Part shown: piece by piece, positions 1 to 64,000 of the stretch
Position numbering within the stretch: position 1 is the stretch's first letter
How the letters are laid out: every line of letters begins with the position of its first letter
Assembly: GCF_024502345.1 (NCBI RefSeq)
Contig: NZ_JALDNN010000001.1
Source of the DNA: Escherichia coli
GTDB lineage: Bacteria; Pseudomonadota; Gammaproteobacteria; Enterobacterales; Enterobacteriaceae
Length of the DNA: 64,000 nt
Reading direction: 5' to 3' (one strand)
Notes under the pieces: generated by a model
Seen by the model: the letters and a program-made list of their open reading frames with translations, nothing else
Databases searched by the model: none
What the model was told of the DNA's origin: nothing
Position numbers and translations under genes: made by a program

Positions 1-353
1 ACGGGCGCACTGAACATCCGTTCGAGCTGGAAGAGGATGTCTGGCAGCGGGCAGAGATTGTCACCACTGGCGTTGGTTTTGGCGTGGCGATCCCGCACAC
101 CAAATCTCAGTGGATCCGTCATTCCAGTATCAGCATTGCCCGGCTGGCGAAACCGGTTGACTGGCAGTCAGAAATGGGCGAAGTCGAACTGGTGATCATG
201 CTGACGCTGGGTGCTAACGAAGGGATGAATCATGTGAAAGTCTTCTCGCAGCTGGCGCGTAAACTGGTGAATAAAAACTTCCGCCAGTCGTTGTTTGCCG
301 CGCAAGATGCACAAAGTATCCTGACGCTGCTGGAAACAGAATTAACCTTCTGA
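1..353 (+). CDS. fryA: 3' end of a PTS multiphosphoryl transfer protein (EIIA type-2 domain); partial, enters from upstream of window
   Basis: Frame 3 is open from base 3 to the stop at 351-353; translation contains the EIIA type-2 motif GVAIPHTK; position next to ypdC matches K-12 synteny. Confidence 0.55.
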   Translation, partial: GRTEHPFELEEDVWQRAEIVTTGVGFGVAIPHTKSQWIRHSSISIARLAKPVDWQSEMGEVELVIMLTLGANEGMNHVKVFSQLARKLVNKNFRQSLFAAQDAQSILTLLETELTF

Positions 354-355
354 CG

Positions 356-1213
356 TTAGCCCTGAAAACGGGCGCTGTACTCTCCCGGCGTCAGACCAAA
401 CTGACGCCGGAAAACGCGACAAAAATAGTCGCTATCCGGAAAACCGCAACGCTGTGCCACTTCATGAATTGACAGATGATATTTCTGCAAAATCATCCTC
501 GCCTTCGCCATTCGCACCCAACGCACATACTCGATAAAACGCATCGTTCCATGCTGAGCAAACAGTTTTGACAGATGATTGGGCGTGATATTAAAAAACT
601 GCGCCACGCTCTCGCGGGTGAGCGGCTGGGCATAATTATCCTGAACCCAGTTACAAATGCTGTGATAGAGAAAATCGCCGCGCGGCTGCGAATTGCCCGG
701 CGGCATATTCACCACGTTACGGCAAAGATGCAGCAAACTTAACACCAGCGGCTGAATGATATTTTGCTCCAGCGGCGAACGGCTAAGATGGGTGAGGGCG
801 GTAAGCATCGCTTCACCTTCACCGCGTTGCAGGCTGGGAAGCTGGATCTGGCGAGCAGGATGCAACAACGACGTGGTGCGGCTATCGTAAAACGATAACC
901 CAAGCCAGGTCGGAGCGAACACCAGGCTTAACAGCATCACCGGTTTGTTGTTGACCGGTAAATTAGCCGCGCGCGCCGGAATAAACAGCATTTCTCCTTC
1001 CACCAAACGTTGCTGCTTTGCTTCCAGCAGATTGCCGTATTCGCCGCGCAGCACGATATCCAGACGGGGAAAATCAATACATAAACTGCCCACCGGCAAC
1101 GAGGCAGGCTGGCTGGCAAACCAGACGCGCCCCAGTAGTTGCGGGTTAAGCACCAGGCCGCTGAACAGATCGGCGAAAAATTGTTGATCGGCGGGCAAGC
1201 CTGGTGCTTTCAT
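356..1213 (-). CDS. ypdC: AraC-family transcriptional regulator YpdC
   Basis: 285 aa ORF; C-terminal AraC-type HTH (…YFCRVFRRQFGLTPGEY); synteny with ypdAB. Confidence 0.85.
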   Translation of the reverse strand: MKAPGLPADQQFFADLFSGLVLNPQLLGRVWFASQPASLPVGSLCIDFPRLDIVLRGEYGNLLEAKQQRLVEGEMLFIPARAANLPVNNKPVMLLSLVFAPTWLGLSFYDSRTTSLLHPARQIQLPSLQRGEGEAMLTALTHLSRSPLEQNIIQPLVLSLLHLCRNVVNMPPGNSQPRGDFLYHSICNWVQDNYAQPLTRESVAQFFNITPNHLSKLFAQHGTMRFIEYVRWVRMAKARMILQKYHLSIHEVAQRCGFPDSDYFCRVFRRQFGLTPGEYSARFQG

Positions 1214-1225
1214 GAAAGTTCCCGA

Positions 1226-1960
1226 TTAAAGATGCATTAACTGGCGGAATTCTTTAACTTTGCTGCGGCTGACCGGCACTTCAAAATCCAGATCTTTCAG
1301 CCGCAGAATATAGGTGTTATTAAACCACGGTTCGATTTCGCGGATTTTGTTCAGATTGACACAAAATGAGCGATGGCAGCGGAAAAAATGCGACGGCGGC
1401 AGTTTGCTGCAAAATTCGGTAATGTTCATCGGCATTACGTAGGATTCACGCCGCGTATAGACAAAGGTCATTTTCTCGTGCGCTTCGGCGTAATAGATAT
1501 CGTTAATTGGCGTGACGATGATTCGCTCATCTTTCACCAGATTAATGGTGTCATTCTCACGCGTTACCGTCGCGGCAGGCGTGCTGCTGGTCTGCTGTTG
1601 TTGCCAGGCCGCTTCCAGTTTTTGCAGCATCCCGGTAATGCGTGACTCCTGATACGGTTTGAGAATGTATTCAAACGCCTCCAGTTCAAACGCTTCTACC
1701 GCATGTTCTTTCCACGCGGTGATGAACACAATAAACGGTTTATGGGCGAACTGGCTGATGTTTTGCGCCAGCAACACACCATCCAGCGACGGAATATTGA
1801 TATCCAGAAAAATGGCGTCGACGCGGTTATGCTGCAAAAACTTCAACACGTCCAGACCGTCGTCAAAGGTGCCGACAATCTCCATCTGGCTGTGCTCTTT
1901 AATTAGCCAGCTCAGTTCCTGTTGTGCCAGGAATTCGTCTTCAACAATGATGACTTTCAC
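1226..1960 (-). CDS. ypdB: LytTR-family response regulator YpdB
   Basis: Receiver domain (VIIVEDE…D…LDI) plus LytTR DNA-binding C-terminus; start placed at the internal GTG giving KVIIVEDEF, 14 nt downstream of the ypdA stop. Confidence 0.85.
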   Translation of the reverse strand: MKVIIVEDEFLAQQELSWLIKEHSQMEIVGTFDDGLDVLKFLQHNRVDAIFLDINIPSLDGVLLAQNISQFAHKPFIVFITAWKEHAVEAFELEAFEYILKPYQESRITGMLQKLEAAWQQQQTSSTPAATVTRENDTINLVKDERIIVTPINDIYYAEAHEKMTFVYTRRESYVMPMNITEFCSKLPPSHFFRCHRSFCVNLNKIREIEPWFNNTYILRLKDLDFEVPVSRSKVKEFRQLMHL

Positions 1961-1974
1961 AATATCACTCCGGC

Positions 1975-3672
1975 TCAAAGCAATAACGTAGCCTGTGAGG
2001 CGACTGGGGTGCGTTGGTTAGGAATGTAAAACGCAATTTCCGTTCCTGGTTCCAGGCGGCGGATATGCAGCCCCTCGCCATACAATAACTTCACGCGATG
2101 ATGGACATTCAGCAGGCCAATTTTATTGCCCGGCATTTCATTCGCTTCGACCCGCTCAATCACCTTTGGATCGATGCCGTGCCCGGTATCCCGCACCGCA
2201 ATGCGTACCCGATTGCCGCACTCTGCAACGCTGATGGTGACAACGCCTTTACCTTTGCAAGGCTGGATACCGTGGACAATGGCATTCTCCACCAACGGCT
2301 GGATCAGCAGGCTGGGAATGCAGCAATTCACCTCTTCATCAATATCATAGATAACCGTCAGCTTGTCGCCAAAGCGGGCCTGCTCAATGGCAATATAGTC
2401 TTTAATTTGATACAGCTCTTTTTTGATATCGATTTGCTCATCGTCTTTTAATTCAATGTTATAGCGCAGATAACGCGACAGATTAAAGATTAGCTGGCGA
2501 GCAGTATCCGGATTCAGACGGATTGACGATGAAATAGCGTTCAAAGCGTTAAACAGGAAATGGGGATTAATTTTGCTTTGCAGGGCGCGAAGCTCTGCCT
2601 TATTTGCCATTTCACGTAGCTGCTCGGCGCGTGAAACCTCCAGTTGCGTGGAGATGATTTGCGACAGACCAACCGCCATTTCCTGTAATGACGAGGTTAT
2701 CTGATGCGCGTGGCAGTAGTAAATTTTCAGCGTTCCGGTCACAACGCCTTTCTCCCACAATGGGATCACCAGCATGGAATGAATCTCTGGTGTGCGGTGG
2801 GCTTCATCATTGTTTTTAATGATGATTTTTCCGTAATTCATCGCCTGACGGGTAGTCGGGCTAATGAAGTCATCGCCGTTCTGATAGTTATGTTCACCCA
2901 CGCCAACATAGGCCAGCACATGATCGGTATTAGTAATCGCCACCGCATCGGCGTGAATGTCATCGCGAATAATTTCACAAACTTTGCGTAATGACTCGCT
3001 ATTGACATGGCGAAACAGAGGTAGCGTTTTGTTGGCGATATCCAGCGCCAGCTTGGCCTGCCGCGCGGCGCTGGCCTCTTTTTCGCCCTCAACGCTTTGC
3101 ACCAGAAGCACAATAAAGCCGATACAGACGCTGCCGAGGATCATTGGAATCCCGATTTTAGAGACGATATCGATCCCCAACGCGGTAGTTGGTGCCCAGA
3201 CAATCACCAGAATCATGGTCAACGTTTCACACAACATGCCGCCGAGAATACCGACGCGCCAGCGCTGTGCTTTGGGGATTTTCAGGTTGATCCAGCCCGA
3301 TATACAACCAGCCAGAATGCTGGTGATAAAGCAGGGGATCGCCGTCACGCCGCCGATATCAATTAAATAACGATGAATACCCGCAATCACGCCGGTAATG
3401 ATGCCCACCCACGGGCCAAACAGAATCCCGCCGGACATCACCGCGATAATACGTACGTTCACCAGCGAGCCTTCTACGGGAACGCCGGACCAGGTGCTGA
3501 AGAGGGCGAACAGCGAGAAAATGGCGGTAACGGCGAGCAACTCTTTCGGTGAGTGTGCCGACTTGTGCAACAGTTCGCGAAACAGGCGGATACGGATGAG
3601 AAAGAACAGGCAGATAAGCATTAACGCTGCCCGATCGAAGACCGCCAGCAGCATGTTGAATATTTCGTGCAC
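1975..3672 (-). CDS. ypdA: Sensor histidine kinase YpdA (5TM-LytS / GAF / HATPase)
   Basis: 565 aa ORF with N-terminal multi-TM region and C-terminal histidine kinase motifs ([16 protein letters not shown]). Confidence 0.9.
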
Positions 3673-4048
3673 GGGTGACTCTGAATAAGGATTAAACCTC
3701 TATGATAGGTAACCTGAAGGCTGATGACCAGCAGGCCGTTTTTGAGGAAAAACCACAATTTTAAAAGGGGATTGATAGATAAATGGTGTATTAGCAATGC
3801 ATCTCTTGATAATGCACTTCTGGTTAGTAAATTTATTGAAATTATTATGTTAATAAAATGAGTGGTAATTTTCTTGTTAGCGCAGATAAATTTCCTGTTT
3901 TTAAAGCAGAGTTCCTCATTTAACGTCATTAATAAAAATGTTCTAAAACGCTGGACAGACAGAAATTAATCAGGCTATTTTCAAAACAGCCACCATCGTG
4001 GCAGCGTCGCTCGGACGGTCCGGGCGCTAACGTTAATCTGAGGAAATT

Positions 4049-5287
4049 ATGGCTGACACTCGCCCTGAACGTCGCTTTACGCGCATTGATCGTCTCCCGC
4101 CCTATGTTTTTAACATTACCGCTGAACTGAAAATGGCTGCGCGTCGGCGCGGCGAAGATATTATCGATTTCAGTATGGGTAACCCGGACGGTGCGACTCC
4201 GCCGCATATCGTCGAAAAATTATGTACTGTGGCCCAGCGCCCGGACACGCATGGTTACTCCACTTCACGCGGTATTCCGCGGCTACGTCGCGCCATTTCC
4301 CGCTGGTATCAGGATCGCTACGACGTTGAAATCGACCCGGAATCAGAAGCCATCGTCACTATTGGTTCGAAAGAGGGCCTGGCGCATCTGATGCTGGCGA
4401 CACTGGATCACGGTGACACAGTGCTGGTGCCGAATCCAAGTTACCCCATTCATATTTACGGCGCGGTGATTGCCGGGGCTCAGGTACGCTCAGTGCCGCT
4501 GGTGGAAGGTGTCGATTTCTTCAACGAACTGGAGCGCGCCATTCGTGAAAGTTATCCGAAACCGAAGATGATGATCCTCGGCTTCCCGTCGAACCCAACC
4601 GCGCAATGCGTGGAACTGGAGTTCTTCGAAAAGGTTGTGGCACTGGCGAAACGCTACGATGTGCTGGTGGTCCATGACCTGGCCTATGCCGATATCGTCT
4701 ACGATGGCTGGAAAGCGCCGTCAATCATGCAGGTGCCGGGTGCACGCGATGTGGCGGTCGAGTTCTTTACGCTGTCGAAAAGCTACAACATGGCGGGCTG
4801 GCGTATCGGCTTTATGGTTGGCAACAAAACGCTGGTCAGCGCGCTGGCACGTATTAAAAGCTATCACGATTACGGCACCTTTACGCCGTTGCAGGTGGCG
4901 GCGATTGCGGCGCTGGAGGGCGATCAACAGTGCGTGCGCGACATTGCCGAACAGTACAAACGCCGCCGTGATGTATTGGTTAAAGGGCTGCATGAAGCGG
5001 GCTGGATGGTCGAAATGCCGAAGGCTTCGATGTATGTCTGGGCGAAAATACCGGAACCGTATGCTGCCATGGGCTCGCTGGAATTTGCCAAGAAATTGCT
5101 TAACGAAGCGAAGGTCTGTGTCTCTCCGGGGATTGGCTTTGGCGACTATGGTGATACGCATGTGCGCTTTGCACTGATTGAAAACCGCGACCGTATTCGT
5201 CAGGCGATTCGTGGGATTAAAGCGATGTTCCGTGCCGACGGTTTACTACCCGCCAGCAGCAAACATATTCACGAAAACGCGGAATAA
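4049..5287 (+). CDS. alaC: Glutamate-pyruvate aminotransferase AlaC (PLP class I aminotransferase)
   Basis: 412 aa ORF; PLP-lysine motif [10 protein letters not shown]; divergent from ypdA as in K-12. Confidence 0.9.
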
Positions 5288-5306
5288 ACACCGACCTCAG
5301 AAATGC

Positions 5307-5337
5307 AAACAGGAGCCTGATGGCTCCTGTTTTTCAT
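5307..5337. terminator. Rho-independent terminator-like hairpin downstream of alaC
   Basis: Inverted repeat aaacaggagcc / ggctcctgttt followed by a T-tract, about 20 nt after the alaC stop. Confidence 0.5.
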
Positions 5338-5778
5338 TGCACAGTTTGCTTTTAGATCATCAGGGCAAAAGTACCGGCCCAAACGATGACCATAAAAGAA
5401 ATGCCCATAAAGAAATATTTCACTTTACATCTCTCCGCGTAATTGCTGTTACGCCTGAATGACTTCATTACACCTGATACAGTGAGTTGACACCGGGCAA
5501 AACGACCTTAAAAGTCCTGTATTTTACCGTGGGCATCACCCCAGAATTCTGAGCTAAACTGCTCGAGACGGCGCTAATGTACGCCTAAAACTGAAACGAG
5601 ACAAGAGGCATTTTCTTATTTACTTTTAGTAACTTACAGGTGTCTCATATCGGCGACAGTTTAATTTCTGACGGTAATAATTAGATGTTCAGCGAAGGAA
5701 AAAACCTTAAGAAAAAAGCCATAAAAACCATGAGGTTATTATGGCTTATGTGAGGAGGTAAAGAGTCAGAGCAGTTTG

Positions 5779-6699
5779 TTAAATGTATAACGACGATTCT
5801 CCCACCGGGCGCGTTTTAAAGCGACGGTGGATCCAGAGGTACTGCTCCGGTGCACGCATGATCTCTTTCTCGATAATCTTGTTCATATAGGCAGCGGCTT
5901 GATTTTCATCTGTCGGGTAGCCTTCCATCTCTGGGGTGATGAACAAACGATATCCGCTGTAATCCGCTTTTCTTACCATCGTTACGGTCAACATGGCTGC
6001 GCCAGAGAGACGGGAGAGAACATAGGTGCCATTGGTTGTGGCGACATTTTCTACCGCAAAGAACGGCGCGAAGGAGCTGCCTTTACGACCATAATCCTGA
6101 TCGGGAGCAAACCATACCGCTTCACCTTTCTTCAGTGCACTGACAATGCCGCGCAGATTATTTCTGCCGATCATCGCTTTGTTAGAGCGCATGCGACCAC
6201 GGGTCTGCACCCATTCCATCAGCTGATTATTATGTGGACGATAGGTAGCCATCATTGGCTGACAAAGTCCCATCACGCGACCGCCCAGTTCCAGCGACAT
6301 AAAATGGACGCCGACAACCATTACGCCGCGATTTTGCATTTGTGCGCGTTTAAGGTTATCCAGCCCTTCAACATCAAACCATTTACGTACGCGACTGTCG
6401 GGCCAGAACCACGCCATGCCGGTTTCTACCAGCGCCATGCCGAGTGAACGAAAGTTTTCGGCAATCATCTTCTCGCGTTCTTCCGCAGAATGCTGCGGGA
6501 AGCAAAGTTCCAGGTTTTTACGGGCGATAGATTCACGCCGTTTCAGGAATGGTCGCGCCATTGCGCCAATACGCGTGCCGAGAAAGCAGAGAACAGGATA
6601 AGGAAGCTGTACCCAAAGCCAGAGTACACCAAGCCCAAACCATGTGAGCCAGTAGCGAGGATGTAGAAACTCGCGGGAAAATTTGCATTGTGGAAACAT
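5779..6699 (-). CDS. lpxP: Lipid A palmitoleoyl-ACP acyltransferase LpxP
   Basis: ORF 5779-6765; start placed at the internal Met (MFPQCKF…) for a 306 aa LpxL/LpxP-family protein; K-12 synteny. Confidence 0.85.
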   Translation of the reverse strand: MFPQCKFSREFLHPRYWLTWFGLGVLWLWVQLPYPVLCFLGTRIGAMARPFLKRRESIARKNLELCFPQHSAEEREKMIAENFRSLGMALVETGMAWFWPDSRVRKWFDVEGLDNLKRAQMQNRGVMVVGVHFMSLELGGRVMGLCQPMMATYRPHNNQLMEWVQTRGRMRSNKAMIGRNNLRGIVSALKKGEAVWFAPDQDYGRKGSSFAPFFAVENVATTNGTYVLSRLSGAAMLTVTMVRKADYSGYRLFITPEMEGYPTDENQAAAYMNKIIEKEIMRAPEQYLWIHRRFKTRPVGESSLYI

Positions 6700-7051
6700 A
6701 GTTACCTTCTGTAGATACGAATTGTTGTATCGCAGAAGATTCCATGTCGACAGCGGTACACTCAATTGGTTGGGCCATCATGTACGACAATGGTTCCTGT
6801 AAAGAGTGTAAAGACTAGTCAGGACATAACCACGAGGAGCATGAATGCGGTGGCTCTACTTTATCACTGGCTGACTGCTTTCAGCTACTGATTATTAATC
6901 GTGCAAAGTAAAAAATTTTCCGCACGCAATAGTGTTGCATTTAACATGCTGTTTTCATTGATGCTTAGCAAAAATTGCCAGAGGTTAAGGATTGTCTTAC
7001 TATTAAAGTGACTGAAGTTACAGGTTTTTTAGCGCGGCAGGAGGTTGAGCT

Positions 7052-7294
7052 ATGATTTATTTATGGATGTTTCTCGCCCTGTGTATTGTCTGCGTAAGCG
7101 GCTACATCGGTCAGGTACTGAATGTGGTATCGGCGGTCTCTTCTTTCTTCGGCATGGTGATCCTCGCTGCACTCATTTATTACTTCACCATGTGGTTAAC
7201 AGGCGGTAATGAACTGGTGACGGGGATATTTATGTTTCTTGCCCCGGCTTGTGGCTTGATGATTCGCTTTATGGTGGGGTATGGCAGGCGGTAG
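7052..7294 (+). CDS. yfdY: Small membrane protein YfdY
   Basis: 80 aa hydrophobic ORF in the conserved position between lpxP and ypdI. Confidence 0.7.
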   Translation: MIYLWMFLALCIVCVSGYIGQVLNVVSAVSSFFGMVILAALIYYFTMWLTGGNELVTGIFMFLAPACGLMIRFMVGYGRR

Positions 7295-7370
7295 TGGGTC
7301 AGGATGGCTCATTTGGGCAGGTGTTCACATCAGCATCAGACATGATTGCTCACCTGCCATGTGACAGACG

Positions 7371-7646
7371 CTATCGCACAGGATGAATAAGATAACTCGC
7401 CTTTGTCGGATAAGTGGGCGTGGTTTCTTCTGTGAGGTTTAATGGTGGCGCATCTTCTCTCATCTTAAACAAAAGCGCCTGTGATGGCTGAAATTTTGTA
7501 GAGTGAGTTGTCGTCATCGCTGATGTTTTTTCAGTCTCTTTATAGCTCCTCTCACTTCCACCACCAGAAATGGAAAATGCAAAAACATTGCATGCCATAA
7601 TAGAGACCAATAAAAATAAGCTAAAAAGTATTAAGTTTACTTTCAT
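7371..7646 (-). CDS. ypdI: Lipoprotein YpdI
   Basis: 91 aa ORF with a lipoprotein-type signal peptide (…LLVSIMAC); K-12 synteny. Confidence 0.7.
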   Translation of the reverse strand: MKVNLILFSLFLLVSIMACNVFAFSISGGGSERSYKETEKTSAMTTTHSTKFQPSQALLFKMREDAPPLNLTEETTPTYPTKASYLIHPVR

Positions 7647-7788
7647 AGAAAGTTATCCTGAAAATGGTTCACTGAGAAAGTACGATGTTATGGCTGTATT
7701 TACATATAATTAATCAATATTTACATCGATATAATAAATGACATCTCTTTGTGGTACATAAGAATAGTTCTCTGTGACAGGAAGCATA

Positions 7789-7844
7789 TTCCTACAATTG
7801 TAAGACTAAAATACTTCTTGCGATAATAACTACAACTGTAAGAT
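7789..7844 (+). promoter_or_regulatory. Two putative EvgA boxes (TTCCTACAATTGTAAGAC at 7789-7806 and TAACTACAACTGTAAGAT at 7827-7844) upstream of yfdX
   Basis: Inverted-repeat TACA-N-TGTA motifs resembling the EvgA consensus, 100-150 bp upstream of yfdX. Confidence 0.4.
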
Positions 7845-7941
7845 AACCCTTTCAAAATGACCGTTGCTCTCTGATTTCTCATTTCATGCTCACCCAATAT
7901 GATGGCGGCGTTTTCTAAAACTGTTAAAGAATGAGGAAAGT

Positions 7942-8577
7942 ATGAAACGTTTAATTATGGCCACGATGGTCACAGCAATTCTGGCATCTTCAACTGTATG
8001 GGCTGCTGATAATGCTCCGGTAGCGGCACAACAGCAAACTCAGCAAGTTCAGCAAACCCAGAAAACGGCAGCGGCAGCAGAGCGTATCTCTGAACAAGGT
8101 TTATATGCGATGCGTGACGTGCAGGTAGCGCGTCTGGCTCTGTTTCATGGCGATCCGGAAAAGGCAAAAGAACTGACCAATGAAGCTTCAGCTTTGTTGT
8201 CAGATGACAGTACCGAATGGGCAAAGTTCGCTAAGCCAGGTAAAAAGACCAATGTCAATGATGACCAATATATTGTCATTAATGCATCTGTCGGAATTTC
8301 TGAGAGTTATGTAGCGACACCCGAAAAAGAAGCCGCGATAAAAATTGCCAATGAAAAAATGGCGAAAGGGGATAAAAAGGGCGCAATGGAAGAGCTTCGC
8401 CTGGCCGGTGTTGGTGTAATGGAAAACCAATATCTGATGCCGCTTAAACAGACTCGTAATGCACTTGCTGATGCGCAGGAACTGCTTGATAAAAAGCAAT
8501 ACTACGAGGCAAACCTGGCGCTTAAAGGTGCGGAAGATGGAATCATCGTCGATAGCGAAGCACTGTTTGTGAACTAA
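7942..8577 (+). CDS. yfdX: Periplasmic protein YfdX
   Basis: 211 aa ORF with signal peptide; first gene of the yfdX-frc-oxc-yfdVE cluster. Confidence 0.85.
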
Positions 8578-9088
8578 TGCTGACAGGCAGTATATTGAGG
8601 TAAAGGATTTAACTCCCCCCAGCCGACAATTTTTTATGACCACAATACGACAGGTTGTGGTCATAAAATTATTTGGCACTCACGGTTCTATAAACTCGCA
8701 TTTTATATTCCTCAAAGTAAACCGCAATAATCCCGTGTCATCACAAATCATTTAATATGATATATTTTATGGTACGCTTTAAAAAGTGTAATCATACCCT
8801 TACTTGTAAATCACCGGCGCTTCTTACAGTTGTAAGAATAACATCACAAATGTCGCGACTCTCTCTGATTACCACGAACCAATATTTATCATATTCTTCT
8901 TTTCGTCCTCACTACTTACCATGCAGAAAGGAATTGGAAGTAGCGATGAAATGATTTTCAGTACTTGATACAGGAATGTAAAAATATCGAGTGCCGCTAC
9001 GATGATATTTTGCGGGTTATTTATAGAGGCGTTATGCCTTAAATAAACGCTAAATTAACACATATTTAATTAACTAATAGGTATTGCT

Positions 9089-10339
9089 ATGTCAACTCCA
9101 CTTCAAGGAATTAAAGTTCTCGATTTCACCGGTGTGCAATCTGGCCCATCTTGTACTCAAATGCTGGCCTGGTTTGGCGCTGACGTCATTAAAATAGAAC
9201 GTCCCGGCGTTGGTGACGTAACGCGTCACCAGCTGCGAGATATTCCTGATATCGATGCGCTTTACTTCACCATGCTTAACAGTAACAAACGTTCTATTGA
9301 ATTAAATACCAAAACAGCGGAAGGCAAAGAGGTAATGGAAAAGCTGATCCGCGAAGCTGATATCTTAGTCGAGAACTTTCATCCAGGGGCCATTGATCAC
9401 ATGGGCTTCACCTGGGAGCATATTCAAGAAATCAATCCACGTCTGATTTTTGGTTCGATCAAAGGGTTTGATGAGTGTTCGCCTTATGTGAATGTAAAAG
9501 CCTATGAAAACGTTGCTCAGGCAGCGGGTGGCGCGGCATCCACTACGGGTTTTTGGGACGGTCCGCCGCTGGTAAGCGCTGCAGCGTTGGGTGACAGCAA
9601 CACCGGAATGCATTTACTGATCGGTTTACTTGCTGCTTTGCTGCATCGCGAAAAAACGGGGCGTGGGCAACGAGTCACCATGTCAATGCAGGATGCCGTA
9701 TTGAACCTTTGCCGCGTGAAATTACGCGACCAGCAGCGTCTCGATAAATTGGGTTATCTGGAAGAATACCCGCAGTATCCGAATGGCACATTTGGTGATG
9801 CAGTTCCCCGCGGAGGTAATGCGGGTGGTGGCGGTCAGCCTGGCTGGATCCTGAAATGTAAAGGTTGGGAAACCGATCCTAACGCCTATATTTATTTCAC
9901 TATTCAGGAGCAAAACTGGGAAAACACCTGTAAAGCCATCGGCAAACCAGATTGGATTACCGATCCGGCATACAGTACAGCCCATGCCCGACAGCCACAT
10001 ATTTTCGATATTTTTGCTGAAATCGAAAAATACACTGTCACTATTGATAAACATGAAGCGGTGGCCTATTTGACTCAATTTGATATTCCTTGTGCACCGG
10101 TTTTAAGTATGAAAGAAATTTCACTTGATCCCTCTTTGCGCCAAAGTGGCAGTGTTGTCGAAGTGGAACAACCGTTGCGTGGAAAATATCTGACAGTTGG
10201 TTGTCCAATGAAATTCTCTGACTTTACGCCGGATATTAAAGCTGCGCCGCTATTAGGTGAACATACCGCTGCTGTATTGCAGGAGCTGGGTTATAGCGAC
10301 GATGAAATTGCTGCAATGAAGCAAAACCACGCCATCTGA
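9089..10339 (+). CDS. frc: Formyl-CoA:oxalate CoA-transferase (class III CoA-transferase)
   Basis: 416 aa ORF; CaiB/BaiF family signature; adjacent to oxc. Confidence 0.9.
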
Positions 10340-10392
10340 TATTAACGGGGGCTTCTGGCTCCCAATTTATAAAAATTTCGAGGTTATTAATC

Positions 10393-12087
10393 ATGTCAGA
10401 TCAACTTCAAATGACAGATGGTATGCATATCATCGTTGAAGCATTAAAACAGAATAATATTGACACTATTTATGGTGTTGTAGGTATTCCTGTGACGGAT
10501 ATGGCGCGCCATGCCCAGGCGGAAGGCATTCGTTATATTGGTTTTCGTCATGAGCAGTCGGCAGGCTATGCCGCTGCGGCAAGCGGTTTTCTTACCCAAA
10601 AACCGGGGATCTGCCTGACAGTTTCTGCGCCAGGATTCCTCAATGGTTTGACCGCATTGGCCAACGCAACGGTAAATGGTTTTCCGATGATCATGATTAG
10701 CGGCTCCAGCGACCGCGCGATCGTCGACCTACAGCAAGGTGATTATGAAGAGCTGGACCAAATGAATGCGGCAAAACCGTATGCCAAAGCAGCATTTCGC
10801 GTTAATCAGCCGCAGGATCTTGGCATTGCATTGGCGCGCGCTATCCGGGTCTCCGTATCGGGTCGCCCTGGCGGAGTTTATCTTGATTTGCCAGCAAATG
10901 TCCTGGCCGCGACGATGGAAAAAGACGAAGCGTTAACCACGATTGTAAAAGTTGAAAATCCGTCGCCAGCATTATTGCCATGCCCGAAGTCAGTCGCTAG
11001 CGCAATTTCGCTTTTAGCAAAAGCTGAACGACCATTAGTTATCCTTGGCAAAGGCGCGGCGTATTCACAAGCTGATGAACAGCTTCGTGAATTTATTGAA
11101 AGTGCCCAGATTCCATTCCTGCCAATGTCTATGGCGAAAGGGATCCTCGAAGATACGCATCCACTTTCTGCGGCAGCTGCGCGTTCGTTTGCCCTGGCAA
11201 ATGCTGACGTTGTCATGCTTGTTGGTGCACGACTGAATTGGTTACTGGCACACGGTAAAAAAGGATGGGCGGCAGATACACAGTTTATTCAACTGGATAT
11301 TGAACCGCAGGAAATTGACAGCAACCGCCCTATTGCTGTGCCAGTCGTTGGCGATATTGCATCCAGTATGCAAGGTATGCTGGCAGAGCTGAAACAAAAC
11401 ACATTTACGACTCCACTGGTATGGCGCGATATTTTAAATATCCACAAGCAGCAAAATGCACAAAAAATGCATGAAAAATTAAGTACAGATACCCAACCAT
11501 TAAATTACTTTAATGCATTAAGTGCTGTGCGCGATGTATTGCGTGAGAACCAGGATATTTATTTAGTTAATGAAGGTGCAAATACCCTGGATAATGCACG
11601 AAATATTATTGATATGTATAAACCACGTCGTCGTCTGGATTGTGGTACCTGGGGTGTCATGGGCATCGGTATGGGCTATGCCATCGGTGCTAGCGTGATC
11701 TCTGGTTCTCCGGTTGTCGCCATTGAAGGTGATAGTGCTTTTGGTTTCAGTGGGATGGAGATTGAAACGATTTGTCGATATAACCTGCCGGTGACGATCG
11801 TTATTTTTAATAATGGCGGCATCTACAGAGGAGACGGTGTTGATCTCAGTGGCGCTGGTGCACCATCACCAACAGATCTGTTGCACCATGCAAGGTATGA
11901 CAAATTAATGGATGCGTTTCGTGGCGTTGGCTATAACGTCACCACGACAGATGAACTTCGTCATGCTTTAACCACCGGTATTCAGTCGCGCAAACCGACC
12001 ATTATTAATGTGGTCATCGACCCTGCAGCAGGAACTGAAAGTGGCCATATTACCAAACTTAACCCAAAACAAGTCGCTGGTAATTAA
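10393..12087 (+). CDS. oxc: Oxalyl-CoA decarboxylase (ThDP-dependent)
   Basis: 564 aa ORF; ThDP-binding motif GDSAFGFSGMEIET…NNGG. Confidence 0.9.
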   Translation: MSDQLQMTDGMHIIVEALKQNNIDTIYGVVGIPVTDMARHAQAEGIRYIGFRHEQSAGYAAAASGFLTQKPGICLTVSAPGFLNGLTALANATVNGFPMIMISGSSDRAIVDLQQGDYEELDQMNAAKPYAKAAFRVNQPQDLGIALARAIRVSVSGRPGGVYLDLPANVLAATMEKDEALTTIVKVENPSPALLPCPKSVASAISLLAKAERPLVILGKGAAYSQADEQLREFIESAQIPFLPMSMAKGILEDTHPLSAAAARSFALANADVVMLVGARLNWLLAHGKKGWAADTQFIQLDIEPQEIDSNRPIAVPVVGDIASSMQGMLAELKQNTFTTPLVWRDILNIHKQQNAQKMHEKLSTDTQPLNYFNALSAVRDVLRENQDIYLVNEGANTLDNARNIIDMYKPRRRLDCGTWGVMGIGMGYAIGASVISGSPVVAIEGDSAFGFSGMEIETICRYNLPVTIVIFNNGGIYRGDGVDLSGAGAPSPTDLLHHARYDKLMDAFRGVGYNVTTTDELRHALTTGIQSRKPTIINVVIDPAAGTESGHITKLNPKQVAGN

Positions 12088-12156
12088 ATACTGACATCGT
12101 CTCCTCTTGCCAACTCATTATGCGATGGTGAGGGGACCCTTATCGGAAATACTATT

Positions 12157-13101
12157 ATGCTAACATTTTTTATTGGCGATTTATTGCCTATTATCGTAAT
12201 CATGCTGTTGGGTTATTTTAGCGGCAGACGAGAAACTTTTTCAGAAGATCAAGCCCGGGCATTTAATAAACTGGTATTAAACTACGCGCTTCCTGCAGCC
12301 CTATTTGTTTCTATTACCCGGGCAAACAGGGAAATGATTTTTGCGGACACTCGTCTGACCCTTGTATCACTCGTGGTTATTGTCGGATGTTTCTTTTTCT
12401 CCTGGTTTGGTTGCTACAAATTTTTTAAACGTACCCATGCAGAAGCAGCTGTATGTGCATTAATTGCAGGTTCACCTACCATTGGATTCCTGGGGTTTGC
12501 AGTTCTCGATCCTATTTATGGTGATTCCGTATCAACAGGTTTAGTGGTAGCAATTATTTCTATTATTGTTAACGCAATTACTATTCCTATTGGTCTGTAT
12601 TTGCTGAATCCTTCCTCAGGAGCGGATGGTAAGAAAAATAGTAATCTGAGCGCATTAATTTCTGCGGCAAAGGAGCCAGTTGTATGGGCACCTGTTCTGG
12701 CAACGATCCTGGTGTTGGTTGGGGTAAAAATTCCGGCAGCATGGGACCCAACCTTTAATCTGATTGCGAAGGCTAACTCAGGGGTAGCGGTATTCGCTGC
12801 GGGGTTGACTCTGGCTGCACATAAATTCGAGTTCAGTGCCGAAATTGCTTATAACACCTTCCTGAAGCTGATTCTGATGCCACTGGCGCTGCTTCTCGTT
12901 GGTATGGCATGTCATTTGAACAGCGAACATTTGCAGATGATGGTACTGGCAGGCGCATTACCGCCGGCATTCTCCGGAATCATTATTGCCAGCCGGTTTA
13001 ATGTCTACACCCGCACTGGTACAGCGTCATTGGCTGTGAGCGTACTGGGTTTTGTCGTCACGGCTCCCTTGTGGATTTATGTCAGTCGACTGGTTTCATA
13101 A
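12157..13101 (+). CDS. yfdV: AEC-family transporter YfdV
   Basis: 314 aa polytopic membrane protein; synteny. Confidence 0.85.
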
Positions 13102-13174
13102 TTAATCATGTTATTGATTTTACATAAACGCCGAAGTGTCTTTTCACCTTCGGCTTTTTTCAAGGCATAAGCAA

Positions 13175-14320
13175 ATGACAAATAATGAAAGCAAAGGGCC
13201 GTTTGAAGGCTTATTAGTTATCGATATGACACATGTCCTTAATGGACCTTTCGGAACTCAACTTCTTTGTAATATGGGCGCAAGGGTAATTAAAGTTGAG
13301 CCGCCGGGCCATGGTGATGATACCCGCACATTTGGTCCCTATGTGGATGGACAGTCACTCTATTACAGTTTTATTAATCATGGCAAAGAGAGTGTGGTTC
13401 TTGATTTAAAGAATGATCACGATAAAAGTATATTTATAAATATGCTTAAACAAGCTGATGTATTAGCTGAGAATTTTCGCCCAGGTACAATGGAAAAACT
13501 AGGGTTTTCATGGGAAAGGTTACAAGAAATCAACCCGCGCCTCATATATGCTTCATCGTCAGGTTTCGGACATACCGGTCCGCTAAAAGATGCTCCTGCC
13601 TACGATACCATCATTCAGGCAATGAGCGGGATAATGATGGAAACAGGGTACCCTGATGCTCCGCCAGTGCGTGTTGGTACCTCTCTTGCGGATCTATGCG
13701 GCGGTGTCTATTTATTCAGCGGAATAGTGAGTGCACTTTATGGCCGCGAAAAGAGCCAGAGAGGGGCGCATGTCGATATAGCGATGTTTGATGCCACGCT
13801 GAGTTTTCTGGAGCATGGTCTGATGGCATATATTGCGACAGGGAAGTCACCACAACGCCTGGGAAATCGCCATCCCTACATGGCACCTTTTGATGTTTTC
13901 GATACTCAGGATAAGCCGATTACGATTTGTTGTGGTAATGACAAGCTTTTTTCTGCGTTATGCCAGGCACTGGAGCTTACGGAACTGGTTAATGATCCCA
14001 GATTTAGCAGCAATATTTTACGCGTACAAAACCAGGCTATTCTTAAACAATATATTGAGCGGACGTTAAAAACGCAGGCAGCTGAAGTTTGGTTAGCCAG
14101 AATACATGAAGTTGGTGTACCCGTCGCGCCGTTATTAAGTGTGGCTGAGGCCATTAATTTGCCACAAACTCAGGCGAGAAATATGTTGATTGAAGCCGGG
14201 GGAATAATGATGCCGGGTAATCCGATAAAAATCAGTGGCTGCGCGGACCCGCATGTTATGCCGGGAGCGGCAACGCTCGACCAGCATGGGGAGCAAATTC
14301 GCCAGGAGTTCTCATCATAA
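13175..14320 (+). CDS. yfdE: Acetyl-CoA:oxalate CoA-transferase YfdE (class III CoA-transferase)
   Basis: ORF 13136-14320; start placed at the internal Met (MTNNESKG…) for a 381 aa protein; paralogous to Frc. Confidence 0.85.
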   Translation: MTNNESKGPFEGLLVIDMTHVLNGPFGTQLLCNMGARVIKVEPPGHGDDTRTFGPYVDGQSLYYSFINHGKESVVLDLKNDHDKSIFINMLKQADVLAENFRPGTMEKLGFSWERLQEINPRLIYASSSGFGHTGPLKDAPAYDTIIQAMSGIMMETGYPDAPPVRVGTSLADLCGGVYLFSGIVSALYGREKSQRGAHVDIAMFDATLSFLEHGLMAYIATGKSPQRLGNRHPYMAPFDVFDTQDKPITICCGNDKLFSALCQALELTELVNDPRFSSNILRVQNQAILKQYIERTLKTQAAEVWLARIHEVGVPVAPLLSVAEAINLPQTQARNMLIEAGGIMMPGNPIKISGCADPHVMPGAATLDQHGEQIRQEFSS

Positions 14321-14342
14321 ATGTAAGATGTGCTGGTAAATA

Positions 14343-14369
14343 GCTCCCACATTTGAACATTGTGGGAGC
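14343..14369. terminator. Hairpin between convergent yfdE and evgS
   Basis: Inverted repeat gctcccacat…attgtgggagc between two convergent stops. Confidence 0.5.
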
Positions 14370-14375
14370 CGCTAT

Positions 14376-17300
14376 TTAGTCATTTTGCTGACAGAAAACA
14401 GCAATCTCCTGGTCCAGCTCTGCAATGTGTTCTTTTACAGAGTTCAGCAGCTGAAGAATTTCAGGCTTACTGTCATCTGAAACAGGTGTTATTTCTAACT
14501 GATGGCTAATATTAATCAACTTTTGCAAATTCAGGATGTTAGCCGCACCGTGGATGCGATGAATACACTGATGGAAAGTTCTATTATCGCCAGCTTCTAG
14601 TGCATGAAACGCAGCGGGTAAATCTTTATGTGTTTCATGCTGGAAAGTCATGAGAATCTCCTGCATCAGTTGTAGATCGTTCGCCGTATTATTTTTCAGG
14701 GCTTCGATATCAAGGTGGCGATACTGAGGTGCAATATGCGCAACCTGGTGTAACTGACTTAAATGTGTTTTCAGTACATCCAGGGTCAACGGTTTGAACA
14801 AACATAAGTTCATGCCGCAATTTAACCCTTTTTCACGTTCGTTAGCCTGTGCGTTGGCTGTAAGCCCCCAGATGGGTAAGGAAGAATTTTGCTCACGGAG
14901 TTTGCGAGTCAACTCAAAACCATCCATATTCGGCATATTAACGTCAGTAATAAGCAGATCATAATGTTGCATACTGACTTTGTGTAGCGCTTGCACACCA
15001 TCAGTGGCTTCGTCAACATCATATCCTAATAGATTTAGCTGGCGTTTGAGTAATAGCCTGTTGGTCGGATGATCATCCGCGATTAATATGCTCAACTTTT
15101 CAGGTAGTGTGATAGGTTGTTCTGCTTTTGCCTCGACAGCCGCCACTTGTTGGGTAATTTCTACCGGGATTGTGATCGTAAATGTTGTTCCTATGCCTGG
15201 ATGACTTTCTAATGACAAATCACCCTGCATGTTTTTAATTAATTCTTTGCAGATCATTAAGCCTAAACCAGAACCTGTTTGCTGACGACCTGCACTTGTT
15301 TGGCTATAACGTTTAAACAGTTGTTGTTGTTCTTCCTGTGATAATCCACTTCCAGAATCCATAATCGTTATTTTGATTACAGCGTGGTTGTCATCAATGT
15401 GACCCAGGGAGGTCGTAATTTTTACTGCCCCCTCGGTGGTAAATTTGAGAGCATTACTCAGTAAATTTGATAAGACCTGCTTAAACGCCTGAGGGTCGAT
15501 CTTAACCAGGTAATGTTCAGGAAACGTACTGCTGCAACTTAATGCGATCGATTTGCTTGCAGCAATCGCACCGAAAGAGTGACAAGTGTTCTGGACTAAA
15601 GTAGGAATATCGACCCATTGTGGTTGAAGTTGATAGTTACCCGATTCAATTTTGTCGACATCAAGGATTTCACCAATTAAGCCGAGGAGTGATTGTCCGG
15701 TGGCGTAGGCAAGTGAAATCGCCTCCACCCGTTGTTCCTTGCTAAGACCAGAACCCGACAGAAGTTCCAGGAAGCCCATAATGGAGCTTATTGGTGTTCT
15801 TATTTCGTGACTCATTGTTGCCAGAAACTGACTTTTTGCGACAGTTGCATTGATCGCTTTATTTCTCTCTACTTCGAGTGCATGAATTAAATCACGCGTC
15901 TCGGTAATATCTTGCCAACCACAAATATAAACAGCATGTTCGCTGGCTGGCAGATTACATAATGTATGCCAGTGATTAATGCATCTTTTCTCGATGCCAT
16001 TATCAATTTCAAATACCTGTGTGTATATTGTTCGGTTTTCTTTCGTCTCTGCTGTGACTTCATGCGTATTAGAAAAAACATCTTTAAAGGGTGATTCACT
16101 GTTTTCTAATGGCAACATTGCATTTTTGTAGTAATCAGCAGTGAAATAATGTTCAAATGCACTATTGTGACTAATGACATTACCTTGCCAGTTTACAACA
16201 TAAGTTGGATTCGGTAAGGAGTCCGAGAGCGCTTTCCGGAATGATATTTGGTTTTCTAAATCACCCTGAATGACTTTACGACGACGAACTGAGCGTAACA
16301 GGTAGAATCCCCATAAAAGGCTACTGCCAACTAATAAAACGGATAATGTCGTAACAATATAAAATTGCTCGCTATAGAGGTCCCATGTGTCAATGGTCAC
16401 ATTGGGCATTTTAATCCATTTTTCGGTCAGGCGCAGAACTTCGCTTGGGGGGATTGCATTCAGTGCTTTATTAATAATATCCTTAAGTTCCGGTTCTCCG
16501 CGAGGAAAAGCGAACGAAAGCGATGCATTCGGAACGCCGGGAATAAGAAAATGATAAAGTTCATTAGGATAGTAATGGTCGATCATGTAACGCGAATTTA
16601 ACTGTGTCGCGACCAGAGCATCAAGTTCACCTTCCTTGACCTTGTGAAATGCAGCGCTGGCGTTATCGACTTTTATCCACTCTACCTCCGGATACATCTC
16701 TTTTAATTGCGAATGAAGCTCATAATAATATGGAATGGCAACTTTCATTCCTTTTTTTAATGTTTGTTCACTGTCAGGCGCTTTTTGCATGACAAAAACG
16801 TAAGGCGTTGTTATGAAGGCTTCAGCAAATAAAACATTATTTTCTCTATCTTCACTATAAATAGCACCGGGTAATATATCCCATCCGCCGGGATTCAGCT
16901 GTGTTCCAGCATGGATATTGTGTGAAACGGTGATCGGAGAAAAATTTAAACCTGTTTGCAAGGTAATAATATTAAGAATATCCCCCATAACGCCCCGAAC
17001 CGAGCCATTTTCATCCGTCATAGAATAGGGAGGAGAGTAAGGATTTTCCAGCACCTTTAAATCGGGATGCTGCTTAATCCACTGTTTTTCATGTTCAGTG
17101 AGTTCTAATGGTTTGTTCAGAAAGGCCAGGTTTCCTGTATCAAGCCAATTTTGTGATACTTCATAGCGAACTTCATTTGTTAAAGCATCAACAAATCGAT
17201 TGAGTACTTCATTAAGAACGACAGATTCTTTTCTGGTCAAGAAAAAATTATATTGACGCGGTGAGTTATAATATTTCACTACATTTAAGGAGTGAGTGAA

Positions 17301-17849
17301 ATAGCGGGAAATCATACTGCTGGTAATGATGTTACTACCAATAAAGTAATCATTCTGTCCGGCTGAGACGGATGCTAATGCCTGATATAAATTTGTAAAA
17401 GAGATAATTGTTGCTTTTGGAAATGATTGATGAATTACCTCGTCAGGGGGATAATTTGCTACTCGAGCAATATTTACTGGTTTTGATGAGGTAAGCGGTC
17501 GCATTGAATCGTGAAGGGTGGTGACCAGCGCCGGAAAGGTAATTATCAGTGGTTTGGTTGCAGCAATGTCATCATTAAGAGGCGGCGAAGCAACTAAATG
17601 TGATAACACTATATCGACTTCACCTTCTTCCAGCGCGTCCATTGCTTTTTGATGATCGGCGTATTCCCGGAGTGTTAATTTGATATTTAACGCTCTTTTT
17701 AAAAGATTTAAATAGTCAGCATTAATACCACGAACCCGTTGCTGCGAATCGGTATGCAACAACGTAGCCGTTTGGGACTTATGTACTGCAATCACAAGAT
17801 TTTTTTTGCTCGCTAACCAACGTAATTCCTTGTTGCTCAGACGTAGTGG
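14376..17849 (-). pseudogene. evgS: evgS hybrid sensor kinase, 5'-truncated (about 40 N-terminal codons and promoter lost) at the IS903-like element
   Basis: Reading frame translates …PLRLSNKELRWLASKKNLVIAVHKSQ… right up to the IS inverted repeat at 17850; no start codon or native upstream sequence remains. Confidence 0.85.
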
Positions 17850-18906
17850 GGCTTTGTTGAATAAATCAGATTTCGGGTAAGTCTCCCCCGTAGCGGGTTG
17901 TGTTTTCAGGCAATACGCACGCTTTCAGGCATACCTGCTTTCGTCATTTTGTTCAGCGCTCGTACCAGGGCCATAGCCTCTGCAACCTGACCATCGTAGT
18001 CACGCAGTGTCAGTGAACCCCCGAACAGCTGTTTTACCCGGTACATCGCCGTTTCCGCTATCGAGCGACGGTTGTAATCTGTTGTCCATTTCCACCGCGC
18101 ATTACTCCCGGTCATTCGCTGATTAGCCACTGCACGGTTACGGTCTGCATATTCACCGGGCCAGTAACCCGCACCTTTTCGGGGAGGGATAAGCGCGCTG
18201 ATTTTCTTACGCCGCAGTTCATCGTGACATAGCCGGGTATCGTAAGCGCCATCGGCGGCGGCTGACCTGATTTTCCGGTGGGTTTGCCGGATTAACCCGG
18301 GGAAGGCCTCTGAGTCCGTAACGTTGTTCAGCGACAGGTCAGCGCAGATGATTTCATGTGTTTTACTGTCAACGGCGAGATGCAGCTTACGCCAGATACG
18401 GCGGCGTTCCTGGCCATGCTTTTTGACTTTCCACTCGCCTTCACCGAAGACCTTCAGCCCGGTGGAATCAATTACCAGGTGTGCGATTTCACCCCGGGTG
18501 GGCGTTTTGAAACTGACATTAACCGACTTTGCCCGCCTGCTGACACAGCTGTAATCCGGGCAGCGTAGCGGAACGTTCATCAGAGAAAAAATGGAATCAA
18601 TAAAGCCCTGCGCAGCGCGCAGGGTCAGCCTGAATACGCGTTTAATGACCAGCACAGTCGTGATGGCAAGGTCAGAATAGCGCTGAGGTCTGCCTCGTGA
18701 AGAAGGTGTTGCTGACTCATACCAGGCCTGAATAGCTTCATCATCCAGCCAGAAAGTTATGGAGCCACGGTTGATGAGGGCTTTATTGTAGGTGGGCCAG
18801 TTGGTGATTTTGAACTTTTGCTTTGCCACGGAACGGTCTGCGTTGTCGGGAAGATACGTGATCTGATCCTTCAACTCAGCAAAAGTTCGATTTATTCAAC
18901 AAAGCC
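17850..18906 (-). mobile_element. IS903-like insertion sequence (IS5 family), 1057 bp
   Basis: 18 bp terminal inverted repeats GGCTTTGTTGAATAAATC (17850-17867) and its reverse complement (18889-18906) flank a single transposase ORF; the 9 bp flanks differ (acgtagtgg vs cggtcaaaa). Confidence 0.8.
17906..18874 (-). CDS. IS903-group (IS5 family) DDE transposase
   Basis: 322 aa ORF, C-terminal two-thirds recalled as near-identical to IS903 transposase (…NRRSIAETAMYRVKQLFGG…); true start may be slightly internal. Confidence 0.85.
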   Translation of the reverse strand: MKDQITYLPDNADRSVAKQKFKITNWPTYNKALINRGSITFWLDDEAIQAWYESATPSSRGRPQRYSDLAITTVLVIKRVFRLTLRAAQGFIDSIFSLMNVPLRCPDYSCVSRRAKSVNVSFKTPTRGEIAHLVIDSTGLKVFGEGEWKVKKHGQERRRIWRKLHLAVDSKTHEIICADLSLNNVTDSEAFPGLIRQTHRKIRSAAADGAYDTRLCHDELRRKKISALIPPRKGAGYWPGEYADRNRAVANQRMTGSNARWKWTTDYNRRSIAETAMYRVKQLFGGSLTLRDYDGQVAEAMALVRALNKMTKAGMPESVRIA

Positions 18907-19841
18907 CGGTCAAAATGAATCTACCAGGACTGACCCTGTTAGTGCTCGGTGTTGGTGGCTTGCAAATTATGCTTGATAAAGGGCGCGATCTGGATTGGTT
19001 CAACTCGAATACAATAATAATATTAACAGTAGTATCAGTTATTTCTCTGATCTCTTTAGTCATTTGGGAGTCGACCTCAGAGAATCCGATTCTTGATCTC
19101 AGTTTGTTTAAGTCCCGTAATTTCACCATTGGTATTGTGAGTATCACCTGCGCGTATTTATTTTACTCTGGAGCGATCGTCCTTATGCCGCAGTTACTCC
19201 AGGAAACGATGGGGTATAATGCGATATGGGCCGGGCTTGCTTATGCGCCCATCGGCATCATGCCACTATTGATTTCACCTTTGATAGGACGTTATGGCAA
19301 TAAAATAGACATGCGGGTGTTAGTGACATTCAGTTTTTTGATGTATGCGGTTTGCTATTACTGGCGTTCTGTGACATTTATGCCAACGATTGATTTTACA
19401 GGCATCATTTTGCCACAGTTTTTCCAGGGATTCGCCGTTGCCTGTTTCTTTTTACCCTTAACAACGATTTCGTTTTCAGGCTTGCCAGATAATAAATTTG
19501 CCAATGCCTCGAGTATGAGTAATTTTTTTCGTACCTTGTCAGGATCAGTTGGTACGTCGTTGACAATGACGCTGTGGGGACGACGCGAATCGTTACACCA
19601 TAGTCAGTTGACAGCAACCATCGATCAATTTAACCCCGTGTTTAATTCATCGTCACAAATTATGGATAAATACTATGGTTCGCTTTCAGGAGTTCTTAAT
19701 GAAATTAATAATGAAATAACCCAGCAGTCACTTTCTATTTCTGCAAATGAGATTTTCCGTATGGCGGCTATTGCTTTTATCTTACTTACGGTTTTGGTTT
19801 GGTTTGCGAAACCGCCGTTTACAGCGAAAGGCGTTGGGTGA
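18907..19841 (+). pseudogene. emrY: emrY MFS multidrug efflux pump, 3' fragment (about 310 C-terminal codons) abutting the IS903-like element
   Basis: Translation matches the C-terminal transmembrane half of an EmrB/EmrY-type transporter; sequence begins directly at the IS inverted repeat. Confidence 0.8.
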
Positions 19842-19948
19842 TGATAAAAGGAGGGGGTTATAGCGGGTAAGACCGGGGATCTTAAGTCTGCGCCATCGGC
19901 AGCATCGCTCACCCAGGGAAAGGATTGCGATGCTGCGTTGAAACGTTA

Positions 19949-21277
19949 TTAACGGCCTTTTGCCAGATATTGATTCATCTCTTCTTCCGGCACCATTCCA
20001 CCTCCCGTCGCCCACACCAGATGAGTGGCATTACGCAATTGTTCTGCGCTGAAACCGTGCATCTGTTGGTAACTTACTGATGCACACACGCGCTGAGGTC
20101 CGGCCATACCCGCCAGTGCTGAAGGTTCAAGACGAATACCTTCTTCCTGCGCCAGCCAGCCAAGCATGTCATACATGGTTTGATCGCTAAGGGTATAGAA
20201 GCCATCCAGCAGACGCTCCATTGCCCGCCCGACAAAGCCTGATGCGCGACCAACTGCAAGGCCATCCGCTGCGGTAAGGTTGTCGATACCAATATCCTGA
20301 ACAGAAATCTGATCGTGTAATCCTGTATGGACGCCTAACAACATACAAGGGGAGTGCGTTGGTTCGGCAAAAAAGCAGTGAACATGATCGCCAAACGCCA
20401 GTTTAAGCCCGAATGCGACGCCACCAGGACCACCGCCAACACCACACGGCAGATAGACAAACAGAGGGTTATCAGCATCGACGATACGGCCTTGCTGGGC
20501 AAATTGCGCTTTAAGACGCTGGCCAGCGACGGAATACCCAAGGAACAACGTGCGGGAATTTTCGTCATCAATAAAGAAACAGTTCGGGTCAGACTGCGCT
20601 GCTTTACGTCCTTCCTCGACGGCAACACCATAATCTTGCTCATATTCCACGACCGTAACGCCATGGCTGCGCAGTTTCGCTTTTTTCCATGCCCGGGCAT
20701 CAGCAGACATATGAACTGTCACCTTAAAGCCAATGCGGGCGCTCATAATGCCGATTGATAACCCCAGATTTCCGGTTGAGCCCACAGCAATGCTGTATTG
20801 GCTAAAGAACTGTTTAAACTCCGGAGAAAGCAGTTTGCTGTAGTCATCATCAAGCGTCAGCAACCCCGCTTCCAGAGCCAGTTTTTCTGCGTGTGCCAGG
20901 ACTTCATAAATCCCGCCGCGTGCTTTTATGGAGCCGGAAATGGGCAAATGGCTATCTTTTTTCAGTAACAGTTGCCCGCTGATCGGTTGCTGATATTCTT
21001 TTTCCAGCCGTTTTTGCATAGCTGGAATGGCAACCAGTTCTGATTCAATAATCCCCCCAGTGGCAGCAGTTTCAGGAAATGCTTTTGCCAGATAGGGTGC
21101 AAAACGGGATAAGCGCGCATGGGCGTCCTGAACATCCTGTTCGGTCAGGCCAACATAAGGTAAACCTTCAGCCAATGAGGTCGTGCCAGGATTAAACCAG
21201 GTGGTTTCTTTAAGAGCAACCAGATCCTTTACCAACGGATACTGGGCGATGAGCGAGTTCATTTTAGCGTTTTCCAT
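19949..21277 (-). CDS. dsdA: D-serine dehydratase (PLP-dependent)
   Basis: 442 aa ORF recognised as DsdA; convergent with emrY as in K-12. Confidence 0.9.
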
Positions 21278-21294
21278 AGTACGTCTCTTTGCGC

Positions 21295-21525
21295 TTAGAT
21301 GATAAATGACAGCAGGAATGTGCCCGCCAGAGCGACGACTGAAGCGATAAATGTCGCTGTCGTATAGTATTTAAATGTTTCATTGAGCGTAGCGCCGCAA
21401 TATTGCTTCACTAGCCAGAAAAGCGAGTCCGTAACGATCGTGCAGCCAATTGCACCTGAACCGATAGCAATCGCAATAATTTCCGGGCTGATGTCGGGAT
21501 ACAGCGGCAGCACAATGATCCATAT
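21295..21525 (-). pseudogene. dsdX: dsdX D-serine permease, 3' remnant (about 72-76 codons)
   Basis: Translation is the hydrophobic C-terminus of a GntP-family permease; an in-frame stop lies 4 codons upstream of the first possible start, and csc sequence begins there. Confidence 0.75.
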
Positions 21526-21743
21526 TTATATTTTCTTCTCCAGGTTGGCGATGCCAGTTGGCATGTTTTACTTACTTGCCTATATGGTTACTCGTTGGCG
21601 AGAACAGAGGCGGAATTGGGGACAATTGTCCGGGAATTATTGTTATTTTTTATTGTATTGCTGTGTCAGGTGATAGGGCGTTGGATCTCGCCAGTGACGT
21701 CTGTTTCTGCTACAGTGCCCGTTTTACGGCAAACGGCTTGGGT

Positions 21744-22739
21744 ATGGCTTCATTAAAGGATGTCGCACGCCTGGCGGGAGTGTCGATGATGACAGTCTCC
21801 CGGGTGATGCATAATGCAGAATCTGTGCGTCCTGCAACGCGTGACCGCGTATTGCAGGCAATCCAGACCCTGAATTATGTTCCTGATCTTTCCGCCCGTA
21901 AGATGCGCGCTCAAGGACGTAAGCCGTCGACTCTCGCCGTGCTGGCGCAGGACACGGCTACCACTCCTTTCTCTGTTGATATTCTGCTTGCCATTGAGCA
22001 AACCGCCAGCGAGTTCGGCTGGAATAGTTTTTTAATCAATATTTTTTCTGAAGATGACGCTGCCCGCGCGGCACGTCAGCTGCTTGCCCACCGTCCGGAT
22101 GGCATTATCTATACTACAATGGGGCTGCGACATATCACGCTGCCTGAGTCCCTGTATGGTGAAAATATTGTATTGGCGAACTGTGTGGCGGATGACCCAG
22201 CGTTACCCAGTTATATCCCTGATGATTACACTGCACAATATGAATCAACACAGCATTTGCTCGCGGCGGGCTATCGTCAACCGTTATGCTTCTGGCTACC
22301 GGAAAGTGCGTTGGCAACAGGGTATCGTCGGCAGGGATTTGAGCAGGCCTGGCGTGATGCTGGACGAGATCTGGCTGAGGTGAAACAATTTCACATGGCA
22401 ACAGGTGATGATCACTACACCGATCTCGCAAGTTTACTCAATGCCCACTTCAAATCGGGCAAACCAGATTTTGATGTTCTGATATGTGGTAACGATCGCG
22501 CAGCCTTTGTCGCTTATCAGGTTCTCCTGGCGAAGGGGGTACGTATCCCGCAGGATGTCGCCGTAATGGGCTTTGATAATCTGGTTGGCGTCGGGCATCT
22601 GTTTTTACCGCCGCTGACCACAATTCAGCTTCCACATGACATTATCGGGCGGGAAGCTGCATTGCATATTATTGAAGGTCGTGAAGGGGGAAGAGTGACG
22701 CGGATCCCTTGCCCGCTGTTGATCCGTTGTTCCACCTGA
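21744..22739 (+). CDS. cscR: Sucrose operon repressor CscR (LacI family)
   Basis: LacI-type HTH (MASLKDVARLAGVSMMTVSRV) plus periplasmic-binding-like domain; start placed at the internal ATG at 21744 (331 aa) within the longer ORF. Confidence 0.85.
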   Translation: MASLKDVARLAGVSMMTVSRVMHNAESVRPATRDRVLQAIQTLNYVPDLSARKMRAQGRKPSTLAVLAQDTATTPFSVDILLAIEQTASEFGWNSFLINIFSEDDAARAARQLLAHRPDGIIYTTMGLRHITLPESLYGENIVLANCVADDPALPSYIPDDYTAQYESTQHLLAAGYRQPLCFWLPESALATGYRRQGFEQAWRDAGRDLAEVKQFHMATGDDHYTDLASLLNAHFKSGKPDFDVLICGNDRAAFVAYQVLLAKGVRIPQDVAVMGFDNLVGVGHLFLPPLTTIQLPHDIIGREAALHIIEGREGGRVTRIPCPLLIRCST

Positions 22740-22746
22740 TATTATG

Positions 22747-24180
22747 TTAACCCAGTAGCCAGAGTGCTCCATGTTGCAGCACAGCCACTCCGTGGGAGGC
22801 ATAAAGCGACAGTTCCCGTTCTTCTGGCTGCGGATAGATTCGACTACTCATCACCGCTTCCCCGTCGTTAATAAATACTTCCACGGATGATGTATCGATA
22901 AATATCCTTAGGGCGAGCGTGTCACGCTGCGGGAGGGGAATACTACGGTAGCCGTCTAAATTCTCGTGTGGGTAATACCGCCACAAAACAAGTCGCTCAG
23001 ATTGGTTATCAATATACAGCCGCATTCCAGTGCCGAGCTGTAATCCGTAATGTTCGGCATCACTGTTCTTCAGCGCCCACTGCAACTGAATCTCAACTGC
23101 TTGCGCGTTTTCCTGCAAAACATATTTATTGCTGATTGTGCGGGGAGAGACAGATTGATGCTGCTGGCGTAACGACTCAGCTTCGTGAACCGGGCGTTGT
23201 AGAAGTTTGCCATTGCTCTCTGATAGCTCGCGCGCCAGCGTCATGCAGCCTGCCCATCCTTCACGTTTTGAGGGCATTGGCGATTCCCACATATCCATCC
23301 AGCCGATAACAATACGCCGACCATCCTTCGCTAAAAAGCTTTGTGGTGCATAAAAGTCATGCCCGTTATCAAGTTCAGTAAAATGCCCGGATTGTGCAAA
23401 AAGTCGTCCTGGCGACCACATTCCGGGTATTACGCCACTTTGAAAGCGATTTCGGTAACTGTATCCCTCGGCATTCATTCCCTGCGGGGAAAACATCAGA
23501 TAATGCTGATCGCCAAGGCTGAAAAAGTCCGGACATTCCCACATATAGCTTTCACCCGCATCAGCGTGGGCCAGTACGCGATCGAAAGTCCATTCACGTA
23601 ATGAACTGCCGCGATAAAGCAGGATCTGCCCCGTGTTGTCTGGGTCTTTCGCCCCGACTACCATCCACCATGAGTCGGCTTCACGCCACACTTTAGGATC
23701 GCGGAAGTGCATGATTCCTTCTGGTGGAGTGAGGATCACACCCTGTTTCTCGAAATGAATACCATCCCGACTGGTAGCCAGACATTGTACTTCGCGAATT
23801 GCATCGTCATTACCTGCACCATCGAGCCAGACGTGTCCGGTGTAGATAAGTGAGAGGACACCATTGTCATCGACAGCACTACCTGAAAAACACCCGTCTT
23901 TGTCATTCTCGTCTCCTGGCGCTAGCGCAATAGGCTCATGCTGCCAGTGGATCATATCGTCGCTGGTGGCATGTCCCCAGTGCATTGGCCCCCAGTGTTC
24001 GCTCATCGGGTGATGTTGATAAAACGCGTGATAACGATCGTTAAACCAGATCAGGCCGTTTGGATCGTTCATCCACCCGGCAGGAGGCGCGAGGTGAAAA
24101 TGGGGATAGAAAGTGTTACCCCGGTGCTCATGAAGTTTTGCTAGTGCGTTTTGCGCCGCATGCAATCGAGATTGCGTCAT
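22747..24180 (-). CDS. cscA: Sucrose-6-phosphate hydrolase / invertase CscA (GH32)
   Basis: GH32 motifs (WMNDPNG, RDP, EC); start placed at MTQSRLH… (477 aa). Confidence 0.85.
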   Translation of the reverse strand: MTQSRLHAAQNALAKLHEHRGNTFYPHFHLAPPAGWMNDPNGLIWFNDRYHAFYQHHPMSEHWGPMHWGHATSDDMIHWQHEPIALAPGDENDKDGCFSGSAVDDNGVLSLIYTGHVWLDGAGNDDAIREVQCLATSRDGIHFEKQGVILTPPEGIMHFRDPKVWREADSWWMVVGAKDPDNTGQILLYRGSSLREWTFDRVLAHADAGESYMWECPDFFSLGDQHYLMFSPQGMNAEGYSYRNRFQSGVIPGMWSPGRLFAQSGHFTELDNGHDFYAPQSFLAKDGRRIVIGWMDMWESPMPSKREGWAGCMTLARELSESNGKLLQRPVHEAESLRQQHQSVSPRTISNKYVLQENAQAVEIQLQWALKNSDAEHYGLQLGTGMRLYIDNQSERLVLWRYYPHENLDGYRSIPLPQRDTLALRIFIDTSSVEVFINDGEAVMSSRIYPQPEERELSLYASHGVAVLQHGALWLLG

Positions 24181-24213
24181 TTTAATCATCCTGGTTAAGC
24201 AAATTTGGTGAAT

Positions 24214-24226
24214 TGTTAACGTTAAC
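24214..24226. promoter_or_regulatory. Putative CscR operator 1 (TGTTAACGTTAAC) in the cscA-cscK divergent region
   Basis: 13 bp palindromic motif, identical copy 64 bp away; resembles LacI-family operator cores. Confidence 0.45.
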
Positions 24227-24277
24227 TTTTATAAAAATATAGTCCCTTACTTTCATAAATGCGATGAATATCACAAA

Positions 24278-24290
24278 TGTTAACGTTAAC
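24278..24290. promoter_or_regulatory. Putative CscR operator 2 (TGTTAACGTTAAC)
   Basis: Second identical copy of the 13 bp motif in the same intergenic region. Confidence 0.45.
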
Positions 24291-24395
24291 TATGCCGTTT
24301 TGTGATCGAATATGCATGTTTTAGTAAATCCATGACGATTTTGCGAGAAAGAGGTTTATCACTATGCGTAACTCAGATGAATTTAAGGGAAAAAA

Positions 24396-25310
24396 ATGTC
24401 AGCCAAAGTATGGGTTTTAGGGGATGCGGTCGTAGATCTCTTGCCAGAATCAGACGGGCGCCTACTGCCTTGTCCTGGCGGCGCGCCAGCTAACGTTGCG
24501 GTGGGAATCGCCAGATTAGGCGGAATAAGTGGATTTATAGGTCGGGTCGGTGATGATCCTTTTGGGGCGTTAATGCAAAGAACGCTGCTAACTGAGGGAG
24601 TCGATATCACGTATCTGAAGCAAGATGAATGGCACCGGACATCCACGGTGCTTGTCGATCTGAACGATCAAGGGGAACGTTCATTTACGTTTATGGTCCG
24701 CCCCAGTGCCGATCTTTTTTTAGAGACGACAGACTTGCCCTGCTGGCGACATGGCGAATGGTTACATCTCTGTTCAATTGCGTTGTCTGCCGAGCCTTCG
24801 CGTACCAGCGCATTTACTGCGATGACGGCGATCCGGCATGCCGGAGGTTTTGTCAGCTTCGATCCTAATATTCGTGAAGATCTATGGCAAGACGAGCATT
24901 TGCTCCGCTTGTGTTTGCGGCAGGCGCTACAACTGGCGGATGTCGTCAAGCTCTCGGAAGAAGAATGGCGACTTATCAGTGGAAAAACACAGAACGATCG
25001 GGATATATGCGCCCTGGCAAAAGAGTATGAGATCGCCATGCTGTTGGTGACTAAAGGTGCAGAAGGTGTGGTGGTCTGTTATCGAGGACAAGTTCACCAT
25101 TTTGCTGGAATGTCTGTGAATTGTGTCGATAGCACGGGGGCGGGAGATGCGTTCGTTGCCGGGTTACTCACAGGTCTGTCCTCTACGGGATTATCTACAG
25201 ATGAGAGAGAAATGCGACGAATTATCGATCTCGCTCAACGTTGCGGAGCGCTTGCAGTAACGGCGAAAGGGGCAATGACAGCGCTGCCATGTCGACAAGA
25301 ACTGGAATAG
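24396..25310 (+). CDS. cscK: Fructokinase CscK (PfkB family)
   Basis: 304 aa ORF; ribokinase/PfkB motifs (GGAPANVA…, DSTGAGDAFVAG). Confidence 0.85.
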   Translation: MSAKVWVLGDAVVDLLPESDGRLLPCPGGAPANVAVGIARLGGISGFIGRVGDDPFGALMQRTLLTEGVDITYLKQDEWHRTSTVLVDLNDQGERSFTFMVRPSADLFLETTDLPCWRHGEWLHLCSIALSAEPSRTSAFTAMTAIRHAGGFVSFDPNIREDLWQDEHLLRLCLRQALQLADVVKLSEEEWRLISGKTQNDRDICALAKEYEIAMLLVTKGAEGVVVCYRGQVHHFAGMSVNCVDSTGAGDAFVAGLLTGLSSTGLSTDEREMRRIIDLAQRCGALAVTAKGAMTALPCRQELE

Positions 25311-25381
25311 TGAGAAGTAAACGGCGAAGTCGCTCTTATCTCTAAATAGGACGTGAATTTTTTAACGACAGGCAGGTAATT

Positions 25382-26629
25382 ATGGCACTGAATATTCCAT
25401 TCAGAAATGCGTACTATCGTTTTGCATCCAGTTACTCATTTCTCTTTTTTATTTCCTGGTCGCTGTGGTGGTCGTTATACGCTATTTGGCTGAAAGGACA
25501 TCTAGGGTTGACAGGGACGGAATTAGGTACACTTTATTCGGTCAACCAGTTTACCAGCATTCTATTTATGATGTTCTACGGCATCGTTCAGGATAAACTC
25601 GGTCTGAAGAAACCGCTCATCTGGTGTATGAGTTTCATCCTGGTCTTGACCGGACCGTTTATGATTTACGTTTATGAACCGTTACTGCAAAGCAATTTTT
25701 CTGTAGGTCTAATTCTGGGGGCGCTCTTTTTTGGCCTGGGGTATCTGGCGGGATGCGGTTTGCTTGACAGCTTCACCGAAAAAATGGCGCGAAATTTTCA
25801 TTTCGAATATGGAACAGCGCGCGCCTGGGGATCTTTTGGCTATGCTATTGGCGCGTTCTTTGCCGGCATATTTTTTAGTATCAGTCCCCATATCAACTTC
25901 TGGTTGGTCTCGCTATTTGGCGCTGTATTTATGATGATCAACATGTGTTTTAAAGATAAGGATCACCAGTGCGTAGCGGCGGATGCGGGAGGGGTAAAAA
26001 AAGAGGATTTTATCGCAGTTTTCAAGGATCGAAACTTCTGGGTTTTCGTCATATTTATTGTGGGGACGTGGTCTTTCTATAACATTTTTGATCAACAACT
26101 TTTTCCTGTCTTTTATGCAGGTTTATTCGAATCACACGATGTAGGAACGCGCCTGTATGGTTATCTCAACTCATTCCAGGTGGTACTCGAAGCGCTGTGC
26201 ATGGCGATTATTCCTTTCTTTGTGAATCGGGTAGGGCCAAAAAATGCATTACTTATCGGTGTTGTGATTATGGCGTTGCGTATCCTTTCCTGCGCGCTGT
26301 TCGTTAACCCCTGGATTATTTCATTAGTGAAGCTGTTACATGCCATTGAGGTTCCACTTTGTGTCATATCCGTCTTCAAATACAGCGTGGCAAACTTTGA
26401 TAAGCGCCTGTCGTCGACGATCTTTCTGATTGGTTTTCAAATTGCCAGTTCGCTTGGGATTGTGCTGCTTTCAACGCCGACTGGGATACTCTTTGACCAC
26501 GCAGGCTACCAGACAGTTTTCTTCGCAATTTCGGGTATTGTCTGCCTGATGTTGCTATTTGGCATTTTCTTCCTGAGTAAAAAACGCGAGCAAATAGTTA
26601 TGGAAACGCCTGTACCTTCAGCAATATAG
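25382..26629 (+). CDS. cscB: Sucrose:H+ symporter CscB (MFS, oligosaccharide:H+ symporter family)
   Basis: 415 aa 12-TM ORF recognised as CscB. Confidence 0.9.
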   Translation: MALNIPFRNAYYRFASSYSFLFFISWSLWWSLYAIWLKGHLGLTGTELGTLYSVNQFTSILFMMFYGIVQDKLGLKKPLIWCMSFILVLTGPFMIYVYEPLLQSNFSVGLILGALFFGLGYLAGCGLLDSFTEKMARNFHFEYGTARAWGSFGYAIGAFFAGIFFSISPHINFWLVSLFGAVFMMINMCFKDKDHQCVAADAGGVKKEDFIAVFKDRNFWVFVIFIVGTWSFYNIFDQQLFPVFYAGLFESHDVGTRLYGYLNSFQVVLEALCMAIIPFFVNRVGPKNALLIGVVIMALRILSCALFVNPWIISLVKLLHAIEVPLCVISVFKYSVANFDKRLSSTIFLIGFQIASSLGIVLLSTPTGILFDHAGYQTVFFAISGIVCLMLLFGIFFLSKKREQIVMETPVPSAI

Positions 26630-27069
26630 ACGTAAACTTTTCCGGTTGTTGTCGATATCTCCCTATCCCTCAACCGGAAAATAATAATACTAAAGTGCTT
26701 AGCCCTGCTAATAATCACCTAATCCAAACGCCTCATTCATGTTCTGGTACAGTCGCTCAAATGTACTTCAGATGCGCGGTTCGCTGATTTCCAGGACATT
26801 GTCGTCATTCAGCGACCTGTCCCGTGTATCACGGTCCTGCGAATTCATCAAGGAATGCATTGCGGAGTGAAGTATCGAGTCACGCCATATTTCGCTATCA
26901 GGATTCTGTGTGATGGTTACATCGCCCGGCCCAGGGCTGTTTAGTCATCAGCGCTTTCTGACAGTGCTGAGATTTCAACCTGTTGCAGTAAAAATGAGTA
27001 GATATAAGGCAAGTGTGCTGCCAAACCCATCTTTTACGGGGTGAAGGTAGATTTCGTATGAAGGGTATC

Positions 27070-27084
27070 TGGTGTCCCCTGCAG
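27070..27084. repeat. 15 nt direct repeat of the argW 3' end (TGGTGTCCCCTGCAG); candidate prophage attR core
   Basis: Exact match to the first 15 nt of the reverse-complemented argW 3' end at 38480-38494. Confidence 0.5.
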
Positions 27085-27157
27085 ACATCTACTTGAAGCG
27101 GCAGGGGATTGATTGGAATGGTATTTTTTAGATGTGAGAAATATTTTACCCGCTATT

Positions 27158-27358
27158 TTACCCATTGGCGCGGCTTAAGAGCTTATTTTTGAATTCACAA
27201 TGGTCACGATATAACCATCTTGCTCGCCCGTGGATAACTTTGGCTTTTGGAAGGTCTCCGGACTTAATCCGATCATAGATGAAGGTTTTACCGAAGCCAG
27301 TATCGGCCATGATGAATTTCAAATCAACCAGTGAATCAGGCTGTAGTTCGTGTTGCAT
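27158..27358 (-). CDS. torI: TorI-like excisionase / recombination directionality factor (AlpA family)
   Basis: 66 aa ORF (MQHELQPDSLVDLKFIMADTGFGKTF…), recalled as matching K-12 KplE1 TorI; sits at the prophage edge opposite intS. Confidence 0.8.
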   Translation of the reverse strand: MQHELQPDSLVDLKFIMADTGFGKTFIYDRIKSGDLPKAKVIHGRARWLYRDHCEFKNKLLSRANG

Positions 27359-27377
27359 GAGTGCTATCTCCGAATAG

Positions 27378-27393
27378 GGAATCGAACCTGCAA
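27378..27393. repeat. 16 nt fragment identical to the argW T-arm (GGAATCGAACCTGCAA); not a tRNA gene
   Basis: Matches argW positions 38494-38509 (reverse-complemented strand) but flanking sequence cannot form an acceptor or T stem. Confidence 0.4.
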
Positions 27394-27493
27394 ATCAGGC
27401 AATAAAAAACCGCATTGATGCGGCGATGGTAGGTCTGGATATCATTGAGCAATGAACAGGCATCATCGAGTGTGAGGCGGTGTTATTTTATGG

Positions 27494-27838
27494 TTAGTCC
27501 TTGCGTAGCTCTCTGATTCTTCTGTAAGTCTCTGGTGCTTTGTTTCCGTGTATCTTCATTTCCGACTTCAACAGAGCAACTAGGGAATCCCATTCGTTGA
27601 GGATTCCTTTGAATGCCGGAACGCGCTTTGCAACCTTGTCGAATGAATCTCTGATTTCTGGAATCTGCTCAACAAGCGCAACGCATCGTTGGAAATCGTC
27701 TGCGTCATGGGGAGCGCCGAAGTGATGACCATAGATATTCTTTTTCAGGCCACATGCGATTGAGGCAAGAGTTGCGCTACTGATGCCGACATCGCCAGTT
27801 GATTGCCATTTCAAAACCTTCATAGCCAAATCTGACAT
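27494..27838 (-). CDS. Hypothetical prophage protein
   Basis: 114 aa ORF in the pL-driven leftward gene string; no family recognised. Confidence 0.45.
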   Translation of the reverse strand: MSDLAMKVLKWQSTGDVGISSATLASIACGLKKNIYGHHFGAPHDADDFQRCVALVEQIPEIRDSFDKVAKRVPAFKGILNEWDSLVALLKSEMKIHGNKAPETYRRIRELRKD

Positions 27839-27938
27839 TTCTTGTCTCCATAAAACAAAACTCGCCGTAGCGAGTTCAGATAAAAGAAATCCCCGCGAGT
27901 GCGAGGATTGTTATTCACCTTTTACGGCAAGTTGCAGG

Positions 27939-28232
27939 TTAGCCACGGTTAACCTCCTGAGGCGGTTCTGGTAGCGGCATCCAGTGGGTTACTTTCGATG
28001 CCGGTTCTTCCCCATCGTCAGTAACTGCCCACCATTTGTTTCTCGACCAATCGTAATACCCTTCGAAGGTATCGCACTCAGTCCAGCCGTAAGACTTACC
28101 CCAACACCAAACATACTGTTTATCGTTCGGCATTCGCTCACTACAGCTTATCCAACCAGCGTTTGTTTCGTTAGCGTCCTTAGTGTGTTCATCTGGTTTA
28201 TATGAGCGAAGCATTTCGCTTAGCGTAATCAT
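27939..28232 (-). CDS. DUF551-domain phage protein
   Basis: 97 aa ORF ending …THWMPLPEPP, typical of DUF551; first ORF downstream of pL/nutL. Confidence 0.6.
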   Translation of the reverse strand: MITLSEMLRSYKPDEHTKDANETNAGWISCSERMPNDKQYVWCWGKSYGWTECDTFEGYYDWSRNKWWAVTDDGEEPASKVTHWMPLPEPPQEVNRG

Positions 28233-28295
28233 TGCAAAGCGCCTCCGCCGAGAAGGTTAGCTTCTGCATTCACCCCAAAGTTCACTTTGGTTATT

Positions 28296-28310
28296 GCGCT
28301 TTGTCAGCGC
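28296..28310 (-). promoter_or_regulatory. Putative nutL boxB hairpin (GCGCUGACAAAGCGC on the leftward transcript)
   Basis: Perfect 5 bp stem with GACAA loop about 75 nt downstream of the pL start; resembles P22-type boxB, not lambda boxB. Confidence 0.4.
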
Positions 28311-28378
28311 CGTAGATTCATATTTGAATCGTTGTATATTCACCGCCCTGGTGAGTAGTGCGTCCTGCTGATGTGTTT

Positions 28379-28441
28379 AGTATCACCGCCAGTGGTATTT
28401 ATGTCAACACCGCTAGAGATAATTCATCACCGCAGATGGTT
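28379..28441 (-). promoter_or_regulatory. Lambda-type pL promoter with OL1, OL2, OL3 operators
   Basis: OL1 TATCACCGCCAGTGGTA (28381-28397) identical to lambda; OL2 (28405-28421) and OL3 (28425-28441) each differ from lambda at one position; -35 TTGACA and -10 GATACT on the minus strand. Confidence 0.8.
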
Positions 28442-28627
28442 ATCTGTATGTTTTTTATATGAATTTATTTTTTGCAGTGGTGCATTGTTTGGTAGGTGAG
28501 AGATCTGAACTGCTATGTTTAGTGAGTTGTATCTATTTATTTTCAAATAGATACAATTGGTTATGTGTTCTTGGGTGAGGGGGATCGTGAGGCAAAGAAA
28601 ACCCGGCTCTGTGGCCGGGAATAACAT

Positions 28628-29006
28628 TTAGGAATCAAGGTCAGGTAGCATGATTTTCTCAATCAACGTCAATGCCCTTTGGTCTCGTTCAGCAAAATAT
28701 TTAGGAGCGTACTGAGGCAGCCACACTTCGTTGAAGTATTGTTTGAAATCTGCAATATTCGTTTGGGTATAGACGTACCGGGAATGTCCGGCCATCTGGG
28801 TACTCATGGTTATATGTTGGGAATGTCTTCGGCTCAACCCCCCGGTTGTCACGGAGCCATTGCGAGAAAACCCTACCCTCTGAAATATCAGGGACCATTT
28901 TTTCTGGCAGCGTATATCCGGCCTGTTCAAGTGGCGCAACCAAGTTAAACGTCAGTTCATTAAGCATAGAAAAGTGCGTATGAGGAACTCTGCCTCGGTT
29001 TGTCAT
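28628..29006 (-). pseudogene. Two overlapping ORFs in different frames downstream of the KilA-N ORF; possible frameshifted C-terminal part of an antirepressor-like gene
   Basis: ORFs 28701-29006 and 28628-28939 overlap out of frame and directly follow the KilA-N ORF. Confidence 0.3.
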
Positions 29007-29045
29007 ATACCGCTTAAGGTGGATAGGGAGTTCGGCAGGCGCTCT

Positions 29046-29387
29046 TTAACCTGACATCCACTCACGCACCCATCTCGATACTTGCACTGCAAATTTTGGA
29101 GATAGCCACTGAGCTAAATTAATTGCGATGTCTGGATGAACCCAAGTCCCTTGATTCTCTGCTCTTCCGCCTTTAAATGATTGAATTAACTCCGATATGG
29201 GAATCCCCATATCGCGTGATAATTCATCAAAAAAATCTTGTGTTGTTTTTAGTCGTGTATAGTCAGCAAGTAGCTTCCCCGCAGACTTGCACATCGCGGT
29301 GGCATTGATGTATCCGTCTTTGGTGCGAAGATGGATGACTTCTCCATCAACTTCTCTAGCGATTAATGCAAGTTGAAATTGTGTCAT
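29046..29387 (-). CDS. KilA-N domain protein
   Basis: 113 aa ORF with KilA-N-like N-terminal domain; immediately downstream of cI. Confidence 0.55.
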   Translation of the reverse strand: MTQFQLALIAREVDGEVIHLRTKDGYINATAMCKSAGKLLADYTRLKTTQDFFDELSRDMGIPISELIQSFKGGRAENQGTWVHPDIAINLAQWLSPKFAVQVSRWVREWMSG

Positions 29388-29418
29388 AAATCATCCTATT
29401 ACGTGAAAAATAAAACAA

Positions 29419-30135
<717 letters not shown>

Positions 30136-30142
30136 TTAAATC

Positions 30143-30207
30143 TATCACCGCAAGGGATAAACTTCTAACACCGTGCGTGTTGACTATTTTACCTCTAGCG
30201 GTGATAA
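30143..30207. promoter_or_regulatory. Lambda-type OR3-OR2-OR1 operators with PR and PRM
   Basis: OR3 (30143-30159) and OR2 (30165-30181) identical to lambda; OR1 TACCTCTAGCGGTGATA (30189-30205) has one G-to-A change; PR -35 TTGACT and -10 GATAAT. Confidence 0.85.
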
Positions 30208-30232
30208 TGGTTGCCTGTACTAAGGAGGTTGT

Positions 30233-30433
30233 ATGGAACAACGCATAACCCTGAAAGATTATGCAATACGCTTTGGGCAAACCAAGACGGCTAAAGATCT
30301 CGGCGTATATCAAAGCGCGATTAACAAGGCCATTCATGCAGGCCGAAAGATTTTTTTAACTATAAACGCTGATGGAAGCGTTTATGCGGAAGAAATAAAG
30401 CCCTTCCCAAGTAACAAAAAAACAACTGCATAA
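30233..30433 (+). CDS. cro: Lambda-type Cro repressor
   Basis: 66 aa [69 protein letters not shown], near-identical to lambda Cro. Confidence 0.9.
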
Positions 30434-30440
30434 GTAACAC

Positions 30441-30486
30441 CGCTCTTTTCACAATGGACATTCGTCCTACGTCGCTGACAAAGCGA
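30441..30486 (+). promoter_or_regulatory. Putative nutR (boxA-like CGCTCTTTT and boxB-like hairpin TCGCTGACAAAGCGA)
   Basis: Position immediately downstream of cro; boxB-like stem-loop with GACAA loop at 30472-30486; spacer longer than in lambda. Confidence 0.4.
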
Positions 30487-30570
30487 GCCCCAAGATATCT
30501 GACCAACTAAGGCCATATGCGTTTCCACGCATACCTTTCAACTAACTATTCACTATTGGAAAATTAACAA

Positions 30571-30867
30571 ATGACACAAGCAAGTTATAGCAAGCCAACA
30601 CAGCGAGAAATTGATCGCGCTGAAACTGATTTACTCATCAACCTGTCAACGCTTACCCAGCGCGGTCTGGCAAAGATGATTGGCTGTCATGAATCGAAGA
30701 TAAGCAGAACGGACTGGAGATTTATTGCTTCGGTCTTGTGTGCTTTCGGAATGGCATCAGACATCAGTCCGATTAGCAGGGCTTTTAAGTATGCATTGGA
30801 TGGAATCACAAAGAAAAAATCCCCGGCTGCCACCGAGGATTCTGAGCAAATTGATATGCAATTCTGA
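30571..30867 (+). CDS. CII-like transcriptional activator
   Basis: 98 aa ORF; C-terminus KKSPAATEDSEQIDMQF parallels lambda CII KKRPAATERSEQIQMEF; conserved position after cro/nutR. Confidence 0.6.
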   Translation: MTQASYSKPTQREIDRAETDLLINLSTLTQRGLAKMIGCHESKISRTDWRFIASVLCAFGMASDISPISRAFKYALDGITKKKSPAATEDSEQIDMQF

Positions 30868-31047
30868 GGGAATTACTGGATCAATCCACAGGAGTAATTA
30901 TGACAAAACGTCGTAAGAAATACCAGGAAAAAGAAGAGATTCGACACCCTGATTCACCTGAGGGATTAGTGGTAGCCGCAGCAAATAACAGGGCGTTCGC
31001 AGAGCGCCTTGTTGGTGTTTACAGACTAGCCAAAGCAGGAGTGAAAC

Positions 31048-32193
31048 ATGGGCGTCGTTAAGTTAGCTGATTACAGGCCTCAACTGGAGGTCGTGGAGCA
31101 TCGCGTGGCAGATACCGAAGATGGTTTCATGCGCGTTGCTAACGAGATTACTCAATATCCAGACCAGATTGAATCCGTTCGTAAAGGCATGGGATTCATT
31201 GATGAAGACCAGCGTAATTCTATCGGCACCTTAGCGGCTGGCGCACGCCTTGCGTCATCGTCTCCAGAAGCAATGCAATCATGGCTGCAAAACAACGCCG
31301 GTGAGTTAGCTCGTGTTGGCGTTAATCCTCATGACGTCGCTCAGATGTACCAACAGAACCCGCGGCAGTTCGTCGAATTTGTCGATCACCTGGGGATGAA
31401 CAGTCTCGGGCCCGAAAAATACTTTGACCTACAGGATAAAATGCAGGGTCGCCAGGTTACCATGCGCGGTCAGGATCTGGATTCGCAAACCGCCGCTCGG
31501 AATCAGGCAATCACAATGCGCGGACAAGATATCCAGGCGAATTTAGGTCAGCAGCGCATTAATCTGGACGCAGAAACAAACCGCATTAACAACGAAAATA
31601 AGCGCCTTGACCGGATGCTATCAGCAGAAACTAACGACCTGAAGCGCCAGGAAATACAGAGCCGCATAGCAGCCAACAACCAGCAGTTGCAGCAGAAGCA
31701 GCAAGCGCTAAATGATGGCTACAAAGACGGCATCAACACCCTCACAACCAGCATGTTCACTCTGAACGATATCGTTAGTTCTCCTTCACTTAAGAGCATT
31801 ACAGGCTTACGTGGAGTAATCCCCAACGTTCCAGGCTCACAGGCTGCAGACACTCAGGCACGACTTGATACCTTTAAATCACAAGCATACCTGACAGCGG
31901 TTCAGGCCATGCGAGGCATGGGCGCACTTTCTGATGCCGAGGGCAAAAAGCTCGACCAGGCTGTTGGTTCGCTGCAGAACTCGCAGAGCGAGGAGTCCTT
32001 TCGTCGCAACGCTGGCGTCATCCTGAACACGCTCAACCAGAAGCGTAATGAGGCGGTTGGTAAGTACGTTCAGCAAAACGGTATCAAGCGAGTGGAAGCG
32101 CCTCAGGCTTCTATAGATTACCTGAAGCAGCACCCCGAGCTGTCAATCGACTTCATTAATCGCTACGGATATCTTCCATCTTTGGGGCAGTAA
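31048..32193 (+). CDS. Hypothetical phage protein, Gln-rich with predicted coiled coil
   Basis: 381 aa ORF immediately upstream of, and abutting, the transglycosylase gene; no family recognised. Confidence 0.5.
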   Translation: MGVVKLADYRPQLEVVEHRVADTEDGFMRVANEITQYPDQIESVRKGMGFIDEDQRNSIGTLAAGARLASSSPEAMQSWLQNNAGELARVGVNPHDVAQMYQQNPRQFVEFVDHLGMNSLGPEKYFDLQDKMQGRQVTMRGQDLDSQTAARNQAITMRGQDIQANLGQQRINLDAETNRINNENKRLDRMLSAETNDLKRQEIQSRIAANNQQLQQKQQALNDGYKDGINTLTTSMFTLNDIVSSPSLKSITGLRGVIPNVPGSQAADTQARLDTFKSQAYLTAVQAMRGMGALSDAEGKKLDQAVGSLQNSQSEESFRRNAGVILNTLNQKRNEAVGKYVQQNGIKRVEAPQASIDYLKQHPELSIDFINRYGYLPSLGQ

Positions 32194-32649
32194 ATGGCTA
32201 ATTACCGTGATTTGTTAGAGCAGGCTGGCGCACGTTACGGTGTGCCAGAAGGGTTGATGACTGCACTGGGTGCCAAGGAGTCTTCTTACAACCCTGCCGC
32301 AGTAAGCTCCGCCGGGGCTGTAGGATTGACTCAGGTCATGCCTGGGACATGGCGTGATATGGGTTATACCGATGAGCAAATGCAAAACCCCGAATATCAA
32401 GCTGACGCTGGCGCGCGCTATCTGGCAAAGATGTACCAGCAGTTTGGTAACTGGCGTGACGCTCTTCAGGCTTATCACGACGGTCCCGGCAACGTTATGA
32501 AGGCAAAGCGTGGTGAATATACGCCAGGACCTGAAGGCCGCGGTTACGTTGATGATCGCTTTGCTCAATGGGCGGGTGACCCGGTGACAGACTCAACAGT
32601 CGAACAGCGCGCCACCTCTGCAAAGGTACCTTTGCTGATTGTTATCTGA
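32194..32649 (+). CDS. Phage lytic transglycosylase (SLT domain)
   Basis: 151 aa ORF with an SLT-domain-like catalytic region (…GAKESSYNPAAVSSAGAVGLTQVMPGTW…). Confidence 0.65.
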   Translation: MANYRDLLEQAGARYGVPEGLMTALGAKESSYNPAAVSSAGAVGLTQVMPGTWRDMGYTDEQMQNPEYQADAGARYLAKMYQQFGNWRDALQAYHDGPGNVMKAKRGEYTPGPEGRGYVDDRFAQWAGDPVTDSTVEQRATSAKVPLLIVI

Positions 32650-33127
32650 TGTTACTGCTACTGTTGCATGTTACCGTGTTTCCAAATCCTGAATTGCAGT
32701 TTGTATATGTGTCAACGCGTGTTGGGTAAGGTTGAGTTATAACAGGCTGGCGCGCTTTTTGCTCGATCGCTTGCATTGTGTTTACAGCCTGATAATTCAA
32801 TAAAGCCTGCTGGAATGCTTGGCTTTGTGCTATTTGTTGGGCTTGTTCTTGGCTTTGTAATTGAACATAAAGATTCTGAAGCTCAAGTCTTGCCTGTGCG
32901 TCACTTATCTTGCCTTCATCGACACCTTGCCCGAGCATCTTTGCAGCAAGGACATACAGCTTAGGTGTTGGTGCTGATGCCATGCGTGAGTCGTTCTTCA
33001 CACTGGCATCAAGGCAATTAGCCATATCGCTAAGCTTTTGATAGCGTTGTTCGCAACTTGCTTGATAGTCACTTACTTTTGCGCATCCAACCAGCAGAAG
33101 CGGGATAATTAACAGTGATTTTTTCAT
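32642..33127 (-). CDS. Phage-encoded lipoprotein (candidate lysogenic-conversion or exclusion moron)
   Basis: Lipobox LLVGC after the signal peptide MKKSLLIIPLLLVGC; start placed at the internal Met of ORF 32642-33163. Confidence 0.5.
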   Translation of the reverse strand: MKKSLLIIPLLLVGCAKVSDYQASCEQRYQKLSDMANCLDASVKNDSRMASAPTPKLYVLAAKMLGQGVDEGKISDAQARLELQNLYVQLQSQEQAQQIAQSQAFQQALLNYQAVNTMQAIEQKARQPVITQPYPTRVDTYTNCNSGFGNTVTCNSSSNIR

Positions 33128-33197
33128 ATGGTTAACTCTCCTTAGTTTTTCACAGGATATCATGAAGGCTATGCCATTTTAGCCGGAAACTAGATTT

Positions 33198-33464
33198 CTA
33201 TGTTTCCTTTTTATTATTGCTATACATGGTCTTAAGCGTTTCAAATACCATTTTCTTAACCATATCAGATTGTTGTTCTGCCATACGCTCTGCATCATCA
33301 ATGTAAACGGATGCAGAGCTTTGTTTAGCCAACGATTCTTCAATCGCTGCAATTATCTCTGAGTTCAGAGATCTGTTATTCATCTTCGCACGCTGCTTAA
33401 TTTTCGCGTGGAGTTCATGCGGAAGTCTCAAGTGAAACTGCGCCTCATCGTATTTGCTGTACAT
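33198..33464 (-). CDS. mnt: Mnt-like ribbon-helix-helix repressor
   Basis: C-terminal …DDAERMAEQQSDMVKKMVFETLK… parallels P22 Mnt …NDAERLADEQSELVKKMVFDTLK…; start placed at the internal Met (about 88 aa). Confidence 0.6.
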   Translation of the reverse strand: MYSKYDEAQFHLRLPHELHAKIKQRAKMNNRSLNSEIIAAIEESLAKQSSASVYIDDAERMAEQQSDMVKKMVFETLKTMYSNNKKET

Positions 33465-33709
33465 CCTTGATGCCTCACCAGTTGGGTGGAATGGCATCGT
33501 AACCTACTGGATAAATACTCAATAGTACCATTTCGGTATGCAATCACATCATGGTTGCATCATATCATCGTCTGGAGCAATGAAATGTCAGATATCACCG
33601 CAAATGTTGTGGTAAGCATGCCTTCGCAACTCTTCACTATGGCGCGTTCTTTTAAAGCGGTTGCCAATGGTAAAATTTATATCGGTAAAATTGACACTGA
33701 CCCGGTAAA

Positions 33710-44584: not shown

Positions 44585-45895
44585 ATGGGTCAGGTTTTAC
44601 CGCTGGTTACCCGCCAGGGCGATCGTATCGCCATTGTTAACGGTTTACGTACGCCTTTTGCCCGCCAGGCGACGGCTTTTCATGGCATTCCCGCGGTTGA
44701 TTTAGGGAAGATGGTGGTAGGCGAACTGCTGGCACGCAGCGAGATCCCCGCCGAAGTGATTGAACAACTGGTCTTTGGTCAGGTCGTACAAATGCCTGAA
44801 GCTCCCAACATTGCGCGTGAAATTGTTCTCGGTACTGGAATGAATGTGCATACCGATGCTTACAGCGTCAGCCGCGCTTGCGCTACCAGTTTCCAGGCGG
44901 TTGCAAACGTCGCAGAAAGCCTGATGGCGGGAACTATCCGAGCGGGGATTGCCGGTGGGGCAGATTCCTCTTCGGTATTGCCAATTGGCGTCAGTAAAAA
45001 ACTGGCGCGCGTGCTGGTTGATGTCAACAAAGCCCGCACAATGAGCCAGCGTCTGAAACTCCTCTCTCGCCTGCGTTTGCGCGACTTAATGCCCGTACCA
45101 CCTGCGGTAGCAGAATATTCTACCGGCTTGCGGATGGGCGACACTGCAGAGCAAATGGCGAAAACCTACGGCATCACTCGTGAACAGCAAGATGCGTTAG
45201 CCCACCGTTCGCATCAGCGTGCCGCTCAGGCATGGTCAGACGGAAAACTCAAAGAAGAGGTGATGACTGCCTTTATCCCTCCTTATAAACAACTGCTCGC
45301 GGAAGACAACAATATTCGCGGTAATTCCTCGCTTGCTGATTACGCAAAGCTGCGTCCGGCGTTTGATCGTAAACACGGAACGGTAACGGCGGCAAACAGT
45401 ACGCCGCTGACCGATGGCGCAGCGGCGGTGATCCTGATGATTGAATCCCGGGCGAAAGAATTAGGGCTGGTACCGCTGGGATATCTGCGCAGCTACGCAT
45501 TTACCGCTATTGATGTCTGGCAGGACATGTTGCTCGGCCCGGCCTGGTCAACACCGCTGGCGCTGGAGCGTGCCGGTTTGACGATGAGCGATCTGACATT
45601 GATCGATATGCACGAAGCTTTTGCAGCTCAGACACTGGCGAATATTCAGTTGCTGGGTAGTGAACGTTTTGCTCGTGAAGCACTGGGGCGTGCACATGCC
45701 ACTGGCGAAGTGGACGATAGCAAATTTAACGTGCTTGGCGGTTCGATTGCTTACGGGCATCCCTTCGCGGCGACCGGCGCGCGGATGATTACCCAGACAT
45801 TGCATGAACTTCGCCGTCGCGGCGGTGGATTTGGTTTAGTTACCGCCTGTGCTGCCGGTGGGCTTGGCGCGGCAATGGTTCTGGAGGCGGAATAA
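44585..45895 (+). CDS. fadI: 3-ketoacyl-CoA thiolase FadI (anaerobic beta-oxidation)
   Basis: 436 aa thiolase; stop overlaps the fadJ start. Confidence 0.9.
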
Positions 45896-48039
45896 TGGAA
45901 ATGACATCAGCGTTTACCCTTAATGTTCGTCTGGACAACATTGCCGTTATCACCATCGACGTACCGGGAGAGAAAATGAATACCCTGAAGGCGGAGTTTG
46001 CCTCGCAGGTGCGCGCCATTATTAAGCAACTCCGTGAAAACAAAGAGTTGCGAGGCGTGGTGTTTGTCTCCGCTAAACCGGACAACTTCATTGCTGGCGC
46101 AGACATCAACATGATCGGCAACTGCAAAACGGCGCAAGAAGCGGAAGCTCTGGCGCGGCAGGGCCAACAGTTGATGGCGGAGATTCATGCTTTGCCCATT
46201 CCGGTTATCGCGGCTATTCATGGCGCTTGCCTGGGTGGTGGGCTGGAGTTGGCGCTGGCGTGCCACGGTCGCGTTTGTACTGACGATCCTAAAACGGTGC
46301 TCGGTTTGCCTGAAGTACAACTTGGATTGTTACCCGGTTCAGGCGGCACCCAGCGTTTACCGCGTCTGATAGGCGTCAGCACAGCATTAGAGATGATCCT
46401 CACCGGAAAACAACTTCGGGCGAAACAGGCATTAAAGCTGGGGCTGGTGGATGACGTTGTTCCGCACTCCATTCTGCTGGAAGCCGCTGTTGAGCTGGCA
46501 AAGAAGGATCGCCCATCTTCCCGCCCTCTACCTGTACGCGAACGTATTCTGGCGGGGCCGTTAGGTCGTGCGCTGCTGTTCAAAATGGTCGGCAAGAAAA
46601 CAGAACACAAAACTCAAGGCAATTATCCGGCGACAGAACGCATCCTGGAGGTTGTTGAAACGGGATTAGCGCAGGGCACCAGCAGTGGCTATGACGCTGA
46701 AGCACGGGCGTTTGGCGAACTGGCGATGACGCCACAATCGCAAGCTTTGCGTAGTATCTTTTTTGCCAGTACGGAAGTGAAGAAAGATCCCGGCAGTGAT
46801 GCGCCGCCTGCGCCATTAAACAGCGTGGGAATTTTAGGTGGTGGCTTGATGGGCGGCGGTATTGCTTATGTCACTGCTTGTAAAGCGGGGCTTCCGGTCA
46901 GAATTAAAGATATCAACCCGCAGGGCATAAATCATGCGCTGAAGTACAGTTGGGATCAGCTGGAGGGCAAAGTTCACCGTCGTCATCTCAAAGCCAGCGA
47001 ACGTGACAAACAGCTGGCATTAATCTCCGGAACGACGGACTATCGCGGCTTTGCCCATCGCGATCTGATTATTGAAGCGGTGTTTGAAAATCTCGAATTG
47101 AAACAACAGATGGTGGCGGAAGTTGAGCAAAATTGCGCCGCTCATACCATCTTTGCTTCGAATACGTCATCTTTACCGATTGGTGATATCGCCGCTCACG
47201 CCACGCGACCTGAGCAAGTTATCGGCCTGCATTTCTTCAGTCCGGTGGAAAAAATGCCGCTGGTGGAGATTATTCCTCATGCGGGTACATCAGCGCAAAC
47301 CATCGCCACTACGGTAAAACTGGCGAAAAAACAGGGCAAAACGCCCATTGTCGTGCGTGACAAAGCCGGGTTTTACGTCAATCGCATCTTAGCGCCTTAC
47401 ATTAATGAAGCTATCCGCATGCTGACCGAAGGTGAACGGGTAGAGCACATTGATGCCGCGCTAGTGAAATTTGGTTTTCCGGTAGGTCCAATCCAACTTT
47501 TGGATGAGGTAGGAATCGACACCGGGACTAAAATTATTCCTGTACTGGAAGCCGCTTATGGAGAACGTTTTAGCGCGCCTGCAAATGTTGTTTCTTCAAT
47601 TTTGAACGACGATCGCAAAGGCAGAAAAAATGGTCGGGGTTTCTATCTTTATGGTCAGAAAGGGCGTAAAAGCAAAAAACAGGTCGATCCTGCCATTTAC
47701 CCGCTCATTGGCGCACAAGGGCAGGGGCGACTCTCCGCACCGCAGGTTGCTGAACGGTGTGTGATGTTGATGCTGAATGAAGCAGTACGTTGTGTTGATG
47801 AGCAGGTTATCCGTAGCGTGCGTGACGGGGATATTGGTGCGGTATTTGGCATTGGTTTTCCGCCATTTCTCGGTGGACCGTTTCGCTATATCGATTCTCT
47901 CGGCGCGGGCGAAGTGGTTGCAATAATGCAACGACTGGCCACGCAGTATGGTTCACGTTTTACCCCTTGCGAGCGTTTAGTCGAGATGGGTGCGCGTGGG
48001 GAAAGTTTTTGGAAAACAACTGCAACTGACCTGCAATAA
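45895..48039 (+). CDS. fadJ: Fatty acid oxidation complex alpha subunit FadJ
   Basis: 714 aa ORF with enoyl-CoA hydratase and 3-hydroxyacyl-CoA dehydrogenase domains. Confidence 0.9.
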
Positions 48040-48241
48040 GAAGGTCAAAGCTATATGAATCCGCGCTGAATGGCGGATTATTGGTCAAAATGTAAACGCA
48101 TATTGACTATACTTACGCCATTGAGGTAAAAAACAGCGTTTCATTCGGTGAATGGATAAGGCACAATGCCGGCCACCGTTTTCTTTCTCTGGTTTCAGAT
48201 GAAAGAAAACGGGCGAATCTGGTTAACAAAAGCGGTGCAAT

Positions 48242-48727
48242 ATGCAAGTTTTTATCATGCGTCACGGCGACGCAGCCCTCGATGCCGCCAGTGATTCGGT
48301 TCGTCCTCTTACCACTAATGGTTGTGACGAATCTCGCCTGATGGCGAACTGGCTGAAAGGTCAAAAAGTGGAAATCGAACGCGTTCTGGTGAGCCCGTTC
48401 CTGCGAGCCGAGCAAACACTGGAGGAAGTAGGGGATTGTCTGAACCTGCCTTCCAGTGCAGAAGTTCTGCCGGAGTTAACGCCCTGCGGCGATGTTGGTC
48501 TGGTCAGTGCCTATTTGCAGGCGTTGACCAATGAAGGTGTTGCTTCGGTGTTGGTTATCTCCCACTTACCGTTAGTTGGGTATCTGGTCGCCGAGTTATG
48601 TCCGGGCGAAACGCCGCCTATGTTTACCACCTCGGCCATTGCCAGCGTCACGCTTGATGAAAGCGGAAACGGCACATTCAACTGGCAGATGAGCCCGTGT
48701 AATTTGAAGATGGCGAAAGCTATCTGA
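48242..48727 (+). CDS. sixA: Phosphohistidine phosphatase SixA
   Basis: 161 aa ORF with the RHG motif (IMRHGDA). Confidence 0.9.
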   Translation: MQVFIMRHGDAALDAASDSVRPLTTNGCDESRLMANWLKGQKVEIERVLVSPFLRAEQTLEEVGDCLNLPSSAEVLPELTPCGDVGLVSAYLQALTNEGVASVLVISHLPLVGYLVAELCPGETPPMFTTSAIASVTLDESGNGTFNWQMSPCNLKMAKAI

Positions 48728-48740
48728 TTTGTTTGAAAAA

Positions 48741-48779
48741 ATGCCCGATGTAAGCTGTACATCGGGCATTTGTCTTTTT
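48741..48779 (+). terminator. Rho-independent terminator after sixA
   Basis: atgcccgatgta…tacatcgggcat hairpin followed by a T-tract. Confidence 0.55.
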
Positions 48780-49370
48780 GCAATAGTATAAATTCACTAA
48801 AAACCCTTCACGGAGTTGGTATGCTGCGATGATGATTTCATCGCACTCTTTCCTCTGCTTCCCTATTAATTTCTGATGAAATGAGACTAAGTTGTAATAT
48901 ATTCTTACAAATTATAAAGCTAATGGAACAATTAACAGTAAAAAAGAAATGATATTTTTGTGTCTTGATTTAATATTGTTTGTGATGCTTTAATATTATA
49001 TCTTCAAAAAATACAATTTCAAAATTAATCTAAGATCGTCTTTTTTGTATACACTTCCCATAAATTTTAATTATGTAAAAGATGTTTTCTAAGCATTTTA
49101 TTTGTTTTTTATAAGTAAACTCTCAAAATTTCACCTTTTTGATAATATGTTAAGTGCTCCTTAATTCACTGTTAAGTAAATATAATTTGAAACAATAAAG
49201 ACAAAATATCACCATCCGCCCACACCAAAGAATATCTTCTTATGCGACCTATTTTCTTGTTAGTTAGATCGGATAGCTTATTCAATGGCTGGGTATAAAT
49301 AATTGCTATTGACTGAATCAATGTATTGCAATGTTTATATTTTTAATTATTTATGGTTTAAGGACAAATA

Positions 49371-49934
49371 ATGAGTAAGTTTGTAAAAACAGCTATTGCT
49401 GCAACAATGGTAATGGGTGCGTTCGCTTCTACTTCAACAATCGCCGCTGGCAACAACGGTACAGCTCGTTTTTACGGCACCATTGAAGATTCCCCGTGCT
49501 CCATCGTTCCTGATGATCACAAACTGGAAGTGGATATGGGTGACATTGGTTCAGGGATCCTGAAAAACAACGGGACTTCTACACCGAAAGCTTTCCAGAT
49601 CCATCTGCAGGACTGTGTGTTTGACACCCAGACAACGATGACCACTACCTTCACGGGTAACGCGTCTTCTACCAACAGCGGCAATTACTACACCATTTAC
49701 AATACCGATACCGGTGCGGCATTTAACAATGTCAGCCTGGCCATTGGTGACGCTCAGGGGACCTCTTACAAAAGCGGCGCGGGTATCGACCAGAAAATCG
49801 TAAAAGATACGGCGACCAACAAAGGCAAAGCGAAGCAGACGCTGGACTTTAAAGCCTGGCTGGTGGGCGCTGCTGATGCGCCAGATTTAGGTAATTTTGA
49901 AGCCAACACGACCTTCCAGATTACTTATCTCTAA
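49371..49934 (+). CDS. yfcV: Fimbrial major subunit-like protein YfcV
   Basis: 187 aa ORF with signal peptide and pilin-like C-terminal strand; first gene of a chaperone-usher operon. Confidence 0.8.
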   Translation: MSKFVKTAIAATMVMGAFASTSTIAAGNNGTARFYGTIEDSPCSIVPDDHKLEVDMGDIGSGILKNNGTSTPKAFQIHLQDCVFDTQTTMTTTFTGNASSTNSGNYYTIYNTDTGAAFNNVSLAIGDAQGTSYKSGAGIDQKIVKDTATNKGKAKQTLDFKAWLVGAADAPDLGNFEANTTFQITYL

Positions 49935-50003
49935 GTGATACCCCCATAGCTTTCGGGCTATGGGGTTTTTAAATGGAATTCGCGCAAATTATAATAATTA
50001 CGG

Positions 50004-52655
50004 ATGGATACGTGTATGCCTGACCATTCTCTTTTCCGACTGCGGGTGCTTCCCTGCTGCATTGCGCTGGCAATGTCAGGGTGTTATGTCAATGCCTGGG
50101 TTGAAGATGAAATTCAGTTTGATTCCCGTTTTCTGGAGTTAAAAGGCGACACAAAAATCGATCTGAAGCGATTTTCCAGCCAGGGATATGTCGAACCTGG
50201 TAAATACAATTTACAGGTTCAACTAAATAAACAGCCGCTGGCGGAAGAATACGATATTTACTGGTACGCCTCTGAGAACGATGCCAGTAAAACCTATGCC
50301 TGCCTGACGCCTGAACTGGTCGCGCAGTTTGGCTTAAAAGAGGATGTGGCAAAAAACCTGCAATGGATCCACGACGGCAAATGCCTGAAACCCGGTCAAC
50401 TGGAAGGCATTGATATTAAAGCTGACCTGAGTCAGTCAGCGTTAGTCATTTCATTACCCCAGGCTTACCTTGAATATACCGACATCAACTGGGATCCACC
50501 TTCACGCTGGGATGACGGTATTTCTGGTTTAATTGCTGACTACAGTATTACCGCCCAGACACGACATGAAGAAAATGGCGGGGATGACAGCAATGAAATC
50601 AGCGGCAACGGAACAGTTGGGGTTAACCTCGGCGCATGGCGTCTGCGAGCCGACTGGCAGACTGACTACCAGCACAGCAAAAGCAATGATGACGATGTTA
50701 TCAACGGTGATGACACGCAAAAAAACTGGGAGTGGAGCCGCTACTACGCCTGGCGGGCCTTACCGTCGCTAAAAGCCAAACTTGGCCTTGGCGAAGACTA
50801 CCTTAATTCTGATATTTTCGACGGCTTTAACTACGTGGGTGGCAGTATCAGCACCGACGATCAAATGTTGCCGCCGAATCTGCGCGGCTATGCGCCGGAT
50901 ATCTCCGGCGTGGCGCACACCACCGCGAAAGTGACCGTCAGCCAGATGGGCCGCGTGATTTACGAAACGCAGGTTCCGGCGGGGCCGTTCCGCATCCAGG
51001 ATCTTGGCGATTCTGTCTCCGGTACACTGCACATCCGCATTGAAGAACAGAACGGCCAGGTGCAGGAATATGACATCAACACCGCCTCGATGCCGTTCCT
51101 GACCCGCCCCGGCCAGGTGCGCTATAAGCTGATGATGGGCCGCCCGCAGGAGTGGGGGCATCATGTTGAGGGCGGTTTCTTCTCCGGCGGCGAAGCTTCA
51201 TGGGGGATTGCCAACGGCTGGTCGCTGTACGGCGGGGCGCTGGCAGATGAACACTATCAGTCGGCGGCGCTTGGCGTCGGTCGCGACCTGTCTGTCTTTG
51301 GCGCAGTCGCCTTTGATATCACCCACTCGCATACCCGCCTGGATAAAGAGACCGCCTACGGTAAAGGTTCACTGGACGGTAACTCGTTTCGCGTGAGCTA
51401 TTCCAAAGACTTCGATGAACTGAACAGCCGCGTCACTTTTGCCGGATACCGCTTCTCGGAAGAGAACTTCATGACCATGAGCGAGTATCTCGATGCCAGC
51501 GACAGCGAAATGGTGCGCACCGGCAACGACAAAGAGATGTACACCGCCACCTATAACCAGAACTTCAGGGATGCCGGTGTGTCTGTTTATCTCAACTACA
51601 CCCGCCATACCTACTGGGATCGCGACGAACAGACCAACTACAACGTCATGCTCTCGCACTACTTCAACCTGGGCAGTATCCGCAATATGAGCATTTCCAT
51701 GACCGGATACCGCTACGAGTATGATAACCAGGCCGATAAAGGTGTGTACATATCGCTCAGTATGCCGTGGGGTGACAGCAGCACCATCAGCTATAACGGC
51801 AACTACGGCAGCGGTTCGGACAGCAGCCAGGTGGGGTATTTCAGCCGTGTCGATGACGCAACTCACTACCAGCTGAACGTGGGGACCAGTGACAAACACT
51901 CCAGCGTTGACGGCTATTACAGCCACGATGGCTCGCTGGCGCAGGTGGACCTCAGCGCCAACTACCATGAAGGACAGTACACCTCGGCAGGTATTTCCTT
52001 ACAGGGCGGCGCGACGCTGACCGCGCAGGGTGGCGCGCTCCACCGTACCCAGAATATGGGCGGTACGCGCCTGCTGATTGATGCCGATGGCGTGGCTGGT
52101 GTTCCGGTGGAAGGAAATGGCGCGGCGGTTTACACCAATATGTTCGGTAAGACCGTGGTGGCAGACGTCAACAACTACTACCGCAATCAGGCCTATATCG
52201 ACCTTAACAACCTGCCGGAAAACGCCGAAGCCACCCAGTCCGTGGTGCAGGCGACGCTTACCGAAGGAGCCATTGGCTACCGTAAGTTTTCGGTTATCAG
52301 CGGGCAAAAAGCGATGGCGGTATTGCGCCTGCAAGATGGCAGTCATCCGCCGTTTGGCGCGGAAGTGAAAAATGACAACGCGCAGAACGTCGGTCTGGTT
52401 GATGATGACGGCAACGTCTACCTCGCGGGTGTCAAACCTGGCGAGCATATGATCGTTTCATGGGGCGGTGTGGCCCACTGTGATATTCATCTGCCGGACC
52501 CACTGCCAGCCGATCTGTTCAATGGCCTGTTACTACCATGTCAACAAACAGGGGCGATATCTCCTTCGATGCCTCATCAAATTAAGCCGGTGATCCAGGA
52601 GCAGACCCAGCAGGTGATGCCAACGGAAGCGCCGGTATCGGTATCCGCCAATTAA
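50004..52655 (+). CDS. yfcU: Fimbrial outer membrane usher, intact (YfcU-type)
   Basis: 883 aa uninterrupted ORF with usher-family features; alternative start at MPDHS… 15 nt downstream. Confidence 0.8.
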   Translation: MDTCMPDHSLFRLRVLPCCIALAMSGCYVNAWVEDEIQFDSRFLELKGDTKIDLKRFSSQGYVEPGKYNLQVQLNKQPLAEEYDIYWYASENDASKTYACLTPELVAQFGLKEDVAKNLQWIHDGKCLKPGQLEGIDIKADLSQSALVISLPQAYLEYTDINWDPPSRWDDGISGLIADYSITAQTRHEENGGDDSNEISGNGTVGVNLGAWRLRADWQTDYQHSKSNDDDVINGDDTQKNWEWSRYYAWRALPSLKAKLGLGEDYLNSDIFDGFNYVGGSISTDDQMLPPNLRGYAPDISGVAHTTAKVTVSQMGRVIYETQVPAGPFRIQDLGDSVSGTLHIRIEEQNGQVQEYDINTASMPFLTRPGQVRYKLMMGRPQEWGHHVEGGFFSGGEASWGIANGWSLYGGALADEHYQSAALGVGRDLSVFGAVAFDITHSHTRLDKETAYGKGSLDGNSFRVSYSKDFDELNSRVTFAGYRFSEENFMTMSEYLDASDSEMVRTGNDKEMYTATYNQNFRDAGVSVYLNYTRHTYWDRDEQTNYNVMLSHYFNLGSIRNMSISMTGYRYEYDNQADKGVYISLSMPWGDSSTISYNGNYGSGSDSSQVGYFSRVDDATHYQLNVGTSDKHSSVDGYYSHDGSLAQVDLSANYHEGQYTSAGISLQGGATLTAQGGALHRTQNMGGTRLLIDADGVAGVPVEGNGAAVYTNMFGKTVVADVNNYYRNQAYIDLNNLPENAEATQSVVQATLTEGAIGYRKFSVISGQKAMAVLRLQDGSHPPFGAEVKNDNAQNVGLVDDDGNVYLAGVKPGEHMIVSWGGVAHCDIHLPDPLPADLFNGLLLPCQQTGAISPSMPHQIKPVIQEQTQQVMPTEAPVSVSAN

Positions 52656-52677
52656 CAACGTGATTAAGGAATGATCC

Positions 52678-53436
52678 ATGACGAATCTATTTTGCTCTGC
52701 CAGAACGGCCGCAACGACGCTGGCGTTACTGATAACTGCCGCCAGCCTGTCAGCACAGGCCTCTGTCACGCCGGACCGTACACGCCTGATTTTTAACGAA
52801 AGTGATAAATCAATCAGCGTCACGCTGCGCAATAACGACCCGAAAATGCCGTATCTGGCACAAAGCTGGATGGAAGATGAACAGGGTAACAAGATTAGCT
52901 CGCCACTGACGGTACTGCCGCCGGTGCAGCGCATCGATTCCATGATGAACGGTCAGGTGAAGGTACAGGGCATGCCGGATATCAACAAGCTGCCTGCCGA
53001 CCGCGAGAGCGTGTTCTATTTCAACGTGCGTGAGATCCCGCCGAAATCGAACAAACCCAACACGTTACAGATTGCGCTGCAAACGCGCATCAAGCTGTTC
53101 TGGCGACCAAAGGCGCTGGAAAACGTCAGCATGAAAAATCCGTGGCAGCATAAGGTGACCTTAACCCGCAGCGGCCAGGAGTTTACAGTCAATAACCCGA
53201 CGCCGTACTTCGTGGTTATCAGTAACGCCAGTGCGCAGAAAAATGGTAATCCGGCAGCGGGATTTTCCCCGCTGGTGATATCGCCAAAAACCTCCGTACC
53301 GTTAAAGGTCAAAATGGATAGCGTCCCGGTGCTGACCTACGTCAACGACTATGGCGCGCGGATGCCGCTGTTCTTCACCTGTACGGGAAACACCTGCCAG
53401 GTGGATGAAAAGCAAAACAGCCAGGGCCAGGGATAG
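52678..53436 (+). CDS. yfcS: Fimbrial periplasmic chaperone YfcS
   Basis: 252 aa PapD-like chaperone. Confidence 0.8.
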   Translation: MTNLFCSARTAATTLALLITAASLSAQASVTPDRTRLIFNESDKSISVTLRNNDPKMPYLAQSWMEDEQGNKISSPLTVLPPVQRIDSMMNGQVKVQGMPDINKLPADRESVFYFNVREIPPKSNKPNTLQIALQTRIKLFWRPKALENVSMKNPWQHKVTLTRSGQEFTVNNPTPYFVVISNASAQKNGNPAAGFSPLVISPKTSVPLKVKMDSVPVLTYVNDYGARMPLFFTCTGNTCQVDEKQNSQGQG

Positions 53437-53446
53437 GAGCACTAAT

Positions 53447-53947
53447 ATGAAAGGATCTTATTCGGCTTGGGTGTGGTTATTGCTATGTAGTATTGTGAGC
53501 ACGCCTGTAATGGCGGGTAGCAAATCGGTTGCGATGGTCTTGCGGGTGCTCGTTGATGCCCCGCCGCCCTGTACGGTAACTGGTGCGAGCGTGGAGTTCG
53601 GTAATGTATTTATTTCTAAGATCGATGGGGTAAGTTACAAACGCCCCATTGACTACTCGCTTGTGTGCAACAATCTGGCAATGGACGACCTGCGCTTAAA
53701 TATGCAGGCAACTACAACCGTGATTAACGGAGAAACGGTAATCGATACGGGTATTGCCGGTTTTGGAATTCGGATTCAAAAAGCCAGCGATCACTCCATT
53801 CTGGATTTAACGCCTGGCACATGGTTACCGTTTAACTTTTCATCGGGCGCACCGGCACTGGAAGCGGTTCCTGTCGTGCAGAGCGGTGTAACTCTAACGG
53901 CGGCGGAATTTAGCGCCAGTGCCACTATTGTGGTGGATTATCAATGA
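53447..53947 (+). CDS. yfcR: Fimbrial subunit-like protein YfcR
   Basis: Start placed at the internal MKGSYSAWVWLLL… with signal peptide; the ORF-track start at 53351 overlaps yfcS. Confidence 0.7.
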   Translation: MKGSYSAWVWLLLCSIVSTPVMAGSKSVAMVLRVLVDAPPPCTVTGASVEFGNVFISKIDGVSYKRPIDYSLVCNNLAMDDLRLNMQATTTVINGETVIDTGIAGFGIRIQKASDHSILDLTPGTWLPFNFSSGAPALEAVPVVQSGVTLTAAEFSASATIVVDYQ

Positions 53948-54414
53948 AACGGATTTCTCTCTTAATGTTGTGGGGCATTAGCTCTATGGCGCTCTCGAAT
54001 ATTTCTTTTCATGGTTATTTAGTGCAGCCACCGAATTGCACAATTAGTAATGGAGAAAATATAGAGTTGACGTTTCGGGACGTGAATATTGATGACATTA
54101 ACGGCAGCAATTATGAGCAGTTTGTGCCATATGCCATTACCTGTGATACCACTGTTCGTGACCCTCAAATGGAAATGACATTGACCTGGAGTGGCACACA
54201 GAGTGACTTTGATGATGCGGCTGTAACCACCGATATCAATGGATTAGCAATACATCTTAAACAAGCCGGAAGCGATTTTAAGCTGAATACCCCCTTAGTG
54301 GTGAATGAAACAGCCCTTCCTGTGATAACAGCCGTTCCCGTAAAAAAGAGTGGTGTCGATTTACCAGAGGCGGACTTTGAGGCGTGGGCTACGCTACAGG
54401 TGGATTACCAATGA
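53944..54414 (+). CDS. yfcQ: Fimbrial subunit-like protein YfcQ
   Basis: 156 aa ORF with signal peptide; C-terminal …VDYQ shared with YfcR. Confidence 0.7.
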   Translation: MKRISLLMLWGISSMALSNISFHGYLVQPPNCTISNGENIELTFRDVNIDDINGSNYEQFVPYAITCDTTVRDPQMEMTLTWSGTQSDFDDAAVTTDINGLAIHLKQAGSDFKLNTPLVVNETALPVITAVPVKKSGVDLPEADFEAWATLQVDYQ

Positions 54415-54932
54415 AGAAAAACAGTGTGTTGGTGCTTATTTGTAGTCTGCTGTTATTTAGTGGGATAGTCTCCGCTGCCGATAATCTGCATTTTACCGGT
54501 AATTTGTTTGGGAAATCCTGTACTCCTGTAATCAATGGCAACTTACTTGCGGAAATCCATTTCCCCACAATTGCGGCCAGCGATTTAATGCTACGTGGTC
54601 AGTCAGAGCGTGTGCCATTAGTCTTTCAGTTGAAAGATTGCAAAAGTGCCACGGCGTTTAATGTCAAGGTGACCTTGACGGGGACAGAAGACACCGACTT
54701 ACCTGGATTTCTGTCGATTGATTCATCATCTTCTGCAACGGGTGTTGGGATTGGCATTGAAACTGCCGGAGGGGCGGCTGTACCTATTAACAGCAACACA
54801 GGTGCCACATTCCCGTTAAATCAGGGAAATAACAGTGTCAATTTTAATACGTGGTTACAGGCCGTAAATGGACGAGATGTTACGTCCGGAGATTTCACCG
54901 CCACGATGACGGTAACTTTTGAGTATTTTTGA
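54411..54932 (+). CDS. yfcP: Fimbrial subunit-like protein YfcP
   Basis: Start placed at the internal MKKNSVLVLICSLLLFS… signal peptide. Confidence 0.7.
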   Translation: MKKNSVLVLICSLLLFSGIVSAADNLHFTGNLFGKSCTPVINGNLLAEIHFPTIAASDLMLRGQSERVPLVFQLKDCKSATAFNVKVTLTGTEDTDLPGFLSIDSSSSATGVGIGIETAGGAAVPINSNTGATFPLNQGNNSVNFNTWLQAVNGRDVTSGDFTATMTVTFEYF

Positions 54933-55777
54933 ATATGAAAAAATGGACATTTTTTTTAGCGGCGCTTCTGTTACTTATAGTAAATGTGGGAACATCAAAG
55001 AGCTATGCTGGTAGTAAGCTCATGAGTTCAACTTTTAAAAGTACTGAGATTTATTATGGGATGAATAGAATATCGCCTGTGGGTGATTTGTTTTTTTATG
55101 TCACGGTGCTGACACCAGGAGAGGTAAGTTATGGTCAATATAATTCGGACGCTCGGCGTGGCGACATACTCCCGGTGATTTCCTGGACCGGTTCCGGGCC
55201 TGCACCACAGTTGAAATTGACCGACTATGGTCGGACTGATACCTCGAATTGTCCAGGTATAAATACGAAGAATTTTTACTGTGCATATATGACGTTTGAT
55301 GTCACTGTCGAGTCTGATAATTATGGTTGCCCATGGCAGGCGTCATTTTATTCAGTTTCAGAACAGGTAGGATTTGGTGTTTATACCAGTCCAACGGTAC
55401 ATGATTCCGCTTGCCCCACGATTCCGGTTGCTTCTTTTGATATATCATGGAGTGAGAATTACGTTAGCCATAATAAAGCGTTGCGGTTGCAATCCGATGG
55501 TTCGACTATCACGACTACGCTTTCGACCTACCTGATGGAAAGCGGCAAACTCTGTGATGGCAGTGTTTTTGATTCCAGAGGGGCATATTGTCGTGCTGTT
55601 TCGGACTTATTAACCTTTACCTCGTATGGTTGTGATAATGCAAAGGTGACAGTCACCCCCTCACGTCAACCGGTGACGGACAAAAAGCTACACGACATTG
55701 TGGTACAGGTGAATACCAGTAGCCGTGCGCCAATTGATTCTACATGCCGTTTCCAGTATGTACTGAATGAACTATAG
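54929..55777 (+). CDS. yfcO: Putative fimbrial tip adhesin-like protein YfcO
   Basis: 282 aa ORF with signal peptide; last gene of the operon. Confidence 0.65.
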   Translation: MNMKKWTFFLAALLLLIVNVGTSKSYAGSKLMSSTFKSTEIYYGMNRISPVGDLFFYVTVLTPGEVSYGQYNSDARRGDILPVISWTGSGPAPQLKLTDYGRTDTSNCPGINTKNFYCAYMTFDVTVESDNYGCPWQASFYSVSEQVGFGVYTSPTVHDSACPTIPVASFDISWSENYVSHNKALRLQSDGSTITTTLSTYLMESGKLCDGSVFDSRGAYCRAVSDLLTFTSYGCDNAKVTVTPSRQPVTDKKLHDIVVQVNTSSRAPIDSTCRFQYVLNEL

Positions 55778-55786
55778 TTGTGCGCT

Positions 55787-55891
55787 GATGCCTGATGCGA
55801 CGTGAACGTCTTATCAGGCCTACAATTGAATCACAATCTATTGAATTTGCACACTTTGTAGGCCGGATAAGGCGTTCACGCCGCATCCGGC
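55787..55891. repeat. REP/BIME palindromic elements
   Basis: gcctgatgcgacg…cttatcaggcctac and gtaggccggataaggcgttcacgccgcatccggca between convergent yfcO and smrB. Confidence 0.6.
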
Positions 55892-55925
55892 ATTCGGTGC
55901 CAGTGCCACATCCGGCACTTAATAT

Positions 55926-56477
55926 TCACGGCAATTCCGGCGGCAGCCACTCTTCCACTTCAATCAACACCAGCAACGCCGCATCACCACCGTACTCTTT
56001 CGGCGCCTGGTGAAATGCCATCACATGTGGATGTTGCGCCAGCCACAGCGGCGTTTGCTGTTTCAAAATATGCTTACCATGCCCATGCATCACACAGGCA
56101 CAAAACACATGTTCACGGCGGCAGGCGGCAATCAACGCCCCCAGTTCCTGCTTGGCCTGTAGCTGCGTCAGACCGTGTAAATCCAAAAACAATTCCGGCG
56201 AATAATCACCGCGTCGCAACTTCTTCGCTTCAAAATGACTCACATCCGGGCGGACATATTTCACTGGGCCTTCGGTATTCAGTAACGGCTGAAACTCATC
56301 TGAGAAATAATGGCTGGCATCAGCCTGCTCCTGGATCAAGCGTTTCACCGGCACTTCGCTGATTTTCTTACGCTGCGGTCGGTGGACAATTGTGTCCTGC
56401 TTAATCTTGCGAGTCCCCGCCATCAACTGGCGAAACAGAGCCTGGTCCTCCTCGCTAAGTGTTGTTTTCTTTTTCAT
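55926..56477 (-). CDS. smrB: Ribosome rescue factor SmrB (Smr domain)
   Basis: 183 aa ORF recognised as SmrB/YfcN. Confidence 0.85.

Positions 56478-64000: not shown

Follow-up and report, generated by a model that had tools for sequence, protein, structure and literature searches.

An IS903B-associated deletion of evgA next to intact EvgA-type operators and an intact oxalate/formyl-CoA cluster in Escherichia coli

The oxalate/formyl-CoA cluster and its promoters

The five genes of the oxalate/formyl-CoA cluster, yfdX, frc, oxc, yfdV and yfdE, lie uninterrupted and in their K-12 order on the plus strand of the window, i.e., the whole 64-kb stretch of E. coli DNA that was analysed. The first gene, yfdX (7942-8577, 211 aa), encodes a protein with 99.1% identity to K-12 YfdX over residues 1-211, which also matches the NCBIfam model NF007645 at 378 bits. 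It is followed by frc (also called yfdW; 9089-10339, 416 aa), encoding formyl-CoA transferase (99.5% to K-12, residues 1-416), and by oxc (also called yfdU; 10393-12087, 564 aa), encoding oxalyl-CoA decarboxylase (99.5%, residues 1-564). The last two genes encode a putative transporter, YfdV (12157-13101, 314 aa; 100%), and the acetyl-CoA:oxalate CoA-transferase YfdE (13175-14320, 381 aa; 99.2%, residues 1-381). As all five tblastn matches are full-length and gap-free, at 99.1-100% amino acid identity, the initial annotation was right in describing the oxalate/formyl-CoA genes as intact.

Upstream of yfdX, two EvgA-type 18-bp inverted repeats (no strand assigned) are present. The distal box at 7789-7806 (TTCCTACAATTGTAAGAC) contains the core motif TACAATTGTA at 7793-7802, and the promoter-proximal box at 7827-7844 (TAACTACAACTGTAAGAT) contains the core TACAACTGTA at 7831-7840. 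They are located 153 and 115 nt, respectively, upstream of the yfdX ATG at 7942. A third EvgA-type 18-bp inverted repeat, likewise without strand (8821-8838; TTCTTACAGTTGTAAGAA), lies upstream of frc and is the top site of the window. The resemblance of the TACA-N-TGTA motifs upstream of yfdX to EvgA boxes, which had been pointed out in the initial annotation, is borne out by their identity with K-12 and by their place among the three best matrix scores. Both boxes had been positioned correctly, but the strongest of the three, upstream of frc, had been missed.

The EvgA operator consensus used here is an 18-bp inverted repeat, TTCYTACA-NN-TGTARGAA, to which the distal yfdX box conforms at 17 of 18 positions, the proximal yfdX box at 15 of 18 and the frc box at all 18. 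Besides the consensus, a position weight matrix was built from four K-12 target sites outside the cluster (emrK/evgA, ydeP, safA and yegR). Over the whole 64-kb window, the highest matrix scores are those of the frc box (22.3 bits), the distal yfdX box (14.3 bits) and the proximal yfdX box (11.9 bits), in this order, with the next-best score being 8.9 bits. None of 200 simulated 64-kb sequences reached the score of the frc box; against this 64-kb null, the frc box alone is significant and the two yfdX boxes individually are not. The latter are validated at the sequence level by their position, their identity with K-12 and the promoter geometry they have in common with other targets, rather than by matrix significance. 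The motif TACANNTGTA occurs four times in the window versus 0.58 times expected, a count that was reached in none of 100 shuffles. Upstream of gadE, the consensus scan gave no EvgA site matching at least 14 of the 18 positions.

All three boxes are base for base the K-12 sequence, and they are located in promoters orthologous to the yfdX and frc promoters of K-12, which are those reported as activated by EvgA. According to PMC3720670, which cites Masuda and Church (2003) for these K-12 operators, both yfdX and yfdWUVE are activated by EvgA through its binding to inverted repeats in front of them. EvgA sites have been found solely at known direct targets, and frc is the gene with the strongest induction in an evgS-constitutive mutant (PMC4283999). 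Among nine diverse strains, none of the 48 half-site positions varies, compared to 9% of the intergenic columns. The sole changes within the boxes are confined to the central NN dinucleotide, and the frc box has the same sequence in all nine strains. By sequence, then, the yfdX and frc-oxc-yfdV-yfdE promoters have retained their known EvgA operators, the three 18-bp repeats, without change.

The distance between operator and putative -10 region is conserved as well. At both the proximal yfdX box and the frc box, a TCTGAT hexamer follows after exactly 25 nt, and a 25-nt spacing between the box and a TC[CT][GT]AT hexamer is common to five K-12 promoters, i.e., those of yfdX, frc, ydeP, safA and yegR. 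From this conserved spacing and from the alignment of the yfdX and frc promoters, we infer that the plus-strand hexamers at 7870-7875 and 8864-8869 are the -10 elements of the EvgA-dependent yfdX and frc promoters, respectively; both assignments are our own construction. Transcription from these promoters is predicted to start near 7882 and 8876. At the 3′ side of yfdX, a consensus scan identified a terminator-like hairpin (8632-8668, plus strand) between this gene and the frc transcription unit, which is consistent with the description of yfdX and yfdWUVE as separate units (PMC3720670). Upstream of the frc EvgA box, a sigma-70 promoter-like site, TTTATA-18-AATAAT, was found by scanning (8702-8731, plus strand). 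A genomic SELEX table lists a constitutive RpoD promoter for frc that has the same hexamers and spacing and carries an HNS flag; besides this promoter in front of frc, it reports a constitutive one in the interval from oxc to yfdV (PMC3946193). Such promoters could yield appreciable EvgA-independent expression. In an Rfam search, no credible leader element was found in the long frc 5′ region.

IS903B and the gene remnants at the evgAS-emrKY locus

Adjacent to the cluster, an IS903B element of the IS5 family (17850-18906, minus strand, 1,057 bp) occupies the site of a 2.92-kb deletion. The element shares 99.9% identity with annotated IS903B copies, has 18-bp terminal inverted repeats with the sequence GGCTTTGTTGAATAAATC at both ends, and contains a single transposase ORF that matches NF033579 at 357 bits. 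Its 9-bp flanks are unequal (ACGTAGTGG versus CGGTCAAAA). There is therefore no target-site duplication, as expected for an element at a deletion junction and not for a simple insertion. The deleted segment, which maps to positions 5574-8494 of the K-12 locus (L002), comprises emrY codons 1-201, emrK, the emrK-evgA control region, evgA and evgS codons 1-40. It may have been lost through an IS-mediated adjacent deletion or through recombination between two IS903B copies.

Remnants of both interrupted genes border the element. The evgS remnant (14376-17849, minus strand), which ends at the junction 17849/17850, consists of codons 41-1197 and shows 98% identity to residues 41-1197 in tblastn. The start codon, signal sequence, ribosome-binding site and promoter of evgS are all deleted, as is the upstream evgA-evgS operon context. 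On the other side, where blastn to K-12 resumes at 18906, the emrY remnant (18907-19841, plus strand) covers about codons 202-512. Using the K-12 proteins as tblastn queries, no match to evgA or emrK was found within the 64-kb window, which holds neither an evgA gene nor a full-length evgS with its own start. The destruction of the adjacent evgAS genes, as claimed initially, is thus confirmed. Its agent had not been named; it is one IS903B together with the 2.92-kb deletion, which extends through the autoregulated emrK/evgA control region and emrK into emrY.

Compared to K-12, the window has the same 18-mers, nearly all of both intergenic regions and the same gene order, and the proteins are 99-100% identical. 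What the window lacks relative to K-12 is the cognate regulator gene, the beginning of evgS and the operator of emrK/evgA autoregulation. With these three elements deleted, the boxes in the window are left without any known ligand in cis.

Age and distribution of the deletion

Comparison with related genomes indicates that the deletion removing evgA is strain-specific and very recent. A search of 5,426 complete E. coli genomes gave no instance of the IS903B junction of the window, and no metagenome contig was found to match it. Strain C 236-04A, with 99.97% identity over 17 kb, has intact evgAS-emrKY. Relative to this strain, the evgS remnant has one base change and the emrY remnant none, and neither contains an internal stop. 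Near the promoters, the sole change is at base 8749, a position beyond the boxes at which the window has the majority allele. Since the deletion is this recent, intact boxes are the null expectation, and the persistence of boxes and genes is uninformative about selection. For the same reason, the initial description of the locus as a natural test of regulon decay was overstated: a 99.97%-identical relative retains evgAS, the remnants together carry one base change and too little time has elapsed for decay. Signs of relaxed selection on the cluster were looked for as well, but two differences from C 236-04A in 5 kb of coding sequence are too few for an interpretation. One of them is oxc T436I (base 11699), a single substitution derived in the lineage of the window.

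Loss of evgA is rare in the species. The evgA segment is missing in 27 of the 5,426 genomes, and the gene is single-copy at the evgAS locus in 99.5% of them. The same element has struck the same locus elsewhere, i.e., as evgS::IS903B in 23CRST027, as emrK::IS903B in isolate 23 and as the replacement of oxc'-emrY' in ET450. In these cases, EvgAS and/or EmrKY function is lost and EvgA boxes are retained; the two other EvgAS-defective lineages, 23CRST027 and ET450, keep all three. The end points of IS903B differ between these strains and the window, so the events are independent. The deletion in the window spares the whole oxalate cluster, whereas that of ET450 takes half of it. A hot spot for IS903B at evgAS-emrKY is not claimed, because the roughly 10 independent events between yfdX and emrY (in about 16 genomes) match the rough expectation of about 12, which was calculated from about 4,600 chromosomal IS903B copies, a 12.5-kb target and 5-Mb genomes.

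Strain MP1, in which safA-ydeO is absent and EvgS is unresponsive to pH (Roggiani et al., 2017, PMC5706723), is comparable in being a natural isolate with a disabled Evg acid-response pathway and with downstream genes remaining. MP1 and other isolates, however, possess the genes and vary in the EvgS sequence or in the downstream branches, while in the window the response regulator gene itself is deleted. Altogether, the locus is a known system carrying a new but unremarkable allele, an ordinary strain-specific lesion of small significance beyond this strain.

Expression state of the cluster and alternative inputs

In EvgA-proficient E. coli, dimers of phosphorylated EvgA would bind the three boxes. 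A position of about -55 to -38 is predicted for the frc box and for the proximal one of yfdX, with a weak TCTGAT -10 element following after 25 nt, and EvgA bound there would activate promoters that are otherwise poor and that, at least for frc, lie within an H-NS-flagged spacer. IS903B removed evgA, the evgS start and the emrK/evgA control region, and the operators are therefore orphaned. Without EvgA, the cluster would lose its EvgS/EvgA-dependent induction at mildly acid pH, with basal expression remaining. We hold with good confidence that the IS903B deletion orphaned known EvgA operators, leaving the cluster with basal expression and without mild-acid induction by EvgS/EvgA, and that it is too recent for decay. 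By analogy with K-12 genetics, basal expression with loss of mild-acid induction is the most likely state of the cluster. The predicted losses comprise EvgS/EvgA-dependent acid resistance in exponential phase, EmrKY efflux and the inducibility of yfdX and the oxalate genes by mild acid.

The boxes would not be orphaned if EvgA were still supplied by a second chromosomal copy or by a plasmid. In a few genomes, the evgA segment indeed finds a match at two places, and plasmid-labelled records account for 20 of the matches. However, the copy number of evgA has a median of 1 and a maximum of 2 (5,441 places spread over 5,399 genomes), and the surplus includes genes split by an IS. Moreover, no EvgA homologue was detected by tblastn in the 64-kb window, and a second evgA would have no cognate kinase in the absence of an intact EvgS, unless evgS were duplicated too, making this source of EvgA highly improbable. 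It is just as improbable that the deletion is an assembly artefact, in which two like-oriented IS903B copies, located in evgS and emrY, respectively, were collapsed and the 2.9-kb segment between them was dropped. Such a collapse would also leave the element without a target-site duplication, and the junction pair of the window is found in no other genome. A real IS-mediated deletion equally leaves no target-site duplication, though, and finished genomes contain comparable real events, such as that in ET450, where IS903B stands in place of the region from mid-oxc to mid-emrY. Elsewhere, the window shows no break and is colinear with a finished sister genome.

Another possibility is that the cluster is not silent, owing to useful EvgA-independent expression through RcsB or another NarL-FixJ regulator, sigma-70 promoters or an oxalate-linked signal, in which case the loss of evgA would cost this cluster little. 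In Klebsiella pneumoniae, yfdX transcription under acid is controlled by RcsB (PMC6394985). The window contains a single sequence that agrees with the RcsAB box TAAGAATATTCCTA in 12 of 14 positions, namely GAAGCATATTCCTA at 7781-7794, which overlaps the distal yfdX box in its left arm. The constitutive RpoD promoters reported for frc and yfdV fit this possibility as well, as does the requirement of yfdW and yfdU for the oxalate-induced acid tolerance response (PMC3720670). However, a 12/14 match to the RcsAB box arises within 64 kb in 27 of 100 shuffles, and the degenerate RcsB motif from Klebsiella, with 65 matches in the scan, is uninformative. The scans thus gave no support for RcsB as the alternative regulator, its RcsAB-box match being at chance level over the window and the Klebsiella motif being non-specific. 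K-12, whose cluster acts in an EvgA-dependent way, has all elements of alternative input in identical form, and the promoters are unchanged from those of the EvgA-proficient C 236-04A, bar base 8749. EvgA-independent expression of this kind is accordingly rated unlikely. Still less probable is the more specific case in which the boxes themselves continue to work, with RcsB or another NarL-FixJ protein acting on their half-sites or on the RcsAB-like sequence that overlaps the distal one (7781-7794) and thus keeping the cluster acid-responsive. This would explain how strains lose evgAS at small cost, and it would make the strain and C 236-04A a natural pair to study operator sharing between response regulators.

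As the alternative-input elements are shared with K-12, they would represent a pre-existing parallel input and not a rewiring in this strain. Of the two states that had been proposed initially for the cluster, silent or rewired, the former, in the sense of basal expression only, is therefore the better supported, and nothing favours the latter, because K-12 has every candidate input in the same form.

The strain and the EvgA-proficient C 236-04A form a natural near-isogenic pair for studies of the Evg regulon. Of small general use are the species-wide constraint on the half-sites, with variation limited to the central dinucleotide, and the 25-nt distance between box and -10 hexamer at five promoters.

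The locus and its IS903B-associated deletion

The window corresponds to approximately minute 53.6 of the E. coli chromosome, in reversed orientation compared to K-12, with the gene order lpxP, yfdY, ypdI, yfdX, frc, oxc, yfdV, yfdE and evgS. The initial annotation described the yfdX-frc-oxc-yfdVE cluster as intact and the adjacent evgAS regulator as destroyed. The former is correct, since tblastn with the K-12 proteins gave full-length, gap-free matches for yfdX (7942-8577, 99.1%), frc (9089-10339, 99.5%), oxc (10393-12087, 99.5%), yfdV (12157-13101, 100%) and yfdE (13175-14320, 99.2%). The latter is confirmed as well: tblastn with the K-12 proteins found no match to evgA or emrK anywhere in the 64-kb window, the evgS match starts only at residue 41 (17849 down to 14379), leaving the gene without codons 1-40, and the emrY match is limited to the C-terminal three-fifths.

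The exact end points of the lesion are set by a 1,057-bp element at 17850-18906, which has terminal repeats GGCTTTGTTGAATAAATC, encodes an IS5-family transposase (NF033579, 357 bits) and shares 99.9% identity with annotated IS903B copies. It stands in for 2.92 kb of the K-12 evgAS-emrKY locus (L002 5574-8494), i.e., emrY codons 1 to ~201, emrK, the emrK-evgA intergenic region including its own EvgA box and evgL, evgA, and evgS codons 1-40. The 9-bp flanks of the element differ and thus show no target-site duplication, as expected after either an adjacent deletion mediated by the IS or a recombination between two copies of IS903B. The window contains a single IS903B copy, and an assembly collapse of two copies has a low prior probability.

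Physical loss of evgA is rare (~0.5% of genomes): of 5,426 complete E. coli genomes, 5,399 carry the segment containing evgA. This agrees with the reported presence of the Evg system in virtually every sequenced isolate (PMC5706723). Twenty of the matches to this segment come from records with a plasmid label, and it is found at two places in a few genomes. That a second evgA exists elsewhere in the genome of this strain is improbable a priori, and among the complete genomes the segment has a median copy number of one and never exceeds two copies. The junction pair of the window occurs in none of the 5,426 genomes, and its left junction matched no metagenome contig. The deletion allele is new, yet it is an ordinary IS-mediated, strain-specific lesion.

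The closest finished genome, C 236-04A (O125ac:H10), is colinear with the window at 99.97% identity (5 mismatches in 17,080 bp and 2 in 6,602 bp) and has an intact evgS-evgA-emrK-emrY. Compared to this strain, a single base is changed in the 3,474 bp of the evgS remnant, the 935 bp of the emrY remnant are unchanged, and both are free of internal stops. The deletion is therefore younger than a very shallow split. Two changes are derived in the window compared to K-12, 23CRST027 and C 236-04A, namely T436I in oxc (11699) and, in the evgS remnant, a Met-to-Ile substitution (15369), which are too few for relaxed selection to be inferred.

EvgA boxes and predicted promoter geometry

The motif TACANNTGTA occurs four times in the 64 kb against 0.58 expected, a count reached in 0 of 100 shuffles. 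Two copies lie upstream of yfdX, as had been claimed, in box 1 (TTCCTACAATTGTAAGAC, 7789-7806) and box 2 (TAACTACAACTGTAAGAT, 7827-7844), and a third belongs to a stronger box upstream of frc (TTCTTACAGTTGTAAGAA, 8821-8838). The K-12 promoters of other reported direct EvgA targets each contain a single 18-mer of this type: emrK/evgA (TTCTTACGCCTGTAGGAT), ydeP (AGCCTACACCTGTAAGAA), safA (TGCCTACAGCTGTAAGAA) and yegR (TTCCTACTTATGTAGGAA). A symmetrised matrix of our own construction, with only these four sites as sources, ranked the three boxes highest in the whole window (22.3, 14.3 and 11.9 bits; next best 8.9). Only the frc box is significant by itself, its score being reached in 0 of 200 simulated 64-kb sequences. 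The scores of the yfdX boxes were reached in 24 and 84 of 200, so that these are supported by their context, which is strong: all box bases in the yfdX and frc intergenic regions are identical to K-12, EvgA is stated to bind to inverted repeats ahead of both yfdX and yfdWUVE and to induce the two units (PMC3720670), frc showed the strongest induction of all genes in an evgS-constitutive mutant, and in the same study EvgA sites were confined to known direct targets (PMC4283999). The boxes and cluster elements are already known from K-12.

A hexamer TC[CT][GT]AT lies exactly 25 nt after the box at K-12 yfdX (proximal box), frc, ydeP, safA and yegR; K-12 emrK has TCCTCT at equal spacing. In the window, TCTGAT is found at 7870-7875 and 8864-8869, the predicted -10 elements of yfdX and frc, each 25 nt 3′ of box 2 and the frc box, respectively. 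If the hexamer is a -10 element, the box would span ~-55 to -38, which suggests a fixed activation geometry overlapping the -35 region at five EvgA-dependent promoters. Because of this geometry, box 2 is probably the promoter-proximal yfdX operator despite its weaker score, and box 1, centred 38 bp from the centre of box 2, an upstream auxiliary site. The hairpin that follows yfdX (8632-8668) resembles a terminator, in agreement with separate yfdX and frc transcription units. Upstream of the frc box lies a promoter-like TTTATA-18-AATAAT (8702-8731); the identical string is listed for frc among constitutive RpoD promoters in a genomic SELEX study, where it is flagged HNS (PMC3946193). In the simplest model, a poor, H-NS-associated promoter region would need EvgA. 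No structured RNA families were detected in the leaders.

Regulatory state of the cluster and constraint on the boxes

The cluster had been proposed to be either silent or rewired. Judging from K-12 genetics, it has most likely lost its induction by mild acid and retains basal transcription, and no sign of rewiring was found. Compared to the EvgA-proficient sister strain C 236-04A, the promoters differ in a single base (8749), which is outside the boxes and is the species-majority allele. yfdX is under RcsB control in Klebsiella (PMC6394985), and a 12/14 RcsAB-box match at 7781-7794 overlaps box 1; such a match, however, arises by chance in 27% of shuffled windows, and this one is equally present in K-12.

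Nor does the locus serve as a natural test of regulon decay. The deletion is too recent, intact boxes and genes are simply expected, and with so little time elapsed their persistence is uninformative on selection since the loss of the regulator. The sequences do reveal constraint on the boxes in EvgA-proficient E. coli. Nine diverse strains were compared, B2-type genomes and O157:H7 among them: 74 of the 806 intergenic columns (9%) are variable, all 48 half-site positions of the three boxes are invariant, and the only three variable box positions fall in central NN dinucleotides (7798, 7835-7836). All three boxes are also kept exactly in the EvgAS-defective strains 23CRST027, with IS903B within evgS, and ET450, in which IS903B replaces mid-oxc to mid-emrY; these lesions likewise look recent and tip-level.

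The ET450 deletion (frog isolate; L008, NZ_CP100958.1, 3191-6112) is independent. It extends from the 3′ half of oxc through yfdV, yfdE, evgS, evgA and emrK into the 5′ part of emrY, and spares yfdX, frc and the boxes. IS903B also lies beside frc in strains 0H23 to 0H26. Altogether, IS903B lesions from yfdX to emrY occur in ~16 of 5,426 genomes; no hot spot is claimed, because this about equals the random-insertion prediction.

Neighbouring features

The sucrose genes cscR, cscA, cscK and cscB replace dsdC and most of dsdX (21295-26629), leaving a dsdX remnant of 72 codons (21295-21513) adjoining dsdA, which is intact; 23CRST027 and C 236-04A are annotated with the same arrangement. No tRNA genes were found by ARAGORN in 26-35.5 kb of the window. 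A short lambdoid prophage remnant lies 3′ of cscB (27100-35000), with a TorI-like excisionase-type ORF (27158-27358), a CI/LexA-like repressor (29419-30132) and a lytic transglycosylase (32194-32649), followed by an IS2/IS3-family transposase (33762-34643).

Follow-up and report, generated by a model that had tools for sequence, protein, structure and literature searches.

A probable IS903B-associated deletion across the evgAS-emrKY locus of an Escherichia coli strain

In the DNA analysed here, 64 kb of an Escherichia coli contig (hereafter the window, meaning the whole stretch), an insertion sequence stands between evgS and emrY, both incomplete, and the genes evgA and emrK are absent. The locus thus raises the questions whether a deletion associated with the element has really taken place, by which route it arose and what it means for the strain. 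We explored these questions by comparison with K-12 MG1655, with the nearest relative that we found, strain C 236-04A, and with 5,426 complete E. coli genomes.

The element, its flanks and the missing segment

The features are collected in Table 1. By its length, inverted repeats, identity and transposase gene the element is IS903B (IS5 family, IS903 group). The initial annotation had described it as IS903-like with 18 bp inverted repeats; it is a complete copy with perfect repeats, and a repeat search of the window returned the same arms, each with one additional base that is complementary by chance. It is identical over 1057/1057 positions to the copy in strain L26, which is annotated 'IS5-like element IS903B family transposase', and over 1053/1057 to the copy in strain MB51, likewise annotated IS903B and thus 4 nt apart. 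The transposase ORF was assigned to the NCBIfam IS5-family transposase NF033579 with 357 bits (cut-off 140) and a match over the whole profile, positions 1-289 of 289. Both termini are whole and adjoin chromosomal DNA to the exact base. A second insertion sequence in the window is an IS2-like element.

Table 1. Features at the evgS-emrY junction (window coordinates)
Feature	Position	Strand	Remarks
evgS remnant, codons 41-1197 and stop	14376..17849	-	Frame (...NKA/PLRLSNKELRWLASKKNLVIAVHK...) read from 17849 to stop at 14376
Left flanking 9-mer, ACGTAGTGG	17841-17849		Read directly
IS903B, complete, 1,057 bp	17850..18906	-	Sole copy within the window
Terminal inverted repeat, 18 bp, GGCTTTGTTGAATAAATC	17850-17867		Perfect
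IS903B transposase ORF, uninterrupted	17906..18874	-	Reads toward the evgS remnant
Terminal inverted repeat, 18 bp, GATTTATTCAACAAAGCC	18889-18906		Perfect
Right flanking 9-mer, CGGTCAAAA, then TGAAT	18907-18915		Read directly
emrY remnant, second base of codon 202 to stop	18907..19841	+	blastn break at K-12 2481572; tblastn with EmrY

By blastn, window positions 9000-17849 correspond to K-12 MG1655 2493344..2484494 and positions 18906/7-21512 to 2481573/2..2478967. The segment missing with respect to K-12 is 2481573..2484493, or 2,921 bp, and alignment to C 236-04A likewise gave a gap of 2,921 bp. The flanks are collinear with both genomes and the breakpoints fall exactly at the IS termini, IS903B being joined directly to evgS codon 41 on one side and to emrY codon 202 on the other. 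The lost DNA comprises evgS codons 1-40, evgA, evgL, the divergent evgA/emrK promoter and control region, emrK and the first 604 nt of emrY. This bears out the initial annotation, which had proposed a deletion of about 2.9 kb including evgA and emrK, with the evgS and emrY frames ending at the element. The loss of the evgS 5' end also stands, while the loss of an emrY '5' half' has to be corrected: 604 nt make up 201 of 512 codons plus 1 nt, about 39% and not quite half.

The evgS remnant matches K-12 EvgS residues 41-1197 at 98.0% and has no internal stops (tblastn). Its promoter, start codon and first 40 residues are gone, and with these residues a hydrophobic N-terminal segment which we take to be the signal peptide. 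There is no in-frame start codon between the IS-internal stop and the GTG at 17795. The longest ORF of the emrY remnant has 308 aa and starts at Met205 (18915); neither a promoter nor emrK is found upstream of the remnant.

The O125ac:H10 strain C 236-04A differs from the window by 8 mismatches in 24.4 kb of flanks (99.97% identical) and has an intact locus. It carries the full intervening segment, showing that in this lineage the native locus does not place evgS next to emrY, and the deleted segment is held by 5,380 of the 5,426 complete genomes. A tblastn search with the K-12 proteins identified no copy of evgA or emrK anywhere in the 64-kb window. With respect to C 236-04A the evgS remnant shows one mismatch and the emrY remnant none; given so few substitutions, the lack of stops in both remnants and the intact locus of this closest genome, the deletion, judged from these alignments, looks recent. 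Junction-specific megablast of the 5,426 complete genomes gave no match for the right junction, and for the left junction it matched only a simple insertion in MB51 that is offset by 1 bp. The exact 34- and 36-nt junction sequences were absent from metagenome contigs, and exact-protein look-ups of truncated EmrY (308 aa) and EvgS (1,139 and 1,088 aa) returned no record. We consider it very probable that the deletion is real, that it is associated with IS903B and that it knocks out evgAS and emrKY.

IS903B target sites at the locus

The two 9-mers that flank the element, ACGTAGTGG and CGGTCAAAA, differ, as had been noted initially in arguing that this is no simple insertion, and a 9-bp target duplication is absent. 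In other genomes, 14 further IS903B copies were found in the oxc-emrY interval, and every one has a perfect 9-bp duplication; junctions at 12 of these control loci were read from DNA alignments. The absent duplication is therefore a mark of rearrangement and not evidence against the identity of the element. In the alignment to C 236-04A the native breakpoints share no bases, and a microhomology-mediated deletion was therefore rejected.

Over about 7.3 kb from evgS to emrY, 13 complete genomes carry IS903B in the same orientation at a total of 11 distinct sites, whereas a rough estimate from chromosomal copy numbers predicts about 3. The sites pair up at distances of 1, 26 and 33 bp. One lies 119 bp from the right junction of the window and another 1 bp from the left junction; the latter is the independent insertion of MB51, 1 bp past the junction, with target duplication CGTAGTGGA. 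Simple insertions in evgS, evgA, emrK and emrY are found in MB51, L26, 23CRST027, TUM1881, EC0900, DETEC-S560, W444, 729_141114_1_15, CUVET20-1667, isolate 23 and ET151. Element and locus are as in the window, but these copies have perfect 9-bp duplications and the flanking DNA is fully kept.

Both junctions were scored against the published IS903 target motif WTTYA-N9-TRAAW (PMC2577343, Table 1). The emrY site scores 7/10, compared with a maximum of 6 and a mean of 4.1 for the 14 control insertions, and the TGAAT that follows the right 9-mer is a 5/5 match to the TRAAW half. The evgS site scores 3/10, no better than chance. Given the emrY score and the MB51 insertion 1 bp from the left junction, both junctions look transposase-chosen. 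Real insertions average 4.1/10 versus a random expectation of 3.5/10; since the motif barely separates the two, it does not settle which junction was formed first.

Routes to the deletion

The route to which we lean, at about even chances, is an insertion followed by an IS903 intramolecular transposition, known as adjacent deletion. IS903B would first have inserted by ordinary transposition, either at evgS codon 40/41 or at emrY codon 202. The same copy would then have attacked a second site on the same chromosome through the intramolecular, replicative (cointegrate) pathway. In this classical IS903 'adjacent deletion' the DNA from the IS end to the new target would leave as a non-replicating circle, and the end product would be one intact IS with its original 9-bp target at one end and, at the other, 9 bp from the newly attacked site. 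We infer the order of events and the intramolecular route from the final arrangement: the precise gap, the complete termini, the intact transposase ORF, the missing duplication and the lack of microhomology all favour adjacent deletion. IS903 adjacent deletions are common, require both IS ends and use the cointegrate pathway, and IS copies without duplications usually originate from adjacent deletion or from recombination between IS copies (PMC11708052).

That second origin, to which we assign a lower though substantial probability, requires that evgS (duplication ACGTAGTGG) and emrY (duplication CGGTCAAAA) each received an IS903B copy, both equally oriented, and that RecA-dependent recombination between the copies removed one IS and the 2.9 kb. 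The product would be as observed, a single intact IS bordered on its left by the flank of one copy and on its right by that of the other. For copies in direct orientation the final sequence is identical to that left by adjacent deletion, so that the window gives no means of telling the two routes apart. Duplications are frequently missing because IS copies have recombined (PMC11708052), and the 11 same-orientation sites in other genomes show that IS903B repeatedly enters the locus. However, one and the same lineage would first have to acquire two independent insertions within 3 kb of each other, and only then the deletion, while none of the 17 genomes with IS903B in the region shows a double insertion and C 236-04A has no IS903B at the locus. 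A mosaic pattern was not found in the window element, a test without power because the element is identical to a common, widespread allele.

Capture of a new IS903B at a chromosomal break in the course of the deletion, in one step, with no staggered cut and no prior insertion, appears very unlikely. Such a combination of IS and deletion without duplication has been proposed for an element of the IS5 family (IS903 subgroup) in E. coli C (PMC11708052). A precursor with a single IS903B and a duplication of either flanking 9-mer was found neither in the 5,426 complete genomes nor in metagenome contigs, which speaks for capture and against adjacent deletion; C 236-04A is the only close relative found. 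The authors of the proposal, however, could not rule out an insertion with a subsequent adjacent deletion, and a precursor insertion was present in 14/14 such cases of the long-term evolution data (PMC11708052). The window junctions moreover coincide to the base with the IS termini and fall at what look like transposase-selected sites, one 1 bp from the MB51 insertion and the other the best motif match.

We give slightly less credit still to an assembly artefact, in which two IS903B copies with evgA-emrK in between were collapsed as a repeat and the 2.9-kb piece was dropped. A repeat of 1,057 bp exceeds short reads and such collapses occur, and the window junctions are seen nowhere else in the complete genomes and metagenome contigs. 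Nevertheless, an artefact presupposes a double insertion, just as unlikely here as for recombination between two copies, and assemblers normally break at IS copies and do not silently skip unique sequence. The 64 kb are contiguous across both IS903B and the IS2-like element, suggesting a long-read or finished assembly. Finally, a deletion that came first, or native adjacency of evgS and emrY in this lineage, with IS903B inserted later at the junction, has nothing in its favour beyond the bare adjacency of the two genes and was rejected as having virtually no chance, since a later simple insertion would have given a 9-bp duplication, which is absent, and the nearest relative and nearly all complete genomes retain the segment.

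Comparisons and consequences

Insertion followed by adjacent deletion has close parallels. The classical IS903/Tn903 adjacent deletions (PMC11708052) resemble the window in that an intact IS is kept, the deletion starts from an IS terminus, no duplication is present and the new junction is target-like. Unlike these genetic studies, the window presents a natural chromosomal case, at evgS and emrY, whose mechanism we infer from sequence. The long-term evolution experiment with E. coli similarly yielded deletions at IS150 and IS1 that combine an IS with non-matching flanks and the loss of adjacent genes; they were attributed either to an insertion and a later adjacent deletion or to recombination between IS copies (PMC11708052). 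Those cases concern other elements and come with a time series, whereas the window has IS903B and no time series.

E. coli Z503 (NZ_CP090305.1) has undergone an independent, IS1-associated loss of frc-oxc-yfdV-yfdE-evgS-evgA-emrK-emrY'. As in the window, evgAS and emrK are lost, an IS marks the junction and emrY remains in truncated form; the Z503 element is IS1, in contrast, and the deletion is larger and includes the oxalate genes. In emrY, Z503 is broken 74 bp upstream of the window breakpoint and so keeps 74 more bases of the gene. Together with the repeated simple insertions, the independent IS-mediated deletions in the window and in Z503 could suggest that evgAS-emrKY is a recurrent IS903B target, possibly favoured by selection, an idea that we regard as unlikely. 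If loss of EvgAS were adaptive in some animal or gut niches, the window would represent one allele of a parallel evolution and not a neutral accident.

Otherwise the deletion is one more natural, strain-specific example of a well-understood, IS-driven kind of event which raises no new question. The affected system is otherwise present in >99% of complete E. coli genomes. In annotating this strain, the two truncated genes evgS and emrY should be marked as pseudogene remnants. Natural E. coli isolates in which EvgS/EvgA does not respond to mild acid have been described (Roggiani, Yadavalli and Goulian 2017, PMC5706723); in these isolates an intact EvgS carries amino-acid polymorphism, whereas in the window strain the regulator gene is physically absent. 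Because of this gene content EvgS/EvgA signalling and EmrKY would both be lost: the cell would be without the EvgA response regulator, without an exportable or translatable EvgS and without the EmrKY pump, and EvgA-dependent induction should be gone. The strain is accordingly predicted, from its gene content, to lack acid-inducible (EvgA-dependent) glutamate-dependent acid resistance during growth, as well as the expression that EvgA drives at emrKY and at the neighbouring oxalate genes. These predicted losses would bear on stomach passage and on the interpretation of the phenotypes of the strain.

IS903B and the missing segment

The element separating the two gene remnants, evgS' and emrY', is assigned to IS903B and judged complete, since it is bounded by perfect 18-bp terminal inverted repeats (GGCTTTGTTGAATAAATC and its complement), has an intact ORF that matches the full length of the NCBIfam IS5-family transposase model NF033579 (357 bits, cut-off 140 bits) and is identical (1057/1057) to the copy in L26, annotated as 'IS5-like element IS903B family transposase'. 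It differs from the MB51 copy at four positions, is the only IS903B copy in the 64-kb window and is presumably active. The initial annotation thus correctly recognized an IS903-like element, and its repeats indeed lie exactly where the evgS and emrY frames end (17849 and 18907). By tblastn with K-12 EvgS as query, evgS' corresponds to residues 41-1197 (98% identity), and the longest ORF in emrY' starts at Met205.

Features of the window around the deletion and in neighbouring regions
Feature	Position	Strand	Description
evgS'	17849 down to 14376	minus	frame ...PLRLSNKELRWLASKKNLVIAVHK..., stop-free until 14376
IS903B	17850..18906		1,057 bp, complete, bounded by perfect 18-bp inverted repeats
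IS903B transposase ORF	17906..18874	minus	single, uninterrupted
emrY'	18907..19841	plus	EmrY codon 202 to end
Sucrose genes	21295-26629		in place of K-12 dsdX 5' part and dsdC
P22-like prophage	~27400-38554		degraded, ~11 kb
Chimeric prophage ORF	31048..32193		~35 residues of a replication-O-like protein fused to DNA-ejection protein
IS2-group (IS3-family) element	~33730-35050		within prophage tailspike gene
IS2-group orfB	33762..34643
IS2-group orfA	34601..34996
argW	38480..38554		tRNA-Arg(CCT)

Comparison with K-12 MG1655 by blastn placed window 9000-17849 at 2493344..2484494 and 18906/7-21512 at 2481573/2..2478967, leaving K-12 2481573..2484493, 2,921 bp, without a counterpart, in agreement with the roughly 2.9 kb proposed earlier; measured against the O125ac:H10 strain C 236-04A (NZ_CP109924.1) the size is the same. 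According to the K-12 annotation this segment holds evgS codons 1-40, evgA, evgL (9 codons), the divergent evgA/emrK intergenic region, the entire emrK and 604 nt from the start of emrY, or 201 of its 512 codons plus 1 nt. The predicted loss of the evgS 5' end, evgA and emrK therefore stands, but emrY has lost 39% rather than half, and evgS only 40 codons. The 40 missing EvgS residues, MKFLPYIFLLCCGLWSTISFADEDYIEYRGISSNNRVTLD, include its hydrophobic N-terminal segment, which we take to be the signal peptide. No tblastn match to EvgA, EmrK or EvgL was found across the 64-kb window, so neither evgA nor emrK lies elsewhere within it.

Origin of the deletion

As a control for target duplication, both junctions were read of 14 IS903B copies that other genomes carry in the oxc-emrY interval, inserted in evgS (MB51, L26, 23CRST027, TUM1881), evgA (EC0900, DETEC-S560), emrK (W444, 729_141114_1_15, CUVET20-1667, isolate 23), emrY (ET151), oxc (M15), yfdV (CP53) and yfdE (CUPF09). 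All 14 have perfect 9-bp duplications; only the window copy lacks one, its abutting 9-mers being ACGTAGTGG (left) and CGGTCAAAA (right), unequal as first noticed. The two native breakpoints share no microhomology.

Absent duplications are usually explained by adjacent deletion or by recombination between IS copies, and adjacent deletions are common for IS903, where they need both IS ends and follow the cointegrate pathway (PMC11708052). In an adjacent deletion a single IS903B copy would insert and then transpose intramolecularly to a nearby site, upon which the interval between would be lost as a circle; the product would be an IS with the old flank on one side and a new 9-bp target on the other. 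Homologous recombination between two IS903B copies inserted in the same orientation would leave exactly the same product, but requires two insertions, while the locus is free of them in the nearest relative, C 236-04A. Since it needs only one insertion, we favour adjacent deletion, the mechanism originally put forward, as the likelier of two routes indistinguishable by sequence rather than as the sole one.

A third model, in which a random break captures the IS in a single step (PMC11708052), is mildly argued against by the fact that both junctions look transposase-selected: the left lies 1 bp from an independent insertion, and the right (emrY) site matches the IS903 target motif WTTYA-N9-TRAAW (PMC2577343) at 7 of 10 positions, above each of the 14 controls. 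The motif discriminates weakly (control mean 4.1 versus 3.5 expected by chance) and hence cannot order the two junctions. There is a small possibility that two IS copies were collapsed in the assembly. Deletion followed by IS903B insertion is excluded, as a later insertion would leave a 9-bp duplication.

Lineage, recurrence and neighbouring regions

C 236-04A is the closest-matching complete genome, with six differences over 1-17849 and two over 18907-25507, and its complete, IS-free evgS-evgA-emrK-emrY locus rules out that evgS and emrY are natively adjacent in this lineage. The deletion appears recent and limited to one strain or a narrow clone, because compared with C 236-04A evgS' carries one substitution and emrY' none, and both lack stops. 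Among 5,426 complete E. coli genomes, a junction-specific search found the right junction in none and matched the left only in MB51, where a simple IS903B insertion, oriented alike and with perfect duplication CGTAGTGGA, lies 1 bp further along. Metagenome contigs scanned for the exact junctions gave no match.

The 2,921-bp segment is present (at least 80% coverage) in 5,380 of these genomes, partial in 25 and absent from 21, consistent with a published description of EvgS/EvgA as present in virtually all sequenced E. coli (PMC5706723). One deficient genome, Z503 (NZ_CP090305.1 2373994-2376915), has a larger deletion, from just after yfdX into emrY, with loss of frc, oxc, yfdV, yfdE, evgS, evgA, emrK and the emrY 5' part. 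It has IS1 at the junction where the window has IS903B, and is an independent loss; IS-linked loss of the evgAS-emrKY locus thus recurs, albeit rarely. The residual emrY of Z503 is additionally split by ISKpn26.

Same-orientation IS903B was seen in 13 genomes at 11 distinct sites within ~7.3 kb of the evgS-emrY region, an approximately four-fold excess over the ~3 copies expected from chromosomal copy numbers, both being rough estimates that ignore phylogeny. Some sites are close: 1 bp apart in the window and MB51, 26 bp at the evgA 3' end in EC0900 and DETEC-S560 (which share EvgS and DsdA protein accessions; their IS903B duplications differ) and 33 bp in emrK in CUVET20-1667 and isolate 23. 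A reading that we consider unlikely is that IS903B clusters here beyond chance, perhaps because certain niches select against EvgAS.

K-12 homology stops at window 21512. The sucrose-utilisation genes comprise cscA and genes for a fructokinase-like kinase and a regulator of the LacI type, along with cscB, whose 415-aa permease product is intact; C 236-04A shares this island, except that ISKpn26 interrupts its cscB. Sucrose use has probably been gained and D-serine use lost, the latter because only a dsdX 3' remnant and dsdA are left. The prophage at argW encodes a cI-like repressor, a truncated transglycosylase, a tailspike and the integrase IntS, whereas C 236-04A has a different, larger lambdoid prophage at this position; window 25400-40400 is at most 57% covered by any complete E. 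coli genome. The IS2-group element is flanked by a 17-nt direct repeat, ATCCTGAAAACCAGATT (about 33704-33720 and 35051-35067), far longer than the usual 5-bp IS2 duplication, and no terminal inverted repeat of at least 14 nt was detected on it. In C 236-04A a gene annotated ptsP, beside ypdE and ypdC, is flagged frameshifted (238-2732 of the compared locus); its window counterpart would fall at about 1-350.

Predicted functional consequences

Judging by gene content and established knowledge, the EvgS/EvgA phosphorelay would be lost, since evgA is absent and evgS has been left without its promoter, its start codon and the export signal at its N-terminus. Despite transcription of the transposase gene toward evgS', an IS-EvgS fusion protein is not expected, because there is no in-frame start codon between the IS-internal stop (17927) and a GTG at 17795. 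On the same grounds the EmrKY pump would be lost, as no emrK is left and the promoter and first 201 codons of emrY are missing. EvgA targets include ydeP, safA-ydeO and via them gadE, as well as yfdX-frc-oxc-yfdV-yfdE, neighbours of the locus; these should lose acid-inducible activation. The window has full-length ORFs for frc, oxc, yfdV and yfdE, and the yfdX-yfdE stretch is near-identical to that of C 236-04A. RpoS-dependent stationary-phase acid resistance would be expected to be unaffected. The deletion is a fresh case of a well-known type of event, which helps to annotate and phenotype this strain and is of limited wider interest.

Follow-up and report, generated by a model that had tools for sequence, protein, structure and literature searches.

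A csc sucrose gene block in place of dsdC and most of dsdX between argW and dsdA of Escherichia coli

The argW-dsdA region of an E. coli sequence of 64,000 nucleotides (the window, by which we mean the whole stretch of DNA analysed) almost certainly represents the common csc allele, in which a csc block has replaced dsdC and the 5' part of dsdX. Comparison with MG1655 revealed that 5,557 bp (21513-27069) stand where K-12 has 2,368 bp and that the K-12 stretch lost begins one base past the argW attachment core and ends at dsdX nucleotide 1120. Besides cscR, cscA, cscK and cscB, the block contains one decayed island gene, and the csc genes (21744-26629) lie between argW (38480-38554) and dsdA (19949-21277; Table 1). 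An earlier reading of the window, made from the sequence only, had proposed that csc replaced dsdC and most of dsdX at 21295-26700. The replacement was confirmed by the comparison with K-12 and by the literature, but the extent had to be corrected, as the block reaches 27069, about 370 bp to the right of 26700. The sequence-only reading had also taken the event to be of a known type at the variable argW-dsdCXA island, in agreement with published work (PMC7486766, PMC4366372, PMC3032704). Exactly the same substitution was described in O157:H7 EDL933 (PMC7486766, PMC4366372) and the same substitution in E. coli W (PMC3032704).

The csc substitution at argW is real but ordinary and is present in about half of the complete genomes. 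The csc form, counted as genomes that matched the 6.2-kb arrangement at a coverage of at least 80%, was detected in 2,645 of the 5,426 complete E. coli genomes, and the dsdC-dsdX form was detected in 2,698 of the 5,426. With so many occurrences, the arrangement is no product of chance.

Table 1. Features of the argW-dsdA region, in coordinates of the 64,000-nucleotide window
Feature	Position	Strand	Basis
dsdA, D-serine ammonia-lyase, intact, 442 aa	19949..21277	-	TIGR02035, K-12 DsdA
dsdX remnant, last 72 codons (DsdX 374-445) and stop	21295..21513	-	NF007395, tblastn
Left junction	21512..21513		blastn and base-by-base comparison with MG1655
cscR, LacI-family repressor of csc genes, 331 aa	21744..22739	+	PF00356 LacI HTH, PF00532 sugar-binding domain
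cscA, GH32 sucrose hydrolase (invertase), 477 aa	22747..24180	-	TIGR01322, GH32 N-/C-terminal domains
Divergent cscA / cscKB control region	24181..24395		sequence and repeat search
cscK, fructokinase, 304 aa	24396..25310	+	NF006957, PfkB domain
cscB, sucrose:H+ symporter, LacY family, 415 aa	25382..26629	+	TIGR00882, PF01306
Decayed DUF4942 pseudogene, about codons 38-151 of roughly 281	26717..27003	-	tblastn
att core TGGTGTCCCCTGCAG, repeating the final 15 bases of argW	27070..27084	-	identical sequence at 38480-38494, within argW
Degraded P22/KplE1-like prophage in argW (torI ... intS)	27085..38479		Pfam
argW, tRNA-Arg(CCU), integration hot spot bounding the island	38480..38554	-	ARAGORN; Rfam tRNA, 63.4 bits

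All four csc genes are open and have the lengths of the RefSeq genes. CscR exceeded the cut-offs of both PF00356 and PF00532, reached the curated cut-off of none of the NCBIfam models, and is identical to WP_001344440.1, annotated as 'sucrose operon repressor CscR'. CscA scored 481.4 bits against TIGR01322 (cut-off 356.4) and differs from RefSeq CscA proteins by 1-4 amino acids. CscK scored 505.7 bits against NF006957 (cut-off 450), contains a PfkB-family domain (PF00294) and is identical to a protein found in two RefSeq genomes. CscB scored 593.6 bits against TIGR00882 (cut-off 220) and 642.9 bits against the LacY_symp model PF01306, of which it covered positions 2-412 of 413; it is identical to WP_001197016.1 (L004:5753-7000), and O157:H7 86-24 has the same protein. 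The starts of the longest open reading frames (21558, a TTG, for cscR and 24189 for cscA) were rejected as mechanical artefacts in favour of those in RefSeq, 21744 and 24180.

The four genes have the layout of the csc regulon, as do RefSeq genomes with annotated cscR, cscA, cscK and cscB, with cscKB divergent from cscA and cscR located beyond cscA. cscA is convergent with cscR and co-directional with dsdX'-dsdA. A repeat search of the cscA/cscKB region detected the 12-bp palindrome GTTAACGTTAAC twice (24215-24226 and 24279-24290), and a CRP-like site, TGCGATGAATATCACA, is present at 24260-24275. On sequence grounds, both copies of the palindrome are putative CscR operators. The pair of palindromes and the CRP-like site match the two 12-bp inverted repeats and the Crp site described between cscA and cscK (PMC11251922, citing Jahreis 2002).

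At the left junction, the last K-12-homologous base is 21512 (dsdX nucleotide 1121) and csc-type DNA begins at 21513. Alignment with csc-positive genomes, which had been suggested as the way to fix the junctions, gave a shared left join and a right edge at the argW att core. The 40 bases on each side of the left join are identical in four csc-positive genomes, including O157:H7 86-24, which has the same dsdX remnant and junction and is identical across all 80 bases, and a fifth csc-positive genome differs at four csc-side bases only, well beyond the join. The left junction is common to distant lineages, which points to a single origin followed by spread as the most likely history.

The remnant of dsdX matched positions 374-445 of 445 of the DsdX model NF007395 and was 98.6% identical to residues 374-445 of K-12 DsdX (tblastn of K-12 DsdX). 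A TAA is located four codons upstream of its first codon in the same frame, with two more stops beyond, which bears out the description of about 72 dsdX codons left with an in-frame stop just upstream. RefSeq genomes annotate the remnant as a pseudogene that lacks its N-terminus; it is non-functional and preserves the DNA upstream of dsdA. Full-length DsdX is missing from the window, as 72 of its 445 residues remain and DsdX 1-373 was not found in the 64 kb (tblastn), and tblastn of K-12 DsdC gave no match at E ≤ 1e-3 anywhere in the 64 kb. DsdA was described as intact, rightly so: the 442-residue product scored 814.7 bits against the D-serine ammonia-lyase model TIGR02035 (cut-off 368), covered it end to end (positions 1-431 of 431), was 99.8% identical to K-12 DsdA over residues 1-442 (tblastn) and contained no stops. 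Of a functional dsdCXA system, the window has an intact DsdA and neither DsdC nor a full-length DsdX. K1 strains reportedly have a second dsdCXA copy, to go by the title of Moritz and Welch (2006), which counts against a loss of D-serine use, as such a copy could lie outside these 64 kb.

At the right edge, csc-type DNA stops at 27069 and K-12 homology resumes exactly at 27070, where the att core TGGTGTCCCCTGCAG (27070-27084) forms the outer end of the prophage and is the equivalent of K-12 pawZ. Only 440 bp separate the cscB stop (26629) from the att core (27070); they hold only the decayed DUF4942 fragment, consistent with the earlier statement that no dsdC is present between cscB and the prophage. 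The right edge abuts the argW 3' end or an att copy in every genome compared, whatever element follows. Different elements or att variants occupy the att position in other csc-positive genomes, and the csc flank is fused directly to an intact, empty argW in 1,471 genomes. The argW of the window is identical to K-12 argW and was the sole match in an Rfam scan of 19000-39000. Pfam matches in the prophage include an integrase, a CI-like repressor, KilA-N, an injection protein, SLT, an IS3-type transposase and a shortened tailspike, and no genome covered at least 80% of 27085-38479. Because csc abuts an empty argW in 1,471 genomes, the degraded 11.4-kb prophage is a separate insertion; it is context and lies outside the replacement.

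The csc regulon at argW-dsdA was reportedly described by Bockmann in 1992 and Jahreis in 2002. The window has the same four genes, in the same order and orientation and with the same operator/CRP region, as the regulons of EC3132, W and O157:H7 EDL933 (PMC11251922, PMC3032704, PMC7486766), and its proteins are identical to RefSeq proteins or differ at a few residues, with no substantive difference; its argW prophage, however, is different and degraded. K-12 MG1655 (argW-CPS-53-dsdCXA) has the att core and the flanks of the window, namely argW, both prophage ends (intS and torI), the last 218 nt of dsdX, dsdA and the 3' portion of emrY, whereas the 5,557-bp csc block is replaced in K-12 by 2,368 bp with dsdC and a complete dsdX. 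D-serine is a substrate for K-12 and sucrose is not (PMC3032704). The csc genes of Cf_csc, the Citrobacter freundii locus, are by its published description homologous, and its CscR operators and Crp site are conserved, but each of cscA and cscR is inverted and the divergence of the DNA is beyond what blastn detects (PMC11251922). The sole unusual feature near the locus is a deletion, associated with IS903B, that covers evgA, emrK and the beginnings of evgS and emrY, and the evgS'-IS903B-'emrY join was in no complete genome searched.

Other explanations of the arrangement were weighed against replacement. Published wording that the csc regulon was 'inserted between the argW region and dsdX', or is an 'insertion in dsdX' (PMC3032704), would suit a plain insertion of csc into dsdX without loss of DNA, with dsdC and the 5' part of dsdX surviving beyond the insert. 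However, the DNA past cscB reaches the argW att core after 440 bp, DsdC and DsdX residues 1-373 are nowhere in the 64 kb, and in 1,471 genomes nothing separates the csc flank from argW. The DsdC and DsdX search and the att-core junction refute a plain insertion for this window, and we regard it as exceedingly improbable. The chance that the dsdX'/cscR join is a chimeric mis-join of the assembly is practically nil: the join recurs in four independently finished genomes and, with differences on the csc side only, in a fifth, and 2,645 complete genomes have the arrangement as a whole, a recurrence that refutes an artefact for which only the abruptness of the junction speaks. It is also very unlikely that the csc form is ancestral and that K-12-type strains acquired dsdC-dsdX afterwards. 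The nearly equal frequency of the two forms speaks for such a history, but the 72-codon 3' fragment of dsdX in the csc form has no start and has stops upstream and is therefore the leftover of a once complete gene, and the csc block also contains an island pseudogene. Replacement of dsdC and the 5' part of dsdX by csc is thus the reading that we retain.

The decayed DUF4942 pseudogene bears on how csc may have arrived. The relic (287 bp) has stops and a frameshift, is 50-51% identical to full-length DUF4942 proteins (E ~1e-15, tblastn), and its DNA is 72-76% identical to DUF4942 genes next to tRNA-Ile and tRNA-Ser islands. It was detected in about 2,636 genomes, always next to csc only. It is a vestige of the gene type found at the tRNA-adjacent end of two cbtA/cbeA islands. 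These islands, which we take to be of the CP4-44 / CP4-57 / CP4-6 type, have a terminal DUF4942 gene homologous to the relic, and the csc block likewise starts at a tRNA 3' end. Jahreis is said to have proposed in 2002 that csc was delivered by an element integrating at argW, and the position of the relic between cscB and att fits such a delivery. We infer that a mobile element integrating at argW may have carried csc in, that a later deletion would have taken the other end of the element together with dsdC and most of dsdX, and that the present prophage would have inserted into argW afterwards and independently. The orientation of the relic relative to the tRNA, opposite to that of the two full-length copies inspected, counts against this route. 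In contrast to the cbtA/cbeA islands, the csc block retains no integrase, toxin-antitoxin or other island genes: no second att copy was found near either junction, dsdX side included, no surviving integrase was found at the dsdX side, and no relics of other island genes (DUF957, DUF5983) were found near either junction.

The expected functions were drawn from published work on identical arrangements; phenotype is not readable from sequence. By analogy, CscB would bring in sucrose with a proton, CscA would split sucrose and CscK would phosphorylate fructose, while CscR would repress both promoters until sucrose is present and expression would need cAMP-CRP. Isolates with csc and without scr were never fast on sucrose; growth was slow or very slow in most and absent in some, and among five csc-positive, scr-less isolates that failed to grow on sucrose, four had no visible defect in the locus (PMC11251922). 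The csc genes of the window would thus be expected to support usually slow growth on sucrose only, making the strain at best a slow user. The sequence-only reading that D-serine catabolism had probably been traded for sucrose use is correct in the loss of dsdC and dsdX and overstated in the gain (PMC11251922). It had further stressed that dsdA is left with neither activator nor permease; both are lost in the window, but the decisive loss is that of DsdC, and CycA and SstT have been implicated in D-serine uptake (PMC7486766). Because dsdA would be essentially silent without DsdC, the strain is expected to be D-serine-negative and D-serine-sensitive, neither growing on D-serine nor tolerating it. 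E. coli W is unable to use D-serine (PMC3032704), and inability to use and intolerance of D-serine were reported for EDL933; the silent dsdA can be switched on again by small deletions, with reactivation from cscAp (PMC7486766). Deletions that place dsdA under the cscA promoter can thus restore its expression.

A silent dsdA is the reading that we prefer, and it is unlikely that the gene is still expressed at times and protects against D-serine, either from a weak promoter of its own or by read-through from the sucrose-induced cscA promoter. D-serine inhibits wild-type EHEC with the same arrangement, and the reporter signal from the wild-type cscAp-to-dsdA fragment was low, although in EHEC deletion of cscR alone led to D-serine tolerance and the dsdA read density tracked that of cscA (PMC7486766). 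Read-through would be helped by the common direction of cscA and dsdA and by the finding of no terminator-like site on the minus strand from 22747 to 21513, but the untranslated antisense cscR RNA of about 1.2 kb would probably be prone to Rho termination. All six csc-positive sequences in the comparison have a full-length dsdA, and its dN/dS is 0.03-0.16, a ratio that is confounded: the dsdA of the window is 3 nt from K-12 and 18-47 nt from the other csc-positive genomes, so dsdA alleles clearly move between dsd-positive and csc-positive backgrounds, and the non-functional dsdX remnant likewise has almost only synonymous changes. Low dN/dS was rejected as a sign of selection on dsdA on account of this allele recombination and of the same pattern in the dead remnant. 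That dsdA has been kept intact in about half of all E. coli since it is still useful, through sucrose-coupled read-through from the cscA promoter or as a reserve gene switchable by single deletions, is quite doubtful. If true, the csc allele would rewire the D-serine pathway instead of causing its plain loss, and read-through would couple D-serine detoxification to the availability of sucrose.

The csc event, the loss of D-serine use, a silent but reactivatable dsdA and slow csc-only growth on sucrose have all been published previously; the break points and population counts given here are confirmations and not discoveries, and contain no new biology. Among niche-linked gene exchanges in E. 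coli, the csc/dsd polymorphism is a textbook example: csc tends to be found in intestinal and attaching-effacing strains, which D-serine inhibits, and urinary and meningitis strains retain dsdCXA (PMC4366372, PMC7486766). For the window, the locus only classifies the strain as csc-type E. coli, and the published distribution makes phylogroup B1, D or E more likely than A or F.

Alignment of the window to MG1655 defined the break points of the replacement. Homology with the K-12 layout on the dsdA side ends at base 21512, which corresponds to dsdX nucleotide 1121, and restarts at base 27070. The 15 bases from there onward form the att core TGGTGTCCCCTGCAG (pawZ in the K-12 annotation), which is the reverse complement of the 3'-terminal 15 bases of argW; an exact second copy of it lies inside argW at 38480-38494. 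Given these break points, 5,557 bp (21513-27069) occupy the site of 2,368 bp in K-12, which comprise dsdC, the first 1,120 nucleotides of dsdX, the intergenic region between these two genes and the spacer that follows att. A simple insertion of csc was rejected because the 2,368 bp of the K-12 layout are gone. The csc block takes the place of dsdC and most of dsdX, as the sequence-only reading had proposed, and the window shows all those hallmarks of a csc-type argW-dsdCXA island that are open to sequence testing.

The individual genes also agreed with that reading (see the table). The cscR-cscA-cscKB cluster is present and dsdA is intact; no internal stops were found in these five complete genes, and each of their proteins is identical to, or a few residues different from, proteins of finished RefSeq genomes. 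The claim that only about the last 72 codons of dsdX remain behind an in-frame stop held, with a TAA located 4 codons upstream of the first codon of the remnant and further stops beyond it when the dsdX frame is read. The reported lack of dsdC between cscB and the prophage extends to the whole 64-kb window, where tblastn with K-12 DsdC as the query gave no match.

Features of the csc/dsd region and its surroundings
Feature	Position	Strand	Description
IS903B	17850-18906		1,057 bp, inverted repeats GGCTTTGTTGAATAAATC; flanks 14376-17849 and 18906-19841
dsdA	19949-21277	-	442 aa, D-serine ammonia-lyase model matched end to end, 99.8% identity with K-12 DsdA
dsdX remnant	21295-21513	-	72-codon ORF, matches DsdX residues 374-445 only
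cscR	21744-22739	+	331 aa, LacI HTH and sugar-binding domain
cscA	22747-24180	-	477 aa, GH32
cscK	24396-25310	+	304 aa, fructokinase
cscB	25382-26629	+	415 aa, LacY-type symporter
DUF4942 pseudogene	26717-27003	-	decayed, ~codons 38-151 of roughly 281; stops and frameshift
argW prophage	27085-38479		degraded P22/KplE1-like remnant, 11.4 kb

The csc/dsd replacement is already known, and its description as a known type of event was borne out. Among 5,426 complete E. coli genomes, the 6.2-kb csc arrangement was found in 2,645, about half, and the K-12 dsdC-dsdX segment in 2,698 (at least 80% coverage for both). Descriptions of the csc arrangement go back to Alaeddinoglu and Charles in 1979 and Jahreis in 2002. 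Four csc-positive genomes, one of them O157:H7 86-24, agree at all 80 bases spanning the left junction, and in a fifth, more divergent genome only 4 csc-side bases differ, at least 20 bases past the join.

In every genome compared, the right flank ends in the same csc-type sequence, ...GAAGGGTATC, followed by an argW-derived att core. The elements behind the core vary (P22/KplE1-like prophages, a P4-like satellite, and the O157 element), and a synthetic joined query showed the csc flank fused directly to intact argW and contiguous in 1,471 genomes. Since the flank is constant despite the differing elements and is joined to bare argW in these genomes, csc-type DNA starts at the base after argW, and the window's prophage is a separate insertion, probably a later one. 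The genes of this prophage are torI and intS, together with those for a KilA-N protein, a CI-like repressor, an SLT lysozyme, an IS3-family transposase, an injection protein and a tailspike; the injection protein is truncated, and the tailspike lacks the beginning of its head-binding domain. Coverage of the prophage reaches 80% in no genome of the collection, so it is a lineage-specific mosaic.

The spacer between the cscB stop and the att core is 440 bp long and was detected in about 2,636 genomes, adjoining csc only. Its DUF4942 relic shares 50-51% amino-acid identity with full-length copies; full-length relatives, with a DNA identity of 72-76%, occupy the outermost position in two cbtA/cbeA islands, which adjoin tRNA-Ile and tRNA-Ser genes. 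Jahreis et al. in 2002 reportedly proposed that csc was delivered by a mobile element with site-specific integration at argW, and argW has been described as a recombination hot spot that facilitated csc insertion (PMC4366372). The relic and a boundary exactly at the tRNA 3' end fit such delivery, in which an element integrating at argW would have brought csc. Because no integrase remains within the csc block, no second att copy was found at its dsdX side, and the relic lies in the opposite orientation relative to the tRNA compared with the two full-length examples, we infer this route rather than observe it.

In the cscA-cscK intergenic region the 12-bp palindrome GTTAACGTTAAC occurs twice (24215-24226 and 24279-24290), as putative CscR operators, with a CRP-like site, TGCGATGAATATCACA, between them (24260-24275). 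This agrees exactly with the csc regulon as outlined in PMC11251922 (citing Jahreis 2002), where two 12-bp inverted-repeat CscR operators lie on either side of the cscA promoter and a Crp site is also present; all defining features of the regulon that sequence can address are present. In strain C 236-04A, the window's closest relative across the csc region (99.9% identity), an IS5-like element, ISKpn26, interrupts cscB (10383-12830 of locus L002), whereas the gene is intact in the window, which shows that the csc locus is undergoing independent inactivation in close relatives.

Beyond dsdA, IS903B stands where K-12 has 2,920 bp (evgS codons 1-40, evgL, evgA, emrK, and emrY codons 1-193), and it has no 9-bp target duplication. 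Loss of these segments is expected to inactivate both EvgAS, a two-component system for acid resistance, and the efflux pump EmrKY. The exact join was absent from all complete E. coli genomes in the collection.

Acquisition of cscBKAR in EDL933 removed dsdC and truncated dsdX; dsdA is silent there but can be activated by small deletions that bring it under control of the cscA or z3622 promoter (PMC7486766), and D-serine use was lost in E. coli W (PMC3032704). Pairwise dN/dS of dsdA was 0.03-0.16 among six csc-positive sequences. Between the dsdA genes of the window and K-12 there are only 3 nt differences, against 18-47 nt between the window and other csc-positive genomes (loci L003, L004, L007 and L008), which indicates that dsdA alleles move by homologous recombination between csc and dsd backgrounds, with a break point near the csc/dsdX junction. 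Low dN/dS was rejected as a sign of function because alleles recombine and the dsdX remnant, which is certainly dead, likewise shows nearly all synonymous differences. Conditional dsdA expression driven by the cscA promoter, which is co-directional with it, is a minority possibility: no terminator-like sites were found on the minus strand from 22747 to 21513, but the wild-type EHEC data (PMC7486766) oppose it.

Of the proposed trade of D-serine catabolism for sucrose use, the loss is a published one and the gain was overstated. From the literature, CscR would keep cscA and cscKB repressed in the absence of sucrose, and expression would require cAMP-CRP; CscB would import sucrose with a proton, CscA would hydrolyse it and CscK would phosphorylate the fructose. 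Among csc-positive, scr-negative isolates, growth on sucrose was slow or very slow in 23 of 29, absent in 5 and fast in none (PMC11251922), so the gain of sucrose use is to be read as modest.

Follow-up and report, generated by a model that had tools for sequence, protein, structure and literature searches.

The cscA-cscK intergenic region of the Escherichia coli csc (non-PTS sucrose) locus carries two copies of a short palindrome, termed O1 and O2, that are very probably high-affinity operators for dimers of the repressor CscR and belong to a conserved CRP-dependent control module. These two sites are the published CscR operator pair, which has been known since 2002 and was revisited in 2013, 2014 and 2024. 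Since the 2002 publication already covered the sites, the repressor and an operator mutation that derepresses, nothing described here is new as a discovery. The comparison has been widened from five species to about 60 loci, and several of its results are mildly new: the breadth of conservation, an invariant distance between O2 and the nearer CRP site, a rigid CRP-operator-CRP unit, the use of the same module at unidirectional promoters, and the lack of an operator ahead of cscR in E. coli. Growth of E. coli W and many wild strains on sucrose depends on the csc regulon, which is also a common target of engineering for sugar-cane feedstocks. A base-level map of operator, CRP site and promoter helps the design of derepressed or tunable cassettes.

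The sites were examined within a 64-kb stretch of E. coli DNA (the window). An initial annotation made from the sequence alone had placed two sites between cscA and the divergent cscKB operon, next to a gene for a LacI-family regulator, and this gene context is as it was described. The features of the region are as follows.

19949-21277, minus strand: dsdA
between dsdA and cscR in the gene list: dsdX remnant
21744-22739, plus strand: cscR, LacI-family repressor, 331 aa, convergent with cscA
22747-24180, minus strand: cscA, sucrose hydrolase (invertase), 477 aa
24214-24227: putative operator O1, cscA-proximal; core 24215-24226, centre 24220.5
24234-24241, minus strand: candidate cscA -10 (TATTTT from 24239 to 24234; TATATT from 24241 to 24236 in this allele)
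24260-24275: CRP-like site 1, TGCGATGAATATCACA, 9/10 match to TGTGA-N6-TCACA; centre 24267.5
24278-24291: putative operator O2, cscA-distal and nearer cscK; core 24279-24290, centre 24284.5
24301-24316: CRP-like site 2, TGTGATCGAATATGCA, 7/10 match to the same consensus; centre 24308.5
24353-24365, plus strand: conserved block GGTTTATCACTAT upstream of cscK, candidate cscKB -10
24396-25310, plus strand: cscK, fructokinase, 304 aa
25382-26629, plus strand: cscB, sucrose/H+ symporter of the LacY family, 415 aa, intact here

The cscA-cscK intergenic region is 215 bp long and has a G+C content of 31%, compared with 48% for the window. Of 5,426 complete E. coli genomes, 2,663 have a match, 90-100% identical and always chromosomal, to a 321-bp stretch that spans the sites.

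The exact repeat is 14 bp in length (TGTTAACGTTAACT), and its two copies are separated by 64 bp whether the distance is taken from start to start or from centre to centre. The initial annotation had reported identical 13-bp palindromic sites 64 bp apart. The 13-mer in question, TGTTAACGTTAAC, does occur exactly on the plus strand at 24214-24226 and at 24278-24290, but it is not itself a palindrome. Perfect symmetry is confined to a 12-bp core, GTTAACGTTAAC, which also contains the palindrome that had been quoted at a length of 10 bp. This core consists of GTTAAC written twice, and thus has an even length with CG at its centre. The flanks of the core contribute only slight further symmetry, at 6/7 to 8/10 per half-site. 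Between the O1 core and the cscA start codon lie 34 nt, which places the centre of O1 40 bp upstream of that ATG. The O2 core is separated from the cscK start codon by 105 nt, and its centre lies 111 bp upstream of the cscK ATG and 104 bp upstream of the cscA ATG.

The window contains 17 distinct perfect 12-bp palindromes, among which GTTAACGTTAAC is the sole example that occurs twice. When the 215-bp intergenic region was shuffled 20,000 times, a direct repeat of at least 14 bp arose in 1 shuffle and a twice-occurring 12-bp palindrome in 5. A position weight matrix (PWM) for the operator, built exclusively from orthologous loci outside E. coli, assigns 30.0 bits to O1 and 29.4 bits to O2, and the next-best matches in the window score 13.4 and 3.7 bits.

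Both repeats have a published history. Jahreis et al. (2002), as relayed in PMC11251922 (Front Microbiol, 2024) and PMC3938415, put forward the two inverted repeats of 12 bp as putative operators of CscR and observed that a spontaneous mutation in one operator derepresses the regulon. The repeats are described as conserved in five species and as flanking the -35 and -10 elements of cscA, with the downstream repeat over the start site and a putative Crp operator adjoining the -35 element (PMC11251922). Operator sites in the intergenic region are presumed to mediate repression of both cscA and cscKB by CscR; a spontaneous mutation in the "cscKB operator" permits growth on low sucrose, deletion or truncation of cscR derepresses the csc regulon, and the bidirectional csc promoter is stated to have two cAMP-CRP sites (PMC3938415). 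The locus, the repeats, the proposed repressor and the two CRP sites of these accounts are those found here, and nothing essential differs. Repression of both transcription units by CscR, their response to cAMP-CRP, and derepression by an operator mutation are accordingly taken from the literature. In the open literature, where the sites are called "putative", no direct binding of CscR to them by EMSA or footprinting was found. The csc operators are reportedly treated in J Bacteriol 184:5307 (Jahreis et al., 2002), and the csc regulon in AEM 79:478 (Sabri et al., 2013).

The sites also carry the signature of their proposed regulator. Operators of the LacI family are typically even-length palindromes with a central CG, most of which reside 30-140 bp upstream of start codons (PMC4052901, the supplement of which includes a RegPrecise CscR regulog, 5497, for Enterobacteriales). 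O1 and O2 have this symmetry and this position, and a cognate LacI-family gene, cscR, is present in the same locus. The cscR product matches LacI-family models, with PF00356, PF00532 and PF13377 on record for homologues. In its helix-turn-helix, residues M16, T17, S19 and R20 are invariant across the 16 orthologues aligned, a constancy that fits an unchanged operator. A structure is available for a close homologue of CscR (PDB 6ndi, named "Transcriptional regulator", 334 aa; E = 1.4e-114 over residues 1-330).

A comparative search extends these observations beyond E. coli. Starting from an alignment of CscR with 16 orthologues (56-79% identity), 80 loci encoding CscR orthologues of 53-97% identity were fetched from contigs representing one genome per species, and gene order around cscR was established by tblastn with the four E. 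coli Csc proteins. At least five arrangements were found: the E. coli order, in which cscR (plus) and cscA (minus) are followed by cscK and cscB (both plus); cscR (plus) ahead of a cscA-transporter operon that occupies the other strand; cscR transcribed divergently from a transporter-cscA operon; an order seen in Providencia and Proteus; and one seen in Gilliamella. A csc catabolic gene lies beside cscR in 77 loci, the E. coli reference (L001) included, and the operator pair is present in 62 of them. The genera covered include Citrobacter, Pluralibacter, Pectobacterium, Yersinia, Serratia, Klebsiella, Erwinia and Gilliamella. With up to two mismatches allowed, the core occurs 182 times in 411 kb of csc clusters and 31 times in 720 kb outside them, and every exact match listed is intergenic and adjoins a csc gene or cscR. 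From the orthologous loci, the consensus of the 20-bp operator is AAATGTTAACGTTAACATTT. The site is thus kept where its flanks diverge, and it co-occurs with the gene for its regulator. With these results, the published work and the site signature, the proposal of the initial annotation that the sites are paired operators of the adjacent CscR is supported, and its interpretation coincides with the published model.

The distance between paired sites is strongly preferred. The 69 pairs listed, in which some loci appear with alternative pairings, comprise 35 with a spacing of 64 bp, 13 with 63 bp and 3 with 62 bp; other values are 57 bp in 10 pairs from Gilliamella and 68-69 bp in 3 from Proteus. 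Loci that lack the pair include three that are cut off before the promoter and a group from Providencia and Moellerella (L019, L022-L024, L026, L029 and L033, with the order cscR-cscA | cscK) in which one perfect operator resides between cscA and cscK and no second operator is detectable. Because these loci manage with one site, the pair is not obligatory.

To compare the surroundings of the sites, modules were oriented toward the gene nearest the proximal operator, and the 35 distinct modules with 64-bp spacing were stacked without gaps. The distal core (O2) contains 2.0 bits per position and the proximal core (O1) 1.89, values that are partly circular because the modules were picked for having two sites. 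The enrichment count given above and the PWM made without E. coli are free of this circularity. A CRP-like site that follows the distal core (consensus TGTGATTAACATCA) holds 1.51 bits per position, and a second CRP-like site upstream of it, in which the TCACA half-site is fixed, holds 1.04, compared with 0.39-0.49 for spacers and leader. Around the pair the order of elements is always CRP site, distal operator, CRP site, approximately 30 variable bp, proximal operator, leader and start codon. From the distal operator to CRP site 1 the distance is invariant, with 3 bp from the core to TGTGA and 17 bp from centre to centre, and from CRP site 1 to the proximal operator it is 45-47 bp, or 39 bp in Gilliamella.

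In at least seven genera-level loci (for example, L007, L010, L012, L015, L016, L039 and L041), the neighbour on the far side of the distal site is an unrelated gene transcribed in the same direction. In these genomes, judged from gene arrangement, the complete module of two operators and two CRP sites has one promoter to act on. CRP site 2 is likewise retained in modules that have no divergent gene. The E. coli module points at cscA, where its geometry, including the 34-nt gap between the O1 core and the ATG, is the same as elsewhere. Among seven E. coli alleles, 30 of the 215 intergenic positions vary, and none of these is among the 28 operator positions.

The CRP-like sites were called by consensus match and statements in the literature only. 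In the window, the centre of CRP site 1 is 17 bp from that of O2 and 47 bp from that of O1, and the centre of CRP site 2 lies 24 bp from that of O2 on its other side; O2 is thus flanked by CRP-like sites at distances of 17 and 24 bp, both fixed in the 35 modules. With the CRP site centred 38.5-41.5 bp upstream of the start, we infer from geometry that cscA transcription begins at approximately 24226-24229, at the edge of O1. If CRP site 1 is a class II site at about -41, O1 would be centred near +6, O2 near -58 and CRP site 2 near -82. The candidate cscA -10 segment between the operators is weakly conserved across genera. A T at position 24240, present in the window and in strain C 236-04A and different in the six other E. 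coli alleles, creates TATATT (24241 to 24236) on the cscA strand and TATAGT on the plus strand, and might strengthen the cscA -10 region. A consensus promoter scan of 24100-24450 returned one plus-strand site, TTAACG-16-TATAGT, which equals the number expected by chance. This promoter was not adopted, since it needs the window-specific T at 24240 and would leave a CRP site downstream of the start.

A candidate for the cscKB promoter is found farther toward cscK. The block GGTTTATCACTAT is kept in E. coli, Citrobacter amalonaticus and Pluralibacter gergoviae, with diverging flanks, and its first part, GGTTTATCA (24353-24361), is the only block downstream of CRP site 2 that is common to E. coli, C. 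amalonaticus and Pluralibacter. If it is the cscKB -10 element, the predicted cscKB start is at approximately 24369-24372, CRP site 2 would be near -61 and O2 near -85, and neither operator would overlap the cscKB core promoter. With the promoter so placed, repression of cscKB by CscR needs either anti-activation or cooperation between the operators, unless the start has been misplaced. The comparison raises a specific question, namely how repression from the distal site reaches the divergent cscKB operon.

These elements suggest a mechanism in which the separate roles of O1 and O2, like the exact promoter positions, are deduced from their arrangement. Read along the cscA strand, the control region would comprise CRP site 2, O2, CRP site 1 beginning 3 bp past the O2 core, approximately 30 bp that include the -10 element, O1, the 34-nt leader and the ATG. 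When inducer is lacking, CscR on O1 would block RNA polymerase at the cscA start. CscR on O2, bound against or between the CRP sites, presumably hinders CRP-dependent activation of cscA, and may also hinder the divergent cscKB promoter, which would use CRP site 2. CscR would leave the DNA at high sucrose, released by the sugar itself or by one of its products, whereupon cAMP-CRP could drive both transcription units.

One alternative, which the initial annotation had raised together with looping, is that the operators divide the labour, with O1 serving only the cscA promoter and O2 only that of cscKB, each blocking polymerase independently. O2 is indeed the site nearer cscK. However, the same pair, 62-64 bp apart and accompanied by two CRP sites, occurs where only one promoter exists, and such unidirectional modules lead us to reject a strict rule of one operator per promoter as the ancestral design. 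Moreover, O2 probably does not lie over the cscKB core promoter, because 105 nt separate it from the cscK ATG, with both CRP site 2 and the -10-like block lying in between. We consider this division possible but rather doubtful.

Another alternative is DNA looping, in which contact between CscR molecules on O1 and O2 would loop out the 64 bp between them, CRP site 1 and the cscA -10 element included, and so achieve tight cooperative repression. Spacings of 62-64 bp, found in 51 of the 69 listed pairs, correspond to approximately 5.9-6.1 helical turns (about 6.1 for 64 bp), and a bend induced by CRP inside the loop could assist its closure. GalR, a dimer that lacks the LacI tail, is a textbook example of a repressor that loops. 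However, the 57-bp spacing of Gilliamella and the 68-69-bp spacing of Proteus are offset by half a turn, and Providencia has one site only. The invariant distance from O2 to CRP site 1, together with the variable distance from CRP site 1 to O1, suggests instead that each operator is set relative to promoter elements. Because the same module is found even where the promoter is unidirectional, the 64-bp spacing probably reflects promoter geometry, which on this comparison is probably a sufficient explanation for its conservation. The protein bears on the same point. The helix through which LacI forms tetramers lies at approximately residues 340-357. CscR aligns with LacI residues 5-313 of 360 through its own residues 3-318 and has 13 further residues; by this alignment it lacks the C-terminal tetramerization helix that lac-type looping employs. 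A LacI-style tetramer loop is rejected for want of this tail, and we regard looping in any form as unlikely.

Known systems help to place the csc pair. In the gal system, as in the arrangement proposed for csc, a LacI-family dimer without the LacI tail has an upstream operator just beyond a CRP site at about -41 and a second operator downstream of the promoter. The textbook gal positions are -60.5 for OE, -41.5 for CRP and +53.5 for the intragenic OI, which leaves 113 bp between sites that loop only with HU. By contrast, the second csc site would be near +6, 64 bp from an upstream operator near -58. The lac system shares with the proposed csc layout a main operator over the start region, an upstream auxiliary operator beyond the CRP site, and control of a LacY-type permease. 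In lac, O1 is at +11, O3 at -82 and the CRP site at -61.5, and the LacI tetramer bridges O1 and O3 in a loop of 92 bp. The tetramerization segment is missing from CscR, whose sites are identical perfect palindromes, whereas lac pairs one strong site with one weak site.

At deoP2-type promoters, CytR binds between tandem CRP sites, an arrangement that csc resembles with CRP centres 41 bp apart. The CytR sites are weak and need contacts with CRP, and the CRP sites are approximately 52 bp apart. The CscR operator, in contrast, is a perfect and invariant palindrome that should bind its repressor alone, and to our knowledge no contact between CscR and CRP has been described. ScrR at scrY, on pUR400 and in Klebsiella, has two sites that bracket a CRP-dependent promoter, as in csc (PMC11251922). 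ScrR differs from CscR in belonging to another orthologous group of repressors and to a PTS pathway, and its inducer is fructose or fructose-1-phosphate. By analogy, the csc pair would work most like the ScrR operators of scrY combined with gal OE beside CRP, rather than like a tetramer loop of the lac type.

A tentative proposal, which we would not expect to prove correct, is that the distal operator might work through interference with CRP and not through exclusion of polymerase, such that CscR at O2 displaces CRP or locks it in a non-activating state, in the manner of GalR at OE or of CytR. If true, such interference would explain how one site approximately 85 bp upstream of the cscKB start represses that operon. 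It would also account for the CRP-operator-CRP unit being more rigid than any other part of the module throughout Enterobacterales.

Two further readings compete with the assignment of O1 and O2 to CscR itself. The sites could belong to another regulator, such as Cra/FruR or a LacI-family paralogue, with the adjacency of cscR a coincidence, and half-sites of LacI-family proteins do resemble one another. However, the motif follows cscR orthologues from one gene order to another, at least five in all, and it is not found within 7 kb on either side of the four cscR-like genes that lack csc neighbours (none in L028, L038 or L076, and in L020 only a site with one mismatch, 5.7 kb away). As derepression upon cscR deletion in the literature also speaks against it, this reading is very improbable. 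Chance, or a neutral local duplication without function, deserves almost no credence: although AT-rich DNA raises the background of palindromes, and some 12-bp palindrome arose in 2,163 of the 20,000 shuffles, the repeat itself was reproduced in only 1 to 5 of them, and the sites are perfectly conserved across genera while their flanks diverge.

There is no operator upstream of cscR in the window, where the best PWM score is -13.6 bits. In Gilliamella (L046-L060), in addition to the 57-bp pair upstream of cscA, two operator-like sites 14 bp apart (TTTAACGTTAACATGTTAATGTTAAC, at approximately 6820-6855) occupy the gap that separates cscR from a divergent cscB-like gene, an arrangement suggestive of autoregulation in these organisms.

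Two other sequences in the window resemble operators in part. The perfect 12-bp palindrome TAACGATCGTTA, which contains GATC, is located at 24032-24043 in the 5' part of cscA. Its half-sites are operator-like but 4 bp further apart, and it is probably a chance palindrome of the coding region. The 13.4-bit PWM match, GGTCAACGTTAAC at 40924-40943, differs from the 12-bp core at one position. It lies inside an ORF of 406 aa (40823-42043, minus strand) without a Pfam match, and was taken to be a chance occurrence.

An Rfam scan of 23900-24600 yielded nothing meaningful, its one match having E = 0.19 and 13.8 bits against a gathering score of 60. An upstream ORF of 18 codons (ATGCGTAAC...) at 24365-24421 begins 31 nt upstream of the cscK ATG and runs into cscK in another frame. 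Lacking conservation in C. amalonaticus and Pluralibacter, it is probably meaningless.

Related E. coli loci show natural rearrangements. In strain C 236-04A (L001), the intergenic region is 100% identical to that of the window, and in the stretch 7283-9730 of this locus cscB is interrupted by an IS5-like ISKpn26 element. In strain MDP9-27 (L087, 1580-1600), a natural deletion that takes out both operators, both CRP sites and cscK fuses the cscA start region to a 5'-truncated cscB. Elsewhere in the window, emrY is intact only from approximately 18906, the point from which the DNA is collinear with that of C 236-04A, and its expected first 600 or so nucleotides translate to stops. Immediately upstream of this remnant are an ORF for a DDE transposase (17906-18874, minus strand) and then an EvgS-like hybrid sensor kinase (14376-17795, minus strand). 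The arrangement of 14376-19841 suggests an IS-associated deletion of evgA, emrK and the 5' part of emrY.

What the first reader, a model, noticed from the sequence alone, without database searches (positions are those of the whole stretch)
28628..29387. KilA-N ORF followed by two out-of-frame overlapping ORFs: likely a decaying antirepressor-like gene in the rexAB position
A 113 aa KilA-N ORF lies directly downstream of cI and is followed by ORFs in two other frames (28701-29006, 28628-28939). KilA-N proteins are usually larger with a C-terminal domain, so this looks like one gene broken by frameshifts, occupying the slot where lambda carries rexA/rexB.
Basis: inference. Interest (0 to 1): 0.3.

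Follow-up and report, generated by a model that had tools for sequence, protein, structure and literature searches.

The report
Broken BstA phage-defence gene after cI
The three ORFs are the pieces of one 253-codon prophage gene of the BstA abortive-infection (anti-phage defence) family, inactivated by a premature stop codon and a 2-base deletion, sitting behind the repressor gene of a decayed prophage: an ordinary pseudogene of a known family, not an antirepressor.

Summary
Observation confirmed with one correction. On the minus strand, right after a lambda-type cI (29419-30132), lies a 113-aa KilA-N ORF (29046-29387). ORF 28701-29006 is in the same frame, separated only by a TAA. Only ORF 28628-28939 is in another frame.

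Intact 253-aa alleles (phage PhiR5_2; E. coli D5, ML35, O111 14614) differ from the window at five nucleotides. Two are disabling: GAA>TAA (E114*, window 29048) and a 2-bp deletion at 28755/28756.

The intact protein is KilA-N plus BstA_C. It matches PHROG 6287 'BstA abortive infection system' (E=1.8e-82), PADLOC BstA, and the C-terminal half of experimentally studied BstA of Salmonella phage BTP1 (29% identity, E=5e-15). Its place, co-transcribed behind the repressor and ending at a terminator, is the typical BstA position and the rexAB slot. 'Antirepressor-like' is not supported.

The lesions are real: all 20 other copies of this allele that I read carry both. The host element is an ~11-kb prophage remnant at argW lacking N, replication, lysis and head genes.

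Side note: the same E114* stop, in the predicted inter-domain linker, occurs on three allele backgrounds and accounts for 9 of 10 disrupted alleles in a viral-contig sample. Low novelty, low-to-moderate interest.

The parts
28628..29387 (-). Whole bstA-family pseudogene (760 nt; the intact allele is 762 nt, 253 codons plus stop)
   Evidence: It differs from the intact D5 and PhiR5_2 alleles at 5 nucleotide positions within the CDS. The three ORFs are colinear on phrog_6287 'BstA'.
29046..29387 (-). Retained ORF: codons 1-113 (complete KilA-N DNA-binding domain) plus a premature TAA
29046..29048 (-). Lesion 1: nonsense codon TAA replacing GAA (E114*). The G>T change on the coding strand is at window 29048.
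   Evidence: Shown by alignment to PhiR5_2, D5, ML35 and O111 14614. It falls in the low-confidence inter-domain linker; residues 115-117 have pLDDT below 50.
28757..29045 (-). Codons 115-211 of the original frame: the linker and the first two-thirds of the BstA_C domain, now untranslated or only weakly re-initiated (ORF 28701-29006 starts at Met128)
   Evidence: Same frame as the KilA-N ORF. The 101-aa ORF hits phrog_6287 positions 164-253, E=6.6e-30.
28755..28756 (-). Lesion 2: site of a 2-bp deletion (TC or CT of ...GAATA[TC]TTGCAG...; intact nt 633-634, codons 211/212)
   Evidence: The deletion is present in all 20 other window-type copies read: 1008S19, strain 81, L015-L024, L077-L083 and L086.
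28628..28755 (-). Codons 212-253 plus the stop of the original gene, now out of frame. This is the last three helices of BstA_C, with invariant F215 and Y231 and nearly invariant D214, H218, F219, W223, F232 and R235. It also carries C>T at 28738 (H218Y in the original frame).
   Evidence: Residues 53-102 of ORF 28628-28939 hit phrog_6287 positions 245-301. Conservation is, helices.
29354..29418 (-). cI-bstA spacer with the ribosome-binding site (AGGA, 8 nt before the ATG) and the first 34 nt of the CDS. This is the zone positionally equivalent to the 63-bp aba self-immunity DNA element of BTP1. It contains the window-specific synonymous G>A at 29379 (nt 9).
   Evidence: The position is inferred from PMC8585504. 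No CCCGCC-type terminal repeat was found here. aba function was not demonstrated.
28602..28619 (-). Intrinsic terminator ending the cI-bstA transcription unit (t_imm equivalent)
   Evidence: CCCGGCCACAGAGCCGGG followed by TTTTCTTT. The segment is conserved at up to 97% in other lambdoid immunity regions, where it is annotated as a terminator.
29419..30132 (-). Intact lambda-type cI repressor (237 aa), the upstream gene of the operon
   Evidence: Annotated as LexA-family/cI in relatives. Precomputed HTH_3 and Peptidase_S24 hits.
27394..38479 (.). Prophage remnant that hosts the pseudogene. It runs from an argW-fragment scar (27378-27393) to argW (38480-38554). It contains an integrase, a truncated tailspike, an IS3-family element, an SLT gene, an N-terminally truncated P22-type injection protein abutting cII, cro, cI, the bstA pseudogene, pL, and DUF551 where N should be.

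Best explanation
Window 28628-29387 (minus strand) is a pseudogene of a BstA-family prophage defence gene.

The ancestral gene encoded a 253-aa protein with two domains joined by a flexible linker: an N-terminal KilA-N (APSES-like) DNA-binding domain and a C-terminal BstA_C domain. It was transcribed with cI from the repressor promoter and ended at the immunity terminator.

By homology with BstA of Salmonella phage BTP1 (Owen et al. 2021), such a protein is made in the lysogen. It gathers at replicating DNA of an infecting phage, blocks that replication and aborts the infection. A short DNA element at the 5' end of the locus (aba) exempts the prophage's own DNA.

In this window the gene is dead as a defence gene:
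- A G>T change makes codon 114, in the inter-domain linker, a TAA stop.
- A 2-bp deletion at codons 211/212 throws the last 42 conserved residues of BstA_C out of frame.

What remains is a translatable 113-aa KilA-N-only ORF and the 5' DNA.

Shown here: the lesions, the one-gene origin, family membership by sequence, the operon layout, the decayed prophage and the spread of the allele. Inferred from the family: the defence mechanism, and loss of function after truncation.
For: 1. One gene. ORF1 and ORF2 share a frame across a single TAA. The window differs from the intact 762-nt alleles of D5 and PhiR5_2 at 5 nucleotide positions: nt9 G>A (synonymous), nt340 G>T (E114*), deletion of nt633-634, and nt652 C>T. 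The three ORFs map colinearly on phrog_6287.
2. Family. The intact protein hits phrog_6287 'BstA abortive infection system, replication inhibitor' over its full length, E=1.8e-82. PADLOC BstA gives E=2.5e-20 on residues 120-237. BLASTP to BTP1 BstA (ST313-td, 307 aa) gives 29% identity over residues 133-251, E=5e-15. Precomputed Pfam hits are KilA-N plus PF26567 BstA_C on homologues. 2748 clusters match at E<=1e-5, and nearly all of the 120 best listed are about 250 aa with both domains.
3. Position. The gene sits directly downstream of the repressor, co-oriented, with no terminator in between and a terminator after it. BTP1 has the same layout, as does every intact relative fetched. Owen et al. 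describe this as the typical architecture and note that it is the rexAB site.
4. Real lesions. Both occur in all 20 other copies of this allele that I read, from NCBI genome assemblies, ENA metagenome scaffolds and IMG/VR viral contigs. Neither is a homopolymer change.
5. Functional loss. The deleted-frame segment holds invariant and nearly invariant residues and three helices of a confidently modelled domain (pLDDT 92.3). Two stop codons placed early in bstA abolish defence in BTP1.
6. Decay context. The element at argW lacks N, O/P, lysis and head genes and carries an IS3-family element and truncated structural genes.
Against: - No member of this 253-aa subfamily (canonical KilA-N; only about 25% overall identity to BTP1 BstA) has, to my knowledge, been tested for defence. 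The three tested BstA proteins are mutually 40-48% identical and belong to the roughly 300-aa group. Function is therefore inferred from domain homology and synteny.
- The N-terminal halves do not align significantly by BLASTP.
- No aba element can be recognised by sequence.
- The 113-aa KilA-N ORF is intact, carries only a synonymous private change, and is very widespread. I cannot exclude that it retains some activity, in which case 'pseudogene' would describe only the defence function.
Confidence: 0.92

Rival explanations
1. Truncation with retained function. The E114* stop is a selected 'disarmed' allele, not mere decay. It removes the costly abortive-infection domain while keeping a stand-alone KilA-N DNA-binding protein and the 5' aba-equivalent DNA. 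A phage carrying it could still evade cognate BstA in other lysogens, or the KilA-N protein could act as a dominant-negative or regulator.
For: - The stop lies exactly in the disordered linker after a complete KilA-N domain.
- E114* occurs on three allele backgrounds. Each is 2-4 substitutions from a different intact haplotype and 20-24 substitutions from the other stop alleles.
- H6-type differs from its nearest intact relative only at nt 360-414, next to the stop, which is a recombination-patch signature.
- Window GGT-TAA versus GGC-TAA needs either a second origin or a tract boundary exactly between nt 339 and 340.
- E114* accounts for 9 of 10 disrupted alleles among 41 close relatives in IMG/VR. 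Its exact product is in 1969 blocks, whereas other truncations are seen on 1-86 contigs.
- It is carried by flanks that look like complete prophages (L016, L021).
- Natural stand-alone KilA-N proteins 55-65% identical to this domain exist on long contigs.
- aba acts as DNA and survives stop codons in bstA.
Against: - In the more abundant 257-aa sister type the equivalent 113-aa truncation is absent from about 15 billion proteins. All 16 IMG/VR copies of that type are intact.
- Abundance could reflect hitch-hiking with the lambda-immunity module or with successful host clones.
- The numbers of private substitutions are too small for a selection test.
- No activity of an isolated BstA KilA-N domain is known.
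- Coincidence is not negligible: roughly 1 in 109 for the same nonsense site, or about 1 in 70 for the tract boundary (my estimate from the marker spacing).
Confidence: 0.1
2. Decaying antirepressor-like gene: a KilA-N/Ant-type antirepressor or transcription regulator that has been broken.
For: KilA-N domains do occur in antirepressor and Bro/KilA proteins. phrog_129 'transcriptional regulator' matches the N-terminal domain, E=8e-24.
Against: - No ANT, KilA-C or Bro domain was found in the intact protein.
- The C-terminal domain is BstA_C.
- The full-length best family is BstA, by 58 orders of magnitude over phrog_129.
- An antirepressor co-transcribed constitutively with its own repressor would be self-defeating (my inference).
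Confidence: 0.03
3. Functional split or recoded gene: the window still makes active BstA, either as two polypeptides (KilA-N plus a separately initiated BstA_C) or by stop-codon readthrough plus programmed frameshifting.
For: Alleles with E114* only (E. coli H6, Klebsiella L011-L014) keep an otherwise intact C-terminal ORF of 113-126 aa that gene callers annotate as BstA_C. Owen et al. saw homologues with only the N-terminal or only the C-terminal half.
Against: - In the window the C-terminal ORF is itself frameshifted, and 42 conserved residues are lost.
- TAA followed by A is not a readthrough context that I recognise, and I saw no slippery heptamer at ...CGAATATTGCAG... (my reading of the sequence).
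- Intact one-ORF alleles are the norm.
- Met128 has only a weak Shine-Dalgarno sequence (my reading of the sequence).
Confidence: 0.02
4. Assembly or sequencing artefact in an intact gene.
For: Strain 81 shows extra indels in a G-run and in the terminator, and many 'frameshifted' annotations nearby, typical of error-prone assemblies.
Against: The two window lesions are a substitution and a non-homopolymer 2-bp deletion. Both are present in all 20 other copies of this allele that I read, from unrelated projects and platforms.
Confidence: 0.01

Closest known systems
BstA abortive-infection protein with its aba self-immunity element (Salmonella phage BTP1 bstA/ST313-td; Owen et al. 2021, PMC8585504)
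   Same: - Two-domain layout: a KilA-N-type N-terminal domain plus BstA_C.
- C-terminal domain homology (29% identity, E=5e-15; PADLOC BstA; PHROG 6287).
- The gene lies immediately downstream of the prophage repressor, is co-oriented, and is followed by a terminator and then pL/N.
- The host is a lambdoid/P22-like prophage at a tRNA-Arg site. Hochhauser et al. 2023 reported this site for all ten BstA-carrying prophages they found within E. coli hotspots.
   Different: - The window copy is inactivated (E114* plus a 2-bp deletion).
- Even the intact allele is a distant subfamily: 253 aa versus 307 aa, about 25% overall identity, and a canonical Pfam KilA-N (E about 1e-27) instead of a KilA-N-like domain found only by remote-homology methods.
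- No CCCGCC-type aba repeats are present at the 5' end.
- Neither defence nor aba has been shown for this subfamily.
Intact orthologue WP_000191544.1 (253 aa; E. coli D5, ML35, O111:NM 14614; phage PhiR5_2 XSB41358.1)
   Same: 99.4% nucleotide identity over the 861-nt region searched; the coding sequences differ at only 5 nucleotide positions. Same cI-cro-cII immunity module, same spacer, RBS and terminator.
   Different: It has GAA at codon 114 and the TC at nt 633-634, so it is a single ORF. In D5 and O111:NM 14614 an N gene is annotated just beyond it, as in phage PhiR5_2.
Lambda rexA/rexB
   Same: Same genomic slot (between cI and the immunity terminator/pL), co-transcribed with cI in the lysogen, and an abortive-infection type of defence.
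   Different: No sequence relationship. RexAB is a two-protein sensor plus membrane-channel system. BstA is a single DNA-associated protein that blocks phage DNA replication.
KilA-N / APSES DNA-binding domain proteins (phage P1 KilA, Bro-N/KilA-N fusions, yeast Mbp1)

Membership tests
BstA prophage abortive-infection family | [quoted passage not shown] | tested here: met
   [not shown]
BstA prophage abortive-infection family | C-terminal BstA_C domain homologous to that of BTP1 BstA | tested here: met
   For the intact allele: BLASTP to BTP1 BstA E=5e-15, PADLOC BstA E=2.5e-20, and precomputed PF26567. The window's own fragments hit phrog_6287 at E=6.6e-30 and 4.4e-9. The local Pfam copy gave no hit to the C-terminal region, probably because it predates PF26567.
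BstA prophage abortive-infection family | Located directly downstream of, and co-oriented with, the prophage repressor gene | tested here: met
   A 31-nt gap after cI, no terminator between them, and a terminator after the gene. BTP1 and all intact relatives fetched have the same layout.
BstA prophage abortive-infection family | Uninterrupted reading frame encoding both domains on one polypeptide | tested here: not met
   TAA at codon 114 and a 2-bp deletion at codons 211/212. The window holds a pseudogene of the family, not a working member.
BstA prophage abortive-infection family | Cognate aba DNA element overlapping the 5' end of the locus | tested here: inconclusive
   aba elements are homologue-specific and only the BTP1 one is mapped. 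No terminal direct repeat comparable to CCCGCC...CCCGCC was found in 29300-29450, only short chance-level repeats.
BstA prophage abortive-infection family | Confers abortive-infection resistance by blocking phage DNA replication | not testable with these tools
   This needs plaque, replication and survival assays. No experimental report for this 253-aa subfamily was found.
Antirepressor / KilA-type proteins (KilA-N + ANT/KilA-C or Bro-C) | C-terminal ANT/KilA-C (PF03374) or Bro-type domain | tested here: not met
   A Pfam scan of the intact 253-aa and 257-aa proteins returns KilA-N as the only significant family (a sub-threshold RHH_3 match aside), up to E=1.
RexAB exclusion system | RexA/RexB homologous proteins | tested here: not met
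   No Rex family hit in Pfam, PHROGs, PADLOC or NCBIfam. Only the genomic position is shared.

The most novel reading that the evidence does not exclude
The E114* stop is not random decay. It would be a recurrently arising or recombinationally spreading 'disarmed' bstA allele cut exactly at the inter-domain linker. Such an allele removes the abortive-infection effector while keeping a stand-alone KilA-N protein and the 5' aba-equivalent DNA. A temperate phage carrying it would avoid the cost and self-targeting risk of BstA yet stay immune to cognate BstA in rival lysogens. A related possibility is that loss of BstA was selected after the nt9 G>A change damaged aba.
Probability: 0.1. Interest if true: 0.55.

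Novelty: already known. Interest (0 to 1): 0.25.

Why it matters
For annotation, this locus should be labelled a bstA (KilA-N/BstA_C) pseudogene, not a 'KilA-N domain protein' plus hypothetical ORFs, and not an antirepressor. A strain carrying it should not be credited with a BstA defence system.

More broadly, it is a clean example of a prophage defence gene in the cI-pL 'moron' slot being lost. The population data point to a testable question: why one particular null allele, a stop in the linker between the DNA-binding and effector domains, dominates the disrupted copies and sits on several allele backgrounds. If that reflects selection, it would bear on the cost of prophage-borne abortive infection and on how the aba self-immunity element evolves.

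Tried and rejected
- Pfam on the two downstream ORFs and on the intact protein found nothing for the C-terminal half. The domain was identified only through PHROGs, PADLOC and precomputed PF26567. NCBIfam gave nothing.
- I looked for an aba-like element (terminal direct repeats, dyads) at the 5' end and found only 6-7-nt chance-level repeats. I do not claim an aba.
- A protein search with the 113-aa fragment returned only short KilA-N proteins (under 200 aa) and did not help with the truncation question.
- I looked for an intermediate allele, E114* without the deletion on the window (D5-type) background. The D5-type C-terminal ORF appears as a separately called gene on 15-82 contigs (one search does not say which row is which query). 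By adjacent accession numbers, one of these rows pairs with a 93-aa N-terminal fragment. All 20 other window-type E114* copies read carry the deletion. No intermediate was found, so the order of the two lesions is unresolved.
- I looked for the equivalent truncation in the 257-aa sister type. It is absent.
- Literature after 2021 on the BstA mechanism or KilA-N: nothing relevant in the searchable library, apart from the tRNA-Arg hotspot note.
- Plus-strand ORFs inside the region (for example 28679-28948, 89 aa) have no family hit and are antisense to a conserved gene, so I treat them as spurious.

Full report
**1. What is in the sequence**

On the minus strand, a 237-aa lambda-type cI (29419-30132) is followed after 31 nt by ATG 29387, with an AGGA ribosome-binding site. 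That ATG opens a 113-aa ORF (29046-29387), which is a complete KilA-N domain (Pfam PF04383, E=1.7e-27, residues 13-112).

ORF 28701-29006 is in the same reading frame. Reading through from 29387 gives ...WMSG*RAPAELPIHLKRYMTNRG..., that is, one TAA (29046-29048) and no frame change. ORF 28628-28939 is in a different frame, and its C-terminal 50 residues continue the protein.

An intrinsic terminator follows at 28619-28602. pL (TTGACA-17-GATACT) is at 28407-28379 and pR is at 30180-30208. The unit is therefore PRM-cI-gene-terminator, in the slot where lambda has rexAB.

**2. It is one gene, and the lesions can be named**

BLAST against phage and complete E. coli genome collections finds intact versions:
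- Escherichia phage PhiR5_2 carries a 762-nt CDS directly after cI.
- E. coli D5, O111:NM 14614 and ML35 carry the identical 253-aa protein, WP_000191544.1.

Within the CDS the window differs from these at only five nucleotide positions:

| Position in intact CDS | Window coordinate | Change | Effect |
|---|---|---|---|
| nt 9 | 29379 | G>A | synonymous |
| nt 340 | 29048 | G>T | GAA>TAA, E114* |
| nt 633-634 | between 28756 and 28755 | loss of TC (or CT) in GAATA[TC]TTGCAG | frameshift at codons 211/212 |
| nt 652 | 28738 | C>T | H218Y in the old frame |

As a direct frameshift-tolerant test, the three window ORFs hit consecutive parts of one PHROG profile: positions 6-121, 164-253 and 245-301.

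The lesions are not assembly errors. Neither is a homopolymer change. Both are present in every other copy of this allele that I read:
- E. coli 1008S19 (100% identical) and strain 81.
- Ten further genome and metagenome contigs (L015-L024).
- Eight IMG/VR viral contigs (L077-L083, L086).

**3. What the gene is**

The intact protein gives these matches:
- PHROG 6287 'BstA abortive infection system, replication inhibitor' over its full length, E=1.8e-82.
- The PADLOC BstA model on residues 120-237, E=2.5e-20.
- The C-terminal half of BstA (ST313-td) of Salmonella phage BTP1: 29% identity over residues 133-251, E=5e-15.

Precomputed Pfam annotation of homologues is KilA-N plus PF26567 BstA_C. 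RefSeq uses the name 'BstA C-terminal domain-containing protein' for a gene under one E. coli match to the wider region.

The family is large. 2748 clusters match at E<=1e-5, and nearly all of the 120 best listed are about 250 aa with both domains, from Enterobacterales, Vibrio, Shewanella, Neisseria, Paraburkholderia and Rhizobium among others.

No ANT, KilA-C or Bro domain is present, so 'antirepressor-like' is not supported.

Owen et al. 2021 (PMC8585504) established the following for BstA:
- It is made in lysogens and co-localises with replicating DNA of an infecting phage.
- It blocks that replication and aborts the infection.
- The gene typically lies just downstream of the prophage repressor. 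They point out that this is the rexAB site.
- A 63-bp DNA element (aba) spanning the 5' end of the locus exempts the prophage itself. It acts as DNA and is specific to each BstA variant.

Hochhauser et al. 2023 found that the BstA-carrying lambda-like prophages of E. coli within their hotspots all sat at a tRNA-Arg hotspot. The window's element is at argW, tRNA-Arg(CCU), 38480-38554.

**4. Structure and the position of the lesions**

An AlphaFold2 model of the intact allele (33-sequence alignment, mean pLDDT 87.5) shows two domains joined by a low-confidence linker at about residues 112-121.

E114* falls in the linker, immediately after the complete KilA-N domain. The 2-bp deletion removes the last three helices (residues 212-253). 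These carry invariant F215 and Y231 and nearly invariant D214, H218, F219, W223, F232 and R235.

I infer that the effector half is destroyed. In BTP1, stop codons placed early in bstA abolish defence while leaving aba immunity.

**5. Context: a decayed prophage**

Between an argW-fragment scar (27378-27393; a second scar is at 27070-27084) and argW lies about 11 kb containing, in order from argW:
- an integrase (37161-38354);
- a tailspike lacking the start of its head-binding domain (35086-37026);
- an IS3-family element (33198-34643);
- an SLT transglycosylase (32194-32649);
- a P22-type injection protein lacking its N-terminus (31048-32193), abutting cII;
- cro, cI, the bstA pseudogene and pL;
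- DUF551 in the place of N.

Replication, nin, lysis and head genes are absent. 'Decaying' is apt for the whole element.

**6. Population picture (beyond the finding)**

The exact 113-aa product is recorded in 1969 blocks of the public collection (at least 1000 contigs). The intact 253-aa protein is on 924 contigs. The flanks of the broken allele vary. Some look like complete prophages, with N, cIII, kil, recombination and DnaB genes (L016, L021). Others are remnants like the window (L019 has the same cscB-side context).

Among 41 close alleles in IMG/VR:

| Class | Count |
|---|---|
| Intact | 31 |
| Window-type double lesion | 8 |
| E114* alone | 1 |
| Other stop (codon 177) | 1 |

All 16 copies of the 257-aa sister type (86% aa identity) are intact. 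The equivalent 113-aa truncation of that type is absent from the 15-billion-protein collection.

E114* occurs on three backgrounds:

| Background | Codons 113-114 | Other lesion | Nearest intact haplotype |
|---|---|---|---|
| Window type | GGT TAA | 2-bp deletion | D5 (2 substitutions) |
| E. coli H6 type, behind an XRE repressor | GGC TAA | none | L043 (4 substitutions) |
| Klebsiella type, L011-L014, in full-looking prophages | GGC TAA | none | L044/L053 (4 substitutions) |

The three stop alleles are 20-24 substitutions apart from each other.

H6 differs from its nearest intact relative only at nt 360-414, where it looks like the Klebsiella type. That is a recombination patch that probably brought the TAA with it.

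The window's GGT-TAA against GGC-TAA violates the four-gamete rule at adjacent nucleotides. It requires either an independent G>T or a conversion tract ending exactly between nt 339 and 340. With 109 possible single-step nonsense mutations in the gene, and about 70 positions available for a tract end (my estimate from the marker spacing), both are roughly 1% coincidences. I cannot choose between them.

Other truncated products (69, 81, 93, 124, 144 and 175-176 aa) also occur, so the gene is lost repeatedly, but they are much rarer.

This pattern is the basis of the 'novel case'. It is suggestive, not demonstrated.

**7. Verdict**

The finding is a correctly spotted broken gene. Its identity is a BstA-family abortive-infection defence gene, not an antirepressor. 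The lesions are a nonsense codon and a 2-bp deletion. It lies in a prophage remnant at argW.

The family, its position after the repressor and its rexAB-slot analogy are published, so novelty is low. The intact 253-aa subfamily is only distantly related to the tested BstA proteins, so its function rests on homology and synteny.

The recurrence and spread of the linker stop codon is the only feature that might repay further work.

Noticed in passing
window 29046-29049; L009:2530-3294; L011:4001-4765; L056: The same E114* (TAA) stop at the KilA-N/BstA_C linker occurs on three allele backgrounds: window GGT-TAA, and E. coli H6 type and Klebsiella type GGC-TAA. Each is 2-4 substitutions from a different intact haplotype. 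H6 differs from its nearest intact relative only at nt 360-414, beside the stop, which looks like a recombination patch. The E114*-only alleles keep an otherwise intact C-terminal ORF.
   Followed up: partly
window 29049-29387 (product P0001); L015-L024, L077-L083, L086: The exact 113-aa truncated product is indexed in 1969 blocks (at least 1000 contigs), comparable to the intact protein (924 contigs). All 20 other window-type copies I read also carry the 2-bp deletion. The flanks range from complete-looking prophages to remnants, so the dead allele travels with the lambda-type cI-cro-cII module.
   Followed up: partly
window 27070-27084, 27378-27393, 38480-38554: Two different fragments of the argW 3' end (TGGTGTCCCCTGCAG and GGAATCGAACCTGCAA) are repeated about 11 kb from argW. 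An AlpA/excisionase-like ORF (27158-27358) lies between them. This suggests scars of two successive integrations at argW, next to the csc sucrose genes (cscB 25382-26629).
   Followed up: partly
window 27939-28407 and 30867-32193: The antiterminator gene N is missing, and a DUF551 gene follows the pL leader. cII is followed, after a 53-aa ORF, by an N-terminally truncated P22-type injection-protein gene. These are deletion joints that removed the early-left and replication-to-head regions. An IS3-family element sits at 33198-34643, and the tailspike (35086-37026) lacks the start of its head-binding domain.
   Followed up: partly
window 29379 (nt 9 of the CDS): The only private change in the retained KilA-N ORF is a synonymous G>A at nt 9. 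It lies inside the zone positionally equivalent to the BTP1 aba element (-29 to +34). Whether it affects self-immunity is unknown.
   Followed up: no
[not shown]
   Followed up: partly
Pfam scans of window 28628-29006 and of the intact protein: The local Pfam-A copy returns nothing for the C-terminal half, while precomputed annotations list PF26567 BstA_C. Apparently the local copy predates that model, so a '0 families' result here was a library-date artefact.
   Followed up: yes
L002 (E. coli strain 81, NZ_CP088131.1) 3001-3857: This assembly has the window's two lesions plus a G6>G5 change, a CC>TA change and a 3-bp loss in the terminator. Several neighbouring genes are annotated as frameshifted (cI, transposase, DNA transfer protein). 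These are probably assembly errors layered on the real lesions.
   Followed up: no
protein cluster of the 113-aa product and L055: Other truncated versions of the same gene exist: 69 aa on 86 Klebsiella contigs; 81, 93, 124, 144 and 175-176 aa on 1-9 contigs each; and a stop at codon 177 in L055. The gene is therefore inactivated repeatedly in Enterobacteriaceae.
   Followed up: no

Follow-up and report, generated by a model that had tools for sequence, protein, structure and literature searches.

The region downstream of cII in the 64,000-nucleotide stretch of Escherichia coli DNA analyzed here (the window) very probably represents a double deletion scar in a defective P22-like (Lederbergvirus, Sf101/IME10-type) prophage at argW, as judged by comparison with related phages and prophages. 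The original prediction had described three ORFs at this position, and all of them exist essentially where it placed them: an ORF of 53 aa at 30900-31061, one of 381 aa at 31048-32193, and one of 151 aa at 32194-32649. It had interpreted the latter two as a fused operon, consisting of an unrecognized protein and an SLT-type lytic transglycosylase. We found instead that the 381-aa ORF is a fusion between the start of the replication gene O and the distal part of a gene 20 homologue (O'-'gp20), and that the SLT ORF lacks 650-770 C-terminal residues. The main value of our analysis is therefore a correction: the seemingly novel operon of a "Gln-rich protein + SLT" next to cII is a pair of pseudogene fragments, which for this reason should be neither annotated nor pursued as a new module.

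A base-level comparison showed that positions 29423-31151 of the window are collinear with the cI-cro-cII-gp53-O region of phage HK97, with 97.7% identity. At the protein level, 235 of 237 residues of cI, 63 of 66 residues of Cro, 95 of 98 residues of cII, and all 53 residues of gp53 are identical to their HK97 counterparts, as are residues 1-34 of O (34/34). The gene cI, which is of the lambda/HK97 type, cro, and a pR-like promoter upstream of cro (TTGACT-17-GATAAT, 30180-30208, plus strand) are all intact, and this promoter was the only one recognizable in a consensus scan that could drive the fragments. The intact cII homologue (30571-30867, plus strand) is followed by the 53-aa ORF on the same strand. 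The product of this ORF starts with MTKRRKKYQEKEE, is a homologue of HK97 gp53, and also matches phrog_1331 at 53 of 53 positions. The ORF overlaps the start of O by 14 nt, an arrangement that is native to the early-right operons of HK97-type phages. O is preceded by its ribosome-binding site, AGGAGTGAAACATG, which is now located upstream of the fusion ORF. Only the start and the first 34 codons of this HK97-type gene are present (O', 31048-31151, plus strand), while the remaining 239 codons are deleted. Hence, the fragments are not joined directly to cII, as originally proposed, because the gp53 ORF and 34 codons of O intervene and the break is located inside O at 31149-31151. The absence of O and P behind cII had been seen correctly: in place of a lambda-type full-length O followed by P, 34 of 273 O codons are left and the remnant contains no helicase or loader gene. 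Neither an N nor a Q gene is left in the remnant.

When the segment 30500-33600 was compared to phage genomes by megablast, no phage record spanned all of it. The matching blocks abut: an HK97-like block covering cII-gp53-O extends to query position 652, and a block similar to gene 20 and the next gene of Sf101 and IME10 starts at position 650. Accordingly, the HK97-type and Sf101-type alignments overlap by 3 bp. Positions 31149-32629 of the window are collinear with genes 12-13 of Sf101 at 98.7% and with IME10 at 99.6% identity (6 differences). By base-level comparison, we mapped deletion junction 1 to 31149-31151, where the trinucleotide TAC is common to both parents. The parental sequences are GAGATTAC/CGACAG for the HK97-type O and TTGGCTAC/TCAATATCC for the Sf101-type gene 20. 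Their combination in the window, GAGATTAC/TCAATATCC, indicates a crossover within the 3-bp TAC microhomology. Both break points are located on third codon positions, and the two genes are therefore joined in frame. Examples of junction-specific k-mers are ACGAGATTACTCAATATCC and CAAAGGTACCTTTGCTG.

An alignment with HK97 O and Sf101 gp12 resolves the 381-aa ORF into O(1-34)::gp20(97-443), that is, 34 + 347 residues. Based on DNA identity, its larger part ('gene 20, 31150-32193, plus strand) consists of codons 97-443 and the stop codon of an Sf101/IME10-type gene for a DNA-ejection protein of the P22 gp20 family, the first 96 codons of which are missing. Residues 35-381 share ∼98% protein identity with residues 97-443 of Sf101 gp12, from which they differ by few substitutions, and 36% identity over ∼170 aa with residues 93-263 of P22 gp20 (BLASTP E value 8e-23). 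Profile comparisons agree with this subdivision. Residues 34-163 match positions 87-217 of the 218-position Pfam model PF16928 (Inj_translocase, E value 4e-30), and residues 34-375 match positions 98-435 of the 435-position profile phrog_2534 (E value 1e-140), which carries the annotation "released from the phage upon host infection". Three PHROGs described as "replication initiation O-like" match residues 1-35. Pfam and the PHROGs thus independently place the profile break at residue 34. The product is Gln-rich (10.8% Gln), in line with the original description, but it is not unrecognized: clear homology of this ORF to a characterized protein had been named beforehand as one of the observations that would refute the original prediction, and such homology was found for residues 35-381. 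The relationship to the gp20-type ejection proteins of P22 is evident at the family level but does not extend over the full length, since positions 1-86 of the Pfam model are missing. The corresponding head-assembly operon (14-7-20-16), which would allow packaging into procapsids, is not present either: the remnant lacks gene 7 as well as the genes for portal, scaffold and coat. A PDB sequence search with the gene-20 homologue returned only chance coiled-coil matches (E > 0.1), and NCBIfam contains no model for the 381-aa ORF or for Sf101 gp12.

The SLT ORF starts directly after the stop codon of the fusion ORF (TAAATG). Comparison with Sf101 and IME10 identified its first 145 codons (SLT-gene 16', 32194-32629, plus strand) as the beginning of a gene-16 ejection-protein homologue, which comprises 911 aa in Sf101 (gp13) and 797 aa in IME10. 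The prediction of an SLT enzyme holds with respect to the domain, which is complete: residues 7-110 match positions 2-110 of the 117-position Pfam model PF01464 (E value 2e-26), and Glu29, located in the sequence GAKESS, aligns with the catalytic Glu478 (ARQES) of E. coli Slt70. A complete domain with the catalytic Glu in an E-S motif assigns the fragment to the SLT/GH23 proteins (PF01464). In contrast, only positions 1-145 of the 576 positions of phrog_21143 are matched, and full-length relatives are matched only through residue 145. The N-terminus of T7 gp16 cuts peptidoglycan, and the SLT domain of the intact phage protein presumably acts in the same way; the fragment shows a weak but significant similarity to residues 11-126 of this protein (E value 3e-4). 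Residues 221-353 of Sf101 gp13, a segment absent here, are 81% identical to residues 53-189 of P22 gp16, which identifies the SLT gene as a gene-16 homologue with an extra N-terminal SLT module. The fragment itself has neither the conserved core nor the C-terminal body of the P22 gp16 family, because its homology to Sf101 and IME10 ends at residue 145 and the gp16 core lies beyond the deletion. No signal peptide is visible by direct reading of the N-terminus (MANYRDLLEQAGARYG...; MANYRDLLEQAG...). The 665-aa gp16-type proteins of VSe13 and ZY22049 do not share the SLT domain, despite the annotation of VSe13.

Deletion junction 2 is located at 32616-32635, with the crossover at a TAC at 32627-32629 that is preceded by an 11/12 near-repeat (CCTCTGCAAAGG versus CCTCTGCATAGG). 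The left parent reads CCTCTGCAAAGGTAC/ATCCTC, and the right parent, which we found in the prophages of strains ZY22049 and GPEC87-32-644, reads CCTCTGCATAGGCGATAC/CTTTGCTG and is situated ∼60 bp past the stop codon of gene 16. The window contains CCTCTGCAAAGGTAC/CTTTGCTG. This join creates a perfect 16-bp palindrome, GCAAAGGTACCTTTGC (32620-32635), which was flagged by the terminator scan. With IME10 or Sf101 as the model, the size of the deletion amounts to ∼2.0 kb or ∼2.4 kb, respectively. Behind the junction, six read-through codons (PLLIVI) and a stop codon (32630-32649, plus strand) are derived from the intergenic/3' region of a convergent lipoprotein gene; these codons belong to no native protein, and their stop overlaps that of the lipoprotein gene. 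The latter is intact (32642-33127, minus strand), encodes a protein of 161 aa with the lipobox LVGC that matches phrog_6067 at 161 of 161 positions, and forms the right-hand flank of deletion 2. It occupies the position used for sieA in P22, and a comparison of the lipoprotein with P22 SieA revealed no similarity and no alignment. Positions 32615-33725 match the region from the lipoprotein gene via mnt to the start of the tailspike gene in P22-like prophages with 98.8% identity.

The two fragments are part of a prophage remnant of 11.4 kb (27070-38499), or 10.1 kb without the IS element. In addition to them, it contains torI, a few early-left ORFs, a broken bstA-like gene, cI, cro, cII, gp53, the lipoprotein gene, mnt/arc, a tailspike gene split by the IS element, and intS. 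All virion genes are lost, and no capsid, portal, tail or gene-7 gene is left. The remnant shows the features of the KplE1/CPS-53-type defective prophages at argW: the gene for tRNA-Arg(CCU) (argW, 38480-38554) with intS adjacent to it (37161-38354), torI at the distal end (27158-27358), and a duplicated 15-bp att core, TGGTGTCCCCTGCAG, found at 27070 and at 38480, the 3' end of argW. IntS, TorI and argW constitute the known recombination module of KplE1, HK620 and Sf6 (PMC3509656). Moreover, the two ends of the remnant align with the attP-torI and intS-attP segments of IME10, and these alignments share 15 bp. The family of the two ORFs, which had been considered unclear, can be specified from these comparisons, as they are gene-20 and gene-16 homologues of Sf101/IME10-type P22-like phages. 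The proposed derivation from a podoviral ejection or peptidoglycan-breaching module was thus right, but the module is not intact, because both genes are truncated. A conjugative element had been offered as another source; we rejected this origin, which nothing supports, as the best matches are all Lederbergvirus phages and prophages.

Prophages with different deletions are found at argW in other E. coli strains. In strain ZY22049, cI is joined to a helicase gene, behind which a gp4 fragment is located, and in strain GPEC87-32-644 the early-left genes abut a 5'-truncated gene 16. Such a distribution is the pattern that would be expected of repeated independent decay. An apparently complete P22-like prophage is found at argW in E. 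coli O26 RM10386. Its genes are arranged in the order O-P-nin-Q-lysis-terminase-portal-scaffold-coat-4-10-26-14-7-20-16, followed by lipoprotein-arc-tailspike-acyltransferase-intS-argW. The gp53-O' sequence (99.6%) and, with 100% identity over 122 nt, the gene-20 junction sequence are both present in this prophage and have the same orientation. The distance between these two parental sequences is 21,054 bp (20.6 kb on the IME10 model), from which we conclude that deletion 1 removed the replication, nin, lysis, and head/tail genes.

The order of the two events is documented by the metagenome contig L009, which is 99.98% identical to positions 28537-32629 of the window, including junction 1. Beyond 32629, it continues with an intact SLT-gp16 gene that is 99.5% identical to that of Sf101. 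Since L009 carries only junction 1, the decay was stepwise, and deletion 1 took place before deletion 2 or at least exists without it. We also looked for one genome that unites an HK97-type O, an Sf101-type gene 20 together with SLT-gp16, and the lipoprotein gene, but no such genome was identified. The lipoprotein gene is missing from IME10 and Sf101, and the prophages of ZY22049 and O26 RM10386 have a different gp16 N-terminus. The ancestor was therefore reconstructed from several relatives.

Based on this reconstruction, the ancestral prophage would have had the gene order argW-intS-tailspike-mnt-lipoprotein-16-20-7-...head genes...-lysis-Q-nin-P-O-gp53-cII-cro-cI-...-torI-attR. Deletion 1, an illegitimate recombination mediated by the TAC microhomology, would have eliminated ∼21 kb, beginning with codon 35 of O and ending with codon 96 of gene 20. 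The in-frame outcome of this event would be a matter of chance (1 in 3), and its product would be the 381-aa O(1-34)::gp20(97-443) ORF, which keeps the ribosome-binding site and the start codon of O. Deletion 2, at a 15-nt imperfect repeat, would have started at codon 146 of the gene-16 homologue and extended ∼60 bp beyond the stop codon of this gene, leaving the N-terminal SLT domain and six junk codons. Microhomology-mediated deletion in defective prophages at argW is well known, and the locus is a case of ordinary prophage decay, an event of an already known kind. No evidence contradicts the deletion model.

At least 10 contigs of independent assemblies from ENA and Logan encode the exact 381-aa sequence. 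These contigs share the context cscA-cscK-cscB ... intS-yfdC-mlaA and are 100% identical to the window except for the IS insertion. Because both the exact protein and its context recur in at least 10 independent assemblies, and because the exact 151-aa product is deposited at NCBI (KUG73479.1, a "hypothetical protein" of E. coli), we rejected an assembly artefact. Junction 1 was not found in any of 5426 complete E. coli genomes and is a rare, clone-specific allele. Within 1481 nt, we detected only two lineage-specific substitutions, G109V and a synonymous change at Q69. This near-absence of lineage-specific changes relative to infectious phages indicates that the scar is recent. With only two substitutions, a selection test is powerless and relaxed selection is not demonstrable.

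Instead of an internal deletion, junction 1 could result from illegitimate recombination involving two separate prophages, one of them lambdoid and HK97-like and the other P22-like, a scenario that is compatible with the lack of a sequenced relative pairing HK97-type O with Sf101-type gene 20 in exactly this way, and with the finding that gp53 is shared by IME10 but O only over its first 31 nt. However, the order and orientation of the flanking genes are exactly those of one P22-like argW prophage, and both att ends match one IME10-like phage. P22-like argW prophages with the same cI region exist, and the element of O26 RM10386 unites an HK97-type gp53-O with the matching gene-20 segment at a distance of 21 kb, which makes an exchange between two prophages highly improbable. 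There is virtually no chance that the two genes represent an intact module for ejection or the breaching of peptidoglycan that belongs to a new family and was acquired beside cII. The two ORFs are indeed adjacent and tightly packed, and the SLT domain is real, but both align only partly to longer, well-populated phage proteins, their breaks fall on junctions at the DNA level, and the first 34 residues of the 381-aa ORF are those of the replication protein O.

Alternatively, the O'-'gp20 fusion and/or the free SLT domain could have been domesticated and kept for use upon derepression of pR, either to interfere with superinfecting P22-like phages by co-packaging of the truncated gp20 or to exert an SOS-linked effect on the cell wall. 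In agreement with this idea, neither ORF is interrupted, the in-frame fusion retains the ribosome-binding site of O, the SLT start follows directly after the stop, and the complete SLT domain includes the catalytic Glu. Furthermore, cI, cro and the pR-like promoter are intact, and at least 10 assemblies contain the identical locus. Yet an in-frame join is expected by chance in one of three cases. The copies are essentially identical, with 2 lineage-specific changes, one of them non-synonymous, and the recent age of the scar makes its persistence uninformative about selection. In addition, the SLT fragment is devoid of a signal peptide and a virion for its export is lacking, its truncation is not conserved in the lineage, as demonstrated by L009, and quite different deletions are found at argW in other strains, as predicted by neutral decay. 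We therefore consider domestication very unlikely. Retention as an SOS-inducible interference module, in which truncated gp20 would be co-packaged upon infection by, or induction of, a related P22-like phage and thereby poison the ejection apparatus of this phage, is scarcely probable; alternatively, a new role of the SLT fragment in the cytoplasm might account for retention. Positive support exists for neither idea.

Intact P22-like phages package gp7, gp20 and gp16 into the capsid and eject them to form a trans-envelope conduit for the DNA (PMC8954989, PMC8402733), and ORF11-13 of Sf101 have been described as an injection module (PMC4159516). In the double deletion scar, nothing is left for replication, lysis or virion assembly, and the fragments therefore cannot act as ejection proteins; they presumably have neither a virion nor a replication function. 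Located downstream of the cI-repressed pR, they should be transcribable only upon derepression. In this case, the fusion ORF would be translated from the ribosome-binding site of O and the SLT fragment by translational coupling (TAAATG). Since the SLT fragment possesses no signal peptide and there is no capsid to deliver it to the periplasm, it should be inert. The open ORFs, the complete SLT domain and the intact cI/pR may leave room for expression and for some residual activity.

The pieces of the region all fall into known families, namely HK97 gp53, lambda-type O, P22 gp20/Inj_translocase, and an SLT-bearing gp16 homologue. Neither the 381-aa nor the 151-aa piece represents a full-length protein in its morphogenetic context. 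The 381-aa ORF has the Gln/Asn-rich, helix-prone composition of P22 gp20, Sf6 gp12 and Sf101 gp12 (PF16928; T7 gp15 is a functional analogue). It differs from P22 gp20 and Sf101 gp12 in that 34 residues of O replace the first 96, and it cannot be packaged or ejected because there is no gene 7 upstream and no capsid gene anywhere. Likewise, residues 1-145 of the 151-aa ORF are identical or nearly so to Sf101 gp13 and the IME10 gene-16 homologue, whereas the gp16-like segment and the membrane/DNA-channel part of these proteins are missing and six unrelated codons are added. The start codon, ribosome-binding site, gp53 overlap and first 34 residues are those of HK97 O, but only 34 of the 273 residues of a lambda/HK97 O remain and P (helicase loader/helicase) is gone. 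The lambda origin lies in the part of O that is lost here. With the KplE1/CPS-53-type prophages, the remnant shares the integration site, intS next to argW, the distal torI and the 15-bp att core; it is a further independently decayed remnant, like those of ZY22049 and GPEC87-32-644, and differs from them in its pair of deletions. With both junctions resolved to the base, an intermediate captured in L009, and an intact prophage occupying this attachment site for reference, the locus provides a clean example of stepwise decay. A further observation concerns the intact phages and not this locus: in the Sf101/IME10 subgroup of P22-like phages, the gene-16 homologue carries a T7-gp16-like SLT domain.

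In P22-like phages of the Sf101/IME10 subgroup, the gene-16 homologue, the ejection protein of which the remnant keeps only the SLT-bearing N-terminal fragment, bears an SLT domain at its N-terminus. The SLT-bearing homologue comprises 911 aa in Sf101 (L001, 7046-9781) and 797 aa in IME10 (L014, 31064-33457), and in the latter the SLT N-terminus is joined to a C-terminal body of the Sf6/VSe13 type. At an identity of at least 99%, the SLT module was found in only about 10 phage records.

At the position occupied by sieA in P22, the remnant instead carries a gene on the minus strand (32642-33127) for a Gln-rich lipoprotein of 161 aa with the lipobox LVGC, which is unrelated to SieA and matches PHROG 6067, a family of unknown function. 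This gene was found on more than 1000 contigs. Since it is intact across several argW remnants that decayed differently, we regard it as a candidate for a lysogen-expressed moron or exclusion gene. A BstA-like abortive-infection gene adjoins cI (28460-29387, minus strand) and appears to be broken into three ORFs, all on the minus strand: a KilA-N ORF (29046-29387) and two overlapping ORFs in different frames (28701-29006 and 28628-28939), which matched positions 160-226 and 236-272 of the PADLOC BstA profile.

The sequences on both sides of the remnant (1-26600 and 38600-64000) are assigned to ordinary E. coli chromosome, based on ORF sizes and order and on comparison with annotated E. coli genomes, and no unusual feature was seen at this level. 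The left flank contains dsdA and the sucrose genes cscA/cscK/cscB, the right flank yfdC, mlaA, fadL, fadI/fadJ, sixA and the yfc fimbrial genes.

The tailspike gene is present in two parts (33585-33724 and 35061-37026), interrupted by a 1336-bp element of the IS3 family (IS2-group-like; 33725-35060), the ends of which were defined by comparison with other E. coli copies. The element is bordered by the direct repeat TCCTGAAAACCAGAT (33710-33724 and 35061-35075), which measures 15 bp, or 17 bp if ambiguous end bases are included. Direct repeats of IS3-family elements are usually 3-5 bp, making this one unusually long. The compared contigs L004 and L006 carry the site without the IS, with one repeat copy and a tailspike of 696 aa.

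The argW T-arm sequence GGAATCGAACCTGCAA (38494-38509) recurs without mismatch over 16 nt at 27378-27393. This second copy lies immediately upstream of torI and is distinct from the 15-nt att core (27070-27084), so that the tRNA 3' segment is represented by one half on either side of torI. The copy may be left over from an earlier integration event, or may belong to the phage attP arm.

Follow-up and report, generated by a model that had tools for sequence, protein, structure and literature searches.

In phage P22 the repressor gene mnt is followed by arc, ant and the tailspike gene 9. What does a Mnt-like repressor do when its gene directly faces a tailspike gene, with neither arc nor ant present? 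The question is raised by a stretch of 64,000 nucleotides of Escherichia coli DNA (hereafter the window). A preliminary description, made from the sequence alone, noted such a gene pair in it, cited the P22 order as given here, and pointed to an ATGCAA…TTGCAT inverted repeat in the intervening spacer. If the operator was retained, it suggested, expression of the tailspike could be under Mnt control. The locus is a mnt-only “ant moron” of the P22 family in a defective argW prophage, for which sequence comparison lets us propose an autoregulatory mechanism that we consider rather probable.

Identification of the Mnt-Like Repressor

The mnt-like gene is located on the minus strand (33198–33464) and encodes a protein of 88 amino acids. 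In Pfam, the open reading frame (33198–33464/33497) matched Arc (PF03869; 1.1e-14, above the curated cut-off) and Repressor_Mnt (PF11423; 3.9e-12). Both domains that characterize the Mnt family are present: an N-terminal Arc-like ribbon-helix-helix (RHH) DNA-binding domain, identified by Pfam Arc and by the structure of P22 Mnt (PDB 1MNT, E-value 9e-19 over 73 residues, 1MNT residues 3–75), and a C-terminal coiled-coil tetramerisation domain, identified by Repressor_Mnt and by the structure of the corresponding domain of Mnt (PDB 1QEY, 1.5e-6). The protein is 47% identical to P22 Mnt. The gene is therefore Mnt-like, as had been proposed, and its product is a RHH repressor of the Mnt family, predicted from homology to be a tetramer. 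The β-strand is the DNA-reading element in the Arc/Mnt fold; it has the sequence QFHLRL in the window protein, vs. HFNFRM in P22 Mnt. An identical (100%) protein is present in many intact prophages. NCBIfam and PADLOC yielded nothing informative for the mnt-like gene, the adjacent lipoprotein gene or the spacer.

Two in-frame ATG codons could serve as the start of the gene, one at 33497 (99-aa product) and one at 33464 (88 aa, MYSKYDEAQFHLRL…; MYSKYDE). We take 33464 as the start, because PGAP uses this position for the identical protein in E. coli genomes, because the homologous leader stretch contains an in-frame stop in ST64T and Gally (our own translation of the sequences), and because 8 out of 8 substitution types in the leader of relatives are non-synonymous (our own reading of the variants). 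On these grounds the 99-aa start is disfavoured. The leader of the mnt-like gene (minus strand, 33465–33497; from the list of open reading frames and PGAP) then holds the in-frame ATG at 33497 and an inverted repeat, GATGCC-N18-GGCATC, and the spacer between mnt and the tailspike gene comprises 33465–33584 (120 bp).

The Tailspike Gene Is Interrupted and the Prophage Is Defective

The tailspike gene starts on the plus strand with an ATG at 33585, preceded by a ribosome binding site GGAG at 33574–33577, and its head-binding domain begins at this ATG (Pfam Head_binding, 3e-24). This confirms that the two genes diverge across about 120 bp, as described. The 5′ fragment (33585–33725) consists of the first 47 codons of the head-binding domain (profile positions 1–48). 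After codon 47 the gene is split by an IS3-family element of 1,334 bp with IS2-like OrfA and OrfB (minus strand, 33726–35059; Pfam HTH_Tnp_1, rve, and rve_3). The 3′ remainder (plus strand, 35061–37026) encodes the rest of the head-binding domain (profile positions 51–113) and the receptor-binding part. In a comparison with the intact prophage of E. coli Z142-1 (L005), the window is 99% identical up to 33725 and the alignment resumes at 35060.

The prophage has also lost genes upstream. The open reading frame at 31048–32193 consists of approximately 35 residues of an O-like replication protein fused to a gp20-like ejection protein from approximately residue 98 (PHROG). The prophage genes between these two (replication, nin, Q, lysis, head) are missing; a single deletion thus removed them. 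The gp16-like SLT transglycosylase gene (32194–32649) is truncated to 151 aa (profile positions 1–145 of 576). Neither the late promoter nor an intact tailspike gene remains in the window. With the tailspike gene reduced to a pseudogene and the late operon deleted, there is no longer any tailspike expression here that could be controlled.

The gene order in the window is truncated gp16-like SLT gene, lipoprotein gene, mnt, tailspike. The lipoprotein gene (minus strand, 32642–33127) lies downstream of mnt and encodes a predicted lipoprotein of 161 aa (PHROG 6067, 1.6e-110). A signal peptide with a Cys (MKKSLLIIPLLLVGC) can be read from its sequence, and Pfam, PADLOC, and NCBIfam gave no assignment. 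This cargo gene is probably co-transcribed with the mnt-like gene.

The absence of arc and ant, also part of the preliminary description, was substantiated by tblastn over the 64-kb window with Arc and Ant of P22, E. coli 55989, and CUS-3 (E ≤ 1). No arc or ant was found, and just two chance-level Arc matches of 14–23 residues (E 0.29 and 0.45) were obtained, far outside the prophage. No match to the sar RNA or any other Rfam family was present in 32500–33800, and no terminator-like site was found in the spacer. In an immI region of the P22 type, mnt is divergent from an arc-ant operon driven by Pant, and the sar RNA and a terminator are located between ant and gene 9. In the window, the tailspike gene lies beyond the spacer, and both sar and the terminator are lacking. 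The arrangement is that of the mnt-only “ant moron” of the L/ST64T type, with mnt divergent in the interval between the gp16 homologue and the tailspike gene and without arc or ant.

The Arrangement Is a Known and Common Variant

The locus resembles P22 immI in its homologous two-domain repressor, in its location between the ejection-protein genes and the tailspike gene, and in its orientation antisense to the late operon. The control region is likewise colinear: a palindrome-type site stands where P22 has Omnt, and a putative leftward promoter where it has Pmnt. Apart from the lack of arc, ant, sar, and the ant terminator, it differs from P22 in the β-strand, in the site at the Omnt position (GTACC-ATTTC-GGTAT, which is less symmetric than GGTCCACGGTGGACC of P22), in a degenerate Pant -10, and in carrying an unrelated lipoprotein gene in place of sieA.

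A mnt-only “ant moron” was already described in 2008 (Villafane et al.; PMC2629481). According to that study, the moron of ST64T, ST104, and Para1 holds only mnt and one further gene; the prophage region of E. coli B7A is shown in its Figure 3. In the Salmonella phages L, ST64T, and ST104 (PMC2629481; Zaworski et al., 2021, PMC8022706), mnt is directly divergent from the tailspike gene, without arc, ant, and sieA, as it is in the window. Phage L is a near-twin of ST64T, and in both of them mnt and gene 9 are separated by 135 bp. Their spacer is homologous to that of the window, including the GATGCC…GGCATC repeat and the palindrome at the Omnt position. They differ from the window in their specificity class (QFNLRL, with the perfect palindrome AAGACCACCGTGGTCTT), in having the P22-type boundary sequence CCGTAGCC…TTGCATCTGGAGCA as tailspike leader, and in their cargo gene (orf62).

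The closest relatives are Sf101, IME10, and the prophages of E. coli B7A, O26:H11, and others, which share the module including the spacer at 96–99% DNA identity (96% for the mnt-spacer-tailspike module of the isolated phages Sf101 and IME10, 96.5% for the B7A prophage). In these phages and prophages, which are intact, the tailspike gene is unbroken, whereas the window copy has the IS in the tailspike gene, a 1-nt deletion in the spacer (120 vs. 121 bp) and the large internal deletion. The layout also recurs, with a related mnt, in phages VSe13, Gally, and vB_EcoP-720R6, so that both the module and the layout occur in viable isolated phages. Of the 5,426 complete E. coli genomes, about 225 contain at least 80% of the spacer query, and about 100 more carry a second spacer class (class B, described below). 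The arrangement is therefore known and common, and not peculiar to the window. Since the window locus is a dead prophage with a published variant of the P22 ant moron, its importance by itself is minor.

Two scans of IMG/VR yielded 159 loci with a QFHLRL-type repressor. In 137 of these, a clean spacer of 100–160 nt (nearly all 120–135 nt) leads straight into the tailspike start; the remaining loci end with the contig, are interrupted by an IS or HNH insertion, or contain a frameshift. The tailspikes beside QFHLRL mnt have several different N-termini. Downstream of mnt, the gp16-like gene follows directly in about 43 loci, and the lipoprotein gene of the window type is found in about 43; in about 50, a separate ant operon that encodes an Mnt1 and an Arc of its own, and sometimes SieA, converges on mnt, as in E. 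coli 55989. Among the 159 related viral loci, none had arc or ant divergent from QFHLRL mnt, and the co-resident immI of E. coli 55989 has a different palindrome, TTGGTTCTAGAACCAA. The mnt gene beside the tailspike is thus, on both counts, a stable and separate unit.

Two further features of these loci were observed. A single ant moron can hold two Mnt-type repressors, in the order mnt1(RFNIRL)-arc-ant-orfX-orfY with a convergent QFHLRL mnt that faces the tailspike gene; examples are E. coli 55989 (L007, 1413–4160) and about 50 IMG/VR loci (e.g., L097, L095, and L111). An HNH endonuclease gene is inserted at the tailspike start, so that it separates the tailspike gene from the mnt-like gene, in E. 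coli PK8568 (L009, 4157–4666) and in IMG/VR locus L039.

A Candidate Operator and a Putative Leftward Promoter in the Spacer

We aligned the window spacer and those of seven relatives with the P22 mnt-arc control region (alignment A1). The window spacer is colinear with the Pmnt/Omnt/Pant region of P22, with invariant columns CAAT..CCA....GG. The alignment with Pant/Omnt of P22 that had been proposed as a check thus shows a colinear region with an operator-like site, but the P22 operator sequence is not kept.

On the minus strand, TTGAGT (33517–33522) aligns with the -35 of annotated P22 Pmnt (TTGAGA), and TACGAT (33496–33501) with its -10 (TATCAT); these two hexamers would form the leftward mnt promoter. 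The -10 block GGCATCGT is unchanged in 23 of 23 diverse spacers, and the TTG of the putative -35 (CAA on the plus strand) is invariant among diverse spacers. The two elements are 15 bp apart in the window, which is suboptimal, and 17 bp apart in relatives with the class B spacer, the 133–135-bp type of E. coli 55989, 81EVA, and phage VSe13. A consensus sigma-70 scan did not report this promoter.

Operators of the Mnt family are approximately 17 bp long, two-fold symmetric and located beside the repressor's own promoter. Just upstream of the putative -35, at the aligned position of P22 Omnt, the window contains a pseudo-palindrome of 15–17 bp, GTACC-ATTTC-GGTAT (33525–33539), which we consider the candidate operator; in alignment A1 the P22 operator AGGTCCACGGTGGACCT stands opposite AGTACCATTTCGGTATG (33524–33540). 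The arms are perfect for 4 bp only in the window (TACC/GGTA), for 5 bp in the divergent relative L155 (GTACC-GTTTA-GGTAC) and for 6 bp in L057 (CATACC-ATTTC-GGTATG), and in the window class they are weaker than those of P22. One exact copy of the candidate operator is present in the window, and likewise one in a full prophage; a search of both for a second copy gave only chance matches with 3 mismatches.

The sequence at the Omnt position varies in step with the β-strand type in three repressor classes. The class HFNFRM (P22 and CUS-3) has the P22 operator sequence given above, the class QFNLRL (ST64T and Gally) has AAGACCAC(C/A)GTGGTCT, and the class QFHLRL (window, Sf101, VSe13, and E. coli 55989) has (G/A)TACC-N5-GGTA(T/C). 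Within the last class, GTACC-n-TTT-n-GGTA is invariant among relatives whose RHH-coding half differs at 35–37 of 144 nt (pS 0.83). Among these divergent relatives, CAAT-n-GTACC-n-TTT-n-GGTA and the -10 block are the sole long invariant stretches of the spacer. That the specificity of Arc and Mnt is set by N-terminal residues is established (Knight and Sauer, 1989, as cited in PMC3413123). Because the site pairs with the β-strand class and is invariant in divergent relatives, the operator has most likely been retained in position and architecture, its sequence having presumably been altered to match the altered recognition strand. The possibility of a retained operator is thus borne out by an operator-like element at 33525–33539, but this element corresponds neither to the P22 sequence nor to the ATGCAA…TTGCAT repeat. 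The paired classes also form a small natural data set on change of specificity in RHH proteins.

A possible second operator, TACCATATTGGTA (TACC-N5-GGTA), was rejected, as it lies inside the gp16-like gene, in conserved coding sequence and at a variable distance. It is present within this gene in about 20 related loci (e.g., IMG/VR L017, 5546, and L092, 7730) and most likely is simply conserved coding sequence.

Inverted Repeats and Possible Hairpins in the Spacer

The ATGCAA…TTGCAT repeat of the preliminary description exists in the form ATGCAATCA-N5-TGGTTGCAT (33538–33560), just right of the candidate operator, with 8 of 9 positions complementary. It is, however, at chance level: 19% of dinucleotide-preserving shuffles of the spacer yield an inverted repeat at least as good. 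The repeat is confined to the 120/121-bp spacer class and is absent from class B and divergent spacers. In class B, which is accompanied by the same encoded DNA-binding half, the P22-type tailspike leader (…CCGTAGCCATGCTGCGGCGATTCCTTGCATCTGGAGCAA…) stands there instead, and homology between the two spacer types ends at approximately 33543. Since class B shares the DNA-binding half yet has unrelated sequence at this place, we rejected the repeat as operator; it probably has no operator role. It was also considered as a hairpin in the plus strand RNA of the tailspike leader. Its fold z-score is -0.55 on this strand (-2.1 on the minus strand), and about 4 of 6 substitution types keep the pairing, which is near chance; some variants do so via G·U. 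This candidate was likewise set aside.

The inverted repeat GATGCC-N18-GGCATC (33469–33498) adjoins the mnt start and overlaps the putative -10. It is kept in QFHLRL spacers, ST64T, and Gally but not in P22, and in L057 compensating +1/-1 indels preserve its 18-nt spacing. A hairpin in the mnt leader RNA was rejected as an explanation, as the fold z-score is only -0.97 and the left arm overlaps the putative -10, which would place the hairpin outside the mnt transcript.

In the common 121-bp spacer, an ATG at 33538, inside the ATGCAA…TTGCAT repeat, is in frame with the tailspike open reading frame and would add a 16-residue N-terminal extension; the 1-nt deletion of the window destroys this frame between ATG 33538 and the tailspike open reading frame (33537–33587). 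The extension is probably meaningless, because the canonical tailspike start has the GGAG site. Tailspike leaders of the class B type contain a possible 7-bp hairpin, CCGTAGC-CAT-GCTGCGG (e.g., L008, 4117–4133). P22 (L004) has the box aaaattcACCGTAGCCA twice (2741–2775 and 2861–2895), about 120 bp apart, after the ant terminator; the annotation of CUS-3 names such leader stretches “boundary sequences.”

No Recognizable Rightward Promoter

A consensus scan of the spacer (33465–33584) for sigma-70-like promoters gave no match on the plus strand. The only match overlapping the spacer was a weak leftward one, CTGACA-16-GATGAT, which starts inside the tailspike codons; it was set aside, as its sequence differs in class B spacers. 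At the position of the P22 Pant -10 (TATATT), ST64T has TATATC, the window TAAATA, class B CAAATC, Gally TGCATC, and L155 TAACTC. The final T, which is invariant in -10 elements, is lost everywhere except in P22. In the P22 group the late operon is considered to have a single promoter (PMC8022706), and transcription gets to gene 9 by reading through the moron (PMC2629481). With no rightward promoter either recognizable or conserved, Mnt control of the tailspike is unsupported, and it is simplest to assume that this gene is not switched by Mnt. A weak rightward promoter or a roadblock effect of Mnt may nonetheless exist at the spacer.

The suggestion that the tailspike is under Mnt control therefore lacks support: the plus strand has no promoter-like site, the Pant -10 is degenerate and the tailspike gene is broken in the window.

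Possible Function of the Orphan mnt Gene

We regard autoregulation as the probable role of the orphan mnt. The Mnt-like protein would be made from the prophage and bind the candidate operator (33525–33539). Binding would chiefly set the level of mnt's own transcript, which would include the downstream lipoprotein cargo gene. The bound protein would also cover the spot where Pant transcription starts in P22 and might in this way bar residual rightward initiation from the tailspike gene in lysogens. For intact relatives we propose the P22 mode of tailspike expression, in which antiterminated transcripts from the single late promoter read through to the gene, and not a release from Mnt. In the window, the IS splits the tailspike gene and the late promoter region has been lost, which leaves just the repressor with its control region intact. 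Binding, promoters and transcript starts in this scheme are deduced from sequence. The scheme in its pure form leaves two features unexplained, the linkage to the tailspike start, seen in practically every locus with legible and unbroken DNA upstream (137 of the 159 have a clean spacer), and the retention beside a separate complete mnt-arc-ant module.

The mnt-like gene is under purifying selection. In its first 48 codons, variable sites number 14, 5, and 41 at codon positions 1, 2, and 3; in the RHH half of the most divergent pair pN is 0.12 vs. a pS of 0.83 (pN/pS approximately 0.14); and the open reading frame is intact in 151 of the 159 related loci and also in the decayed prophage of the window. 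For the orphan mnt of phage L, Zaworski et al. (2021; PMC8022706) posed the alternative of “another function or a remnant.” The second of these, in which a gene without function persists from a degraded immI by linkage alone, would fit the degenerate appearance of Pant and the decay of the surrounding prophage. We nevertheless consider it very improbable, as the selection on the gene argues against a decaying remnant and as the operator-like block has not changed even where synonymous divergence approaches saturation; selection and the conserved site together tilt the question of the phage L authors toward function. Selection on a gene whose target in cis is gone, and which is intact in a decayed prophage, could also point to a function in trans, in which the orphan repressor silences the antirepressor promoter of incoming phages with the same operator and so shields the resident prophage against induction upon superinfection. 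Such a role of Mnt is established in P22 lysogens (summarized in PMC11016777). For the QFHLRL class it appears unlikely. None of the 159 viral contigs has arc or ant divergent from QFHLRL mnt, so that a matching operator-ant unit was not encountered in any of them, the co-occurring ant operons have their own Mnt1 and Arc and the different palindrome of E. coli 55989, and neither the window nor the full prophage holds a second good operator copy.

Control of the tailspike itself, by a promoter in the spacer that Mnt represses through a retained operator (the ATGCAA…TTGCAT repeat in the original proposal), would account for the finding that QFHLRL mnt stands beside a tailspike start in virtually every informative locus, whichever of several N-termini the tailspike has and even where a separate mnt-arc-ant module exists. 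The candidate operator is moreover located where Pant transcripts start in P22, and a possible role of Mnt and Arc in the amount of transcription that reaches gene 9 has been raised before (PMC2629481). We nonetheless hold this to be quite unlikely, given the lack of a sigma-70-like site on the plus strand of the spacer, the degenerate and variable Pant -10 position, the chance-level repeat that is missing from relatives with the same DNA-binding domain, the single promoter ascribed to P22-type late operons (PMC8022706) and, in the window, the disrupted tailspike gene. A more speculative variant, doubtful though conceivable, is that the tailspike-linked QFHLRL Mnt is no immI relic but a selected regulator, acting in lysogens as a gate or roadblock at the tailspike entrance. 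If so, transcription from upstream moron promoters, including that of a co-resident ant operon, would be kept out of the tailspike gene and from running antisense into the serotype-conversion genes beyond it. This would explain both the strict linkage to the tailspike start and the coexistence with a separate full mnt-arc-ant module. Sf101, IME10, and the E. coli O26 prophage would be convenient systems for studying the function of the orphan mnt.

Chromosomal Context and the Insertion Element

The prophage of the window adjoins intS and tRNA-Arg(CCU) (argW), beside yfdC, mlaA, and fadL. An inversion of the prophage relative to int was considered and discarded, as other E. coli genomes also have the order argW-intS-tailspike, as does K-12 CPS-53. 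The flank at 38600–43800 (yfdC, mlaA, fadL) is at most 98.4% identical to any of the 5,426 complete E. coli genomes, and the arrangement of 26600–38400 as a whole occurs in none of them. The host thus belongs to a somewhat divergent lineage of Escherichia or Shigella that this collection lacks.

Other E. coli genomes hold 100% identical copies of the IS3-family element. The copy in the window (33726–35059) is flanked by a direct target duplication of 15–17 bp (33710–33725 and 35061–35076; tcctgaaaaccagat(t)), and two further 100% identical E. coli copies (L172 and L173) are flanked by duplications of 15–16 bp (gttactggcaattac and caacgagctacatgcc). Target duplications of the IS3 family usually measure 3–5 bp, and a consistent duplication of approximately 15 bp is unusual for an element of this family.

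Follow-up and report, generated by a model that had tools for sequence, protein, structure and literature searches.

A complete seven-gene yfc/stf-family chaperone-usher operon at the sixA-smrB locus of Escherichia coli, related to the O157 locus 10/epo allele class

Results

Gene content of the sixA-smrB locus

The stretch of E. coli DNA analysed here, referred to as the window, comprises 64,000 nucleotides of contig NZ_JALDNN010000001.1 (assembly GCF_024502345.1). Seven consecutive intact open reading frames were found on its + strand at 49371-55777, flanked by sixA and smrB (yfcN). The features of the region are the following:

48728-49370, + strand: AT-rich sixA-yfcV spacer and leader, 643 bp, 27.7% GC
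48739-48771, + strand: intrinsic terminator of sixA, 14-bp perfect stem with T-run; left edge of the divergent segment
49371-49934, + strand: yfcV-type major fimbrial subunit, 187 aa; Pfam Fimbrial, 7e-17; top NCBIfam match StfA
49942-49965, + strand: stem-loop and T-run directly downstream of the yfcV-type gene; candidate hairpin for attenuation or mRNA stabilisation
50016-52655, + strand: intact outer-membrane usher, 879 aa; frame extends to an ATG at 50004; PapC_N, Usher and PapC_C domains
52678-53436, + strand: periplasmic PapD-like chaperone, 252 aa; PapD_N and PapD_C domains
53447-53947, + strand: yfcR/StfE-like minor subunit, 166 aa (Pfam, NCBIfam)
53944-54414, + strand: yfcQ/StfF-like minor subunit, 156 aa (Pfam, NCBIfam)
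54411-54932, + strand: yfcP/StfG-like minor subunit, 173 aa (Pfam, NCBIfam)
54935-55777, + strand: YfcO/StfH-family putative tip adhesin, 280 aa; DUF2544 (PF11245), 2.3e-73
55787-55917, no strand assigned: REP/BIME-type repeat cluster in the yfcO-smrB interval; right edge of the divergent segment

The gene order V-U-S-R-Q-P-O agrees with that of the annotated operons of K-12, O157, NU14 and others. For all seven products the expected Pfam domains passed the gathering cut-off, and signal-peptide-like N-termini and full domain sets were present across the seven genes. Usher and chaperone, the latter with both of its domains (PF00345 and PF02753), are adjoined by four pilin-fold PF00419 proteins of the YfcV, R, Q and P types. 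A reading of this DNA made earlier from the sequence alone had described the operon as complete, and this was borne out.

The best named NCBIfam match of the window proteins was the corresponding Stf protein. For the terminal YfcO-type protein no NCBIfam model was found at E <= 0.01; its counterpart in strain C 236-04A is named 'StfH/YfcO family fimbrial adhesin' in RefSeq, and its AF2 model consisted of two beta-sandwich domains (pLDDT 87). Downstream of yfcO, when positions 55787-55907 served as the query, E. coli genomes returned a median of 35 matches each, at 80-87% identity. The only Rfam hits in the region were to the REP-derived naRNA4 family; they reached 55917 and scored below the gathering threshold.

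PapC aligned with usher residues 34-843 at 738.6 bits, FimD at 261 bits. Likewise, the chaperone scored 200 bits (3.9e-58) with PapD as compared to 88-91 bits with FimC. From the grouping of the usher with PapC by bit score and from the pi-type label given to the epo cluster in the E. coli W paper, the operon is placed in the Pap-like pi-clade of Nuccio and Baumler.

The usher and the lesion in K-12 yfcU

Counted from its first ATG, the usher frame runs uninterrupted from 50004 to 52655 and encodes 883 residues, as claimed previously. The ATG at 50016 (MPDHS..., 879 aa) is, however, the start common to K-12, O157, NU14 and a PGAP-annotated strain with a 100% identical usher gene. Within this single 879-aa frame the domains PF13954, PF00577 and PF13953 all lay above cut-off, and the usher reached 1864.5 bits with the StfC/YfcU subfamily model NF011812 (cut-off 972).

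The K-12 counterpart had been described as a pseudogene, and yfcU of MG1655 is indeed annotated as such (b4661). Alignment with the window usher located the lesion: frame 0 of K-12 yfcU contains a single internal stop, TAG (amber) at codon 579, and all indels between the two genes are in-frame gaps of 3 nt. A single TAC-to-TAG change, giving an amber codon, therefore makes K-12 yfcU a pseudogene. At the same site the window usher has TAC (Tyr, 51747-51749), with neither frameshift nor stop along the gene. The deer isolate LF4-1, which carries a K-12-type allele, also has TAC at this site and an intact usher of 881 aa.

Of 5426 complete genomes of E. coli, 5385 had a near-full-length usher at the locus. 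The exact context of the K-12 amber codon occurred in 363 records, and almost all of the 30 matches listed were K-12-derived laboratory strains. In some genomes the usher is interrupted by IS insertions (H8; H146). Wurpel 2013 classified yfc as a core-associated cluster, intact in 36 of 36 genomes. An intact usher is thus the norm in E. coli and the broken K-12 usher the exception, so that the contrast implied earlier, where an intact usher appeared noteworthy against K-12, was misleading.

Allele class and divergence

At about 48750 the identity to K-12 dropped from 98-99% to about 40%, and the divergent segment ended as sharply at about 55950. Within it, yfcV, usher and chaperone genes shared 82-85% of their nucleotides with K-12 (usher 84%), as compared to 96-98% in the flanks and the near-identity of about 97-99% of core genes. 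On the protein level identity to K-12 was 89.8% for YfcV, 47% for YfcR, 50% for YfcQ, 55% for YfcP and 44% for YfcO. The label yfcV-yfcO given to the operon in the sequence-only reading consequently holds for position and family; the allele is not that of K-12, given an usher at 84% and four distal products at 44-55%.

Kinship was much closer to O157. All seven genes have the same length as in the O157 allele, and yfcV, usher and chaperone were 95-98% identical on the nucleotide level (usher 96%). Further downstream values fell below the 95% taken to delimit the class, with 94% for yfcR, 89% for yfcQ, 90% for yfcP and 83% for yfcO. The corresponding protein identities were 98.9% for YfcV, 98-99% for the usher, 96% for YfcR, 89% for YfcQ, 88% for YfcP and 82.5% for YfcO. 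In the latter, the N-terminal domain was 77% and the C-terminal domain 96% identical. Across the 5,426 genomes just 40 records were at least 95% identical to the distal half of the operon.

By these comparisons the operon appears to belong to the class of O157:H7 "fimbrial locus 10" (ECs3216-3222) and E. coli W "epo", with a rarer tip module. Since identity exceeds 95% in yfcV, usher and chaperone and is lower in yfcR, yfcQ, yfcP and yfcO, it would be a sub-variant or a mosaic within that class. Ogura 2007 and the paper on E. coli W also describe the locus 10/epo allele class at sixA-smrB; the high polymorphism of yfc and the O157/W allele are already known from published work.

Synonymous divergence (dS) between the alleles was 0.79-1.06 in yfcV, usher and chaperone versus 0.06-0.11 in fadJ and sixA, that is 10-18 times that of the flanks. 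In all seven genes dN/dS was 0.04-0.20. A dS of about 1 at such low dN/dS indicates that the alleles are of old age and under constraint rather than in decay. The earlier proposal that the operon is potentially functional is likewise favored by the intactness of its genes and by strong purifying selection.

Leader region and hairpin

The AT-rich non-coding leader of about 590 bp described from the sequence was confirmed: the part of the spacer from 48780 to 49370 is 591 bp long with 26.9% GC. The lowest-GC 500-bp stretch of the whole window (24.2%, window mean 47.9%) falls in the sixA-yfcV spacer. A consensus scan returned 19 sigma-70-like sites in the leader versus 11.3 +/- 3.4 expected; they clustered around 48958-49020 and none was decisive. 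The K-12 promoter hexamers (TTGAAA-17-TATAGT) had no conserved counterpart at 48958-48986, the window position aligned with them. Conserved blocks were found in the proximal leader at 49221-49234 and 49281-49299 and at the ribosome binding site (49357-49370), whereas the distal leader could not be aligned with that of K-12. The spacer held no open reading frame above 49 aa and none suggestive of a regulator, and no Rfam family was detected in the leader.

The hairpin at 49942-49965 kept its position in all allele classes, and in the B2-type allele an A-T pair is replaced by C-G, a compensatory change. On the model of pap and fim, it may act as an attenuator or stabilise the mRNA.

Discussion

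We are highly confident that the region is an intact yfc/stf-family, Pap-like chaperone-usher operon at sixA-smrB, of the O157 locus 10/epo class and carrying a rarer tip-module variant. In such a system transcription would begin somewhere within the AT-rich leader, where H-NS probably silences it under laboratory conditions. After Sec-dependent export, the PapD-like chaperone would bind the subunits by donor-strand complementation, and the PapC-like usher would polymerise them via donor-strand exchange. The putative YfcO-type adhesin, which may bind a receptor, would enter first and occupy the tip; the three minor subunits would come next, serving as adaptor or fibrillum, and the YfcV rod last. 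Through the conserved hairpin downstream of yfcV, the major subunit would probably be kept at a high ratio to the other components.

In two published data sets the K-12 spacer is marked as bound by H-NS, and it also bears a published RpoD-binding peak; K-12 yfc expression and H-NS are the subject of Korea et al. 2010, in so far as citing papers relate it. Because the distal leader does not align with that of K-12, the H-NS data transfer to the window by composition only. Carried over in this way, H-NS silencing of the predicted yfcV promoter is plausible. A dedicated phase switch instead of simple H-NS silencing, be it an invertible element like fimS or a Dam/Lrp GATC switch as in pap, comes to mind as usher and chaperone are Pap-like and the leader holds two GATC sites (49034 and 49267) and many short inverted repeats. 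The two sites are, however, 233 bp apart, unlike the roughly 100 bp that separate the GATC sites of pap. Only the proximal one is common to O157 and K-12, and the NU14 leader has no GATC. The inverted repeats were short and imperfect and at the level expected by chance at 27% GC, for which reason an invertible promoter element was rejected; the sole perfect long inverted repeat was the sixA terminator. Neither a papI/papB-like nor a recombinase gene was found in the spacer or the operon. We consider such a switch very unlikely and retain H-NS silencing as the plausible mode of control.

The distance to K-12 might be ascribed to rapid diversification, under selection, of an allele shared until recently instead of old classes exchanged by recombination, and divergence was indeed highest in the N-terminal domain of the adhesin and in the tip subunits, as expected for host-facing surface proteins. 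This is nevertheless unlikely: synonymous divergence is itself an order above that of the flanks, dN/dS does not exceed 0.2 (and is 0.08 when the N-domain of YfcO is compared to that of O157), the segment has sharp edges, and published Yfc gene trees conflict with MLST. The most improbable of the alternatives, in our estimation, is a silent relic, intact by chance, unused and on its way to a pseudogene cluster as in K-12. K-12 does tolerate an amber codon in its usher, other genomes the IS insertions mentioned above, and yfc-type fimbriae were called cryptic in laboratory culture (Wurpel 2013). Low dN/dS in seven of seven genes despite a dS of about 1 between classes, a near-full-length usher in almost all genomes and gene lengths unchanged from the O157 allele all argue against decay. 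Old, constrained allele classes remain our preferred reading. Since dS is about 1 as compared to 0.06-0.11 in the flanks, with purifying selection in every class, we tentatively propose that the classes predate the species E. coli. Balancing selection on receptor specificity might maintain them, and the rare tip module of the window might confer a distinct host or tissue tropism; this proposal is possible but more doubtful than not.

Another aspect concerns the choice of reference. With its lineage-specific amber codon in the usher, K-12 is unrepresentative for the Yfc fimbria. In line with this lesion, fimbriae were reportedly not detectable when yfc expression was forced in E. coli (PMC5343171). 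Intact alleles like that of the window are better material than K-12 for visualising and characterising the fimbria. The name "yfc" lumps deeply diverged alleles. This affects presence/absence typing, as with the yfcV PCR that serves as a marker of UPEC or comparative genomic hybridisation (CGH), by which K-12 was scored as lacking O157 locus 10, and it also complicates the assignment of a single receptor to "Yfc fimbriae". The operon itself is an ordinary intact seven-gene pilus set carried by nearly every E. coli at sixA-smrB, and the finding is of little weight alone.

Comparison with known systems

Among solved structures, the usher and chaperone of the P (Pap) pili of uropathogenic E. coli come closest. 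Both operons follow one layout, with major subunit, usher, chaperone, minor subunits and a distal adhesin gene. The window operon differs in being devoid of papI/papB regulators; no PapH-like terminator subunit was identified in it, and the adhesin, a member of the DUF2544 family, is unrelated to PapG, to which similarity was not detectable.

Salmonella enterica stfACDEFGH represents the orthologous family, and the window usher scores above the cut-off of the subfamily model common to both. With the window proteins, however, every named Stf equivalog model stayed below its cut-off; these proteins are therefore family relatives and not equivalogs. StfH is the experimentally supported adhesin of Stf; its alleles differ in the N-terminal half, and host-cell binding depends on the allele (PMC5343171). 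Distinct host or tissue tropism was shown for StfH alleles of Salmonella Newport. The window YfcO mirrors this pattern of N-terminal variation, with its 77% identical N-domain and 96% identical C-domain when compared to O157.

The Yfc fimbriae of K-12 (yfcOPQRSUV) share locus, gene order, family, ribosome binding site and proximal leader with the window, but differ by the amber codon 579 in yfcU, divergent genes and the non-alignable distal leader. Nearest of all stand O157:H7 Sakai locus 10 (ECs3216-3222) and E. coli W epoA-H (eso), at the same position between sixA and yfcN/smrB and with seven genes of equal length; the O157 Sakai locus is set apart by its tip module, where YfcQ, YfcP and YfcO are 89%, 88% and 82.5% identical to those of the window.

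Results

Integrity of the operon and of its usher

The operon between sixA (48242-48727) and smrB (55926-56477, minus strand) consists of seven consecutive, intact + strand ORFs from 49371 to 55777, with fadJ further upstream and prmB and aroC downstream. All seven products showed the expected Pfam domains, each over the gathering score, so that the completeness claimed in the sequence-only reading held.

Features of the locus (all genes except the usher annotation-consistent)
48739-48771: sixA terminator
49371-49934, + strand: major subunit (yfcV type), Pfam Fimbrial
49942-49965: stem-loop with T-run, eight bases past the yfcV stop
50004-52655 (ORF from first ATG; likely start 50016), + strand: usher, Pfam PapC_N, Usher, PapC_C
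52678-53436, + strand: chaperone, Pfam PapD_N and PapD_C
53447-53947, + strand: minor subunit 1, Pfam Fimbrial
53944-54414, + strand: minor subunit 2, Pfam Fimbrial
54411-54932, + strand: minor subunit 3, Pfam Fimbrial
54935-55777, + strand: YfcO-type protein, Pfam DUF2544

As previously noted, one uninterrupted frame encodes the usher, but the 883 aa counted from its first ATG need correction. Since the usher starts of K-12 (MG1655), O157:H7, the UPEC strain NU14 and, as annotated by PGAP, strain C 236-04A all fall on the second ATG (50016, MPDHS...), with a conserved ACGGAT motif upstream, the product is likely 879 aa long.

In MG1655, yfcU is annotated as a pseudogene (b4661), as the sequence-only reading had stated. 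The gene has 2646 nt, a multiple of three, and exactly one internal stop in frame 0, a TAG at codon 579, where the window has TAC (Tyr, 51747-51749). Global alignment of the two genes showed only in-frame 3-nt gaps, plus the 12-nt difference in start choice, and neither frameshift nor stop in the window usher. The K-12 lesion is therefore a single nonsense mutation. The deer isolate LF4-1, which has a K-12-type allele, differs from K-12 yfcU at 27 of 2646 positions, among them nt 1737, G in K-12 and C in LF4-1, giving TAC and an intact 881-aa usher.

Of 5426 complete E. coli genomes searched with sensitive blastn, 5417 had the usher, with coverage of at least 80% in 5385. The 61-mer centred on the K-12 TAG had exact matches in 363 records; among 30 of these listed, almost all were MG1655, C600, J53 and other laboratory derivatives. 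Wurpel et al. (2013, PMC3559732) likewise described Yfc as a core-associated fimbria and yfc as the sole cluster intact in every genome examined. E. coli strains thus normally have an intact usher, and K-12, not the window strain, is the exception.

Allele class and its boundaries

The window usher matches that of E. coli O125ac:H10 strain C 236-04A at 100% identity, those of O157:H7 at 96%, the K-12 type at only about 84% and the B2/UPEC type at about 76-77%. In the same search of 5426 genomes, usher records fell into discrete classes of identity to the window: at least 99% (30 records), 95-99% (398), 80-90% (3115) and 60-80% (1920).

Amino acid identity of window proteins to K-12 and O157:H7 Sakai
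YfcV: 90% to K-12, 98.9% to O157
Usher: 91% to K-12, 98.4% to O157
Chaperone: 86.5% to K-12, 96.4% to O157
YfcR: 47% to K-12, 96.4% to O157
YfcQ: 50% to K-12, 89.1% to O157
YfcP: 55% to K-12, 87.9% to O157
YfcO: 44% to K-12, 82.5% to O157

Over the distal half (53447-55925), only 40 records from the 5,426 genomes were at least 95% identical to the window. YfcO was 77% identical to its O157 counterpart in the N-terminal and 96% in the C-terminal domain, and a protein search with it returned 90%-identity clusters, well over a hundred in number, at 41-82% identity; E. coli accounts for most of the named clusters and further Escherichia species for the bulk of the others. The yfcV-yfcO operon of the sequence-only reading is intact, but it is a variant of the O157/W allele class that carries a rare tip module, not a repaired K-12 yfc.

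BLAST against K-12 gave 97.8% identity in the fadI-fadJ-sixA flank up to 48750 and 96.4% from 55926 on; in the interior it gave 83% over 49164-53427 and almost no alignment beyond 53427. A 250-bp sliding comparison with five alleles had the same sharp edges, on the left at the sixA terminator and on the right in the 3' part of smrB. At 56004-56253, identity to K-12, O157 and other alleles dipped to 87-92%, against 96-100% in the remaining flank; from this dip, the recombination tract bounding the fimbrial alleles appears to extend into smrB.

Elsewhere in the window, a fadL-sized ORF is intact (42408-43754, minus strand, 448 aa; region 41390-43754) and a 406-aa ORF lies at 40823-42043; fadL of C 236-04A is broken by IS1 at the corresponding point. 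A tRNA-Arg(CCU) (38480-38554) adjoins an integrase-sized ORF (37161-38354, minus strand), and the prophage of C 236-04A at this site is unrelated to the window DNA upstream (1-37160). This upstream DNA includes an IS903 copy (17847-18906) and sucrose-utilisation (csc-type) genes (about 21.4-25 kb).

Non-coding elements

The AT-rich leader of about 590 bp described earlier starts at 48780, just after the sixA terminator, and measures 591 bp at 26.9% GC; the full sixA-yfcV spacer (48728-49370) is longer, 643 bp at 27.7% GC. Its composition is as described: it holds the lowest-GC 500-bp stretch of the 64-kb window (24.2%, window mean 47.9%). Within the leader, we found no ORF suggesting a regulator, no Rfam family and no convincing invertible-element repeats. 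Two GATC sites are present (49034 and 49267), the proximal one common to O157 and K-12; NU14 has none. Conservation across the allele classes covers the RBS and roughly the proximal 200 bp; distally, no alignment with K-12 is possible.

In K-12, genomic SELEX located a peak of RpoD holoenzyme (TTGAAA-17-TATAGT) in this spacer, together with an H-NS flag (PMC3946193), and the spacer is listed as an H-NS-interacting "promoter island" (PMC3661553). The window segment aligned to the K-12 promoter (48958-48986) has the hexamers TTGTGT and TGTGAT, with further promoter-like sites clustered nearby. From leader composition and analogy with K-12, H-NS silencing of the operon is plausible.

Although their sequences diverge by 15-40%, all five allele classes retain the hairpin after yfcV, and its stem shows a compensatory A-T to C-G change in the B2 allele (CCCCATAGC/GCTATGGGG to CCCCACAGC/GCTGTGGGG). 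Judging from pap and fim, the hairpin probably serves to attenuate read-through or to stabilise the message of the major subunit. A REP/BIME-type repeat cluster (55787-55917) separates yfcO and smrB; it has about 35 matching places per E. coli genome (median) at 80-87% identity, and sub-threshold matches to Rfam naRNA4 (REP-derived) on both strands.

Discussion

The polymorphism of yfc and the O157/W allele class are already documented, and the operon is annotated in RefSeq. ECs3216-3222 constitute fimbrial locus 10 of O157 Sakai, scored absent in K-12 by CGH (Ogura et al. 2007, PMC2323221). Archer et al. (2011, PMC3032704) described in E. coli W a pi-type seven-gene cluster in the sixA-yfcN interval, called epo (eso in a table), which shares over 95% identity with ECs3222-3216 and was contrasted with K-12 yfcOPQRSTUV. 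In Ren et al. (2016, PMC4850163), nucleotide diversity within the core fimbriae was highest for the Yfc and Yad genes, and trees of Yfc genes conflicted with MLST. In NU14 (L003, 5388-5951), the UPEC PCR marker yfcV has been annotated as a pseudogene, incomplete; in strain DE17, the gene of the same allele class is annotated as intact (567 nt).

Nei-Gojobori estimates between window and K-12 gave dS of 0.79-1.06 for yfcV, usher and chaperone and 0.06-0.11 for the flanking fadJ and sixA, with dN/dS of 0.04-0.20 throughout; hence the allele classes are old, and purifying selection acts on each. Both decay of the operon and a recent burst of positive selection are opposed by this combination of high dS and low dN/dS. 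Intact and constrained, the operon is probably functional, in line with the potential functionality proposed before. Tentatively, balancing selection on receptor specificity might maintain the deep allele classes, and the rare tip module might confer a distinct tropism, though we consider this rather unlikely.

Korea et al. (2010), in the part quoted in PMC5343171, reported that forced yfc expression in E. coli left fimbriae undetectable and made binding to T24 cells 10-fold better. The usher truncated by the K-12 amber codon would explain the undetectable fimbriae. For the gain in adhesion despite this codon, read-through or a borrowed usher are possibilities.

As to known systems, the usher scored 738 bits with PapC and 261 with FimD, and the chaperone 200 bits with PapD and 88-91 with FimC, which agrees with the published pi-clade assignment (PMC3032704). 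Judged by family membership, the operon most likely works by the standard chaperone-usher pathway and would build a Pap-like tip fibrillum. In NCBIfam, its proteins paired best with their own counterparts in Salmonella Stf (StfA, StfD, StfE, StfF, StfG); none reached the cut-off of an Stf equivalog model, and the usher passed the subfamily model NF011812, common with Stf (1864 bits, cut-off 972). For StfH, the Salmonella counterpart of YfcO, an adhesin role has experimental support; most differences between StfH alleles lie in the N-terminal half, and the alleles alter host-cell binding (PMC5343171).
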